DNA of 64,000 bases. Source: Selaginella moellendorffii (lineage: Eukaryota > Plantae > Lycopodiophyta). The notes below the pieces were generated by a model. That model worked only from the letters and a program-made list of their open reading frames with translations, was not told the origin of the DNA and did no database searches. Location: NCBI RefSeq assembly GCF_000143415.4, contig NW_003314316.1, positions 62,001 to 126,000 on the forward strand, written 5' to 3'. Positions 1 to 64,000 of the stretch are shown here, piece by piece. Made by a program: the position numbers and the translations under genes. The stretch's first letter is position 1; each line of letters begins with the position of its first letter.

Positions 1-183
1 GAAAGAAGAAGCTTCCCTTCCTCCTTTCCCTTCCCCATCTCAACCTAAGCCCTTACTGTCTAGCCTATTCTTGCAAATCCACACCACTTCTCTGCACTGC
101 TTCTATGGTTCATGCCACAAATCATTGTACACCACTAATGGATTGGAAAAACCAGAGCCCTAGAAAAGAGAATCTTTTGATCC

Positions 184-283
184 CTCTGATACCATGATGG
201 AACAGGTGTAAAGGAATAGTACTTGACATATATTGGTACAGCACTTCTCACCTTATATACACACCCTTTGATCTCTCCTTGAA
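184..283 (-). mobile_element. LTR-retrotransposon remnant: tRNA-iMet primer binding site plus adjoining truncated LTR; element body extends left out of the window
   Basis: 184-194 reads TGGTATCAGAG on the minus strand, directly after ...ATCA (LTR 3' end CA). Homology to the duplicated block starts at ~284, which truncates the LTR. Confidence 0.6.
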
Positions 284-600
284 GTCACTTGAATGTTCTT
301 CCCAACTCATTATTGAGAAAGTTCAAAAAGCCACCAAGTTTTTTTTTTATGTGGCAGGGGTAGTGTATTCTCAGCTAGAGTTGCGGCAACAACAACGCAA
401 TCCAAACATTTCCACTGGAAGGGCATGCACAAAGACATACGAACGTAGATAGTGCATTGTCTCGTCTGTCAACAAATTGAGACAGTTTGTGGGTCTCCCT
501 TCAATCTAGCCCAAGGATGCAACCTTTGTTATCGTTGTCAACATTTTCAGCAGAGAAGGTTGCAAACAAATTTACAGTATGTATGAGAAGGTTACACTCT
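284..600 (+). pseudogene. Ty3/gypsy integrase zinc-finger relic (duplicate of ~17499-17920)
   Basis: Near-identical to 17499-17920, which encodes FHWKGMHKDIRTWIVHCLVCQR (integrase Zn-binding C-x2-C region). Confidence 0.65.
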
Positions 601-1126
601 TTAGTAAATAATATAATATTTTTTATTTTTAAAAATAAAATAATTTGCTGTGTGTTGCATGTAGTTTTGTAATCGTAATGTTATTTTTATTATTAATCCA
701 ATGAAAGTTATAATTATAAACATGTTTATAATTTATAAACACAAGATTATTCTTATTGCATATCAACCATTAAATGGTAGAATAAAAATGAGTATACTAG
801 AAAGTGTTTAAGAAAGTTTATAAATTATAAATGCAAGATTAATTTAAATGAATAACAACCATTAGATGGTAGAATATCCTAGAATATCTAAGCATATTTT
901 AGGTATATTCACTACCATCCCACTACTTTAAGAAACCAAAAATTCATTGCTTAAGCAAAACCTGAATGGTAGTGAATATGCCTAAAATATGTTTAATATT
1001 CTAGGATATTAACGGGTGTTATTTAGTTAGATTAATCTAAACTTTCTTAACACATTCTAGTATATTTTTGGTTTGTTTAAGTAAGCCTACAGGGGGACTG
1101 GGATGATAGTAGATATACCTAGAATA

Positions 1127-1501
1127 TGTCAGGAATCCCTCAATTCTTGCTACATTCCTGACTTTTGCCGGATTCCTGACCTGCAGACCACATTCCTAAC
1201 TCTCGAGACACTTCCCTATCCCTAACTCTCGAGACACTTCCCTATTCCTGACTCTCTGATTTCTGAGTCTTGAGCCACATTCCTGATGATGATGTGGCAC
1301 TTATTCGACCTCAACTATATTTAGGCCATCCTCGATCCAAGAGTGGTGGAGCTTTATCAACCTATAGTATATATAGGTTAGCCTTGTTCCATTTCTCTAC
1401 AATCTGAATCAACACCAGTCAAAGGCCTCTTCTTTCTTTCCACTAGCTTTTCTCTTTGTCTTTTGCATTTTCCAGTCTTGATCTTGTTGGGGGTCTTGAC
1501 A
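1127..1501 (+). repeat. 5' LTR (375 bp, includes a 26-bp tandem duplication at 1195-1246)
   Basis: TGTCAGG...CTTGACA; matches 6311-6659; TATATATA at 1368-1375. Confidence 0.97.
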
Positions 1502-1503
1502 AT

Positions 1504-1518
1504 TTGATTCAGATTGTG
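1504..1518 (+). promoter_or_regulatory. Self-priming primer binding site, complementary to the LTR R-region start
   Basis: TTGATTCAGATTGT (1504-1517) is the exact reverse complement of ACAATCTGAATCAA (1399-1412). No TGG-initiated tRNA-type PBS is present. Confidence 0.85.
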
Positions 1519-1596
1519 TTTTTTGCTTTTGCTTTAGCTCGTTTCGATTGTTTGATTGCCTTTTTCTTTTTCCCCCCTTTTTCTTTCTTCTTGCCG

Positions 1597-2556
1597 ATGG
1601 AGTCTCCAAGCCATCCTGATTTCTTTGCCGAAGTCCTTGCAAAAATTCAGTTTGAGAATACCGAGCTGAAGGTGACCCTTCTTCGCATGCAGCAAGAGCT
1701 TACTTCACTTTTGGCTCAAGGATCCAACAAAGTCCCTGAACCAAAGGTGAGTTTCCTGGCGAAATTTTCAGGCAAGCGTTCGGAGCTTCGCGGATTTCTG
1801 AACCAGATGGAGCTGATCTTTGCACTTCAACATTGGCAGTACCCCACTCCCGAGTCTCAAATCGGCGTGATTGAGACGTTGCTCGAAGGTACAGTTTTGT
1901 CATGGTTTTCTCCTCTTTTGGAGAAGAGCATGAAAGGGGTCATGGTTCCAGAGTTCAATTGTTCAAAGAGAAGCTCGAAGCATGTTTTGGCAAGACGAAT
2001 CGGGTTCGGGCTGCTACCACAAAGGTGAGACATTTCTCTCAAGGGTCTTATTCTGCCTCGATCTACACTGCAGAGTTCCAACTCCTTGCCTTGGACACTC
2101 AGTGGGATGAGCGGGCCCTGATTGACCAATTTCGTTTTGGCCTCAACAACGGTATCAAGGATTTGTTGCTCACCATGGAGGATCCCAAGGACCTATTGGA
2201 CGCCATCAACAAAGCTGTTCGATGTGACAATCGTCTTTTTGAACGTCGTCAGGAAAGTCGCCGCACCGCTGTTTTTCCGTCCCAGACTCAGGAATCCCAG
2301 CTTGAGTCTTCGGGGCATACTCCTAAACCTACTACTCTGGTCCCGATGGATATTTCTGGTACTCCCCGACTCATCAAAGGGAAGTTGAGTCCTACTGAGA
2401 AGCAACGTCGAATATCTCATAATTGTTGCCTCTACTGTGATGATCCTAACTACAAAGCAGCTATGTCCCAAGAAGCCTCTCCGACTGCTCGAGTTCACCC
2501 TGCCTCAAAGTCCACCTCTGTTGCAATCGGGAAACGACCCTATCCAAACAGAGTAG
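1597..2556 (+). pseudogene. Gag (PEG10/RTL1/Tf-like capsid plus degenerate zinc knuckle), frameshifted
   Basis: PEPKVS..KFSGKRSELRGFLNQM, LLEGTVLSWF, QGSYSASIYTAEF, FRFGL, CLYCDDPNYKAA-CPKK; native gag-frame stop TAG at 2554-2556. Confidence 0.9.
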
Positions 2557-5500
2557 GAGGTGTTTGTTTAGACTCCCCGAATAAAAATCACTTTTCTTCT
2601 TTACCAAGCTCCTCACCACCTTTCATCAAAGCCACCACCAATTCCCGCAACTTCTGCGTCCCATATCTCCTTTCTTTCACCGGACAATCCAGGCTCAAGG
2701 CTCTGGCGCTACTGGACTCGGGTGCAACTTCCTACTTCATGGACACGGACTTTGCTACCCGACATCACGTTCCTCTTTCTCCTACCATATGGGATCTAAG
2801 GGTTGAAGGCATCGGTGGGCATTTTGTGTCTCCATCTTCTAGACTTAGGGAAATGTTGCCTGTTCGAGTACACATCGGGTCCACCATCACCGATATCACC
2901 TTCAACATCATCAATAGCAAGTCCTCCTCTGTGGTGCTCGGTCTTCCTTGGTTCCAACTACATCAGCCTCAGATCTGTTGGAAGGAATTACAGCTCATCT
3001 CTCCCACATCACCATCTCCCACGGCTTCCCCTGCTGTTCATCGAGTCCGAATTAGGAAAAGTTCCCTAAACTCAAATCAGGGTTCTTTTCTTGACTCTAC
3101 GAAGTTTTCACCCTCTTCTTTTTCCTCTCTTCCATCTTACACTGGACAGTATCTTCATCTCATCATTCCATTTAGTCATACACCTCCTTCTATCTCCACA
3201 ATCACTATGAAAGAACTCCTTCATGAAGAACTTATTTTCCTTTTTGCTTTGCATGTTTCTTTTGTCAGCCTTCCTGAGAAGTATCATGATTTTGGGGATG
3301 TGTTTGACAAGAAAAAAGCTAGTGTACTACCTGTTTATCAGCCTTATGACTATCCCATTGATTTATAGAAAGGAGCATCACCTCCATAGGGGCCTATCTA
3401 TGGGTTATCCCCGTCCGAGCTTAAGGCCCTCAAAGAGTACGTGGATGAGAACCTTGCCTCGGGGTACATTCAGCATTCGCAGTCCCCGATTGGAGCGCCT
3501 ATCATCTTTGTCAAGAAGAAGGATGGGAGTTTGCGGCTAGTCATCGACTACCGAGGTTTGAACAAGGTGATTGTTTGGAACCGTTATCCGCTACCCCTGA
3601 TCTCGGACCTGTTGGAACGCCTCGCGGTGCCCGCTTCTTCACCAAGATTGACCTCCGTGGAGCATACAACCTGATCCGGATCCGGCCTGATGATGAATGG
3701 AAGACTACGTTCTGAACCCGCTATGCCCACTTCAAGTACACTATCATGCCATTTGGCTTGACAAATGCTCCAGAAATTTTCCAACACATGGCGAACGACG
3801 TCTTTCGGGAGTTTCTTGATCAAATGGTGATCGTCTACCTCGATGACATCCTCATCTACTCAAAAACTCAAGAGGAGCACGATGAACATGCACGCAAGGT
3901 GCTGGCGAAGTTGCGAGAACACGGCCTATACGCGAAGCTTGAGAAATGTTCCTTCGATCAGCAGTTTGTGGAGTTCCTTGGGTACATTGTCACTCCTGAG
4001 GGTATCACAATGGATCCTGCCAAAGTCAAGACTATTCTCGAATGGGAGTCTCCACAATCAATGTCGAACGTTCAGGTTTTCCTTGGCTTCGCCAACTTCT
4101 ACCGCAAATTCATTGATCACTACTCTGACATTGTCCTTCCTCTCACGCATCTCACTCGCAAGGATGTTCCCTTCTCTTGGTCTGCTGCTGCCCAGTAGGC
4201 CTTCGACACACTCAAGGTGGCCTTCAGTTCTGCTCCCGTCTTGATCCATGCTGATTCCTCACAACCTTTCTTCATTGAGGCTGACGCCTCCGACTTTGCC
4301 ATCGGTGCTGTGCTGTCTCAACTCGGAGCGGATCAAGAACTTCATCCGGTCGCTTTCCATTCTCGGAAATTCTAGCCTGCGGAGATCAATTACGAAATCC
4401 ACAACAAGGAGCTCCTTGCCATCATGGATTCCTTTGGAGAGTGGCGCCGTTTCTTGGAAGGGGCGGGCCATCAAACAACAGTCTGGACGGATCACAAAAA
4501 TCTCAAGTACTTTGCCACTTCCCGAGTTTTAAGCCGTCACCAAGCAAGGTGGGCACAATTCCTGAGTCGGTTTGACTTTGTTATCAAGTACAAACCTGGA
4601 AAGCTTCAAGGCCTTCCTGATGCTCTTTCAAGGCGCTCCTATCTCAATCTCAGGCCTGGTAATCCTGCCTTCGATCAACAGGATCAAGTTATTCTTGGTC
4701 CTGATCGACTTCAAGTTATGGCAATTTCCCTGGCCCCTCAGGACTCCTCCTTGATGGATGTGATCAGAAACGATCTTCAATCCGATGACCTTGCTAGCGA
4801 CATTTTCCCCCATCTTCAGGCTGAACACCCAGTGACTCCCGACTGCCGGCGATTTGACGAGTTCGAGTTCTTAGATGGCTTATTGTACCGTGGGGAGCAA
4901 CTTTATGTTCCTGAAGGTGATGCTCGAAGATTGGTCCTGATAGCGTGCCACGATAGCCCAACTGCTGGTCACTTTAGCATTGCGAAAACCTATGAGCTAG
5001 TTGCATGGGACTTTTGGTGGCCTCACATGGACAACTACATCAAAGCTTTTGTTACCTCCTGTGACACTTGCGCCCGGAATAAGGTACCTCGCCACCTTCC
5101 TTCAGGTTTGTTTCGTTCCCTCCTGGTCCCTTCAGGTCCTTGGGAATCTATCTCTATGGATTTCTTGAGTGATCTTCCGAGTTCTGGAGGCTTCAACAGC
5201 ATTTTAGTCGTGGTGGATCGCTTCACAAAGATGGCACACTTCTTGCCATGTACCAAGGAGTTTTTGGGCGAGGACATGGCAAAACTGGTATTTCGGGAAA
5301 TTTTCCGACTTTATGGGATTCTTACAGATGTGGTTTCGGATCGGGGGCCTCAGTTCATCTTTCATTTCTGGCAACAGTTTTTGCAGCTGCTTGGAGTGAA
5401 GGCCAACCTCTCTTCAGTGTATCGTCCTCAAACTAATGGACAGTCCGAGCGAACGATTCAGACGTTAGAACAATTCTTGAGGTGCTTCATCAACTATCAT

Positions 5501-6300
5501 CAGGATAACTAGCTCGATATCCTTCCCTTTGCTAAGTTCTACTATAACAACTCTGTTCACTCCTCTTTTCGAATTTCCCCTTTCTTTGCGAACTCTGGCC
5601 GAAATCCCCGATTCAATCTCTCACTTCCTTCTCCATCTGAATCCTCTCGTTCCAATCCCCGCTCTGAGGCATTTGTCTCCAACCTCCAGGAAATCCACAA
5701 TTTCATCTCCTTCCACCTCCATCGTGCTCAGGAATCTCACAAAACATTTGCCAATGTCCATCGTCAGGATTGTCCCCCTTACAATATTGGGGATAAAGTC
5801 TGGCTCCTCAAGCGAAATATCTCCACCACCAAGCCTTGTCCAAAACTTGATTTCAAACGCTTCAGTCCTTTCCCTATCACTGCCATCATTAATCCTGTCA
5901 CTTATCGCCTTGCACTTCCCTCCTCATATCAAATTCACCCCATTTTTCACTCCTCTCTCCTTGAGCCTTATATTCCCAGTCCTATTCCAAATTGGGTCAT
6001 TCCTCCGCCTCCACCAGTGCAACTCGAGGATGGGTTTGAGTACGAGGTTCAGGACATCCTTGATTCCAAGATTTCACGGTCTAAACTCTACTATCTGGTC
6101 GACTGGAACGGTTACAGACCTGAGGAACGCACTTGGGAACCTGCGGACAACCTGATTCATTCTCCTAACTTTGTTCAGGACTTCCACCACCACTATCCTT
6201 CTTGTCCTAGTCCTCATTCTTTTTCTCCATCTCCCATCCCTCGCCGCTCATTTCATCCTCCTCGTCATTCTTGTTCATCCTCGTTCCACTCGTTCTTGAG
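2529..6300 (+). pseudogene. Pol (protease, RT, RNase H, integrase, chromodomain) with multiple stops and frameshifts
   Basis: ALLDSGAT; MPFGLTNAP and [10 protein letters not shown]; EADASDFAIGAVLSQ; HDSPTAGH..CDTC, SMDF, VSDRGPQF, NGQSER; chromodomain EYEVQDILDS..YYLVDWNGY..ERTWEP. Stops at 3366, 4196, 4373 and 5510. Confidence 0.95.
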
Positions 6301-6310
6301 GAGGGGGTGC

Positions 6311-6659
6311 TGTCAGGAATCCCCCAATTCTTGCTACATTCCTGACTCTCGTCGGATTCCTGACCTGTAGACCACATTCCTGACTTTCGAGACACTTCCC
6401 TATTCTTAACTCTCTGATTCCTGAGTCTTGAACCACATTCCTGATGATGATGTGGCGCCTCCTCAACCTCAGCTATATTTAAACCGTCCTCGATCCAAGA
6501 GTGGTGGAACTTCATCAACTTATAGTATATATAGGTTAGCCTTGTTCCATTTCTCCACAATCTGAATCAACACCAGTCAAAGGCCTCTTCTTTCTTTCCA
6601 CTAGCTTTTCTCTTTGTCTTTTGCATTTTCCAGTCTTGATCTTGTTGGGGGTCTTGACA
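6311..6659 (+). repeat. 3' LTR (349 bp)
   Basis: Matches 1127-1501 minus the 26-bp duplication; preceded by the PPT. Confidence 0.97.
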
Positions 6660-7854
6660 GAATATGCTTGAATATTTTAGGATATTCTACCATCTAATTG
6701 TTATTATTCATTTAGATTAATCTTTGTATTTATAATTTATACACATGTTTATAATTTATAAAATTTCTTAAACCCTTTCTAGTATTTAATCTGGTGTTTA
6801 TAAATTAGAAATATGCTTATAATTATAAAATTTATTTGATAAATTCGATTAATAAGTAAGAATAACACTACTATTAAGCAAACTAAGCATTACTACATGC
6901 AATGCATAGCAATTTACTATTTATTCTAATGGTTGATATGAAATGATTTATAAATTATAAACATGTTTATAATTATAGATTAATTGGATTATTCAAAAAT
7001 ATTAAATAAGAATAACACTATTATTAAGCAAACCAAGCATTGCTACATACAATGTGTAGCAAATTATTTTAATGTGGAGATGTTAAAATTTAACTTGGAT
7101 AAAGGTTAAGCTAGTAAAGTTTCCCATTTTTAATTCAACTCTATAAGGCTGAAAAGATGAAATAAAAATTCCTTGGATATTTAACTTCACATTTATTACA
7201 CATATCATCTGTATATTAGTTTTTAAGTTATTTACTAAATTCTTCATTAATTCTCTTTCTACTTTTCCACCATAATTTGATGAATATAAATTTAGAAATC
7301 GTTTAATTTTAATACAGAAATTTCTATTCTCAAATTGACTAAAACTGTTGAAGTAAAATTTTCAGGATACCAAGTACAATGCTTGGTTTTCTTAATAGTA
7401 GTGTTATTTTTATTTATTAATCTAATTGATTAAATAAATTTTATAATTATAAGCATGTTTGTAATTTATAAACACAAGATTAATCTTATTGCATATAAAC
7501 CATTAGATGATAGAATAAAAAAGAATATCTTAGGGTTTAAGAAAGTTTATAAATTATAAACATTTTTTATAAATTATAAATACAAGATTAATCTAAATGA
7601 ATACCTAGAATATCCAAGCATATTCCAGACATCCTCCTGGTTTGCTTAATATAACAATCCAAAATTTAGCAAGCATAAAAGTTACTGTTTGGATTGCTAG
7701 AAATATAAACCTTCTTCTTTCTTAGAAATATCCTTAAAACCTAACAACATGGAAAAAGCGAATAAATATTCAAAGATGGATTGATCAACAAAAAGAGTTT
7801 ACCCACAGCTCTTTCAGCGAGCCTGCTGATCCAGCTCCTGGCGCATGTAGTTCA

Positions 7855-7997
7855 CACATACAAAGGATGGATCATCTCTTGATAACTTAATAAACAGTTT
7901 TTAAGCGTTTAAACCACCTGATAGGAGGCATGCAGGCTAAAAGCGGCGAATGGTGACCCCTGCCTTGGCCTTGTCCTTGAGAGTCATGGCCCAGACC
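7855..7997 (-). pseudogene. Truncated 3' end of a DUF4419 gene (last ~17 codons plus 3' UTR)
   Basis: Near-identical to 18548-18689 (VWAMTLKDKAKA..VTIRRF*); homology stops abruptly at ~7997. Confidence 0.85.
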
Positions 7998-8080
7998 AAA
8001 AAACAGTTTGTTTGAGGAGGATAAGAAATACTCGCTAAGATTGAGAATAAAATCACAATAGTCAATGATACAGCAACTGA

Positions 8081-9112
8081 TCACCTATAAATGAGCTCCT
8101 CAGGTCTATATCGCTTGAGTGCCCTGCCAGTTTCAGCACACCTATGATAGACAGGCGGGCGAGGGGCGAACATCACCCGCGTCTCCTCATCTATATCCCA
8201 TTGGAACCCCGGACAAGCGCGAGTGAAGATGCTAGGCAGGTTCGAGAGACAGCCCTTCGTCTCAGGCGAGGTTACCAGGTTGTAGTCGTGGCACAGGTCA
8301 CAGAGAATCCCCAGTCCCTGGCTCCTGCTCCACGCCTTGCACACGTACATGCGTGGCCAGTCCATCCACGCGAAGTGCCATTCGTCTTTGAGGTCCGTGA
8401 TCACTATCCACGGCTTGAGGGTGCGGCATCTGATGTTCACTCCCACCAACATCACGAGAGCCCTCCAGATGTCCACCTCGCCAATCTCTTCCTTCATATA
8501 ATAGCCCGTGATGATGTCCTCGGCCACACTCATGTGCATGAGCATCGCGTCCAGTTTGAAGCAGAGGGTGTAGGGGAACTCGTCCGGGGTTGTGGTCGAT
8601 ATCTCCTCCATGAATGTGCCCTCATCGTTAGCTACATGCTCCAGCCTGTAAAAACGGGGAACTTTGGCACCCTCCACCAGGTACTCCATCGTGTCCCCTG
8701 GCCTCCTGCTATTCCACCCTGCGAAGGCTTGGCTCTCAATTTCCTCCCGCGGTTCTAGCCACCCTTCCCCTCTAATGAGCTCGATCTTCGCCGCGGCGAG
8801 GACTAGCTGACAGCCTCCAAGTGCCATGAGACGGACCTCACAGACCTGGTGATGAATGCTACCACGTATTCCAACAAAATCATTCGGGCGGAATGTTAGC
8901 TCGTCTCCTGGAAAGATGACATCGTCACGTTCCAGAGGACGGCCGTCCCTCACCAAGACGCCTCCGTTCCCCACCTTCGTCCAAAGCCTGTCTATAATCT
9001 TAAGAGCCTGCTCTCCTGCGTCTGGAATCTCAAACAGCTCCAGAAGTGACCCGTCTACGCTCCTCACCTGGCACTTGCCCATCGGATGCGGGAGCACCGG
9101 ATATGACTTCAT
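8081..9112 (-). CDS. Crinkler-type protein: N-terminal ubiquitin/beta-grasp header plus PD-(D/E)XK (REase)-fold domain, probably catalytically inactive; 343 aa
   Basis: Intact ORF with ATG at 9112, downstream of plausible 5'UTR introns (donors 9384 and 9263, acceptors 9275 and 9137). Header GVLVRDGRPLERDDVIFPGDELTF; C-terminal PWIVITDLKDEWHFAW resembles the Crinkler P..LLTDL.D.W.F.W motif. Confidence 0.6.
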   Translation of the reverse strand: MKSYPVLPHPMGKCQVRSVDGSLLELFEIPDAGEQALKIIDRLWTKVGNGGVLVRDGRPLERDDVIFPGDELTFRPNDFVGIRGSIHHQVCEVRLMALGGCQLVLAAAKIELIRGEGWLEPREEIESQAFAGWNSRRPGDTMEYLVEGAKVPRFYRLEHVANDEGTFMEEISTTTPDEFPYTLCFKLDAMLMHMSVAEDIITGYYMKEEIGEVDIWRALVMLVGVNIRCRTLKPWIVITDLKDEWHFAWMDWPRMYVCKAWSRSQGLGILCDLCHDYNLVTSPETKGCLSNLPSIFTRACPGFQWDIDEETRVMFAPRPPVYHRCAETGRALKRYRPEELIYR

Positions 9113-10681
9113 AGTCTTGAGTAGAAAGACGCTAAACTGCAGGCAAGAAGGGCAGAGGATCAATGGGGTGAGCGGCCAACACATAGAGCTAAAATCTTGG
9201 AGTTCATCGAAATCTTTGTCAAGAACACGCCCTTGAGGCGTCCAAGACGGAACACACACGTACCGGATTCCCCCCTGAAGCAATCAGAGCGCCTCGACCT
9301 TTGATTTTTGCATGCACCAAGCTCAGGCTCTACACGTTACGTAGACTTAGTAGTCAGAGAGACAAGTGCAACTTAAGCACTTACCTCAGTAGCCAAACGA
9401 GGTTCGGCACACACTACAGTCCACTCCAAAGACTCCATGTTCAGTAGCATGGTTTCTTTCGTAGAGCCTGTTATAGATATATGAGGTATAAACGGAGCAG
9501 CAGAAAGCCAAACTTACCACCAACAACATAGCACTGGTTTTCAGTGACTGCAGTTGCAAAACGTGCGGCAGGCACGAGGGCAGGACCTTGATCTGGATAC
9601 CTGGACCATTCTCTCTGAAAAACAATTTGGCGACACCATCAGAGCTGCGTCTTACTCCGTGCATACCTCTACGAGATCCAGTGCGTATAGGTTCTTGCAG
9701 AAGCCTGATGAGCCAGCTCCGAAAAGGTACAGATGGTTGCCCTCATGCACAGCAGCATGGAAAGAAAGCGCTGGTGGGATGACGCCACTGCCATGGAGGC
9801 CGCAAGTAAAACAGGAATTGCGGATTGATATATTACCGTGCTTCGATCAGCTCCCACTGATTGCTTCCCAGATCGAGTGCATGTAGCTCACGGCGCAGCT
9901 GACCATGAAAATCCACACCGCCATACACCCATATTTTGCTCCCGATCAGGGTGGTGGAGTGACCACGAGTTGCAACCTATGACTCGAAGATTTAACGACA
10001 AGCTAAAACATCTAGAATGCTTGCTTACCGGAGTGTCTCCCCCCGTCTTCAAACGTGACCACTGATTCGTGTCAAATTGGTACACTGCATACACGGAGAT
10101 TGATGAGCCCAAGGCATGGAAAGGAGGAAAACAAAAGCCACACAGTACCGCGCATCTTTTCATCAGACGGAATGCCAACAACGAGTAAGAGAGTTTTTCC
10201 ACTTGCTACCTGCAAAGCTCGTCGACCGTGTTTAAGCAAAGCCCCCTATAAACAACTTGAAGAATAGCCTCACTCACCACGGAATGGCCGGCGCACGACA
10301 CGGGACAAGGTTGGGCTGTCGACCACCTCAAGCCTCCCAAATCGAAAACCTCCACGAGAGTGTTACTAAGAACCTGAGAAAGATACTTAACTCACCAGCA
10401 CATCGTTCAAGTATCGGTCCGTGCAGCATCCTCCTACCACATACATCTTCTCCTCGATGGCAGCCGCGCCATGCTGCAAGGGATTCAAGGTAAGACACCA
10501 AGCACAAAATAGCATACCTGGGATGCTGCACGGACATGTCGGCCAACATCTATCAACTGCCATTGAGGTGGCGCACCCGCATACAGCCGCTTGAACAAGT
10601 ACCCCACAGCCGCCATGATCACAAAAGGAACACCAAAGAACCCTAGAATTGTGAAAATGAAGAGGAAGAAAGAAGAGAAGA

Positions 10682-11362
10682 AGAGGAGGTGAGCGTAGGC
10701 CACACTACCAAGTCTCCCATGTATCGTACGATGCGGTTTGTGTCCTCCGGCGTGGCCGACTGGTGAGGGAGGTGGTTTTGGCCGATGAGGACAGAATAAT
10801 GCCGAGCCCACTTCCTCCGTATACGTGGAGCATCGTCGGGGAAGGCTCACAAACAGCCTCCTACCTGGACCATCTGAAGGACCACGTCAAGTTGCCCCCA
10901 AAATTTGGGTGGTTCGCCGCGACAAGACACCAGTAGTGGCTCTCCGTGAGCAGTGCAGTGTTCTCAGCTGATTTCAGTGGCACTTCCGATGCCGCCATCT
11001 GCTTGGTGCAATCTATCCTAGCAGGGACAGCGATTGACGGCCTGAGGGCTCTCATCGAAGTGAAAAAGCCTGCAGCTTCGAGGACTGGAGAATACCAATC
11101 CGAAGCAGAATTGCTCCTGGGGAGCTTTAAAAGCTCCCAAGACATTCTGCATCTGAAAATGGACATTGTAGTCGGCAAAATCAGAGTGATGTGGCTGGCT
11201 GGTGGTTTCATCAACAAGACTTCTTTGGACGCTAATATTGGCATGGGTTTCCTTGCATATGCTCTAAATCATTCCAAGGGCATTAGTGGTGCCATGGCGA
11301 GCTTACCTTGGGACATTGAGTCAGCTGGGGATGGCCTCTTGCGGCCTCACATCGCCAGCTGA
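10682..11362 (+). pseudogene. Crinkler-type PD-(D/E)XK nuclease paralogue with an in-frame nonsense codon
   Basis: One frame reads PPYTWSIVGEGSQTASYLDHLKDHVKLP..Q*W..FSGTSDAAI..GLRALIEVKK..YQSEAELL; TAG at 10934-10936; 5' end degenerate. Confidence 0.65.
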
Positions 11363-11999
11363 GGTGGATTCTTCGGTCATCATTCTTCCCCAACAACTTT
11401 CTCGGAGAACGTCTTAGCCTCGAGCTCTTTGCCTCTCCAGCAAAATTCATCGAATTCGTGGCGGTTGCAGTTTTTCCGACGTGAAGCTTTGCTCCAGCAT
11501 CTGGCATGTGTTAAGCGTTGGGTCATTTTATAACCCTTTTAATTCACGAGCTGACCGCGAGCTGACTCAAATTTCTAATGTAGTTCAATAAAAATATTAC
11601 AAAGTTAAGGTTCATGGTGAACCTAACTTTGCAATATATTTTAACATCTGTTTGCATTTTATATAAATAAAAATATTTTGTTAGAGATTTCTTATCAATA
11701 TTCTATGTGCCAAAATATATAGGTTCATCAGAATTGTAAATAAGATAAGATTTAGATCCATTCTATATGCTTTTTATAAATTATTATGCCAAGATTCTTT
11801 TGAATTAAGATTCTTTTGGAAGGCTATGTATCTATGAGAAGCATGAATATTATGGGTATTATTGCAAAAAGAACACTTGTATATAAAATTTAAAAAAATT
11901 AAAAATAAAAGTTATATAAAATGAAAAGTATGTATTTCTAATAATTATATAAAATATAAAAGTTTTTAATATTGGTAGAGAATACACATAATCTAATTA

Positions 12000-13110
12000 C
12001 CTCCAAAATCTTCTATAACTCAACAATAGTAAGGCTTGTTTGATGTATATGAATATCCACTATATAATGCAAGATGTTGATTAAGACATAGTATATATGT
12101 TTGCAAGGAGTATATACCTTTTTATGTTCCTCGCAGTTTATAAAGTTTGAACATATGCAAGAAAGAAAGTTTTGAATGACAATTATATACTTTTCACTTT
12201 TTGTTTTCACAGTGTACTCTTTTGCTAGTGCATTGATGTACTTCATAGAAAGAATCTCACACTTAAACGTCTAAATTAAATTTATTTTATCTTACTTTTG
12301 CTTGGAGATGGTATTAATAAATTTAATTGCTTTACCTTTTCTTGTAAGTCTCTTATGCATCTCTATGGGAATAGTGTTAATTCTATTACTCATGTATTTA
12401 ACTCTCCTCCTCTCAAAATTGAAACAAGATTTCTTAAGATTTTCAATCTCATATGAAGTGAACTCAACCCTAGTAGCAATTGGCCATTCTTTAAGTACTG
12501 TATTAGGTTTTATCATCAAGATTCTCTATCTTATAGAAGAAAGTTGCAAATAGCATAATAAAATGAAACATTTTTGCAAAATTGATATTTGAATTTAACA
12601 TTAATGGTGTTATAGATGGGAGGATTGATTGCAAATCCTTCAAAAAATATGAATTTTTTACTGTGCTCTCAATTGCATGCTTCATTCATGCAATCTAAAT
12701 ACCCACTAGAATGAACCATAGACATTGTACCATCCCTTTTCGTTTTGAGCTGGCAAGAGGTGATAACTCAAAGAAGATGTTGCTATTATATGTGGATCAA
12801 AGCTCACTTACAGGCCTATGCAAAAAATGAATGCATGTTAATAGAAGGGCAGGAAAACTAAAAAGCATTGCAAATAACTTTGAATATCAATGAAGTTGGA
12901 GTTGGCAAATTTGTGGCTAACACTAAATAGGCATTTCCACTATAACTAAAAGAGGAGAAAATAATAACAATCAACTTTTGCTTCACATTCTCTTTAGCAT
13001 GATTACAGCCTTACACTTTGATTGGAGATCCAAAAACTCTAATCTCCTTGGATTTGGAATGTTGCAAATTCCGATACTATCCACCTTCATCCATACTCGA
13101 AAGAAAAAAC
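12000..13110 (-). pseudogene. Highly decayed AT-rich ORF relic with a SWIM zinc finger (possibly Mutator-like transposase related)
   Basis: 12013-12246 encodes YIIVIQNFLSCICSNF...PCKHIYYVL (CxC...CxH SWIM pattern); broken upstream frames at 12292-13100. Confidence 0.5.
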
Positions 13111-13114
13111 TCTA

Positions 13115-13290
13115 TGTGAGACATAAATCCCTATCCCCCAAAGTGAAGCTAAAACATTGTTATATCGCAATGGTTGAAGTAGAAGTCCAATGAGCATAAC
13201 ATGTTTAGATTAAAAATTCCAACTCGGAAAGTCGAGAGCAGGAGTGGAACTCTTGAAAAAGTGCTCAAGGAACGAATGCTCACTTACACT
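13115..13290 (+). repeat. TG-initiated LTR-like repeat, copy 1 (homologous to 13840-14010)
   Basis: TGTGAGACATAAATCC...GAAAGTCGAGAGCAGGAGTG matches TGTGATATATAAATCC...GAAAAGTCGAGAGCAGGAGTG. Confidence 0.6.
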
Positions 13291-13316
13291 CTAATCATTC
13301 AACTAAACTGGTGTTG

Positions 13317-13838
13317 TGTAAATAGTCAAAAAGAACAATTCAAGAAATAATTTATAGAGGTTCAAATATAAAAGTTCAAATATAGAGGTAATGGGCTTAT
13401 AAACAAAAATGCACTTTTTTTTCCAATTGCTTAAGAGTGTTAAAATACTTGGGGTTAAACATCCTTGGGTTTAAGTAATGACCTCCCAAATTCAAGAATT
13501 TCCATTTGGTATTAGAGTGGTCTCAGGTTTGACTTTATTGGTTCACTAGGGGAATCACACCATATGTAAGATTGATATTAGGCAGGTTTAATTTGCCTCT
13601 AGCTATGCTTGAACTAAAGGGTAGGGTGTCAAGAGAGTAGTTTTTAGGAGAATTGCAACTCTCAACTTTCATTTATGAGGGCATAAATTTATAGGGAAGT
13701 ATAATGAATTGCAAATAACTAAAGGGAATAACTTGAAAAACTATTTATTGGGGTTCAAATATAAAAGTAAAGGGCTTATGAACAAGAATGCACTCCCTTT
13801 TTCAATTAGTTAAGGGTCTTGGGATACTTGGGGTTAAG
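13317..13838 (+). mobile_element. Old, decayed Cassandra-type TRIM; 3' LTR truncated
   Basis: Reverse complement of 15575-16167 with heavy C>T/G>A decay; PBS TGGTATTAGAG 13507-13517; second LTR starts at ~13710 and is cut at ~13838. Confidence 0.8.
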
Positions 13839-14079
13839 TTGTGATATATAAATCCTTAAGCCCCAAAGTGGAGCTGAAAAGGTGCCACGTGGTAATGGCC
13901 GAAGCAAAAGCCAAATGAGCGTAACATGTTTGGACTAAAAGCTCCAGTTTGAAAAGTCGAGAGCAGGAGTGAAACTTCCAACGAAATGCTTAAGGAACAA
14001 GCACGAAGCGAGCAATAAGTGAGTCTCTAAAAAAAGGACACAAGAGGACCAACACATGACACGTGGAAGTGTCAAAGTT

Positions 14080-14425
14080 GGAGTCTAAGATAGACTTAAG
14101 ATGGAGTCCAAGATGGATTCGAGATGGAGTTCGAAATGGACCCAAGATGGAGTCCGAGATGGAGTTTGAGATGGACCCGAGATGGAGTCTGAGATGGACC
14201 CGAGATGGAGTCTGAGATGGACCCGAGATGGACCCGAGATGAAGTCCAAGATGGAGTCCAAGATGGACCCGAGATGGAATCTGAGATGGAATCCGAGATG
14301 GACTCGAGATGGAGTCTGAGATGGAACCGAGACCGAGACCGAAACCGAAACCGAGTCCAAGTCCAAGATTGAGACCAAGACTGAGACCGAGTCTAAGACC
14401 GAGACCAAGACCGAGTCCAGTTCCA
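14080..14425. repeat. Degenerate GAGATGGA(G/C)(T/C)CC 12-mer and GAGACC 6-mer tandem array
   Basis: Directly visible periodicity. Confidence 0.9.
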
Positions 14426-15299
14426 AAGAGTTCCAAAAATATAGTAGGGAGAGTGTGGGGGTTGGACCCCAGTGGAGCCAATTTGGCCAGGAAGGACCAG
14501 TTTAGCCCAGGAAGGCCATACTTAATTATTGGGTGATAAAATAACCACTAGGAAGTCCAAGGCTAAAGTGAATATGAACTGACAAGTGAGGTAGCTTGGT
14601 GAAGTGTTCAAAAGCCAACTCTAGCTCCCTCAGGAGATCAAATGGTTGATGCTCCTAATCCAAGCGTAGGTAGCACTACCTACTTGGATACTTGACATGG
14701 CTCAACGGAACCTTGCTCTAAACCCATGGCTAAAGCACCCAAAAGTAGAAGGTGGGGAGAGTACTCATGAGGCTCGTGTAGGGCCACAGTGTTCCGAAAT
14801 GTTGTCCCAAAGTCCCAGACTATGGAAAGGAAGAGGAGTGGTCCTCTGGTGTAGTGACTAAGGATACGGTCATATGGTGAAGAAGTCCTAAAAATCAGTG
14901 GGACTTAATGGTGAGACTTATGGGCTTTGTCCCAGTGGAAGTGTTAGTGAACACGGCTATAGACAAGAAAAGGACTTGGTGGGGACTATAAAAGAAATAT
15001 TGAGGAATGTTATTCCCCATGTCTATGGGTATCTTGAGGATGTTAAGGAATGGATCTAGGATGATCACTCATGGACAGATGGCCCAATCTTTGAGAGACG
15101 AAACTGCGATGTAGGTGGTGTTGAACTATTAGTGTGACCAAAGTGAATGGGCATGGCATTAGTGTAATGGGTTGATATGTCAATAGTACCTTGGGGTGTT
15201 AGTCATGGGATCGGACATGTGTGTAAGGAACTAACTCCCTGAGGTGTCAAAGGCTAAAAGATCCTCGAAAGCACGATCAAAATGATAAAGAATTCATCA

Positions 15300-15500
15300 G
15301 ATGAGACTGAGTCCAAAGTCGAGTCCGAAACTAACTCTAAGACCGAATTCGAGACCGAGTTCGAGATCAAGTCCAAGACCGACTCCAAGACCGAGTTTGT
15401 GACCGAATTTGAGACCAAATCCGAAATTGAGTCCAAGACCGACTCCAAGACCGAGTTTGTGACCGAGTTTGAGACCGAATCCGAAATTGAGTTCGAGACC
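15300..15500. repeat. Degenerate GAGACC/GAGTCC hexamer array with a 60-bp higher-order repeat
   Basis: Lines 15361 and 15421 are near-identical at a 60-bp offset. Confidence 0.85.
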
Positions 15501-15574
15501 CGTGCATGATCTCGTCCGAATTGCAATGATTTATGAGAGCTATGGGGACGTCCATGCTAGATCAATCATACTGT

Positions 15575-16167
15575 TGTAAGCTTCTGAGTTTGGACTTCCC
15601 GGAAGGTCACCCAGCCCAGTACTATTCAAACCCAAGGACGCTTAACCCCAAATATCCCAAGACCCTTAACCGATTGGAAAAGGGGGTGCACTCTTGTTCA
15701 TGGGCCCTTTCCCTCTATATTTGAACCCCATGGATCGTCTCTCGAGTCGTTCCCTTTGGTTGCTTACAATCCACCACGCTTCCCTGCAAGTTCACGCCCT
15801 CGTGAACGGAAGCTGAGAGCTGCAGCTCTCCCGAGAGCCCCGCTCTCTTGACACCCTACCCCTCGGGTCGAGCCCAGTGGGAGCAAACTGGACCAGCCAG
15901 ATGTCAATCAACATGTGGTGCGATTCCCCTAGCCAACCAACAGAGTCGGACCCGAGACCTCTCTGATACCAAATGTAAACTCCTGAGTTTGGACTTCCCG
16001 GAAGGTCACCCAGCCCAGTACTATTCAAACCCAAAGACGCTTAACCCCAAATATCCCAAGACCCTTAACCGATTGGAAAAGGGGGTGCACTCTTGTTCAT
16101 GGGCCCTTTCCCTCTATATTTGAACCCCATGGATCGTCTCTCGAGTCGTTCCCTTTGGTTGCTTACA
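15575..16167 (-). mobile_element. Cassandra-type TRIM (593 bp) with a 5S rRNA-derived segment in both LTRs; young
   Basis: 194-bp LTRs at 15575-15768 and 15974-16167 (3 mismatches); TSD ACTGT; PBS TGGTATCAGAG 15961-15971; purine-rich tract next to 15769; no ORF. Confidence 0.95.
15592..15647 (-). promoter_or_regulatory. 5S rRNA internal control region-like segment (A box/IE/C box) in the LTR; second copy at 15991-16046
   Basis: GGTTAAGCGTCCTTGGGTTTGAATAGTACTGGGCTGGGTGACCTTCCGGGAAGTCC versus plant 5S AGTTAAGCGTGCTTGGGCGAGAGTAGTACTAGGATGGGTGACCTCCTGGGAAGTCC. Confidence 0.9.
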
Positions 16168-16299
16168 ACTGTTCAGGCAAATGTTCGAAGCAACAGTAAT
16201 AAGCAAAGTGATAGCTCACAAATCACAAGTCACGACCGTTTTAGCGCTTTAGCTCGCAAGGGTTAGAATTTCTGGACCTGGCCGATAATCAAAACAAAT

Positions 16300-17920
16300 C
16301 CATATGTTTAGGGTAGATTCTCTGGCCGTTCAATCCTACAAATACTTACTTAAGACTCTAAGGTGGCGCTGAGGGCTTTGGGAAAGAGAGTATGGCATTT
16401 TCAGTCTTTTGCGGCCAGCCACTTCAGCAGCGGAAGAATCATTGTCCCTGCACAGGCTAGCGCCATTCTCCAATCTGTGCAGTTTTTGCTTTGGAGATGT
16501 GGGAGTGGATTTTGGTTCAGGGGCTGGAGTCACCTTGGGAGCCATGGGAAGTAACTTCTCTTGGAGGGATTGACACGAGCCTTCCACGAGTCGGCTTTTC
16601 CTAGAGGCCCAACCGCCGCCCTAAAAAGGAAGTTGGGAGGAAAAAGAGCAGTGGTGCATAGGAGTCAAGCTGTGGCCGGGGAGGAGTGGGCTGAAATGAA
16701 GGGCCCGGGACGGAGAAAGGAGAGAAACTGGATCCAGTGAAAGCAGCGATCCATCTATGTGACGAGAAGAAAGCAGAGAACAAAGTGGGTTTCAAAGGCG
16801 AGGGAACCTTGGATGGGCAGGAACAAGGACAACCAGACATATCTAGTGAGCAGAATGCAGAGAGAAAGGTTGCTAGAGGTATGGAGAAACGGTCACGATC
16901 GGGCGAGGAGGAGGAAGCCTTGCAGGACATTCAAGGGACTGTGATGCCAGAGGAGTTGAAGCAACTAGTGCCAAGATTTCCTCATGTTTCCTGACGGCAT
17001 ATCGCGTCTATGGAGCCAAGCGAGAGAACGGGTAGAAGGCATCATATTATCTGGAGCCAGGCTCTCCAACGCCAACAAGAGCATTCGAGGAGCGAGGTCA
17101 GGAGTTGCTCGCACAAGGACTCATCGAAAACAACTTGCGGTCATTTGTAGCTCCAGTATTGCTTGCCCTCAAGAAAGATGGCTATCAACTACCGTCAGCT
17201 CAACAAGTGGATCTATTTGACAACTTAAGAAAGGCTTGCAAAGTGTTAGGCAATTGAGAACTGAATTATGCGTCCCATTGCCACCCCACTAACAGACATC
17301 TTACGTTCATGCGGCTTTCTGTGGAACAAAAAATTCTGAAGCACATGTAGCGGGCAAATGGCACTCCACTGAGGTCTGTTCTACACACTGATCACCTCAG
17401 TATAAAGTTTATCTTGGACCAAGCTCACCTTAACAAGAAGTAGAGACGTTGGGTATTGCAACCTCAAGCACTGGAATTTTCCATAGAGTTCAAGCCAGGT
17501 CACTCGAATGTTCTTCCCAACTCATTATTGAGAAAGTTCAAAAAGCCACCATTGTCCATGTTTGCGTTGCTATAGGAGCAGTGATTATGTATAGCAAGTT
17601 CATCAAGAGTATGACAGTGTTCCAAATGTAGGAAAACTTTCAACATCATAAGTTTTCTTTTTGCTGTGGTGGGGGTAGTGTATTCTCAGCCAGAGTTGCG
17701 GCAACAACAACAGCAATCCAAACGTTTCCACTGGAAGGGCATGCACAAAGACATACGAACATGGATAGTGCATTGTCTCGTCTGTCAACGAATTGAGACA
17801 GTTTGTGGGTCTCCCTTCAATCTAGCCCAAGGATGCAACCTTGGTTATTGTTGTCAACATTTTCAGCAGAGAAGGTTGCAAACAAATTTACAGTATGTAT
17901 GAGAAGACTATACTCTTATA
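16300..17920 (+). pseudogene. Heavily deleted Ty3/gypsy gag-pol relic
   Basis: About 17095-17180 encodes QELLAQGLIENNLRSFVAPVLLALKKDG (RT N-terminus); about 17725-17790 encodes FHWKGMHKDIRTWIVHCLVCQR (integrase). Confidence 0.65.
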
Positions 17921-17929
17921 TTGCTTTAG

Positions 17930-18548
17930 TAAATAATATAATATTTTGATTTTTAAAAATAAAATAATTTGCTTTATGTTGCATGCTTTGATTAATAGTA
18001 GTGTTATTTCTATTATTAATCCAATTGATCAACTGGAAGTAAACATGTTTATAATTTATAAACACAATATTATTAGATGGTAGAATAAATAAATTGCTTG
18101 GTTTGCTTAATAGCAGTTTTATTATTACTTATTAGTATACTTGATCAAATAAAGTTTATAATTATAAACATGTTTGTAATTTATAAAAACAAGATTAATC
18201 TAGCCATTAGATAATAGAATTCTAGAAATGGTTTTTATAAATTATAAATATAAAATTAATCTAAATGAATAACAACTGTCAGATGGTAAAATATCTTAAA
18301 ATATTTAAGTATATTTTAAGTATATTCACTATCATCCTAACCCCCCTACAGATTTTCTTAAGCAAACAAAAAATAATGCATTAGAAAGTGTTTAGAAAAG
18401 TTTATAAATTATAAACATATTTATAAATTATAAATGAATAACAACCTTTAAATGGTAAAATATCCTAGAAGATTCAAGCATATCTTAGATATATTCACTA
18501 CCGTACAAATTCACTTAAGCAAACCAAAAATTCATCATTTAAGCAAAA
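17930..18548. repeat. AT-rich complex repeat, second copy
   Basis: Same sub-units as 660-1126 and 6665-7740. Confidence 0.75.
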
Positions 18549-18628
18549 CACATACAAAGGCTCTTGATAACTTAATAAACAGTTTTTAAGCGTTTAAACC
18601 ACCTGATAGATTGAAGGAGGCATGCAGG

Positions 18629-19919
18629 CTAAAAGCGGCGAATGGTGACCCTTGCCTTGGCCTTGTCCTTGAGAGTCATGGCCCAGACAGCCTTTGGAGC
18701 AATCCCTTTGCTGTCGTCCTCCACAACTTCGTACCCCATATGTCCGGCAAACATGAAAGCCTCGTAAGCTTTCCCGTTGTCGTCCACCTTGACATCCACC
18801 GTGACGTAGCCGGGAGGGATACTGTTGTCCTCGATGACTGGATACTCGAGCTCCACAGCGTCGTTGTAAAAGTCCTTTCGGTAGGACTTTTCATCGCCAT
18901 GCCAGTGTCCATCGCTGTCGAAGACGCAGAAGGCAGAGATCCAGCCGGAGATGTATCGCGGGCCCGATCCTCCTCCAATCCGGTGGCAAATCCTGTTCCA
19001 AAAGTCCGTGTCAGCGTTACCTTTGCTGCTCTCCACGAACTGGGCGGTGATTTTTTTGAGCATGACACGCCACTTCTGGCACTCGCTCCCGTATTTCTCC
19101 AGCTCGTCCACCCTCCGATCGATTTCCTCCCAATCCTCGGTGGTTCCCAGGAGAGTCACGTATGGAATCCCGCAGCAGAGACGAAACCTGGGAGAAGATC
19201 ACCCAAAAAAGTTGCCAGCTTTAAAGACAACAAGAAAATCAATGGAAAATCCACACCCAAAAACCACGAACACCACACCAAACACGTAGAAAACCCATGA
19301 ACTCCATGCATTGCAAGACACTCATCGAAACAAAGAACTTAAAAACACAAATGCAAACGAGAAAAATAAAAACCATGAAGAAAGCTTGCCTGTATTCGAA
19401 GTAGCTCTTGAAGGTGGCCATGAGAACCACACTGCCCACCACCACATCGTTCTTGGTCGTGGTCGAGAAGCTCGGCAAGATCCAGTCGCAAACCTTCTCG
19501 TCCTTGACAGTCTCCTTGAGCGCCACGCTCATCTCCCTCGCCAGGAGCCCATAGTCGCCGCTGTGGAGCGCGGCCTGCTCGGACACAACCAGCTCCTTCT
19601 TTCCCTCGTGATCCACCAAGATGGATCGCAGCGCCTCCGCGTTGCCATTGACGAAGAATCCAAACTGGACAGCGATGGCGAGCCACACATCGTCGGGCCG
19701 GATCACCAGATTGTGATGGAAGCTGTAAGCTTTGATCGCAGCTGCCACAAACCCGTTCTTTTCCGGCAGAAACGCGGTCGCACCGACGCTTGTGCCCTGC
19801 AACACATCGTAGCAGCCCTCCTGCTCGAATTCCATGAATCGCTCCAGGAAATGGGCACTCCCCGCCGGAGATGGCTTCACCTCGGCCGGATCCTTCTTGG
19901 ACACCCTAAATGACACCAT
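18629..19919 (-). CDS. DUF4419-domain protein, intact; exons 19919-19390 and 19187-18629 (GC-AG intron)
   Basis: NGFV..AYSFHHNLVIRPDDVWLAI..QF..VN.NAE.LR..VDHEGKKEL; PSFSTTT..D..V..VVLM..F.SYFEY; spliced junction gives YR-FRLCCGIPYVTLLGTTEDW; GGSGPRYISGWISAF. Confidence 0.88.
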
Positions 19920-20116
19920 TCTCTCCTCTCCCCCCCTCGCTATTCTCTCTTCTCCTTCCTCGCTAGTCTTCGTACAAGTGGCCGTAGAAACCCCAAATCC
20001 CACAAATCTAGACCGTTAATATGAGAACTCCAAACCCACACCGTTAGATAAAGATCTTTACAAGCCTTCGAATCCACACCGTTAAATCAGTAGAGATAAA
20101 CACAACAGTTTAAATA

Positions 20117-20300
20117 TTAGCGAAAAAGCACCAGCTTATAGGAGATTGGCCTTCTTGAGCGTGTTCTTATGGCCCAGACGCTCTTTGGAGCATCGTCATC
20201 CTGGGCAATCTCGTATCCCATATGTCCCATCTTGACATCCACAGTGAGGTGGCCATCGGCTAGGGAGGAAAGCTCAGCAATATCGATCTTGTGGTGTTGC
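20117..20300 (-). pseudogene. DUF4419 exon-2 3' fragment with internal deletion
   Basis: GHLTVDVK-MGHMGYEIAQDD-APKSVWAI. Confidence 0.75.
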
Positions 20301-21619
20301 CTGCCCATTCACACAGGATCAGATCGAGCAAGAAGCATTTGCAACTCTCGTTGCGAACGTGGCTTTATGGCCATCAAGGCTCCAGGATTGGAGAGAGGAA
20401 GGCTCAGTATCTTGACGCACTGGAGGTAAGTAGAGTTTTCTATTTTCCAAGATTTGTACATCAGAGGCACGGGAAGCGGGCTGTCTTTGGATAAAGGTTG
20501 AAGTCCTTCGGAAGGACAACTGTTGGGGACAAGAAACCGACTCAAATTTGCAAGGTGTGTTTCCGATTGCTATTTCCATTCTCTGTCATAACTTTTCTTT
20601 GTAGGTGCTGAACGAAATTGTCCAATGGAGTCACAGCTGTGACTGCATGCATCGTTTTTTTGTTCTGTTTTCGTTTTAATATTGATTCACGCAGGTCGTA
20701 GATGTGAGGCCGAAGATCTGCTGCTGATGATGCCCTCCAAAGTTCATGGCAATGGTAAGAACATTGATGTTGCTGCTGGAGAAACTTTTGGAGATGAAAC
20801 AGAGGGACTCGGCACTCTGCCATTCATTGAAGACCAAGGAAGATCAAGCTCAGGGCAGAGGATATCTAAGGCCGGAACATTCTCACCAGCTTCTGGATAA
20901 GAGATTCTTTTTTTCTTCAGCTTAGTCATAAATTAAATATTACTAGACCTAAATAGTTAACATTGTTTATTAATATAATTTCAACTTAAAACCCCCTTGT
21001 TTGACGAGGGTTCTTTGTGATGTACCAACATCGAACACTGATGATGTACCAACATCATCGGACAAAGTGATAGAACTTCCACGGGGTGAGCCTGAGTGAA
21101 AGCAAAGAACTAGCTTCTATACCTCTAAGTAGGTATCCATCTAGCACTACCTGGTCAAAATCCCATTCTAGAACCTGTAATGCAGCAGTGTCTCCAAAAA
21201 TTTATTCAAGAGCCAAACTATTTACGGTTGCAACTAAAGTTTCTGCCTGGTCACTTGTCCCTTAATGTTTGGCACGGCGAAGTTTCAAAACACTTGAGTA
21301 GTGTTTGTAATAGATGAACAAAGTAACAAGAAAATCTACCATACCTTGATACTTTGTCCCCATGAAAGAAGAAACGAAATCGGAACTCCTGTCACTCTTG
21401 CCATTTAATTATAGTTTATACAAACATCAACTTTTCAAGCAATTGTTGAGGCAGATATGCATCCTAACAGAAGAAAATGGAAAATATAACATAAAACCAA
21501 AGTGCAAAGCACATTATCTTTTTGATCCAGGGATTCATGAAGCATGTGAGGAACAACATTTTTTTCAGTCTTTATATATATTATGTTGAATCCAGGGACA
21601 ACATGAAGCTTTCTACTTC

Positions 21620-23099
21620 TTGTAATAAGCTGGTGGAGGTGGCTACGTACTTGTAGTAATAGTAAGGTGGTGGTGGGTATTTGTTGTAGTAATGAGGAGG
21701 TGGTGGAGCCTCGTACTTACTCGTACTTGTAATAAGGAGGAGGTGGCAGGACTTGTACTAGGTAGTGGAGACTCGTATTTGGTGGCGGAGACTCATACTT
21801 AGGCAGTGGATACTTACATGGGAGACTCATACTTGTAATAAGGAGGCAGTGGAGATTTAGTAATATGGAGGGGGTGGTGACGATTCATACTTGTATGGTG
21901 GCGGTGGTGGACTCTCATACTTGTATGGTGGCAGCGGTGGTGACTCATACTTGTATGGTGGTGGAGGCGGCGACTCATACTTGTATGATGGCGGCGGTGG
22001 CGACTGATACTTGTATGGGGGCGGTGGTGGCGACTCATACTTGTATGGCGGCGGTGGTGGACTCTCATACTTGTATGGTGGCGGCGGTGGTGACTCATAC
22101 TTGTATGGCGGTGGTGGTGGACTCTCATGGTGGTGACTCATACTTGTATGGTGGCGGAGGCGGCGACTGATACTTGTATGGGGGCGGTGGTGGTGGCTCA
22201 TACTTGTATGGCGGCGGCGGTGGACTCTCATACTTGTATGGTGGCGGCAGTGGTGACTCATACTTGTATGGTGGCGGAGGCGGCGACTCATACTTGTATG
22301 GCGGCGGCGGTGGACTCTCATACTTGTATGGTGGCGGAGGTGGCGACTCATACTTGTATGGGGGCGGTGGTGGCGACTCATACTTGTATGGCGGCGGTGG
22401 TGGACTCTCATACTTGTATGGTGGCGGCGGTGGTGACTGATACTTGTATGGTGGCGGAGGCGGCGACTCATACTTGTATGGCGGTGGCGGTGGACTCTCA
22501 TACTTGTATGGTGGCGGAGGTGGCGACTCATACTTGTATGGGGGCGGTGGTGGCGACTCATACTTGTATGGCGGCGGTGGTGGACTCTCATACTTGTATG
22601 GTGGCGGCGGTGGTGACTGATACTTGTATGGTGGCGGAGGCGGCGACTCATACTTGTATGGCGGTGGCGGTGGACTCTCATACTTGTATGGTGGCGGCGG
22701 TGGTGACTCATACTTGTATGGAGGGGGTGGTGGCGACTCATACTTGTATGGCGGTGGTGGTGGACTCTCATACTTGTATGGTGGCGGAGGCGGCGACTCA
22801 TACTTGTATGGTGGCGATGGTGGCGACTCATACTTGTAAGGAGGCGATTCATACTTGTAGTATGGTGGTGGTGGGGATTTGTAGTAGTAGTATGGTGGTG
22901 GAGGGGAAACATACTTGTAGTATGGCGGTGCAGGGGATTCATACTTGTAATAAGAGGGAGGTGGAGGTGACAAATATTTGTAGTAGGGAGTGAAGTCTGG
23001 CATTGGAGGGAAGGAGAAATCAAATGCCTGAACCTGGCTGCTTTTCAACAGGACAAGAGCAGCAGCCAGCAGGGCCATTGCAAAATGGCAGCTGCCCAT
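21620..23099 (-). CDS. Extensin (signal peptide plus SPPPPPYKYE repeats); frame closes at 22125 after an in-repeat deletion, and degenerate repeats continue to ~21620
   Basis: MGSCHFAMALLAAALVLLKSSQVQA signal peptide; 30-bp repeat array; TGA at 22125-22127; repeats resume in another frame. Confidence 0.9.
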
Positions 23100-23621
23100 C
23101 CTCTACCTATCAAAATCCCTTGGATTTCCTTCTTTCCAATCTATTCAAGCCTTCTTTCCAATCTATTCAAGCCTAGCTCCAAAGCCCTCAAGTTGTCGTT
23201 CCCGTCTCTTCTTTCCCTTTTTCTGCCCTTTTGTGTGCTTGGAGCTCGAGCTTTTAAAGCACTCTTGAGAGAAAAAGAGGAGATCGGGTCAACTGCGAGA
23301 AAAGATCAACACGTCCTAAACCCATATTTACAGGCCGTTTCCTTAGAGATGATATAAGGCTGCACTAAGCACAGTTGAACAAGCCAAAACGTTGGCAGCT
23401 TGTCAACAAAAACACACAAAGAAGACTTCAGCGTTTGCCTGGAAACGTCAATTTTTTTTTGATTCTTAGAAAGAGGAAGGATTCCTTGCTACAGCTTTGG
23501 CTGAATTTTTCTCCAGATCTAACCTTGATATGGCATAGAACACCACAATAAAATCCCATTGACAAACACACCAACACACAAACACTATTTTGTCGCTGAT
23601 GAAACTGATCGCCTTTGAATC

Positions 23622-24446
23622 GGTCTGACTCAAGCTTTGATCATCAGAAGGAACGTGTCTTCTAAAGTCACAGGAAAAAGAAAAAAAAGAGATTAGCCAC
23701 TGATAAGAAAAACGTAAGAGCTCACCTTGATCCCTGCAGGTTTCCACGAGTTAAAAGAAATCACCATGGCTGGGCTTTTGTCCCTGAGAGACATGACCCA
23801 GACAGCCTTTGCTTTGTTGTCGGCCTCCACAACTTTGTATACCTTATGTCCCGCAAACATGAAAGCCTTGTAAGGTTTCCTGTTATCATCCACCTTGACA
23901 TCCACCGTGAGAAGTCTTTCGATCGCCATGCCTTTTTATATCTCTGCGAAGACACAGAAGAAAGAGATCCAACCGGAGATGTATCGCGGCCCCGATCCTC
24001 CTCCCAGGTGGTGACAAATCCCGTTGTTCTCATTCTGTAAAAACTGACACGGACCTCTGGAACAGGATTTGGCATCACCTGGGAGGAGGATCGGGTCCAC
24101 GATACATCTCCAGCTGGATCTCTTTCTTCGACAGCGATGGAAAGTGGCGTGACGATCAACGGAGCTGTGGATGTCGAGTATCCGCTCATTGACGATAGCC
24201 GCATTTCTCCCGGTACCTCACGGTGGATGTCAAGGTGGACAACAATGGGAAACTTACGAGGCTTTCATGTTTACAGGACACATGGGATAAGTCCAGACAT
24301 GGATTCTTTTAGCTCCGTGAAAACCTGCAAGCTTTGGGGTGAGCTTTTACGATTTTTCTCATCAGTGACTGTGGCTAGTCTCTTTCTTTCTTTTCCTTTC
24401 CTCGGCTGCGACTTTGGCTTTTGGTGATCAAAGCTTGAGTCAGGCC
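23622..24446. repeat. Inverted duplication of DUF4419 exon 2 plus 3' flank (arms ~23622-24023 and ~24060-24446)
   Basis: Left arm encodes ..HHLGGGSGPRYISGWISFF..TVDVKVDDN on the minus strand; right arm encodes the same on the plus strand; TGATCAAAGCTTGAGTCAG is mirrored at the outer ends. Confidence 0.85.
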
Positions 24447-24469
24447 CGACGATCATTGCGAGTTTCAGG

Positions 24470-25045
24470 TGTTTGAAAAGCGAGCTTCCTCAGCAGAGAT
24501 GGAAAACTATTCAAGTGGAGGTGTATATGTGGTGTGGAGGCTACGGAACTCCTCCTTGTTTCTTGGAATCGGGAGGCCTCTCCACGAACTGCGCAGATGA
24601 GCATGACGTTACAATTTTCAGCTCGTCCTCTCGGATCGATTTCCTTCATGGCCCGAGAAAGGAAAGTTTACAAAGAAAAAGAGACAAATCCATGTAGCTC
24701 TTGAAAGTGGCCGTGAGAATACGCTCCCAACGATCACATCGTTCGCATAGTCGGTGCTGTGGAGCACCGCCACTGGGACAATGGAGAAAAACCAGATCCT
24801 TCTTGCCCCGTGAACAAAACTCGATTGCAGCTCCTCGGCGCCATTGAAACAATCCAAGCTGGACAGCTATGGATTTGTCTATGGCAGCCATTCGTGTGCG
24901 TCGATGCTGGTGCCCTGCACTTTCTCCTGGAAATTCTTTTAATTCTTCATACCTCCTCCTCTCGTTGAAATGAATCAGGGAGATTTCAAGAGCCTTGACC
25001 TCATAAATTTCATAATATCGAGTCGATGGATCACCTTTGCTCAAT
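24470..25045 (-). pseudogene. Degenerate DUF4419 copy (exon 1 remnants and exon 2 start)
   Basis: IAVQLG..NGAEELQS.FVHG; ALHSTDY; NDVIVGSV; ATFKSY; EIDPR..; multiple frameshifts. Confidence 0.75.
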
Positions 25046-25456
25046 CCTTTTGTCGTCCTTGTAAACTGTTAGTACTGCCACTCCATCTTCGCAGTATCAT
25101 GTCATCTCTTCTCAATCTTTTCAGCAGACAAAATTACCTATTATTGTCAAAGAGGTAAAACGAAGAGAACCAACCGAAAGTGTTTGAACCAAATTTCAAA
25201 AATAAATGAAAGAAGCACAGTCCGTCCTGGCACGGAGTTTTGGATTAAGATTTTAATCGCTATGGAGGGGGATGCAATAATCTCATATGATCTGAATTTC
25301 AGATAAATTTTAGGCAAGCTAAAAGCAGGGCCCATAATCACAAAATGACAAACGCATCTAACTGGATGGGCATGTTCACACAAAAGAACTTACCACAGCA
25401 AAGGAGTACAAGCAACTTAGAGATCAACCAGTCCGGAAAATAACTATATAAAACGT

Positions 25457-25866
25457 CTATAATCGAGGGATCTTGGGCTTCTTGAGTGTGTTCTTGAGAG
25501 TCATGGGCCAGACACTCTTTGGAGCAATCCCTTTCTCATCATCCTGGGCGATCACGTATCCCATATGTCCCGCAAATATGAAAGCCTCATAAGTTCTCCC
25601 ATTGTCGTTCACCTTGACATCCACCGTAAGGTACCCAGGAGCATACTGCTGCCCAAAACACACGGATACTCTCCCACAGTGTCATTGCTCCTGTTCCTGT
25701 AATCGAAGTGGCCGGTCTCACCAGTCCCTGTCCACGTTACCTTTGCTGCTCTCCATGAACTGGGCGGTGATCTTCTTGAGCATGACGTGCCACTTTTTGC
25801 AATTTTCGCCATACTTGTCCAGCTCGTCCACTCTCCGATCGATTTCCTCCCAATCCTTGGTTGTTC
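25457..25866 (-). pseudogene. DUF4419 exon 2, 3' part, separated from its 5' part (36967-37607) by the Gypsy insertion
   Basis: TTKDWEEIDRRVDELDKYGENCKKWHVMLKKIT..; YLTVDVKVNDNGRTYEAFIFAGHMGY; joins ...TLLG(T) at 36967 through TSD TGTTC. Confidence 0.9.
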
Positions 25867-26240
25867 TGAAGAGGTGTGAAAACTCCTCTTCACTGGAAAT
25901 CTATTGTTAGTAAGAAAATAAAAGAGAAAAAGGCCCGATCTCCAAGGGCTGAGAAGAAGCATGAGTAAAAGAATGTTATGTATTGATAAAAAAAATGATG
26001 GAATGGAGATAAAGATCCACAATTTGGATTCCCCCTTTTGAAAGGCTAGCAGTTCTAATTGCTAGCATATACTATATGTTGTGCATGATTTAATCTATGG
26101 CTCCGATGCAACCCTAGGTTCAAAGTTGGAGTCCCCTGAGCCTGGGTTTTTGGTTGATACACTCTGTTCCCCTGATAGAACTAGACACCATCCTCAGTGT
26201 GAACATAGTCAGTCTCCATCACTTGTTGCTGCTGCTCTAG

Positions 26241-28864
26241 TCAATAGAGGTGACATTTTTGCTGTGGGAGTGTAAGCTCGTGGTTGGGGACACTGTCTGG
26301 TGGATCTGTCCCATCTTCTTGGAGGTTGGCTACCTCAGCCAGGAGGGCGGTATGATCATCCTCAAGTTTCCGGTAGTGGGTGTTGAGCTCTTCGTATTTG
26401 AATTTGTAGGTGAATTTGTGAGCTGCTGATGGGGTTGATGGCTGCTTGGAGACGATCTTCCTGATACCGGAGGTCAATGTGGATCTGCTTCATCTCTTCG
26501 AGCTGAGTATCCAGCCGGTGGTTTAAAAGCTCATAGAATTCCTTCTTGATCGCTCCCTAGGTGTATATGAAGGAGTCTTGCTTGAGAAGATGCTGTGCGA
26601 TCTTGGCTGGTGTTGGGAAGTAGTTTGCTTGCTCGCGGTGCATACGTTGATCGAGGGCTTCAAACAACTTGCGGGTGCAGTAGCTTAGGTCGCGAAGTTT
26701 ATCTTTGTACTCCTTCCTAATCTTGTCGTAATCACGGCGTACCTGACTTTGTGGCTGAGTCATGGCTGCTGCTCCTGCTCCTGCTCCGTGATCCTGGTGT
26801 TTCTCGCTAGGGTTCACTGTGTTCTTGATCCGAGAGTTGAAGTTGCTGGAGGCTGAATCTGCTTCGTTGGATGTGGGTGACGTGGTCGGGCCGGATTCTT
26901 TGAGGTGGTTGGAGATGAGCTTTTCAGTTTGATGGTGGATGAACGGCCCAGATGTGGCGCTGAAATTAATTTATCCGTTGGGAAATTTTTCACTTGGAAT
27001 TTTGTTGAAGGGGCGGAATTTTTGTGAATGCTGGTTGTGGTATTTGCTGGAGGAGGCATGGTTGCGTGTTCTTCAAGTGATTGGCGAAGGTAGTCAATGT
27101 TTTCTTTTGTGGAACATGTTGAGGAGGTCGGGGCGTTGAGAATGTTGTTCTCAGCTGGTGGAGAAATTGAGTTCTGGGCGAGTAGTTGACGTTTTCCTTT
27201 GGCGATGTTGATGTGTTTGTGAGAAGTTGTCGGTTTTGGGGCTGATTCGAGTGGATGTGGGCTCTGGGGTGAGTGTGGATGGTGGTGTGAGTTGTCTTCA
27301 TTGTTGCTGATGACGAGGTGTTCTCGGATCAGCGGTTTTGGAGCTGGATTCGCTGGCGTTTTGCGTGTGAGGCGGCGGTGAAGTGGAGTTGAATTGTTGG
27401 AGTGTTTGTTGCTAGAGCTGGTGTTGTTGGAGTGAGTTGAGCCTGATGTAAGCTCCTGAGTTTGGACTTCCCGGGAGGTCACCCAACCCAGTACTATTCA
27501 CACCCAAGGACGCTTAACCCTAAATATCCCAAGACCCTTAACCGTTTGGAAAAGGGGGTGCACTCTTGTTCATAGGCCCTTTCCCTTTATATTTGAATCC
27601 CTATGGATTGTCTCTCGAGTCGTTCCCTTTGGTTATTTACAATCCACCACGCTTCCTTATAAGTTCACGCCCTCGTGAACGGAAGTTGAGAGCCGCAGCT
27701 CTCCCGAGAGCCCCGCTCTCTTGACACCCTACCCCTCGGGTCGAGCCCTTATAAGTTCACGCCCTCGTGAACGGAAGTTGAGAGCCGCAGCTCTCCCGAG
27801 AGCCCCGCTCTCTTGACACCCTACCCCTCGGGTCGAGCCCAGCGGGAGCAAACTGGACCAGCCAGATGTCAATCAACATGTGGTGCGATTCCCCTAGCCA
27901 ACCAACAAAGTCGGACCCGAGACCGCTCCAATACCAAATGTAAGCTCCTGAGTTTGGACTTCCCGGGAGGTCATCCAGCCCAGTACTATTCAAACCCAAG
28001 GACGCTTAACTCCAACTATCCCAAGACCCTTAACCGATTGGAAAAGGGGGTGCACTCTTGTTCATAGGCCCTTTCCCTCTATATTTGAATCCCTATGGAT
28101 CGTCTCTCGAGTCATTCCCTTTAGTTACTTACACCTGATTGTTGAGATGCTGGCTTCGGTTTCTTGCTGGGAGTTGCTCCTTCTGATTCTGAGTGTTCTT
28201 CGGAGCTGTCACTTTGTTCTATGGAGTTCGTTTGGGTTGTCCACAGTTGTTTGTTGGGAAGAGTTTGGTGTAGAGCGATCAGCAGTGGGAATATTACTGT
28301 CCGCATGGTCTTCTTGTTGAGTGTGGCAAGGATGGCATGGTCGAGAAGCTTGAGAAGGAGCTCATGGAGATGATGAGCCACATTCACACATTTGTCGTCG
28401 AGTAGAGCTCCGTAGACTTCTGTTGTGCGCTTGCTGATGGTGCGATCTGTTGGGCGAAGTTCATTGTAGAGGAGGAGGGCTTTGAGGCAATCCATATGCT
28501 GCTCCTCGATGTCCTCCCATGTGAGCTCACTGGTAATTTCTCGATTGGCCTTGATGATTTGCCGTGGAACTTCTCCTGAAAATTTGAGTAGTCCCTTGTT
28601 GGAGATTTTGAAAACGGAGGTGATTCTTGCTGGATTGAGGGTGATCTCGTTGGTGCTGTCGGTTATGGTGCTGTTCTTGGGGTTGAAGGAGGCGGCCAGC
28701 TTCCTCGCCAGTTTTTGGTCTAGGTGTGTTGAAAAGGCGTTGTGGAGGAGCTCAAATCCATGGTCCTTGAGCCAGGTGGTTGTGTTGTTGCTGGGAAGCC
28801 TAGGAATATGGTGTATGACATATCTAAGGCACCGGGGTGGATGAGCTGGCATCTTTCTCTTCAT
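26241..28864 (-). pseudogene. 3' extra ORF of the Gypsy element (Athila env-like/plant transposon protein-like N-terminus, low-complexity linker, coiled-coil tail), interrupted by Cassandra
   Basis: 28864-28134 joins in frame to 27441-26814 once the TRIM and one TSD are removed (452 aa); further helical frames at 26817-26241. Confidence 0.7.
27447..28133 (-). mobile_element. Cassandra-type TRIM (687 bp) nested in the Gypsy element, with a 92-bp internal tandem duplication
   Basis: 195-bp LTRs at 27447-27641 and 27939-28133; TSD CCTGA; PBS TGGTATTGGAGC; 5S-like segment in both LTRs; duplicated unit starts at 27656 and 27748. Confidence 0.95.
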
Positions 28865-29015
28865 TTTCTGCGATTGAAGTGCTCACCCTGTTAGGGTTCT
28901 TGAAACCTGTATGCGGCGCTCGATTGCTGGTGATGAACGGTCGAGATTTGTTGACGGAATTGATGTGGTTTGATTTGGCTTGATTGCAAATCAATGGTGG
29001 ATATTGGTGATAAAG

Positions 29016-32000
29016 TTAACTCAAGTTCAACTGTTGATATTTGCTTAGGTGGCATTGATCCAATGGTAGCTTGGGACTTAAGAGATTTTTGCTGCTGTTT
29101 GTTGCTGAAGTTGGTGGATGAGTTCGTGTTGAGTCAAGTTGAGTTGTGTCAAACTGATTTGAGTTAAATTTTGTCAGCTTGTTGAGGTTGACGATCTTAG
29201 TGAAGTCTTCAGTGAGTGTGCTGACTTTGGCGGTGCCACTGGGGTATAGTTTAATGATTTTGAAAGGTCCTTGCCAGTTGGTGTGGAGTTTTCGACCAAG
29301 TTTGCTAATGGGTCCTCGGTACCAGAGAACATGATCGTTGATGCTGTATTTGGGAATGTTATGCCGGGATGCTTGTCGGTCGTGCCAAGCTTTTCTCTGT
29401 TTTTGGATGGCGTGAAGTGTCCAGAGGGCATTGAGTCGGATTTCGTCGAGATGTTCGAGTTGCTGAAGCCTTTCTCGAACTGCATTTCGGGTGTCAAGAT
29501 TATACTTGACGGTGACTCGCATGCTTGGGACGATGAATTCGATTGGTGTGATGGCTTCTGTTCTGAAGGCGAGTTTGAATGGCATCATGTCGGTGGTGAC
29601 TTTATACACAGTTCTATAGGCCCAAAGTACATCGAGAAGTTTGTTGTCCCAATCTTTGCCGGAATCGTTGATGACTTTTTTGAGGATGGTCTTCAGTGTT
29701 TTGTTCGTTGCTTCTGCTTGACCGTTGCCTTGAGGATAGTATGGTGTTGATGTTTTGTGTCAGATTTTGAACTCGGTGGCGAGATGTTCGATTGTTTCGT
29801 TGATGAAGTGGGTGCCTCTGTCAGTGACGAGTTCAAGTGGTGTGCCGAAATGAGTGATGATATTTTCATAGATGAAGGTTGCTGTTGCTTTCGCTGTGGC
29901 ATGTCGGAGAGGTATTGCTTTGGCCCACTTGGTAGTGTAATTGGTGGCGACAATGATGCACTGATTTCGTCGATAGGTGCTGACTTGGGGTCCGATGAAG
30001 TCGAGTCCCCATTTCTGAAATGGTGCCATTGGGAATGTTGGGTTGAGTTGTTGAGTCTGAGTTTTTGGCAGTAATCGATGTCTTTGATATGTGTCGCAGC
30101 ATTTGCAGAATTCTTCAGTGTCATGCCAGAGTGTCAGCCACCAGAGGCCGGCTTGAAGAATCTTCCAAGTTGTGGTGTCAGCAGCAAAGTGTCCGCTGGA
30201 AAGTCCATTGTGAGCTTCCTTGATGATTTGAGTTGTGCTTGGCGGCTTGATGCATCGGCGAAGAATGTTGTCAATTCCTAGTTTGTAGAGAGTGCCTCCG
30301 ATGACTAAGTATTGTCGGGTTTTAGCAACAAAAGTCTTCTTTTGGTCGGATGTAGTGTACTGATCTGGAATTTTTGCTGAGTTCAGGTAACTGAAGACGT
30401 TGTCAGGTTGCTGGTATTGAAACTCGGAATAGGTTTGAGTCAGGTAAGTCGTTGGTAAGTCTTTCGAGTTTGTCGCCGGTGGTGATCCGACTAAGATAAT
30501 CTGCTTGCTCGTGATTTTTGCCGGGTTTGTGGACAATCTCAAAGTTGTATTCTTGTAGTAAAAGGAACCATCTTGATATTCGACCAGATAGTATCGGCTT
30601 GTTGATGAGGTAAAGGAGTGCCTTGTGGTCGACGAAAATTACAACTTTGGTTGACAGTATGTAGTGTCGGAACTTCTGAAGTGAGTAGATCATGCCGAGA
30701 GCTTCTTTCTTGGTGGTGGTGTAATTTCGTTCAGCTGGGTTGAGTAGTCAGCTGGCGTAGTAGATCGGTTGATCTCGGTTGTCATGTTGAGTTTGGCTCA
30801 GAATTGCACCAGTGGCGACGTCGGAAGTGTCGACATGAATGTGGAACTCTTGTGTCTAGTCGGGCTTGGCAAGGATCGGTGTTGTTGCTTGTTTGAGTTG
30901 GAGATTGTCGAATTCTTGTTGAATTCTTGTTGCTGTTTGGACGTCCATGTCCATTGGGTATCTTGTTTCAGTCCATCGGTGAGTGGTTTGGTGATATGAG
31001 CATACTTGTGAATGAATCGTCGGTGATATCTGACTTTGCCGAGGAAGCGCCGAAGTTCTTTCTGATTCTTCGGCGGTTCGAGTTTGGAGATGACGTCAAC
31101 TTTGTCCTTGTCGACGAGAATGCCGTCATTGCAGATAACGTGGCTGAGAAGTACTCCAGATTTGACAAAGAAAGCTCATTTGTTGGGGTTGAGTGCTATG
31201 TTGTTCTCCTCACACTTGTTGAGGCATTTCTCCAGGCATTCAAGATGTCGATCTTCCAAGCTGAAAATGCTGAGGTCGTCCATAAAGACTCTTATAAAGT
31301 CAGTGAGGTAGTCTCAAAAAGTGTTAGTGACGAGCCTTTGGAAGGTGAATGGGGCGTTGTAGAGTCCAAAAGGCATTCGTCGATAAGCATAGGCTCCCTA
31401 TGGACTGATGAATGCTGTCTTGTGCTGATCTTCTTCGGTGATGTGAATTTGGTTGTAGCCGGAGAAACCATCAAGGAAGGAGTACATCTCGTGTCCGGCG
31501 ACTGCGTCAAGAACTTCGTCGGTAAATGGTATCGGGAAGACATTTTTTTCGGTGGCGTCATTGAGCTGTTTATAGTTGACACAGATTCGAAGTTTGCCAT
31601 TTTTCTTCGGCACAACCACCAGTGGTGAAAGCCATATCGGATTCTGAATCGGGTAGATGTACTCGACTTGGAGAAGCTTGTCGAGTTCTTTCTTTACTTG
31701 TTCCATCAGATTCGGATTCATCCAGTAGGCTGCTTGTCTTCTTGGTTTTGAGTCTAGAAGAAGGGTGATGGTGTGAAGGCTGAGTTTTGGTGAAACTCCC
31801 TTAAGGTCTCGATAACTCCAAGCGAACAAGTGTTTCTTCTTTCGGAGAAGATTGATGGCTTTGTCTCAAAAACTTGCTCTGAGATGTCAGTGGCAAGTAC
31901 AATGTAGTGTTCGTTGCCGTCGTCGGCAAGGCTGACTTTTTTGAGTTTTTGGTCGGCTGGAATTGACGGAATGTAGGCAACTTTGTTGTGGTTGTCCACT

Positions 32001-35000
32001 GTGAATGCCGGTGGCGCTTCGAGTTTTGTATCTCGAGTGACTGGATTTTTCAGTGCTGATGTAATCGGGGGGTCATTCTCGTTGGAAGTCAGCGATAATT
32101 TGGAAGAGATCGATCTCGGCCAAAGGTTCGAGATCAGGGTAGGCTTTGAGAATTTGTTGTTCTTCATAGTCGTCGAGGCCATCTTCGAGATTATATTCTT
32201 CCAAGTCAATAGGTCGGTTGTGGCTGGACAGCAATTTGGTCGCTTTTGTCAACACGGTTGTCGGTCCGTTTGGTCCTCGAAGGATAAGATTGTCATTGGG
32301 CCAGTCTTGATAAACTTGGGCAGTTTGAAGCCAAGGTCGACCGAGGAGAATCAAGTATCCGTCGGTCTGCTTCAGTAGTTTGAGGATGACATAGTTGACT
32401 GGTATTTTGATGCCTTGAATGGTGGTGTTGACTTTTCGAATGATGCCTTTGGGTTGAACAGATTGGTGGTCGGCCATTCGGACATTGAAAGGTGCTGGTT
32501 GGACTAGGCTGATGTTGAGTTGTTGAACAAGACTTTCTTCAATAATATTAACGCTGGAGCCGCCGTCAATTATGGCTCCTCGAACAAGGTGTTTGTCCAG
32601 TCGTAGGTTGATTGTCGGAACATCATTGTCACAATCGCCTGGTTGAATCTCGGCTCGAAATGTGTCAACATCTGTCTGTATCGAGTTGAGTGTGGGTGAG
32701 TCTGTCAAAGTGTTGGTCGGTGCAGATGTCAGATCAGTGAGCTGTTTGGTGAGGTAGGGTGCAATCTTCAACAGTTGGCCGATGGTGATTTGAATATTTC
32801 GGTTGAGGATAGTCTCTGCTACTTCTTGGATTTTGTCGAAGTTTGCCAAATTGTGTTCTGGTGTCGGTGTCGATGTTGGACGATTTGTCTGTCGGTTTTC
32901 TGGTATTGAGTCTTGGCATTGTTGCCGAGCTGGTGATGGTTGAGCTTCATTGTCAGAGTCTAAAATCACTAATTCGGGTGGTTGTAGAGCGAGTTGCCAT
33001 TGTATCTTGGCAGCTAACTTCTGCTTCTTTTTCCATTCCTAGAGTTTTGTTGGGCTCTCAGGGCCTTTCTCTTCACTATCTGCGGAATCTCTGTCTGGTT
33101 GTTGTTGTTTTTCTGCTCAAATTTGTGCTCGAGTTTGTACTGCCATGACTTGAGGATCTAAGTCATCATTGTTGGCATAAGGTAGTTCATCAGTCTCGAC
33201 CATCCTTGTTGTTGGTGGTTGCTGCTAGTTCTGATCTTGTTGTCGAGGAGGCGGCGGACCAAGTCTTGGCGGACTGCCCTAGTTTTGAAGTCGAGGTTGC
33301 CATGGTCGGTTGTTGTAGTTGCCTTGGTAGGCCTGGTCTTGATAACCTTGGCCTTGGTATCTTTGGTTCTGGTATCTTGGGTATTGTTGGTATCCTTGGT
33401 TGTAGTTGTCTTGGTTTGCTGGGTAGTTCCGGTTTGGCAGGTGTTGTCGATCGTTGTAATTGTTGTTGTAGTCGTTGTTGTAATTGTTGTAGTTGTTGTA
33501 GCGAGGTTGATCATTCCATTGTTGACTCTGGTGTTGGAAGTTGTTTCTCGGCGGTCTCCAGTTTGTCGGAGGTTGTGCCTGGTAATTGTCGAAGTATTGA
33601 TTTGGATATGGTTGTCGAAACTGCTGTCGGGGATAGTTCAAGACTTGTCGAACTTCTGGAGAATTTCGAAATCTGCAAGTCTTGGCATCATGACCTTCTT
33701 TGGTACAGATCTGGCATTTGGAGATTTGGAGCTTGCAGTCACTTGCCGGATGTCCTTCGTTCTTGCACTTAGTACACCAAATTCCAGATTGAAATTCTTT
33801 GATGTCGGCCTTGGCTTTTCCCTTGAGCTTGTCAATTGTTTTCCTAAGTTTCCGAAGTTTTGACTTGGTGCTCTCTCCGAGTTCATCGTCGGAGTTGTCG
33901 TCGGAACTGCTATCAGAATCTGAGTTATCCGTGTCATCTACTTGTGCTGTCATTCGTCGAGCTTGAACATCTTGAAGGGCTCTTGCGAGTTTGAGATAAG
34001 TGGCAACGTTGATGTGTGTTGCCGCTTCTCGGAGGGATCGTCGAAGGCCTTGCATGTACCATTGGTAAAGTAATGTTTCGGTGGCATTGTTGCCGCATTT
34101 GCTAGCATGTCGAGTGAAGGTTTGAGTGTAGTCATCTATGGATTGACCAAACTTCTGCTTGAGTTTTTGGATCTTGTGAAGTCATTGGCTTTGAGTGAGG
34201 GAACACTTGAATCGGTCTACAAGCTTGAGTGTGAGGTCGTCGAAACTTGTATTTTGAGGAAGTGTTTGAGCCCATTCGTTGGCTCTCTTTCGAAGGGTAC
34301 ATCGGAAGTAGTATGGAAGTTCGGTCGTCTGGCTGTTAATTCAGATTGCTTCTCGAAACTGTTCAACATGTTTCTCGGCATCTTTTGACTTCAGACCATG
34401 AAATAGTGGATAGGAGACATGTCTTCCGACAGGTATGTTGGCAACGGTAGTAGTGACTGCCATTTGCTGTTGGTAGTAATGTTGGTATTGTCGAGGTTGT
34501 TTTGTCAGGTTGTCACCGTGGAGTCCTAAGGTGATTTGTAGCAAGGGGTTGTTGGGGTTGATGGCAAAGTTGGTGTAAGAGGAAGGTGGTGAATTGTTGT
34601 TGTTATTTAGTGGACTCTTCTCTGTTTTTTCTTCTGTATTAGGACTGTTTTCGGGTGTGTCATCGATGTCGTCGTCGGTGTCGGGTTGCTTGCCGGTGTT
34701 GATTTTCGGAAGATGGTGCTCGAACTTGTTGTCGACATACTTGTTGGAGTTATGTTGTGTTGGTTGTGGTTGTTCGTCTAAATTGTCAAACAGTTCTTCA
34801 AACGTATAATTGTGTGGTGACTGTGGTTGCTGTGGAAGATTGTTGTCGTTGACGATTGGTTCGTCGATCTCGTTGTTGTTGGATGATTGTAGCTGTTTGG
34901 CAGCTTGGTGTGAGTTGTTGACGTCGAGTGCTTGACTATTGGACGATTTGAGTTGTTTGTCTTTACTGCTGTTGACTGGGTATATCGGAGTGCGACTGTA

Positions 35001-35360
35001 ATTGGTGAAGTCAAGTTGTTGTCTCATCGGCGCGTTGAAGTCGAAAGCGTGTTCGAAAGGTCTTGCTGATAGCAGGCTTCGGTAGATGTTGGAAGCAAAT
35101 GTGGGATATATTGGTGTTGTGAAGATCGGTCGGTATGGCGAAAACGGTGCTGGTCTGGTGAAGTCTGTGAAGCTGGGCAGGAAACTTGGTTGTTCGTCAT
35201 CACTGTAGATGGGGTTGGTGAATATACCTTTGAAGTGGTTGTATGCTGCTTGAAAAATGTTTTGTTGCTCGGGAGTAGTCTGTGTCGACTGCTCGAATGT
35301 TCGGTCGGGCTCGGGCACTCTGGTGGGTGCCGTCAAGGGTGTTGATTCAGGCTTGGGCAC
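29016..35360 (-). pseudogene. gag-pol of the non-chromovirus Gypsy element (Gag with two CCHC knuckles, PR, RT, RH, INT), with stops and frameshifts
   Basis: CTKCKNEGHPASDC and CQICTKEGHDAKTC; AIIDGGSSVN; RT 31829-31000; RH ALGMIYSLQKFRHYIL; INT H..GHF, C..C, FQKWGLDFIGP, VTDRGTHF; WQGPF. Confidence 0.93.
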
Positions 35361-35653
35361 TTCGGTGGGTGCCGTCGAGGGTGCTGCTGGTGGTGTGTCT
35401 GGTGGTGTTGTGTAGTTGTCATATTCTTCGCAGATGTCTGATACTGGTTCGTCGGAGTTAGCTCACGGTAATAATTCGTGTCAGATGTAATTCTCTCTCT
35501 TGGAGGGTCTAACAATTTAATTCAACTTCTCTTGGTCTTTCTTTCTCTTTGTTTCTAAATTCTTCAAATCTCTATCTAAACGTCGGATAAGCCGTTATCG
35601 GTCTTCTTCCGACTTGCTGGATGTTCTTTGTGGTTTTGGATACATGCATTCTT

Positions 35654-36676
35654 CTACTGGTTGTCGGTGTTAGATTCATGTCTGCAGTCAATCATGCAAT
35701 TCGGGCAGAACTTCAGGAAGACTGTTGGCGGGCCAATTGTCAATAAAGTCATTGTGAGCTTGTTTTTTCTTTTCAGTGCAAATATTGACGGTGGTGCATG
35801 TTGGGTTGGGTTGTGTTCAGCTGAGTTGTGTTGGGTCGAGTGTGCTGGTGCAGTATGCAGACTGGTCTTCCACTTGCTGGTGCCAAGATGGAGTTCGATG
35901 AAGAGTTTCGGATATTTGGGTTTGTCTGGAATGATTTCTTCGATAATGTCGTCGAGTTGTTCGAGTCTGGATTGGGTGATGGCGTGATTGGCGAGAGTTG
36001 TTGCAGCGAACGTGTTGATTTTGAACCGAGTTCGGACTGTTGTTTCGGGTTGTCGAAAAATCGGTGGTGCATTGTCAAGTTGTCCCTCGACGAGTTCTCC
36101 AATACCGGGTAATAGAGTGATAGGTTCGTCATTGGTGTAGGTTCTGAGGATGTGCTTCGGTATTTGGAATGGGCACAGGAATTGGAATTGTGTTGGAGTG
36201 CTAGGATTGCTAGGTCGACGACTGCACGGAAGATGGGTTTGTTTCGGTAGTGGTGTCGGTTTGTGTCGAGGGTGCTGGTTGATGTCTCGAGCTTGGAGTG
36301 GGTGGTCTTGTGCTTGGAGATGGAGTTCACCAATGAAGCTGTTGAAGGCGTCTGCTGATGAAGGTGCTGGTAGATTGGAGTTTCTTGTCAAAGAGGGCTG
36401 TTAGTGGTCTTCGTTGGTGATTGGACTTGGAGATCTTGAGAGAGAGCTTTCAGATTCTTCAAAGATCTCCTCTGGGAAGCGTCTGCCTCTACTGCGTTGG
36501 ACGGCGACTGCTTGGACACCATTGATCCATGTTGGTGGTGGCATTTGCTTGTTGAATTTGGGCGAATTGGGTAGCGAATTTTGGCGAGTTGGGTAGATTG
36601 CTTGATCATTCTTGCTATCTGCGCACAAAGAATGGAGAAAGAATAGAAGAATTTGTGAACCTAAAGGGGAATTCAA
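35654..36676 (-). CDS. Extra ORF(s) between PBS and gag, unknown function
   Basis: 245-aa open frame 36391-35654 with a globular-looking core and a CPNC..C.H tail; shorter frame 36676-36401. Confidence 0.45.
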
Positions 36677-36966
36677 AAGTTGTGGTCGCCAAATGAAGAG
36701 GTGTGAAAACTCCTCTTTGCTGGAAATCTATTGTTAGTAAAAAAACAAAAGAGAAAAGAGCCTGATCTCCAATGGCTGAGAAGAAGCATGAGTAAAAGAA
36801 TGTTGTGTATTAATAAAAAAAATGATGGAATGGAGATAGGGATCCACAATTTGGATTCCCCCTTTTGAAAGGCATACTATATGCTGTGCATGATTTAATT
36901 TATGGCTCCAATGCAGCTTTAGGTTCAAAGTCAGAGTCCTCTGAGCTTAGGTTTTTGGTTGATACA

Positions 36967-37607
36967 TGTTCCCAGAAGAGTCATGAAAGGGATCCCACAC
37001 ATTAGACGAAAGCTGGTAAAAAGATCATGAACAAGATCTTAGAAGATGATGTTGAGCACTAAATCATGTAGAAAAACAATTATCAAACACACTATGGTGC
37101 AAAAGTAGCCACAAGCTTGAAAGCATCCAGGAAAAAATCCACTTATGTGTATTCGAAGTAGCTCTTGAAGGTGGCCATGAGAACCACACTGCCCACCACC
37201 ACATCATAGAAGCTCGGCAAGATCCAGTCAGACCTTCTCGTCCTTGATATAATTCTTGAGCTCCACGCTCATCTCCCTCCCCAGGAGCCCATAGTCGGCG
37301 CTGTGGAGCGCGGCCGCCTGGGACACAACCAGCTCCTTCTTGCCCTTGTGATCAACAAAGATCGATTGCAGTGCCTCGGCGTTGCCATTGATGAAGGATC
37401 CAAACTGGACGGCGATGGCGAGCCACAGATTATGGTGGTCACTGTAAGCTCTGATGGCGCACGCCACAAAGCCATTCTTCGCTGGATGGAAGGCACTCGC
37501 ATCGACGCTAGTGCCTTAGCGGCCCTCCCCCTGAATTCCTCCAAGAAATGGCCGCTCTTGGGCTGGGATTTCGGCAGCTTGGACGGCTCATTCTTAAACG
37601 TCACCAT
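36967..37607 (-). pseudogene. DUF4419 pseudogene, 5' part (exon 1 frameshifted, donor mutated, start of exon 2)
   Basis: MVTF..GHFLEEF; AIRAYSDHHNLWLAIAVQF; donor reads AC/ATAAGT; exon 2 FRLMCGIPFMTLLG ends at the TSD. Confidence 0.88.
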
Positions 37608-37715
37608 TCTCGAGTTCTAGAGCTCATAGATTTTAGAAACTTTAAATTCTAAATCTAGAATTTCATACAAACTTTAAAGGTAAACACATTTTTAGTAGAT
37701 TGATCAGCAGCTCGA

Positions 37716-39020
37716 TCAACCAGAAGAACCAGCCTGCAAAGTCCCCGAAAGAAAAACCATGTAAAAGAAGCGCTAGAAATCGTTCATGGCTTACCTTGGC
37801 CTTCTTGAGCTTGTTCTTGAGAGTTATAGCCCAGACAACCTTGGGAGCAATCCCTTTGTCATCGTTCTGGACGATCTCAAATCCCATATGCCCCGCAAAC
37901 ATGAAAGCCTCGTAAGTTTTCCCGTTGTCGTCCACCTTGACATCCACCGTGAGGTAGCCGGAAGGAATGCTGCCGCTCAAGATACACGGATACTCCATCT
38001 TCGCAGTGTTATCTCGTCCCAATCTTCTGACCGGATGAACTTCAGGAACGTCACCCTGCCATTCCCCCTTCTTGTCAAAGACGCAAAACGCAGAGATCCA
38101 ACCGGAAGTGTAACTCGGGCCTGATCCTCCTCCATAGTGGTGGCAAATCTTGTTCCAAAACTCCGTGTCAACGTTGCCTTTGCTGCTGTCTACGAACTGA
38201 GCAGTGATTTTCTTGAGCATGACGCGCCACTTCTTGCAATTCTCACCATACTTGTCCAGCTCGTCCACTCTCAGATCGATTTCCTCCCAGTCCTCGGTTG
38301 TTCCCAGAAGAGTCACGAAAGGGATCCCGCAGGCTAGACGAAACCTGGAACAATACAAGTTGTTAGCTTTAAAGACAAGTGCTAAATCACGTAGAAACAA
38401 ACATGGCCAACATGAAACCATGCGAACGCCGAAGCAAGGAAGGAAAGAATACAAAGAGCAAAAGAGGAAAAATCCATGAAGAACACTTGCCTGTATTCGA
38501 AGTAGCTCTTGAAGGTGGCCATGAGAACCACACTCCCGGCGATCACATCGTTCTTGGTCGTAGTTGAGAAGCTCGGCAAGATCCAGTCACAGACCTTCTC
38601 GTCCTTGACATTCTTCTTGAGCTCCACGCTCATCTCCCTCGCCAGGAGCCCATAGTCGGCGCTGTGGAGCGCCGCCACCTGGGACACAACCAGCTCCTTC
38701 TTGCCCTCGTGATCCACAAAGATGGATCGCAGCGCCTCAGCATTGCCGTCGACAAAGAATCCAAACTGTACAGCGATGGCGAGCCACACATCGTCGGGCC
38801 GGATCACCAGATTGTGGTGGCAGCTGTAAGCTCTGATCACGCTCGTGACGAAGCCATTCTTCACCGGATGGAAGGCGCTCGCGTCGACACTGGTGCCCTG
38901 CAACACCTGGTAGCAGCCCTCCTCCTGGAAATCTTTGAATCCCTCCAGGAAATGGCCGTGCTGGGGCCTAGATCTCGGCACCACGGCTGGCTCCTTCTCG
39001 GAGACCCTAAATGTCACCAT
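37716..39020 (-). CDS. DUF4419-domain protein, intact; exons 39020-38491, 38344-37795, 37733-37716
   Basis: Same motifs as 18629-19919; AG/GCAAGT donor at 38490; 61-bp GT-AG intron 37794-37734, then AGSSG*. Confidence 0.88.
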
Positions 39021-39199
39021 TCCCTCCTCCGTCTCGAGCTTGCGGCCTAGGGTTTATAAGGAAATTTTAAATTCTTAAAAGATTCCAAAAGATTCTAAGA
39101 GCGTTTAATTGGTTAATTGCTGCTTGTAATTTACACTAGAACAAGTTCTTGAGGAGATTTCTCTCTGGATTTCTTCTTCGATCGTCCGCCGCCACGCGA

Positions 39200-40995
39200 T
39201 CAGCACAAGAGTCTTCGCGCAGCCCTGTTATACCTGGAAACGTCCGACCTCATGCTCTTGCACGCCTTCTCCAGCTCTCCAACCTTGAAATGGATTTGAT
39301 CCAGATCGCTGCGGAGGAGCTCGTGTGTTCCAGCGCTTTGATCCGGGATGTCCGACTGCGTTCTTCGGTGGCTTCCACCTCTCGAGCCCCTGTGGTCCGA
39401 TCTGACGATGCATTCTCGAAGCCGGCCCTGCTGGAACGAGAGAACTTCCAGCACGAACATTGACGGCAGCCTCGGGTTCTTTGCGATGTGCTTGCATGCA
39501 TCGAGCGAGAGCTTTCCAACATCCAGCACCTGACAAAGCGATAGAACTTCCGCGCTCATTACGTCGGGATGTGCCTGAGTGAAGAAAGAACAGAGATGCT
39601 TATTAGCTGTCAAAAGAGAGAACTTAGAGACGTAGATACCTCTAAGTAGGAGTCCACCGCTCGGTAGAGGCCATCGTGAGTCCACCTCGCTGACGCTGGT
39701 AGCGCTTGCGCAAGCCTGCGAAACCTGTGTACTTTCAAGCTTGTGTCCGGGGCAATCTCCGCGAGGTAAGTGTCGATCAAGTCTCCGACTCTAATCACTG
39801 GCGTCTCCATCACTGCTGCGGCGTCTCCCGGTGGATTTTGCTGCTTGAGACACAGAGCTCCCCTCGAGTCCTGCTCCCGGAAGAAGTACTCCACCAGGCG
39901 GATGACCAAGTCGACGTCGAAGAGCGAGCCGGAGCGGGGATACAAAGGCAGCAGGATGCTGTCTAGATTCACGTCGTGTAGCTGCGAGCCGATCATCTTC
40001 TCTAGTTGCCGTTTGCACGGTTTGCTGGCGTTGAGGACGGTCGCCACTCTGAGCATGATGAAGAGAGACCGACAGGATGTAGACCCCCGCTCCAAGTGGA
40101 AGAAGAGGTTGACAATGGCCTCGAGGACTGCTACGTGAACCTTCTTCGAGCGGTTGTGTAAAGTTTCTTCGCGAGCGGACCTCAGCTTTGCAGAGAAGCC
40201 GCTGTAGAGATGGAGAGGGACAGCGGTCTTCAAGTAGTGCATCAAAAACCTGGCCAGGAGCTTGTTGTCCAAGTCGTTGTAGATCAGTGACTTGAGCAGT
40301 CTCTCCATCAGGAAAACCGAGAGCGATGAGACATCACTAAACCACCACGTCCGGCTGGGCGGAACCGTCGTTGACAGGGAAGACCTTCGAGAAATGCTGC
40401 CGCTGTGAAGCCGGTAAGAGTCTGGAGAGGAGGAGAGCGGGCTCATGTCTTCCAAGCTGCTACAAATCTTCCAGGCGATGGTGTCCGCACACCTCTGGAC
40501 AATGTGGGTCTTCTCCGCCAGCGGCAGTACGGCGTCGCAACCTTTGAGCACTGTAAGATTGCTATCCCAGTCGTTTCCCAGGTTTTGGAGATGCATCTCG
40601 GCCTGTTTAACCAAGTTTCCCCGAGCATAAGCTTCCGTCATTTCTAAAAACTCCCCAACACACCTGAGCACGGAGACGTTGGAGTTGGAGATGGCGATCC
40701 GTCCGCCATCGTAGCAGAATCTAGTGGCCAGTTCAAAGGCCTCACCCCCACCTGGAAAGTCGTGAAGAAGTATCCTAGGCAGACCACTGCCATCGCTTCT
40801 TAGAGTTACACGCCTAAATATCTTTGAGAGCCGACCAGAGTAAGTAGCGAGAGGTTTCTGTCAAACAAAGAAAAAGAGAAGAGATTCTCAGTAAAACTTC
40901 CAAAGAATCACAGAGAAGCCAAAGGCTACCTGGCGTAGAAAGAATGTGTGTTCCTCGTTCACTTGGATTTCCAAGTCGCACGGAGTATAATCCAT
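39200..40995 (-). CDS. BTB/POZ-NPH3 (NRL family) protein, ~552 aa; exons 40995-40930, 40857-39640, 39574-39200
   Basis: CDLEIQVNEEHTFFL; LHDFPGG.EAFELA.RFCY; EFLEMTE; WWFSD; FDVDLVIRL; LID.YLAEIAPD; THDGLYRAVDSYLE/AHP; KLSLDACKHIAKNPRLP. Confidence 0.92.
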
Positions 40996-42603
40996 GACTC
41001 TAGGCTCTTTGCAGACGAGACGAAGATCACCGCTCTTCATAGCTAGGCTCTTCAAGTTGGATCATAGAAGACGGGTCCTGTCACCAGATGTTTGTACAAA
41101 CACTTAGATAGATTAAGAGAAACTTCTTGCAATCCAGTGCGACAAGAAGACAAGAACACACCTCCAAGCACTAGTTCCATGCAATCCCATCGAAAATTCC
41201 CACGCCCCGTCGAAAGCAAGCAACAACAGCAAGCATCCAAACCCCTGGATTCACCGAAGACTCTTGATGATGGCTGGCCGCCGTCAGATCTCTGTCACCG
41301 AGAGGACGGAGGCGACAGGCACTGTAGCAACGAAATGGATGGAAAAACAAGCATGAAATTCCGAGCGAGGCTTTCCTTGATTCTTGACCCGCATTGGAGA
41401 GGGATCGGCCGCTTACCAGCAATCCGGGGCCAAATTCCCAAGCTCGCGCTCCACCGAGCAAAATGCCATGCAAGAAACGCCGATTCCTCCCCGGCGCCTG
41501 ACAATCTCGAGCTTCGCGCGCGCGAGCTCTCGCGATCCTCTCGCGATCCCCTCGCCCTAACCCTACCGCTCGCCCGGAAGAACGAAATAACGCGGCCACT
41601 GCGCGCTCGCAGGAGACGAAGAAGAAGAACCAAACCAACAGTGCACGCGCGATCAAACGAAGAACCCATCACACACGTGGCAAGATTGAAATCGTCGGAT
41701 TCAGCGCCGGGGAGAATCCAGGCCGCCAATCCTTAAACGGGCGCTAAAGTTTAACGAGGATCCGCGAGTTTTAATGGCGAAGATCTCTCCATAAGAAAAG
41801 GCTGGTAAAAAACTAAGGGCGTCGGCTAGCTTGGCAAACATGGTGGTGCATGTGAGGTAAACTTTGGCGTAAAAATCATCTAAACAATGCCATGGATCGC
41901 GGCCGTATGATCCATTCTCTGCCACAACGGCATGTGATCCTCTGTCCATAGCCAGATTATTCCTCGCTGTCCTCTGGAATATTTGTTGCGTCGTCACATC
42001 GATTACTCGCAAGAAACCGTAATTCCTCCTTTATATGTGTCTGGAACCCTAGAAACTTCCACCTTTCTGAAGAAGAAGTTACTGTCAGTGTTAGTTGGGG
42101 TAACAGTGAGTCAAAGGTTTTTAGATTTTTTATCTTGCAAATCTTTGATCCCATTACTGCTGCTGCCACTTTGTGATGAATGGATTGATTGGAACTGGAG
42201 GTTTCATGGAGGAGAACTTAGAAGTTCACTGTTTGACCAGTGGAAGTTACTGTTAGTGGTCAGTTCTTCTTTTGGGGTTCTTGTTTTTAAATCTTCTTGT
42301 TGCCTTGATTGATCCAAATCCACAGCTCCACTAGTGACATTGATTGGAACCCTGCGACCCCCATCGCCATCTGAATCATATCACGGTGGGCAACGCCTGA
42401 CTTGCCTTTGTACCAAACAATCTATAAAGTTTTGTAAAGAAAGTGAGAAAAAAGAGAAGACTAGGAGGGCGTGCGTGCCTGATGAAAGTGTCGCGGTACC
42501 ACTCCATAAAGCATCATTGTGTGTGACAGGAATCGAACCTTACGAGCATCTCCAGGCATATTCACATAGCAAGAAACAAAATGAAGGAATCTTTCATCAA
42601 GGA

Positions 42604-44220
42604 ATGCAAAGGATCTTGTCACAAAACTTTGCTGCCAGCATACGAAGCTGTGGAACTGCCAAGGATCTATCCCGTGGGATTTCACTCCACGAAAAAATCT
42701 TGGCCAGCAAGAGCTCTTGGTGTGATCGATACCTTGCGAATTTGTTGATCGACATGTATGGCCAGTGTGGGGATATACAGCGAGCGAGGGAGGTTTTCGA
42801 TAAGATTCCAAATCCAAACCAGTTCTCGTGGACGGCGTTGCTGGGCGCATATTCCCAGAACGGGCATATCCAAGAAGCGAAAGATGCGTTTGATGCTTCG
42901 GTGTCGAGAGACAGGGTATCTTGGAACTGTATGCTTTCAGCATATGCCCAAATTGGGCATCTTTCACGAGCTAGAGAAGTCTTTGCGAGAATGTCTTCCC
43001 TCGATGTAGTGACATGCAACGCAATGATCACGGCATATTCTCATCACGGTCATATTGAGGAGGCGGTCCACGTGTTTACATCCATGCCGCAGAGAAATGT
43101 GGTAACGTGGACGGCTATGATCACCGCAAATGCCGAGGCGAGGGACTTTGCGAGTGCTAGGGCTTTCTTCGATCGAATGCCCCAGTGTGATGTCGCGAGC
43201 TGGAACGCGACGATCCAGTGCGCGCAAGAGATTGGAGCGGTGAAAGCGCTCTTCGATCGATCGCCGGGGAAGAGCTGGATCACCTGGACAGCGCTGGCGC
43301 TGGCCCACGCGCAACAAGGTAACGATCTCCAGCAATGCCGGGAGGCCTTCTACCGGATGCCGCAGTGGACGCTAGGGTCGAGCAATGCGCTCGTCTCGGC
43401 GCTGGCCAGGAGCTCCAATCTGGAAGAATCGAGGCTCGTCTTCCACGCCATGCCCCATCGCGACCAAATCTCTTGGAATTCGCTGCTCCAGGGCTACATC
43501 GAGAATGGGCGCGCCCAGGAGGCCATGGCGGAGCTTCTCTCTGGAAGAATGCCTTGCTGGGATGTGGCTGCCTGGAACGCGATGCTCCAAGCATTTGTCC
43601 AGTCGGGGGATCTGGATTCTCTGGAGAAACTCTACAATCAAATGCCAGTGAAAGACGTGATCTCCTGGACGGCTATGGTGGTCGCATTCTCAGAAGGAGG
43701 AAACATCGATCAAGCCAAACATTTCTTCGATCAAATGATCACCCGGGATCTCGTCGCGTGGAACTCGATGATCAAAGCATTTGCCAACACTGGGCTCTTG
43801 TCCGACGCTGTTGGCTTCCTCTACGCGATGCTCCAGGAGGGGATCAAGCCCAACGATCACACTTACAGGGGGATTCTCAGCGGCTGCAGCCACGCCGGGC
43901 TCCCGGAGGAATGTCGGATCCATTTCTTGAGCATGGTGGCAGATCACGCCATCGCTCCGGAGCTGGATCACTACTGCTGCGTGGTGGACAGCTTGGGGCG
44001 ATCCAAGCGCCTCGACTGGGCGGAGGAGCTCGTCCAGAGCATGCCTTACGTTCCCAACGAGGTGGCATGGACGAGCCTCCTTGGTGCTTGTCGAGTGTAT
44101 GGAGATGCCGAGCTGTTGGAGCGAGTGACCGGGCTCTCGCTGGAGGACGAGAGCGACACTGGGTCCTGGCCGGCTCCATACTTGCTCTTGTCCGATGGCT
44201 GGAAGAGTGTTCCAAAGTGA
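42604..44220 (+). CDS. PLS-class PPR protein with C-terminal E-type extension (organellar RNA-editing specificity factor), no DYW domain
   Basis: NLLIDMYGQCG; repeated D..SW.AM..AY; CSHAGL; HYCCVVDSLGR; MPYVPNEVAWTSLLGACR; PYLLL. ATG 42604 chosen; the frame is open from 42334. Confidence 0.9.
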   Translation: MQRILSQNFAASIRSCGTAKDLSRGISLHEKILASKSSWCDRYLANLLIDMYGQCGDIQRAREVFDKIPNPNQFSWTALLGAYSQNGHIQEAKDAFDASVSRDRVSWNCMLSAYAQIGHLSRAREVFARMSSLDVVTCNAMITAYSHHGHIEEAVHVFTSMPQRNVVTWTAMITANAEARDFASARAFFDRMPQCDVASWNATIQCAQEIGAVKALFDRSPGKSWITWTALALAHAQQGNDLQQCREAFYRMPQWTLGSSNALVSALARSSNLEESRLVFHAMPHRDQISWNSLLQGYIENGRAQEAMAELLSGRMPCWDVAAWNAMLQAFVQSGDLDSLEKLYNQMPVKDVISWTAMVVAFSEGGNIDQAKHFFDQMITRDLVAWNSMIKAFANTGLLSDAVGFLYAMLQEGIKPNDHTYRGILSGCSHAGLPEECRIHFLSMVADHAIAPELDHYCCVVDSLGRSKRLDWAEELVQSMPYVPNEVAWTSLLGACRVYGDAELLERVTGLSLEDESDTGSWPAPYLLLSDGWKSVPK

Positions 44221-44238
44221 TGGGATCAAAGCTTTCCA

Positions 44239-46233
44239 TCATCTCGCGAAGTTCTTCTCCACATTGGCCTCGGCAAATGCGTTGTGAAGAACGACGTAAG
44301 GCTGCGACTGTCCAGGATCCCACTCTATTGCCGCTCTTGCAAGCCGGATAGCTCGCTCGATCTCCCCAAATGCCCGGCAAGCATCCAGCAAGCTCGTCCA
44401 AGCCACCATATCCGGCACAAACGGCATGGTGTAGAGCAGCTCTTCAGCCCTCTCAATCTGGCGGGCCTTGCCGAGGAGCTGGACGAGGCAAGCGTAGTGT
44501 TCCTCGTTGGGAGCCACGAAATAGTCCACGCCCATGGAGACAAAGTGGTCTCGGGCGACTTCTACGAGCCCTGCGTCGCTCAACCCCGCAAGAGTAGCAG
44601 TGAAGGTTACCTCATTGGGAGACAATCCCAGGAGCAGCATCGATCTGAGAGAAACCATCGCTAGACTAAAATGCCCGTTTCGAGCATAGGCTGAGACGAT
44701 TGCAGTCGCGGAAACCACGTCGTGATGCTGCTCGATTTTCTGGATGGATGCTGGATCGTGAATGTCTCCCTGCCTTGCAATCACACCCAAAAGGAGCGTC
44801 CAGGAGTGAATCGCGAGCTGTGGCATCCGATCAAAGACAAGCTTCGTCTCGTGAAAATGCCCGTGCGCGGCAAATGCTGAGATGAGCGTTGTCCAAGACT
44901 CCAGCCCTCGTTCCGGCATCTGATCAAACACAAACTTTGATTTTCTTGTGCATCCAAGCTGGCCCAAATTCTGGATCATTGCGTTCCAAGCCGGAACATC
45001 TCGCGCGGGCATTCGATCAAAGCCCGAGAGCGAAGCATCCAAATGCCCGCTTTGGGCAAGCGCTGTGATCATCGATGACCATGAGACAACATCCCTCTGG
45101 AGCATATGATCAAAAGCTCGTTTTGCCCGATCCAGTCGACCGGCCTCGCCATAAGTGAGGATCATTGTGTTGGATGCGAAGAGATCCAGTCGATCGATCG
45201 ACTCTAGCAGCTCTACCGCTTCTTGGAGCTGCCCGTTCTCGGCCTTGGATCGAGCGAGGCTGTTCCAGGCCTCGATGCTTTTCTCTGGCATCCTGTGGAA
45301 GAGATCACCGGCGCGATCGACGAGGCCGTGCCGGCAGTGCGCTGTAACGATAGAGTTCCAGGAGATCATGTCGTGATGAGGCATCCTCGCGAAAATCCTG
45401 TTGGATTCGTCGAGAGTGCCGGAGTAGACTGCTAGCATCGTGTTCCAAGTCACCAGATTTCTCTCCGCGATCACTTCCTCGAAGACCTTCCTAGTGCCGA
45501 CTAGATCCCCGGTCGCGGCACTGGCTGTGACCATCGCGTTCATCGAGAAGAGATTGTGGAGTGGCATCTTGAAAAGGACACCAATGGCGGCAGTGATCAA
45601 TCCGACGAGAATGTAGCCCTGCGCTAGCGTGTTCCAGCAGAGTGGATCACGCGATGGGATCCTGTCAAAGAGATCCTTGGCCTCCCGCAAATGCCCTTGG
45701 TGTGAAGAAGCCACGATGAGCGTCGTCCAAGAGATCACATTGTGCATTGGCATCCTCAAAAACACGCCATAGCCGCCGCCATAGCTGATCGGAGCTGTCG
45801 CTTGGAGGATCTGGTTCCAGCTGACGACATCGCGCTGTGGCATCCGGTGGAATGTTGCGGCCGCTCGATCTGGATGCCCGTTTGTGGCGAAGGCCGCGAG
45901 GATCATGTTCCAGGAGTAAATATTTGGGGAGGAGATCGACTCAAACACCGCCATAGCCTCCTCGATCTTGCCACAGCGCGCGTACATCTCGACGAGGAGA
46001 TTGGAGAGGAACCTATCGTGCCTGTGGAGCGTCTGCTGGATTTGGCAGTGAACGATCTTACCCTGGCCGAAATCCCTGTCTCTGGAGCATTGCATGACGG
46101 TGCGAGCGAAGGAATCGACGTCGTGATGCCCAGCATCGGCGATCTTGGCAATGGATTTGAAGCAGATCACTCGCGCCCTGGGCGGCCAATCCAAGAGAGA
46201 GCTTCTCGACGTGCCGGCCCTTGCCAAGATCAT
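44239..46233 (-). CDS. PLS-E PPR protein, no DYW domain
   Basis: NLLVEMYARCG; HYACLVQLLGKA; MPFVPDMVAWTSLLDACR; PYVVLHN. First ATG 46233 gives an R/S/L-rich presequence-like N-terminus; alternative ATG 46095. Confidence 0.88.
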   Translation of the reverse strand: MILARAGTSRSSLLDWPPRARVICFKSIAKIADAGHHDVDSFARTVMQCSRDRDFGQGKIVHCQIQQTLHRHDRFLSNLLVEMYARCGKIEEAMAVFESISSPNIYSWNMILAAFATNGHPDRAAATFHRMPQRDVVSWNQILQATAPISYGGGYGVFLRMPMHNVISWTTLIVASSHQGHLREAKDLFDRIPSRDPLCWNTLAQGYILVGLITAAIGVLFKMPLHNLFSMNAMVTASAATGDLVGTRKVFEEVIAERNLVTWNTMLAVYSGTLDESNRIFARMPHHDMISWNSIVTAHCRHGLVDRAGDLFHRMPEKSIEAWNSLARSKAENGQLQEAVELLESIDRLDLFASNTMILTYGEAGRLDRAKRAFDHMLQRDVVSWSSMITALAQSGHLDASLSGFDRMPARDVPAWNAMIQNLGQLGCTRKSKFVFDQMPERGLESWTTLISAFAAHGHFHETKLVFDRMPQLAIHSWTLLLGVIARQGDIHDPASIQKIEQHHDVVSATAIVSAYARNGHFSLAMVSLRSMLLLGLSPNEVTFTATLAGLSDAGLVEVARDHFVSMGVDYFVAPNEEHYACLVQLLGKARQIERAEELLYTMPFVPDMVAWTSLLDACRAFGEIERAIRLARAAIEWDPGQSQPYVVLHNAFAEANVEKNFAR

Positions 46234-47800
46234 CAAGAACAGCACCAGCTCCGGCGATCTAGCCTGCTGCCGCCGCGCACACGATCAAATCCTCACCAGC
46301 GCCCACAGCGGCGTCACATTCCTCCACAATCTCCTCATCGAGATGTATGGCAGCTGCGGCGGATTGGAGGAGGCGGAGGCGGTGTTCTCCGCGATGCGAT
46401 CGCCAAACACATTCTCCAGGAACAACCTGATCTTCGCCTATGGCAAGAATGGCAAACCCTACGAGGCATGGAAGCTCTTCGTCCAAATGGCCGCCAAGAA
46501 TGCCCTCTCTTGGGTATCAATCACACGAGCGCTAACGCGGTCTGGGCAACTGGACCTCGCCAAGAAGATGCTCTTAAAGATGCCCCAGCTAAGCACCACT
46601 CCCTGTACGGCCATGGTCGTCGCATATGCCCAAAGAGGGCATCTTGTTGGTGCCAGCTCCGTGATGGGCCTCATGGCCGAAAGTGACGCGACGGCGTCCA
46701 CGGCCATGATAGTGGCGTACGGAGGCGCCGGCAATGTGGACGAGGCGGAGAGGATATTCTTTGCCAGCGCCGCGCAGGATGTGGTATCGTGGACAGCAAT
46801 GTGCCAAGCATATGCCGAGAACGGGTATCTGGAAGATGCGAGGCGAATCTTCTCGAGCATGCCCCAGCGCAATGTGGTCACTTGGAACGCGCTGATGCAA
46901 GCGTGCGTCTCCAATCGCGAGCTGGAATCCGCGAGTGAGTGCTTCGATTCCATGCCGGAGCGCGACGCGGCGTCGTGGAACACGCTCATCGCGGCGTTCG
47001 CGCAGCTAGGGTTTCCGGGCGACGCGAGGCGCGCTTTCGATCGGATGCCGCAGCACAGCGTGATCAGCGCGACGTCGATGATCGTCGCGCTGGCGTGGAG
47101 CCCGGGGGGATTGAGCGCCGCGATCGCGGAGTTCGACAGGATTCCAGGGCGGGATCTTGTTTCTTGGAACGCCATGGCGCAGGCTCACGCGGCGAGTGGA
47201 AATCTTGCCGAGGCCGCGGAGATTTTCGATCGGATGCCGTGGAGGGACGTGACGGCGTGGAATGCCATGACCGAAGCGCTGTCGCAGCACGGGCATCTGG
47301 ATCGAGCGCGGCGATCCTTCGATGCGATGCCAAATAGGGATGTGATCTCCTGGACCACGATGATCGATGCCTACACGCAGAACGGGCATCCTCGCGAGGC
47401 GCTGGAGCTCTTCCACGCGATGCTACTGGAATCCATGCGCCCGAATCAGCTCACATTCCTGTGCGTTCTTGCCGGATGCAGCCATGGCGGATCTCTCGAG
47501 CGCGCTCGCCAGTATTTCCATTCGATGCTCCAGGATCACGACATCCAGCCGCGCGTCGAGCACTTCCACTGTCTCATCGATCTTCTCGGTCGATCCGGGA
47601 GGGAGCTCCACGACGCCGAGGATCTCATCCGTGAGATGCCGTTCCAGGAGGACGAAATCTCCTGGACGACGCTCCTCGGCGCTTGCCGCGTCCACGGCGA
47701 TCCATCGCGGGGATCCAAGGCCGCAACGAGGATCGCGCACCTCACCCCGGATCGATCGGCCCCCTACGTTCTTCTCAATCAGGCACAGATGGTCGAGTAG
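46151..47800 (+). CDS. PLS-E PPR protein, no DYW domain
   Basis: NLLIEMYGSCG; CSHGG; HFHCLIDLLGRSG; MPFQEDEISWTTLLGACR; PYVLL. Confidence 0.9.
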   Translation: MDLKQITRALGGQSKRELLDVPALAKIIKNSTSSGDLACCRRAHDQILTSAHSGVTFLHNLLIEMYGSCGGLEEAEAVFSAMRSPNTFSRNNLIFAYGKNGKPYEAWKLFVQMAAKNALSWVSITRALTRSGQLDLAKKMLLKMPQLSTTPCTAMVVAYAQRGHLVGASSVMGLMAESDATASTAMIVAYGGAGNVDEAERIFFASAAQDVVSWTAMCQAYAENGYLEDARRIFSSMPQRNVVTWNALMQACVSNRELESASECFDSMPERDAASWNTLIAAFAQLGFPGDARRAFDRMPQHSVISATSMIVALAWSPGGLSAAIAEFDRIPGRDLVSWNAMAQAHAASGNLAEAAEIFDRMPWRDVTAWNAMTEALSQHGHLDRARRSFDAMPNRDVISWTTMIDAYTQNGHPREALELFHAMLLESMRPNQLTFLCVLAGCSHGGSLERARQYFHSMLQDHDIQPRVEHFHCLIDLLGRSGRELHDAEDLIREMPFQEDEISWTTLLGACRVHGDPSRGSKAATRIAHLTPDRSAPYVLLNQAQMVE

Positions 47801-47840
47801 ATCGTGAGGAGGAATCGAAATTTCGATCGATCCTTGCGAT

Positions 47841-49583
47841 ATGCGAAGGGTTCTTCCAGGGATCGACGCCGAGCTCTCTCTTCTCATCAAATCTTGCGGC
47901 GACTCCAAGAACATCGCGAGGGGGAGGGAGATCCACGCGAGAATCGCTGGCTGCGAGCTCCGCCACGATCGATTACTGGCAAATCTCCTGGTGGAGATGT
48001 ATGGCAAATGCGGCAGTGTCGACGACGCGGAGGGCGTGTTCTTGGCCATCCCCGACCCCAATCCCTACTCTTGGAACATCCTCATCGCGGCCTACGTCCA
48101 GAATGGCTGCCTCCGCCGAGCAAGGCGCGCGTTCTTGGAGATGCCCGGCCGTGGCATCGTCTCCTGGAACACCATCGCCAAGGGCTGGGCGGAGAGTGGC
48201 AATCTGGCGGAGCTTCTGGGTGTGTTCCACCGGATGCCGCAGTGGAATCCAGTCTCGTGCACTGCGATGGCGATGGCGCACGCGCAAGAGGGCGATCTCT
48301 CGGCAACCAAGCAGCTCTTTGATTCGATGGAGCAGCGGGATCTCGCGGCGTGGAACGGGATGATCCAAGCGTATGCCCAGAACGGGCATATCTCCGCGGT
48401 GGAGCGTGTCTTCTCCAGGATGCCGGGGTGTGATGCCGTCTCGAAAACGCTGATCGTCAGAGCTTACGGCCTCGCCCAAGATCCTGGGAAAGCGAAGGAT
48501 GCCTTCGATCAGACCCAGCAGCGCGACGTGATCGCGTGGAATGCCGCGATCCGAGCGTACGCCCAGAGCGGGCATCCGGAGGAAGCTCGAGCGATCTTCG
48601 AAGTGATGCCGGCGTGGAATGTGGTCTCCTGGACAGTGATGGTGGTCGCTTACGCCGAGAGCCGCGATCCCGATCGTGCTGAAGAGATCTTTCTGGCGAT
48701 GCGAGAGGATGATTTGGTGGCGCGCACGTCGATGCTCGCGGTGTATGCCCAACGAGGGGACCCAGAGGTAGCGCACAGGATCTTCGATGGTATGGCGCTG
48801 CTCCAGCGCGATGGGATCTGCTGGACGGCGCTCATCCGGGCCTACGTCGAGAATGGTCACCACGATTGGGCGAGAGCGGCGTTCCAGAGAATGCCGCAGT
48901 GGGATCTCTCGGCGTGGAATTCGATCCTCCAGTCGTTGATCCAGACGAGCCAGCTCCGCGAGGCTCGAGCGATCTACGAGAGCATGCCGGAGTGGAACAT
49001 CGTGTCTTCGACGCTGCTCATCGCTGGGTACACCAGATCCGGGGACGTAGCCGAGGCGAAGCTCGCGTTCGATCGGATTTCTCACAGGGATCCAGTCTCC
49101 TGGACGACGATGATCCACGCGTATGCCCAGAACGGACACTGCGACGAGGCTTTCGATCTCCAGCGAGCGATGGAGCTCGAGGGTGTTGCTCCCGACGATG
49201 CCACCTTCGTGTCGCTGCTCGCCGGGTGTAGCTACTCGGGGCTGCTGGAACGAGGCCGGGGATGCTTCGTGTTGATGCAAGAGACCCGCGGGATCGTCCC
49301 CAACAAGGATCACTTCTGCTGCTTGATCGACATGCTCGGGAGGAGCAAGCTGCTGGGCGAGGCGGAGGAGCTCATCCGGAGCTTGCCGTTTGATCCCGAC
49401 GCTGCGATCTGGGCGTCATTGCTGGGAGGATCGCAGGGCGGTGACCAGCAGGCTGCGAGTGCGGCGAGAGAGGTGTCGGGATTGAAGCCCGAGGACTCGT
49501 CAGCGTATGTGATGCTCGCGAACTTGATCGTTTGTGACGATGGATCACTCGATCAGGAGGAGGAGAATGAAGAACTTGCGTGA
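47841..49583 (+). CDS. PLS-E PPR protein, no DYW domain
   Basis: NLLVEMYGKCG; CSYSGL; HFCCLIDMLGRS; LPFDPDAAIWASLLG; AYVMLAN. Confidence 0.9.
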   Translation: MRRVLPGIDAELSLLIKSCGDSKNIARGREIHARIAGCELRHDRLLANLLVEMYGKCGSVDDAEGVFLAIPDPNPYSWNILIAAYVQNGCLRRARRAFLEMPGRGIVSWNTIAKGWAESGNLAELLGVFHRMPQWNPVSCTAMAMAHAQEGDLSATKQLFDSMEQRDLAAWNGMIQAYAQNGHISAVERVFSRMPGCDAVSKTLIVRAYGLAQDPGKAKDAFDQTQQRDVIAWNAAIRAYAQSGHPEEARAIFEVMPAWNVVSWTVMVVAYAESRDPDRAEEIFLAMREDDLVARTSMLAVYAQRGDPEVAHRIFDGMALLQRDGICWTALIRAYVENGHHDWARAAFQRMPQWDLSAWNSILQSLIQTSQLREARAIYESMPEWNIVSSTLLIAGYTRSGDVAEAKLAFDRISHRDPVSWTTMIHAYAQNGHCDEAFDLQRAMELEGVAPDDATFVSLLAGCSYSGLLERGRGCFVLMQETRGIVPNKDHFCCLIDMLGRSKLLGEAEELIRSLPFDPDAAIWASLLGGSQGGDQQAASAAREVSGLKPEDSSAYVMLANLIVCDDGSLDQEEENEELA

Positions 49584-49873
49584 GAGTTGGAGAACTATTG
49601 CTGTGATCTGGTAGTTCTCGGCTACTCCACCTGGAATGAAAGATGAGACGATTGAAAGCCTCGACTCTGCTAGTTGGATTAGATTTCGGATGAAAACGAA
49701 GAACTTGCGTAAAAAATTCGCGAGAAAATTTTGGAAAGAACTCACTAGCGCTGTGATGCTCGTAACCTGTGCTTGTTTTCGACGGCGTATCCGAATAGAT
49801 CCCTGTGACAAACGTGAGAAAACAAAGGAAAGTAAAACGAATGAAGATGTCACGTACATGTATAGCTCTGGTA

Positions 49874-50576
49874 CTAATTGATGGAGAGCTCGGGCTCCAC
49901 TATCTCGGACTCCACCACCTCGGCCTCCTTGATCTCGGGCTCTTTTTCCTCCTCGAATTTGGACGCTTCTTCTTCGATTTGTGGAGCTGGTGCTGCCTGT
50001 TCTTCAACCTCGCCGGGACTGCGACGCTCATCCAGGATTTTTTTTACGTCCTCCAAGCTAGGCGGTTCCCGGAACCTATAATCGGCCTCTCTAGGCTTGT
50101 AAGTTACGAACAGGATCCCGCAAGTGATGACCTGCTCGAGCAAATCAAGACAAGCAAAGATTGGACAAGAATGGCGACTTACCGCTACCACGATTCCAAT
50201 CGCCCAGAGATACTGCAGGATGAATCCCAGCCAGTTCCACTGCGGCCCTTCCCAGAAATCTGGAACCATTCCTGGATCGAAATAATCGTCGTTGGGAAAA
50301 GGAGCTGGAGTGGGATTCGACGACGACGAGGATTTCGCTCCGGATTTCTGCTTTGTCATCCGAAATCGCGACCTTGGAGGAAGAATCTGGTTGCTTCACA
50401 TTCTTACCGGAGGAAGACGGCGACGACGATTCCAATTTCTTGGCCCGGATGAGACTACTCCTCCTGGCGATCGCGACGTGGTTCCTGCTGGGAAGAGGAT
50501 TTAATCCGCTCCTCCGGTGGAGGAATGGCGATGGCGCGCCGAGAGCGTGGACGCCATGCCGCGATGCCAGCGCCAT
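49874..50576 (-). CDS. MPH1: Chloroplast thylakoid single-TM protein, MPH1 (Maintenance of PSII under High light 1)-like; exons 50576-50408, 50304-50183, 50131-49874
   Basis: Transit-peptide-like N-terminus; PDFWEGPQWNWLGFILQYLWAIGIVVA/VITCGILFVTY; acidic tail. Family recognised from memory of the motif. Confidence 0.62.
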
Positions 50577-50771
50577 TGCGCATGGGACGAAAGAAATCTG
50601 CCCCAGACGATGATACATCCACAACCACTCGTTTAAATCTTTATTCCGGGCAAAATTCCGGTTCTTTTTCTACAAAAATGGTGACGTGGAGGTAAAGGTG
50701 GGGTATGACCAGGGAAAATGCAGGGTATGACGAAGGAAACAGCGAGGGAAGAACAGGGGAGAACAAACGAA

Positions 50772-51815
50772 TCAATTCACGTAGCGGCAGTTCTTCCTGA
50801 TCTGGCCGCTACTGCCCGTGAGCACCTTGTGGGCGGTGAGCTTCTGGTAGGCGGTGATGTATGTCTGGAAGAATTGGTTCTGGTCCTGGGCGAATTTCGC
50901 TACCGCGGTGCTGGTTCTCGAGTCTTGGCCCAGCGCCGCGTCGATGCTGAAGAGCCCGAGCCTGGAGCTCACCTCCTGGTAGTAGCGATTGTCGAATCGC
51001 AAGCTGGTGAAATCGTTCATCACCGTGGTGGTGTTGAGAATGAATCGCGGATCCGAGACGGGGCAGCTGATCCGGAGGCGCGCCGCGTAGAAGGGATTGA
51101 GGTTGGAATCCAGGGTCGGGTAGAGGCGATTGACGATGTTGAGGCAGTGGCCGACGCCCAGCGTGTGCGCGCCCATGATCGCCACGCTCTCCTCGATGGA
51201 CATGCCCATGGCGCGGAAGATATCCAGAAATTTGTCGACGCTGATCGTGGGCGGGGGCAGCGCCGCGTCGGCGGCGCGATTGCTCGCGAATGTGGCATCC
51301 CTCCGCCCGAGCTGGATGGGGAAATCCGGGCCGCCAGCAATCGCCGCGGCGTCCCGGCCCGCTAGCGCGACGATGTCCGCGCACGAGACCTCTCCGCCGC
51401 CGCATTGCGCGTCCACCGCCGCCTTGATCCGATCGATGATCGCGAGCTCCCGGACGCCGAAATTTCGATCGGACGCCATCTCGCTGGTGATGGAGCCCTT
51501 GTTGTTGAGCAGGATCGATGCGTCGCAGCCCTGGATGGAAATTGATCGAGGATGTCAGTGGCCAGCTCTCTCGATAAAGTCTATCTAGCTTACCCCGACT
51601 TGGCAGTCGTGGAAGGAGAGGCGGAGGAGCGCCGCCCCGGCGGTGGGATCGCCAAAGAGGCTGCTCATGATCGTCGATCTCACCGTGCTCTCCAGCCCCG
51701 GGCAAGATTTCTTGTAGAAACCGAACGAGAGCTGGGAGGAGCTCGAGCTTGCGAGTGTCAGGACCATGGCTAGAATCACCCACATTGCGAAATTGGATCC
51801 CCAATTCACCGCCAT
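50772..51815 (-). CDS. Class III secretory peroxidase (Prx29-like); exons 51815-51594 and 51530-50772
   Basis: Signal peptide; FY..SCP; LLRLSFHDCQV/GCDASILL; VSCADIVALAGRD; GRRD; GAHTLG; FDNRYY; GQIRKNCRYVN. Confidence 0.95.
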
Positions 51816-52499
51816 CGCCGTCTCTCGCTCCAATTCGATCAGGTACGTACCGATTGATCTGCTGCAAGGGAGGAATTGGATCTGAGCGAACGCAACCAGG
51901 CCTCGATTCGATTGAATGCGCACAAATGCTTCAACCGATCGAGGTACCACGGATTCCTCTTCCTTGCAGGGGAGCAAATTCGAATTGCAGGAAGCTCTCT
52001 CAAAGGTCAAGATCGCTAGATCATCGCTCGCTCGATTGCTAGCAGCGAGACTTGGGGATCGTCTCACTACTCATTGGGAGAGAATGCGTGCGTATGAGGA
52101 GAGATCCCTGGTTGGTATATGTACAGGGGAGCTCTAGCTCCAAAACATCAATGCTTGACTTGCTAAAGCTGCCACAAAGTTAAAAAAAGGGAGGTAAAAA
52201 TTGAAGGGGGAGGCAAGAAATTATGCTGTGCTGCTCGGATGATGAATTGTGTGGTGATACTTTTTTTATACCATCCCTACCTTGATTTTTACCATGAGCT
52301 CCCTCGAAATGAGCACTTCTAGAAGGGAGAATTTCAAGGGAGAACAAATGCCCTTCTTTGGCATTTCTCTAATGAGAAATTTAGGAGAGTTGCAAAGCTC
52401 AAGTACCACGTCCAAAAACTTGGCCTTTTACAAACACTCGTTACAATCTATGGCGGCGTCGACTATTCAGCTCCGGGATGCTCGTCTGCAACTCGCTTA

Positions 52500-52960
52500 G
52501 GAACCTCTATCCGCTTGCTTCAAGAAACTTTGTAGCGCTCTTCATGGCCACCTTGAGCGTCTTGATGATCGCCGGAAGCACACTCTTCCAAATGCCTGCA
52601 CGTCGCTAGAGCAAAGCAGAACTTCCAGGCACCTCGTCATCCTGGCGACCATGGATTTCTTGGCAGCATCTATCAGCACCAAGATGGCCTCTTTAACGTT
52701 TTTGCTTCAGACAAGGCGCTGCTTCGATACCACCGTATAAGGCCACGCCAAGTTGCCAGCCAGGAGCACAGCGTTTTCGAGCCGGCTCGCAGTGCTTCTC
52801 TGTACGACACTACAGCGTCGGCATAGTGGCCCTGTCGCTTGAAAAACTGGGGCAAGAGTTCACTTTGTTGAAAAAACTCTTGTATTGCTGGGTAGATGAT
52901 CGGGCAGAAAGTTGCATCACACCAAGCGCACCTGAGCAGCGTCTGCAAGGAAATAAGCAA
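52500..52960 (-). pseudogene. Possible gene fragment with a single TPR-like helix pair
   Basis: FFKRQGHYADAVVSYREAL; no coherent gene model. Confidence 0.3.
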
Positions 52961-53148
52961 CGTAAAACCTGTTCAAGAGTGTCCATAAAAAACATGGAAA
53001 ATGAAAGAGGCTCTAGAATTTATGTACCTGATGATCGTTCCAGACATCAGGTAGACTCCTTCCAGAAGAAGGATCGCCAACTGGAAGGCCGCGAAAGGAA
53101 AGGAGAAAGCCAAAGAATGGCGGGACTGTATTCACAGCTTCGATCTTT

Positions 53149-54387
53149 CTAGAGTTCTTCCGCATTGCTAGAACTGAGACTAACACAAGGAAACCAATAC
53201 CTTCTTTTCCTATCAGGGTGTCCATCGTCAATCATCACCAGGCCTTCCTGTAGTGGAAAAAGAATTAGAAACAAACGAAAGAATGATCAAACCAACTAAA
53301 CGTTTTCCCTGATTGGAAACTAGTGAAGAATTCTGAGAGTGTCTCACCTTCATCAATGTTTCCAAAGCATCGATCACTCGACCGGGATGCCACGATAGAG
53401 CGCGTTCTACGTCTTCAACCAGAACAAATCCACGGACCTGGAAGTAAAAAAAGAAGAGTATAAGATACGTAGTCTCAAAAGTTTCAATCACCTCTGCGAG
53501 TTCTAAGATTTGGTTGTGGTCTTTGTTGAGCTCGGTTGGAACAGAGCGAACGAGTTTCTTTTTGCCGACGGTGAAAACCTCGAAGCCACTTCCGAGTACC
53601 TGCAAATAAGCCGTCATGGGACGAATGGTTGACGAGTCTGCAAAATCATCGAAAGATAACCCATCACACTGCAAACAAATAAATGGAAAACAAAAAGAAG
53701 AAGAAGCGAACAGAATTGATCCAACGAAGTTTTTTCTGCCCAGGTTTTCTCGTGTTTTCCATACCTTGAGCTTGTCAATCGCCTTGAGACAATCATCGGT
53801 AGTGATCGGCTCCCGGGACGTTCGTCTCTTCTTGGATAGCATCGAGCAGAGCTCGTTGAGATCAATTAGTCCTCCATTGTGAGATCGAGTCGCAAGGCAG
53901 ATCTCTACAATCTGGACACCTGCGAGCTGAGACTCATCAACCAAAAAAAGGGAGAACACGAAGAAAACTTACCAATTTCGTAGTAAAAATCTCCAATTCC
54001 TAGAAGCTCGGCCCAGAAGCCTTTGTTGGACGCTAAAGGATCGACCCCGACTTTGGAACACATCTCATGGAACTGAGCCCGGAACGCTGGATTCTTCTTG
54101 ATATCATGCTAAGAAACAAACCAAAGCAAATACCTTGAATCCCATTCACGCTCACGATTCCACTCCCATACCTTGTGCTTGCGCGCAAATTCTTCTAGCT
54201 GCGTCCTAAACGTCGCCAGCTGATCTTTGAGAAGATCTGTCCGGATTCTCGCCACATTCTCGCCAACAGATCGATACTGATCCTGGAATCAACGAAAGCA
54301 CAGCGTCCGATCCCCACAGCTGAAACAATCGCATACCCTAGCTGCAGCCGCGGAATGCAATCCCGAGATCCCAGGGCGCCTCTTCAT
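53149..54387 (-). CDS. VPS22: ESCRT-II subunit VPS22/SNF8 (EAP30), multi-exon
   Basis: [10 protein letters not shown]; [11 protein letters not shown]; [39 protein letters not shown]; [19 protein letters not shown]; [13 protein letters not shown]; [16 protein letters not shown]. Confidence 0.95.
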
Positions 54388-55399
54388 CGTCCAAGAAGAA
54401 GAGCCCTAAAATCATGGATTTTGAGGTAAATTTCTCTTTTATTCATTTCCAAAGCTATGTAAAGCTATGTTGTTCATAGTAAGTGATAACTGGAGTGGTA
54501 AATTGATGCTATGGCCAATTATGTCCCTACCAACCAACTACGCATAAAAGAATGTGATTTTCCATCCTATGGATGAGTTTTTTTTTTTCCAGAAATCTAG
54601 AAAACTACAGGGATGTCAAATCAAAATTCGTGGTGGAAGGATTTTCTAGATACGGGGCTTGGGTTTAGCTTTAATTTCTTATCTACCTTGGGATCAATGG
54701 GAAGGTTTGCATCTTGTGCATTAATTCTTCCTTCTGGTTTTATAGATTTCAACTCTAACAAAGCAAAGTTTTCTGGGATGAGAAAGAATTGAGTTGTGAT
54801 ACCAACATCAAGAAGTCTTACAATTCACACTGGGAGTTCATAGAGATGATAGAACGTGTTCATAACTGGAAGATCGATGAAGCAACAATTCCAACCTCTC
54901 TTTCAGTGGAAGGTGTTGGGAGGGTCGTCGTCATGACTGGGAAACTTAAACCATTCAAATTTCAACGTGATCTCAATATATATCACATACAAAAACATAG
55001 CTGGACTGCAATAATAGCGGCTTATCGCATCACGGCATGGAAAGATCGCCGTAGCTGTGCTCTTATATCTCAATGCTGAAGCTTTCCGGGCAATTGTGCG
55101 ATCTTACTGCAAATCCTGAGGATAAGACTGAGCGCGGTGCTTTTCTGAAGCCCCGCAAACCTCGCAAATCACTAGGTGGTGCTTTCGAATTTAAATCCAG
55201 AGCTCTTTTGGCTGAAGCTCACCACCAATAGGTCTTTGCCCGTGAACTCCCTGCCACAGTTCTCAAGCTCCGCAAGTGCTTTGCAAAGATAGCACGCGGC
55301 CAAAAGCGACGCTACAGTAAATGCAACAACCATATGGCGTGTGGATACGACATGATCCATGTACATTTGCATACAGGACCTCTTGGATTTGCGGGGCCA

Positions 55400-56110
55400 G
55401 GGTGGATTGCTAGTGGAGATCTTTAATTAAATAGAGGCTTCCCCATGGCCTGGACGGTCAATAGAGTTATCCTCCTATACAAATCCGGGGATCCCTCTGT
55501 TGTCACCAGCTACAAAACATTGGATGTGGCCACATTTTTGCAAAGATATTTGCCTGCTTGCTGGAGAAAGAGCTCTCTAGTTGGATGGAAAGGAGTGGGA
55601 AGGGTTTCCGGAGGCCTTGTTCTTGTAAAGACCAACTCCTGACACTAAAGAATGGAACCGAGTCCTTTTCCTGGGATATGTGGACTTGCTATCTTTGAAC
55701 TATATCGGATGGTGCAATTGCAAATCTTTGACAGCCTGCCGATTGAGTCACACATCGGTGTACGCCATCTATCCCCAACTTTGTTCGCCATCTACGTGGA
55801 TGTTGCAGGGGAAGGTGCTCACTTCTTACCAATTCTCTGGCATGCACCTATATGCGCTGCTCTATGCCGATGATATACTCTTGCCAGCTCCGTCAGCGGC
55901 TAAACCTGGGTCTACGTGCTCAATGAGTTCTGTGACGTTCTGCCACACACCCTGGCATCATATCGATGCGATCATATGCTCCTTGTAGAAATGGGACTAA
56001 GAACACCCCTGCATCTTCGCATTTGTCGCTTATGCCAAACAGGTCAGGTGGAAGATGTGTTTCATGTTGTTTACGACTGCATGGCCTTTGTATTATTAAG
56101 CTCAGGTGAA
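55400..56110 (+). mobile_element. Degenerate non-LTR (LINE) ORF2 relic with large deletions
   Basis: LLYKSGDPSVVTSYK; GVR-LSPTLFAIYVD; LLYADDILL; R.DHMLLVEMG..RICRLCQTGQVEDVFHVVYDC (C-terminal CCHC). Confidence 0.8.
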
Positions 56111-59100
56111 GAAAGAAAACGATACAAGTCAGCCACACTACCCGGGCAATCGAGATCACCACCTCCTACAGGATTTGAATTTCAAACGCGCATGTAGAGG
56201 AGCTTTGATTTCTTACACTCTGCCACAACTTACTACTCAGTGTTGCCAGAAAATCCACCCCATGTCTCTTCTTATGCATAGGAGCTGAGGCACCACTCTT
56301 TTATCATGTCATCCTTGTGCTCCTTCACCGTCTTGGCGCGGGGTGCTCGTTGCTTTCTCCAGGAGTTTTGCCGGGCATTTTTTCTCCAGTGCTACCACCC
56401 CAAGTAGCGTTGTTATCACAAACTTCTCCACTGCCCCAGCCATTTCCACCACCATCTTCACCGGTGTTCCAGCCTCCGCCACCATTGTTGCCAGTGTTCC
56501 AGCCTCCACCGTCGTTGCTGGGTAACTCCACCACCATTGTCGCCAATGACTCGCCCCTTAAGGTGCTCCGGCTGTTTGCAGCTTTCAGATCAAGTTTTGT
56601 TATTTGCGAGAATTTTACTACTGAGTCGCTATGATCTTATGTGGTTTGTTGTGGCCTCAAGAACATGTACTGCCAGACAAATCTTAGTACACATGGTAAT
56701 GTTTAATTGGACTGACTTAAACCTCCACTTACGGGTTGCCAAGTGTACTGCCTCAACGGGCTCGCCACGTGCACGTTAAGGCGGTTCACTGGCACGGGCT
56801 CGCCCTACCCGTGAACCAATCATCGTCAGCGTCACCATTTTCCCGGGATTTCTACCGATGCACCATCAACGAAGCTATTATCTGAAAAAAAAAGTCGTTA
56901 CAAACAGAGAAATCAGGATTTCTCCAGCTACATGGAATTTTGATGGACTTGCCTCAGGCCGTGACTTCTTTAAGCAATGCACGAAGAGCCTAGAGTAACT
57001 TTTTCCAATGCGTCCTTCTTGGAGGAGCACCTACAAGAACGCAAGGTTATAAGATGATTCTTCGGTCGAAGAGAAAAGACTGTTTGTTTTGGAACATCGA
57101 AGGAGATAACGAGACTTTCGTACCCACAGGAGCGATTTTCCGCGTGGTCTGAATTGTGAACGAAAAGAAATTCCTTGAAAATCATTTACAAGAGAAAGAA
57201 GAAGAGAAACATCACCTTTCGCTTATAGACCAGAATCTTCTGGATCCTCTATACATCTCCCTCAAACATCTCGGTCAGCTGCTCTACATTAGCTGAAGGA
57301 ATCCTATTGCAGCTCCGGATCGTGGGAAGGGTCGTGGTTTTCTCATCCAGCTTTTGTCTTCTCGCTGTTCGATCATCATTGACAGCAGCACTCGAATCGT
57401 CAACACCCCGGTCTTCCTATCTCTCTCTACGAACAGATCGTTAGGGCTCCGTTTTCCTTTGAGGATGCATAAGAAGGGAAGCGAGATGGATCGGACAGTG
57501 TGGGAGGAGCGTCGCCATGCCCCGGCATATCTAAAATGCGCGATCATATCAGGTCTTAGCGTTGCAGGGAGGCCGATCTTATCTTTGCGTGCATGAGCGC
57601 TACAAGATGCCCGGATGGTCGCCTTGAGCATATTCGCAAGGAGCTTGCGAGTGTGCTGTGATTTTTGCGTGAAGGAGCGCTACTAGATGCCAGATTTTGT
57701 CCTGCTTCTAGTCGGCAAGAAAGTTGTCGCCGTTGAGCTGCTCGCGGCTCGCTCGCGGATGGATATCTTTGAAGGCATCCCTCCCCGGTCTTTGAGGGCT
57801 ATAGTCTCGGATCGTCAAACTCTATAGGAGGGTAGTCACGCCACTTTGGATCCGCATTCTCACTCATCTATGCTACCCTCAAGAACTTCGAGGTCGCTGT
57901 TATCCTGCACTTCGTTGAGCATGCCCCGAATGGCTCACGCGCTTCGTATGAACGCCTGAAAGTGTAGATTGTGTTCCACGCCGCCTTTGTGACCGTGCCA
58001 TCAGGATGCCGCTCCCACTTGTAAAACGAGACTCGGTATCCCCGATTGAGCAACACGCCGTAGAGAACGTAGCTCTCTTGATCATCGCCGACCTGTTCAA
58101 GCTTCTCGTCTAGTGCAGCATACATGTTATACCATTTGGCGCACAGGAAGAGGATCCCGCCTGGCCGCCTGCCGTCGAATTCGCCACTGAAAAAAGAGCG
58201 ACTCGCAACGCGCAAGCAGCAAAAGGATTTACCTGTACGACATTAACACCCGGAAAGGAAGCCCGCGGGATCCTTCCATGGATCTGGGAGATGCCTGATG
58301 ATCCAGCTCTCATCCCCGATAACAATCCGTGGATGCGGCAAGAGCTCCTCAAGCGACAAGAGTGCCATCAACCTCAGTGTAGGATTTTAGGATTGCCAGT
58401 TTATTCTATACTGGTAAAGAATCCAGAAAAATTCCACAGCATGCTTGGTGAGCGGGTGATTGATTGACAATTGATTCACAATCCCAGTCGCAGTGATGGC
58501 CGATATGATCATCCTTGTCGTCTCTTGCAAATATGGCAACTGTCATTTAATAATTGCTAACAAGTTCTCTTCCATCCATGACAACATTTCAATGGAAGTT
58601 TAAACAAGTATGGTGAACATAAGTGTATGCAGAGAACATTCGATGATAAGATAGAAACGATTTTCTTGCTATTTTTTTCTTGTAAACCATGACAAGGATA
58701 AGAAAACTATACAGATATTGTGGGATGTGCTCAAGCTGTCTACCTCAAATGCCAATTTCAATTCTTGCTGAAAGTCTAGTTTCCCAGAAGACAAGTTTAC
58801 ATCTTCTTTGACTTTCACTACTTTGCTATAAATTATTAGTGATAAGTAAACCTTGATTACAAATATATTGGAGGAATGTACTCGATTATTAATCAAACCA
58901 ATGAAATATATCTTCATGAATAATCCAGGAATATACAATGGCCTTTCACCCTAAAAAAGGACTGCCTACAGTCAAATGATTTTCTTGACTTGGACATTGA
59001 GCACTTTTACCTGTTAAGAACACCACTGCCAGAATGAGAACATTGCATTCTTCCATATGTATATGGAGCTTGGGTGGATTGCATTGGCCTAGACGTCTTG

Positions 59101-60114
59101 GCTAGAACTATATCCCTGCAAGCATCACTCTTGACAATTCTAGCTATGTCTGATCTGACATGCCTTATACTTGCACGATCAACATGCTCTTGATCAAGCT
59201 CAAAACTCAAAAAAGAAGAAGAAAATGAAAGCTTGACATGAATTAGTTCACATTTGGTTTTCATGGAACTTAGAATTCCATGTGGAGGCCACCTTTTCTG
59301 GATGTGGCTAGACTTTTAGGCATCAGTGTGCTGCCGGCAGAACGGGTACTACTTTGTAATTGGATGCACCCCTATGCTCAGGTGCGACTTCCCAATCTCC
59401 AAGCTGCTGTCCTATGGTGTAAGCTAGGATGAGAGCACTCTCCACCAGTATTGGCTCTCATAGGACCGGGAAGTCACAGTGGCATTCTAATAGTGCTTCA
59501 AGTGGCACATCCAGTTGCGAAAACAAAGTTGTATCCAGTTTTGGTTTTTCGGGCTTGGATGTTCCAAGTTCCATGGGTACTCTCCAGCAATTGTGACTGG
59601 AAAATATAACTTGACGACCAGGACGAACACCAGCAAAGGCCTCTTATCTTTGGACACAAAGTAGTACCACTTGCTCTAAGAAATCTCCTAATCAGACACT
59701 GGGAGCAGGGAAGTAGAAACTATTTTTTGCTGTGCTCTTATCTCGGTGAGAACTTGGAGACGTTCAAATCCCCCACCGGAATTGAAAGAACAGCAAAGAG
59801 GAAGAGCTATGAAAAACTTCGCAATTTCCAAGTGATACTCGGCTTAACAAGAATGCACACTAGATCTAAAGAAAGGACAATAAGCGCTCACTTAGGAGCC
59901 GCGAATGGCCCGCATTTAAACGCTCGTTCTTTGGCTGTTTGATAACGAACATAAATGCCGAGATTTAATAAACGAGGATGAAAGGATTTGATTATAAGAG
60001 GAGAAAAAATTTGATCCATCATAGAGTACGAATTAAGATATCACCAGTAGCATACAAAACCATACTAGAAAACATCCCTTGCGAACCACTGATTGATCGA
60101 AGAACACTCGCTAC

Positions 60115-60703
60115 TCAGCACTTGACTTCCTTGAGCGCGTGCTTGAAGTAGATGAAGGTGGGATCCGACCTGCCTTCCTTGTAGTATGCCAAGACGTACG
60201 TGGCATCGTCCTTCATGCTCTCGCCGACGAAGCTACCAAAAACACCAGAGATCTCATCAGTTCCAATCGAGCTTGGAGCAGATCCTAGAGCAAACGAGAG
60301 AAGAGAGAACTTACAACTGGAAGTCATTGAGCTTGGAGAGGATCCACTTGACGGCGGCCTCCACATTCTTCTTGAACTCGGCCTTCTCCTCCTCGGGGAG
60401 GATCTCCGTGAGGTTCTTGATGAACTTCTTCATGCAGCCGAGGAACGTCTTCTTGTCGAAGGCTGGCTGCTCCTGGAGGCGAAAGGTGTCGACAATGTCC
60501 ACCACTTTCGCTGCCTGATCGTCCACGCCTTCGTCATCCTCGCCGCCCTCCTGCGATGGATTGGCGCCGATGTCCACGTCCACGCATCCCGTCACGACCC
60601 ATTTGCCCTCGACCTCCCACAGCACGCCATTCTGGATCTCCTTGTAGGGGAAGGAATCCGACAGGAGCTCGTCGCCAGACAGCAAATCCTGGTACACGAG
60701 CAT
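60115..60703 (-). CDS. TCTP: Translationally controlled tumour protein; exons 60703-60315 and 60232-60115
   Basis: [23 protein letters not shown]; DIGANPS; [14 protein letters not shown]; FQF/FVGESM; LKEVKC*. Confidence 0.97.
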
Positions 60704-61142
60704 GGCGATCGACCACGCGCGGCCTCGATCTAGATCTGCCGGAATTCGAGAGGCGAGAGAGCGCCTACTTACTTGCGCGCCTCCAAACCCTAGCTCGCCA
60801 CAAAGAGGGGCCGGCGCAAAGCCATATCCAGGGTTTCTAGAGGCATATTCCACCATCTCTAACGGAATATGCACGAAACAGAATGTGCTCATGGCCTTTA
60901 CGACAGAATGTTCTCCTTCGTTTAGGTTAAGAAGCCCATCGGATTGGAGGCTCTATCTCCATCAAGAGTGTTTTTTGCGCTGCGCTGCGCTCGCGGCCAG
61001 GTATTTTGTTTCGGCGATTGATGCCAGATCGATCCAGCGAGCAAGCTCCTTTTGCTGCCGCGAGGAGGTCCGGCTAGGGTTGAGAGGATTCTCGCTCTCC
61101 ATGGCGAGATTGTAGCTAGATTAGCGTAGGGCGGCGGCGATA

Positions 61143-62367
61143 ATGAAGCTCCGCCATGCTATGGTGTGTGCCTCCAATCAGAATCGGAGTATGGAAGCTC
61201 ACGCCCTCTTGCAAAGAGAAGGCTTAGATGTGAGCTCGTATGGAACAGGCAATCAAGTGAAGCTCCCGGGGCCAACGATTCGAGACCCCAATATCTACCA
61301 GTTTGGAACGCCGTATACTGCGATAATCGAAGATCTCAAGAACAAGGATCCCGACTTGTATGGTTTGCGATTTTTTCTTTTCTTCGTTTCTTCCTTTGCC
61401 TTTTTCTTCTTGCTCTTGTTCTTGGGCTTGGTTTTTGTGGTCCCCTTCTTTTTTCGTTGTTTCTCACGACCTTGTCGCTTCATTGGCCATTGCAGATACA
61501 AAAGGAACGGCTTGCTACCGATGCTCAAGCGTAACGCGAGTGTCAAAGACGCTCCCCAGCGCTGGCAAGACAACGCTGGCGATGGCGCCTTCGATGTGGT
61601 GCTGACTTTCGAGGAGAGAGTTTTCGACCTTGTCAACGAAGGTACATTTTCTTTTCTTACTCGGCTTGTTTGTTTCGCAATTCTTTTGCCCGTTCTTAGT
61701 TTTTTCATGTGTTCCTGGCAGATCTCCAAAACCGCGAGCAAACGCTCTTCAAGACGGTGCTGGTCGTGAACTTGGACGTCAAAGACAACCACGAAGAAGC
61801 AGCGGTTGGTGCCAAGCTCGCGCTGGATTTGTGCAAAAAGGTAAAATTCCTCTCCCTCGATCCCAATCTTGATCCTTCGCGATGCTTGCTAGAGATTTTC
61901 CGTGTGGTGTTTGTCCCGCTAACACTCCTTAGAAAGAAGATGACAAACGAAAGAGGATTTTTTTCTTTCATCTCCACTCCAAGCTCGATAGAATGAATCG
62001 ATCTGGAAGATCGCTCTTGGAAATCGATGTGGTTGACGGAGGCACGGGATATCACTAAACCCTATCAATGAAAGAATGAAAATCCATCCATTGCTATGTA
62101 CATAGCGAGTTCTTTAAACTTCTGGGGGAGTTTACACCACACTACTAAAGAAAGATCACGATGGTTTGTGTTCTTAGCTTATGTTCTTAACTTCCCTCGC
62201 GATTTCTCTATTCTTTTTTCACTTAGAAAGGTGGTTTTGATCGAATCTCTCGTGTTTTGCAGCTCGAGGAGAGCGAGAAGAACTGGGAGGACGAGATCGA
62301 CGATATCGTGCGGAGATTTGAGAAGCAACACAAGCGGAGATTGATCTACACCATATGTTTCTATTGA
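61143..62367 (+). CDS. SSU72: RNA polymerase II CTD phosphatase SSU72; exons 61143-61357, 61497-61641, 61723-61840, 62263-62367
   Basis: VCASNQNRSMEAH catalytic motif; SYGTG..VKLPGP; FDVVLTFEERVFD; VKDNHEEA; YTICFY*. Confidence 0.97.
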
Positions 62368-62570
62368 GACGATGAGAGAGAAAAGCTGGAAAAATGTGAT
62401 ACCAAGTTTGTTTGCCCTAGATTCTTTTTGGATATTCTATTTGAAACGTGGTTTAAAGTTTGTCTGCCCTAGATTCATGTGGAATGTTCTATGTGAAACG
62501 TTATGCCACATTTTTCGGTGTGTGTGAGCTAAGTAGGGTTTAGGGTGTGTGAAAGGAAGGGAAGAGCGCC

Positions 62571-64000
62571 ATGGATTTCATGCGCGGGGTCGATCAAGCG
62601 GCGGCTTTGTGCCGCGCATGCGTGGAGACGAATCGCGGCACGCGGATGCTCGTTATAGTGCCGTCCGGGACATCGGCGGAGGAGTTTAGAGGTATGAAGC
62701 TCGATCGATCGATCGATGATCGCCGGGTACTTGAGGGCTTTTTCTTCTTGCAGAGAGGGTGAGGGCTGTGCATTCTACCAATTTTCCGGAGCACGGAAAT
62801 GTAGGCATCAAGAACATCATGGTACGAAACCGCTGGAGAAAAAGCTCTGGGAAGTTTCTGAGATTTCTTGTGTGTTTTCCAGATCATGGTTGCGGGGTAT
62901 TGGTATGCTTTCACCCATGGCAACATTGGAACGGCTGCTCAAGGAACCGATGCGCGATTTAGAGTCGAGCTTTTCGAGGAACTGGAGGAAGTTGTGGATC
63001 CTTCTCCATCCGGGACTCCCGCGAGAAGGGAGCTTGCGGCCGGAGAGGATGTGCGTCAGCAGCCGGCCAGAGAGGAGAGTAGACTTGGCAGAGCCGTGAC
63101 TAGTTTGCGACGAACCCTCGAGGAGATGGAGGACATTCGTGGAACTGGTCCTGGAAGGGTGGTGAACAATGCTCAAGGGGTGAGGATCACTGCTCCTCCT
63201 GCGAACGAGGTTTTGGTTGGATCTGCCGCGGACGAAAGGAATGACGACGTCCAGATGGTGGATGGTTCTGAGCCCGAGTCTAGAGCAGTGGCGGAAACCG
63301 ATGTCGCCGAGAGTAGCGGACAGGAAACAAGGTCCGGCCCTTCTCTGCGATGTAACGACGTTCAGATGGTGGATAGTTCTGAGCCCCACTCTAGAGCAGT
63401 GGCGGAAATGGACATCCCTGAGAGTAACGGACAGGAGACAAGGTCCGCCTCTTCTCTGCGACGATCGTACGACATGCCTTCTGAAGATCCAGCCGATAAG
63501 TCGCAGAACGGTTGTCGAGGGGTTTCTCCTCCTCCAGTGAAACTCGCGACGAGCGACTGCAACGTGGTGGATGTTTCCGTGTCCGAGCCTGCGGCGGCGA
63601 CCGCACAGGAAACAGAAGTGGAAGCTATGAAGGAGATGGGAGAAAAAACTGTGGAGGGTGGTAACGATGAAAAGGAGTTTGAAACAGGGAGAGACGAGGT
63701 AGAAGGAGCTGGAAGGGAGGGACAGAAACTAGAATCGAGTATGGACGATTCGGAAGGGTCCGAAGAGGAGGAGGATGATGAACTAGAAGGCAGGAGAGAT
63801 GAGCGACAAGAAAACGAGGAAAAGCAAGTAGAGGCAGGACTGCACGAGAAGGAGCTAGAAACCGAGAAAGGCAGTTCTGAGAAAAATGTAGGAGAGATGG
63901 AGGCTCAGAAGGATGCGACAGCGTCATCAGTGCTTAATATTCTTCTCGGCTCCTCTGAGGGAACTGAAGATCGCTCGAACGCGAAAGCTAGTGGCGAGCC
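62571..64000 (+). CDS. Uncharacterised protein: N-terminal ubiquitin-like-fold domain plus long acidic low-complexity region; exons 62571-62691, 62754-62821, 62883->64000 (partial)
   Basis: Spliced VETNRGTRMLVIVP..FR/ERVRAVHSTNFPEHGNVGIKNIM/IMVAGYWY resembles the plant DTNL.TH.A...EH..CFP..G.I motif family; exon 3 appears stop-free to the window end. Confidence 0.65.
63243..63462 (+). repeat. 111-bp (37-aa) in-frame tandem duplication
   Basis: DVQMVD(G/S)SEP.SRAVAE.D..ES.GQETRS..SLR occurs twice, starting at 63243 and 63354. Confidence 0.9.

Follow-up and report, generated by a model that had tools for sequence, protein, structure and literature searches.

Does the long inverted repeat in the DUF4419 gene cluster of Selaginella moellendorffii serve to silence the very genes it resembles, or is it what a rearrangement of the cluster has left behind? 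The repeat occupies positions 23622-24446 of the stretch of DNA analysed here, which is 64,000 nucleotides long and is referred to below as the window. According to the original prediction it is a candidate hairpin-RNA or proto-miRNA regulator of its own gene cluster, which upon read-through transcription would yield small RNAs silencing the whole family.

The geometry of the repeat was determined using a repeat search in combination with a gapped alignment of the two arms in gene sense. The repeat search recovered an inner arm pair at 23957-24025 and 24061-24129 (69 nt, 90% complementary with 7 mismatches, 35 nt apart) and four further collinear paired blocks beyond it, the outermost at 23622-23650 and 24418-24446, where the last 29 nt of the arms are again 90% complementary. 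In the alignment, 294 of 341 columns match and 47 are mismatched, corresponding to 86% identity; some 15 indels separate the arms, among them losses of about 55 nt from the left arm and about 70 nt from the right, each at a different place. Two arms of about 400 bp around a spacer of about 35 bp, as originally described, are thereby confirmed, and the term head-to-head is correct, since the gene-5' ends of the two arms face each other. The outer ends are less well defined, with weak homology that fades gradually at about 23600 and 24470. The parts of the repeat are as follows.

23600-24025, minus strand: left arm, distal half of DUF4419 exon 2 (about residues 241-357) and about 160 nt of 3' flank
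24026-24042: centre of the repeat, about 10-17 nt without match to either arm
24043-24470, plus strand: right arm, inverted copy of the same exon 2 segment and 3' flank
23950-24136 (187 nt): inner hairpin, a stem of about 70 bp (23957-24025 / 24061-24129) around a loop

Taken together, the arms represent exon 2 from about residue 235 to 357 of a 362-aa protein and, beyond it, a non-coding flank of about 140-160 nt. The coding homology of the left arm, 23762-24025, is oriented like the cluster's genes and is damaged by one stop, one frameshift and the deletion of about 55 nt, while the right arm carries at least three frameshifts, two stops and the deletion of about 70 nt. The 35-nt spacer (24026-24060) is itself partly DUF4419 sequence, as 24043-24060 encodes residues 235-240, retained in the right arm only. 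Folding of 23622-24446, a check proposed along with the prediction, returned one long hairpin on either strand, with energies of -440.2 and -446.8 kcal/mol against about -244 kcal/mol for shuffled sequences (z = -24.9 and -25.9). The inner 187 nt fold at -120 kcal/mol (plus) and -128 kcal/mol (minus), with z of about -15, and are the sole portion of the repeat small enough to resemble a MIRNA foldback.

To place the repeat within the cluster, we mapped the DUF4419 content of the window by tblastn and sensitive blastn with the window's own genes, querying exons singly and translating broken copies piecewise. The resulting map comprises two intact genes (A and B), a third copy split by a retrotransposon (C), a decayed copy (E) and assorted debris.

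7854-7996, minus strand: stray fragment 10.6 kb away from gene A, whose final codons and 3' flank it copies (88.7% over 150 nt)
18632-19919, minus strand: gene A (LOC112350897), intact DUF4419, exon 2 at 18632-19189 and exon 1 at 19389-19919
20141-20281, minus strand: stray C-terminal exon 2 fragment, nearest to copy C (76%)
24619-24645, minus strand: proximal exon 2 relic of E, from similarity to the window's own genes (tblastn, sensitive blastn)
24656-24694, minus strand: intron relic of E, from similarity to the window's own genes
24689-24919, minus strand: exon 1 relic of E, from the same similarity, riddled with deletions
25080-25183, minus strand: DUF4419 exon 2 debris, corresponding to the very stretch absent from copy C
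25208-25273, plus strand: DUF4419 exon 2 debris, 66 nt, blastn E = 2e-7 against gene B
25469-25866 and 36967-37607, minus strand: copy C, third DUF4419 copy, exon 2 split by the retrotransposon
25867-36966, minus strand: LTR retrotransposon of 11.1 kb, Ty3/gypsy-type, with TG..CA ends and a 5-bp target-site duplication
37777-39020, minus strand: gene B (LOC112350899), intact DUF4419

The repeat sits within E, a decayed minus-strand DUF4419 pseudogene, and forms its 3' part. The relics of E at 24619-24919 begin directly past the outer end of the right arm, i.e. upstream of the repeat on the minus strand, and run in the sense of the left arm; the inverted copy of distal exon 2 and 3' flank occupies the place of part of E's proximal exon 2. 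The 5' end and start region of E were not recognisable in tblastn or blastn comparisons with the window's genes. Because relics of the same dead gene adjoin it, the repeat is not a free-standing intergenic element, and the map bears out that it is an inverted duplication of part of a gene with intact paralogues in the same cluster. The right arm is not, as had been stated, the only plus-strand DUF4419 sequence in the window: a plus-sense piece of 66 nt lies at 25208-25273, and in its translation the motif that immediately precedes GGGSGP can still be recognised. This piece and the minus-strand debris at 25080-25183 are adjacent exon 2 pieces in opposite orientation, which shows that the array has undergone local inversion repeatedly. 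Copy C has in addition lost about 100 nt of exon 2 through an internal deletion, and the LTRs of the element that splits it (25867-26161 and 36694-36966) are 8.2% diverged. Rearrangement is thus rife in the DUF4419 cluster, as seen from the second inverted piece, the split copy C and the stray fragments.

Elsewhere in the window, inverted repeats are found at 6704-7603 and at 13374-16129. One of these loci is AT-rich, with 106-nt arms at 91%, and the other has arms of 90-104 nt at 77-88% that lie 1.8-2.5 kb apart. Judged by eye, the 3' flank of gene A resembles part of the first locus in an AT-rich motif, which hints at a small repeated element. Besides the DUF4419 sequences, the following genes and elements were identified, which suit a lycophyte genome.

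1902-5512, plus strand: second gypsy-type element
22125-23099, minus strand: extensin gene (324 aa), in which a signal-peptide-like N-terminus precedes about 25 proline-rich repeat units
39610-40671, minus strand: NPH3-family gene
42334-49583, both strands: four long PPR-repeat ORFs in a GC-rich stretch (56-60% GC)

The exact extensin ORF was absent from the protein collection in an exact look-up, and degenerate extra extensin repeat DNA is present downstream of the gene at 21612-21858.

Genes A and B reside on the same S. moellendorffii scaffold of 1,343,795 bp, as does a third intact paralogue, D (LOC112350932), outside the window; the protein of gene B is identical to XP_024543689 over residues 1-360 of 365. 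Among the states that the arms share with only one of A and B in 172 well-aligned columns, 16 are those of A and 4 those of B, which puts the arms on the A side of the family. At the protein level they are slightly nearer to D than to A, the first piece of the right arm agreeing with D at 31 of 40 residues and with A at 28 of 40. A quick tree of 46 proteins unites the Selaginella DUF4419 proteins in one clade with the topology (B,(A,D)), to which Adiantum ferns, two proteins from run assemblies and chytrid fungi are nearest, followed by oomycetes. Springtail and fungus gnat proteins occur among the best 120 matches to the family, and no named seed-plant or bryophyte protein was found among them. 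This patchy, fungus- and oomycete-like distribution may reflect one or more old horizontal transfers, into early vascular plants. Each of the three intact genes also has a copy of about 97.5% identity elsewhere, those of A and D on a scaffold of 1,266,795 bp and that of B on one of 564,560 bp. Such copies fit two assembled haplotypes, and an allelic copy of the repeat region probably exists. DUF4419 is a domain without known function: a PDB sequence search and Pfam gave no clue, no solved structure being related by sequence, and the literature searched contains just two incidental mentions, neither with plants in the title. The labels effector and defence gene cluster, which accompanied the original prediction, are therefore unsupported.

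If the hairpin had been kept for its pairing, this should be visible in how the arms have diverged. The comparison involves only 47 mismatches in one sequence, and the statistical power of the following tests is accordingly limited. The mismatches are spread evenly along the alignment, with 1-7 per 31-column block (permutation p = 0.75). The inner 69-nt stem and the remainder have equal mismatch rates (Fisher p = 0.55), and so do the non-coding outer third (12.8%) and the coding part (14.5%; p = 0.75). The longest perfect run between the arms, 23 nt, is within chance expectation (P = 0.71). The idea of a specially conserved inner stem was rejected on the Fisher and permutation tests. Site by site, arm pairing is also unrelated to conservation between A and B (Fisher p = 1.0). 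The best-paired parts of the repeat had been described as the coding motifs most conserved in the intact genes; the two do coincide by eye, but no statistical link exists between them (p = 0.55, 0.75 and 1.0). On codon positions 1, 2 and 3, the arm mismatches number 9, 6 and 14, compared to 5, 5 and 16 between the intact genes A and B.

Selection for structure on one transcript strand should make the G:U-tolerated transitions of that strand dominate. Such transitions number 18 if the plus strand is the one transcribed and 15 if it is the minus strand (p = 0.73), so neither strand is favoured. Polarisation of the 172 columns with A and B assigns about 14 changes to the left arm alone and about 11 to the right arm alone, with a different change in each arm at 3 sites. 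Shared-derived sites, which give an upper bound for compensated pairs, number only 2, against 29 that are mismatched and uncompensated; the search for compensatory substitutions between the arms, suggested as a check of the prediction, hence speaks against it. The distance between the left and right arms (0.169) is as large as that between A and the left arm (0.163) and exceeds that between A and the right arm (0.128). This indicates that the duplication took place close after the split from the A/D lineage, and that no gene conversion or homogenisation has kept the arms alike.

An internal control is provided by the exon 1 relic of E, which is not palindromic. At sites where A and B agree, it differs at 13.6%, compared to 12.3% for the left arm (p = 0.87) and 9.6% for the right arm (p = 0.31). 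With arm rates equal to that of the relic and the pairing tests null, the arms appear to decay like the rest of the dead gene. Their divergence (Jukes-Cantor, JC, 0.152, or about 14-15%) exceeds that between the two neighbouring LTRs (0.087) by a factor of about 1.7, and the repeat is thus older than the LTR insertion, provided that both evolve neutrally. The original prediction was to fall if arm divergence proved random with respect to pairing and neither transcription nor small RNAs were found. The half of this that is accessible here has come out against it: arm divergence is random in this respect, and nothing indicates that the structure is maintained or used.

The capacity of the repeat to silence has to be considered separately from its maintenance. 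About a quarter of the 21-mers in the arms have at most 3 mismatches to gene A (106 of 423 in the left arm, 103 of 408 in the right), and 49 and 45, respectively, do so to gene B. Matches with 0-2 mismatches to gene A fall at 23785-23912, 23962-24006, 24044-24148 and 24212-24280, and those to gene B at 23842-23913 and 24208-24277, along with one window at 23963-23983. Identical 21-mers to both genes derive from one block and its partner in the other arm.

23882-23913, minus strand: TVDVKVD-motif stretch of the left arm, with 21-mers identical to A and B; partner within 24208-24280

The stretches matched by arm 21-mers, and thus possible targets, lie within 18670-19014 in gene A (at most 2 mismatches) and at 37884-37962 and 38092-38112 in gene B. 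Near-complementary stretches of small-RNA length to the target mRNAs, as expected of a silencer acting in trans, are hence present for both genes, while maintained pairing or target match was not detected (2 against 29 sites; rate equal to that of the exon 1 relic). The silencing capacity of the arms, as predicted from pairing and target match, is real.

With respect to established small-RNA classes, MIRNA foldbacks have an upper size limit of about 300 nt and no secondary stems in the duplex region. The whole repeat, at 825-870 nt, exceeds this size, and the inner sub-hairpin of 187 nt would pass only if excised by itself. The MIRNA guidelines of Axtell & Meyers (10.1101/213314) call for a duplex of 20-24 nt with at most 5 mismatched positions, of which at most 3 in asymmetric bulges, and for at least 75% of reads to be miRNA, miRNA* or 1-nt variants in at least two independent sRNA-seq libraries. 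By structure alone the inner stem conforms to the duplex rule, having 7 mismatches in 69 nt, and 47 arm windows of 21 nt pair with at most 2 mismatches and no indel. Extended intramolecular double-stranded RNA, the mark of hpRNA loci, is likewise predicted (-440/-447 kcal/mol, z of about -25; 86% over 341 columns). A scan of the whole window with Rfam 15 at gathering thresholds gave no match to any miRNA family. In a permissive scan the best match was MIR2646, with 62.4 bits against a gathering score of 245, followed by animal mir families at 19-29 bits; these sub-threshold matches are generic long-hairpin matches. The 78-aa ORF of the left arm is absent from the protein collection (exact look-up), which provides no hint of an annotated transcript. 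Finally, the features of rearranged pseudogenes, i.e. a broken frame and unconstrained substitutions, are displayed by the repeat wherever tested.

How, then, do the conceivable explanations compare? A hairpin silencer of its own family would require that the repeat is transcribed as one RNA, folded and diced into 21-nt siRNAs or an emerging miRNA that cleave the mRNAs of A, B and D. Either strand gives a stable long hairpin that contains the inner 187 nt with a stem of about 70 bp, the arms match their targets well, with perfect 21-mers in the TVDVKVD segment, and the host pseudogene provides an upstream gene relic on the minus strand. Orthologues of DCL1, DCL3 and DCL4 have been reported for S. 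moellendorffii, with lycophytes lacking DCL2 (PMC5569507), and target homology far beyond one duplex is the hallmark of the inverted-duplication model (Allen et al. 2004, cited in 10.1101/213314). A minus-strand transcript could in principle start from the relic of E, or from the 3' LTR 1.4 kb upstream, and would then run through right arm, loop and left arm towards the extensin gene. However, the native promoter is doubtful, as the 5' end and start region of E are unrecognisable, about 15 indels cut the stem into blocks, and pairing and target match bear no sign of selection. Moreover, Rfam yields no match at gathering thresholds (MIR2646 reaching 62 bits of the 245 needed), and the window contains three other inverted-repeat loci, so that structures of this type are common in the region. 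We thus consider a silencer of this kind unlikely, and silencing activity of any sort, be it incidental or functional, equally so; that the repeat is a meaningful regulator appears quite improbable. In its specific form, with a hairpin still transcribed from the E relic or the 3' LTR and 21-nt siRNAs from the inner stem and TVDVKVD block cleaving the DUF4419 paralogues, the proposal is very doubtful. If true, it would provide an instance, in a lycophyte, of a gene family that harbours a hairpin silencer of itself. An active locus would also rank among the rare silencers documented outside seed plants that arose from the family they target, and would show how much decay such a locus tolerates while still working.

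Alternatively, the repeat might act not on the DUF4419 genes but in cis, through siRNA-directed DNA methylation of the extensin promoter or as cruciform or fragile DNA. The left arm ends at about 23600, some 520 bp upstream of the extensin start codon (23099), and the argument is purely positional. An obvious 24-nt small-RNA peak was absent from both Selaginella species sampled (PMC5569507), which makes methylation through 24-nt siRNAs less plausible, and the neutral decay of the arms speaks against maintenance; a cis effect is hence highly unlikely. A foldback, MITE or Pack-type transposable element with a captured gene fragment, the arms being its terminal inverted repeats, would agree with the 90% complementarity of the outermost 29 nt and with a region rich in transposons. 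Nearly all of both arms is gene-derived, however, and the arms follow the order of the gene whose relic adjoins them; the ends at 23600 and 24470 are fuzzy rather than sharp, no target-site duplication is obvious to the eye in the flanks, and the non-coding outer part has no second copy within the window. This hardly tenable reading was rejected. Artefactual palindromes do occur in assemblies, but fold-backs that arise during assembly or cloning derive from one molecule and have near-identical arms. Here, 14% of aligned sites and about 15 indels distinguish the arms, with 55- and 70-nt deletions in different arms, a divergence far too large for a chimeric palindrome, and this next to negligible explanation was likewise discarded.

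Based on the combined evidence, we propose, with a probability of roughly 0.7, that a fold-back duplication inactivated one member of the tandem DUF4419 array and that the feature is its neutrally evolving remnant. In the minus-strand copy E, the distal half of exon 2 together with the 3' flank would have been copied, inverted, immediately upstream of itself, possibly through a double-strand break with fold-back priming or a replication template switch. The inverted copy likely replaced part of proximal exon 2, leaving gene E dead, and both arms would then have decayed, like the rest of E, by unconstrained substitutions and indels. What remains should still fold into a long imperfect hairpin, from which Dicer-like enzymes, were it read through, could cut siRNAs, some of them matching the intact paralogues. 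Counter to the relic interpretation, a stem of about 70 bp with 7 mismatches survives, and some 21-mers are identical to A and B. Neutral evolution is compatible with small-RNA production, and young hpRNA and proto-miRNA loci are expected to drift. Since no selection on pairing or target match is detectable, small-RNA output, if any, would most likely be incidental rather than that of a maintained regulator.

How does the repeat relate to known systems? Arabidopsis MIR161 and MIR163 are examples of young MIRNA genes born by inverted duplication of target genes. The model of Allen et al. 2004, cited in 10.1101/213314, places the origin of new MIRNA loci in such duplications. The gene-derived inverted duplication and the 21-mers nearly identical to A and B give the present repeat the architecture of this founder-gene route to hpRNA and MIRNA loci, with which it shares target homology well beyond a 21-nt duplex, the head-to-head arrangement, the short loop, nearby paralogues and some matching 21-mers. 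Unlike young MIRNA genes, which have precisely excised and sequenced miRNA/miRNA* pairs, it is known here from DNA, its fold-back of 825-870 nt is far longer, and its arms are old (14% diverged, with many indels) and unconstrained.

Endogenous long inverted-repeat (hpRNA or IR-siRNA) loci are exemplified by IR71 and IR2039 of Arabidopsis. Common to these loci and ours is a long gene-derived inverted repeat, giving several hundred bp of double-stranded RNA without an RNA-dependent RNA polymerase. They are known from abundant siRNAs, however, whereas here the structure of the DNA is at hand, and the double-stranded RNA of the present repeat would be interrupted by a mismatch every 7 nt on average and by large bulges. 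Another such locus is an inverted repeat derived from SRK, which is a source of siRNAs in certain ecotypes of Arabidopsis (Lu et al. 2006, cited in 10.1101/213314).

The kind of feature described here is thus already known; this instance is new, and from its sequence unremarkable. It illustrates, as a caution, that a striking gene-derived plant hairpin can arise as a side effect when a tandem array is rearranged. Internal controls, namely the rate in the non-palindromic part of the same pseudogene, polarised substitutions and G:U strand asymmetry, separate the ability to make small RNAs from being maintained to do so, even without expression data. Fold-back inverted duplications from break repair or template switching are known among pseudogene fragments in tandem arrays. 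Like such fragments, the repeat is part of a defunct gene copy and is broken by stops, frameshifts and deletions; it changes at the rate of the adjacent non-palindromic pseudogene sequence and adjoins scrambled fragments and a transposon-split copy. It is with these rearranged pseudogene fragments of tandem arrays, from which it differs in no essential respect, that we class it.
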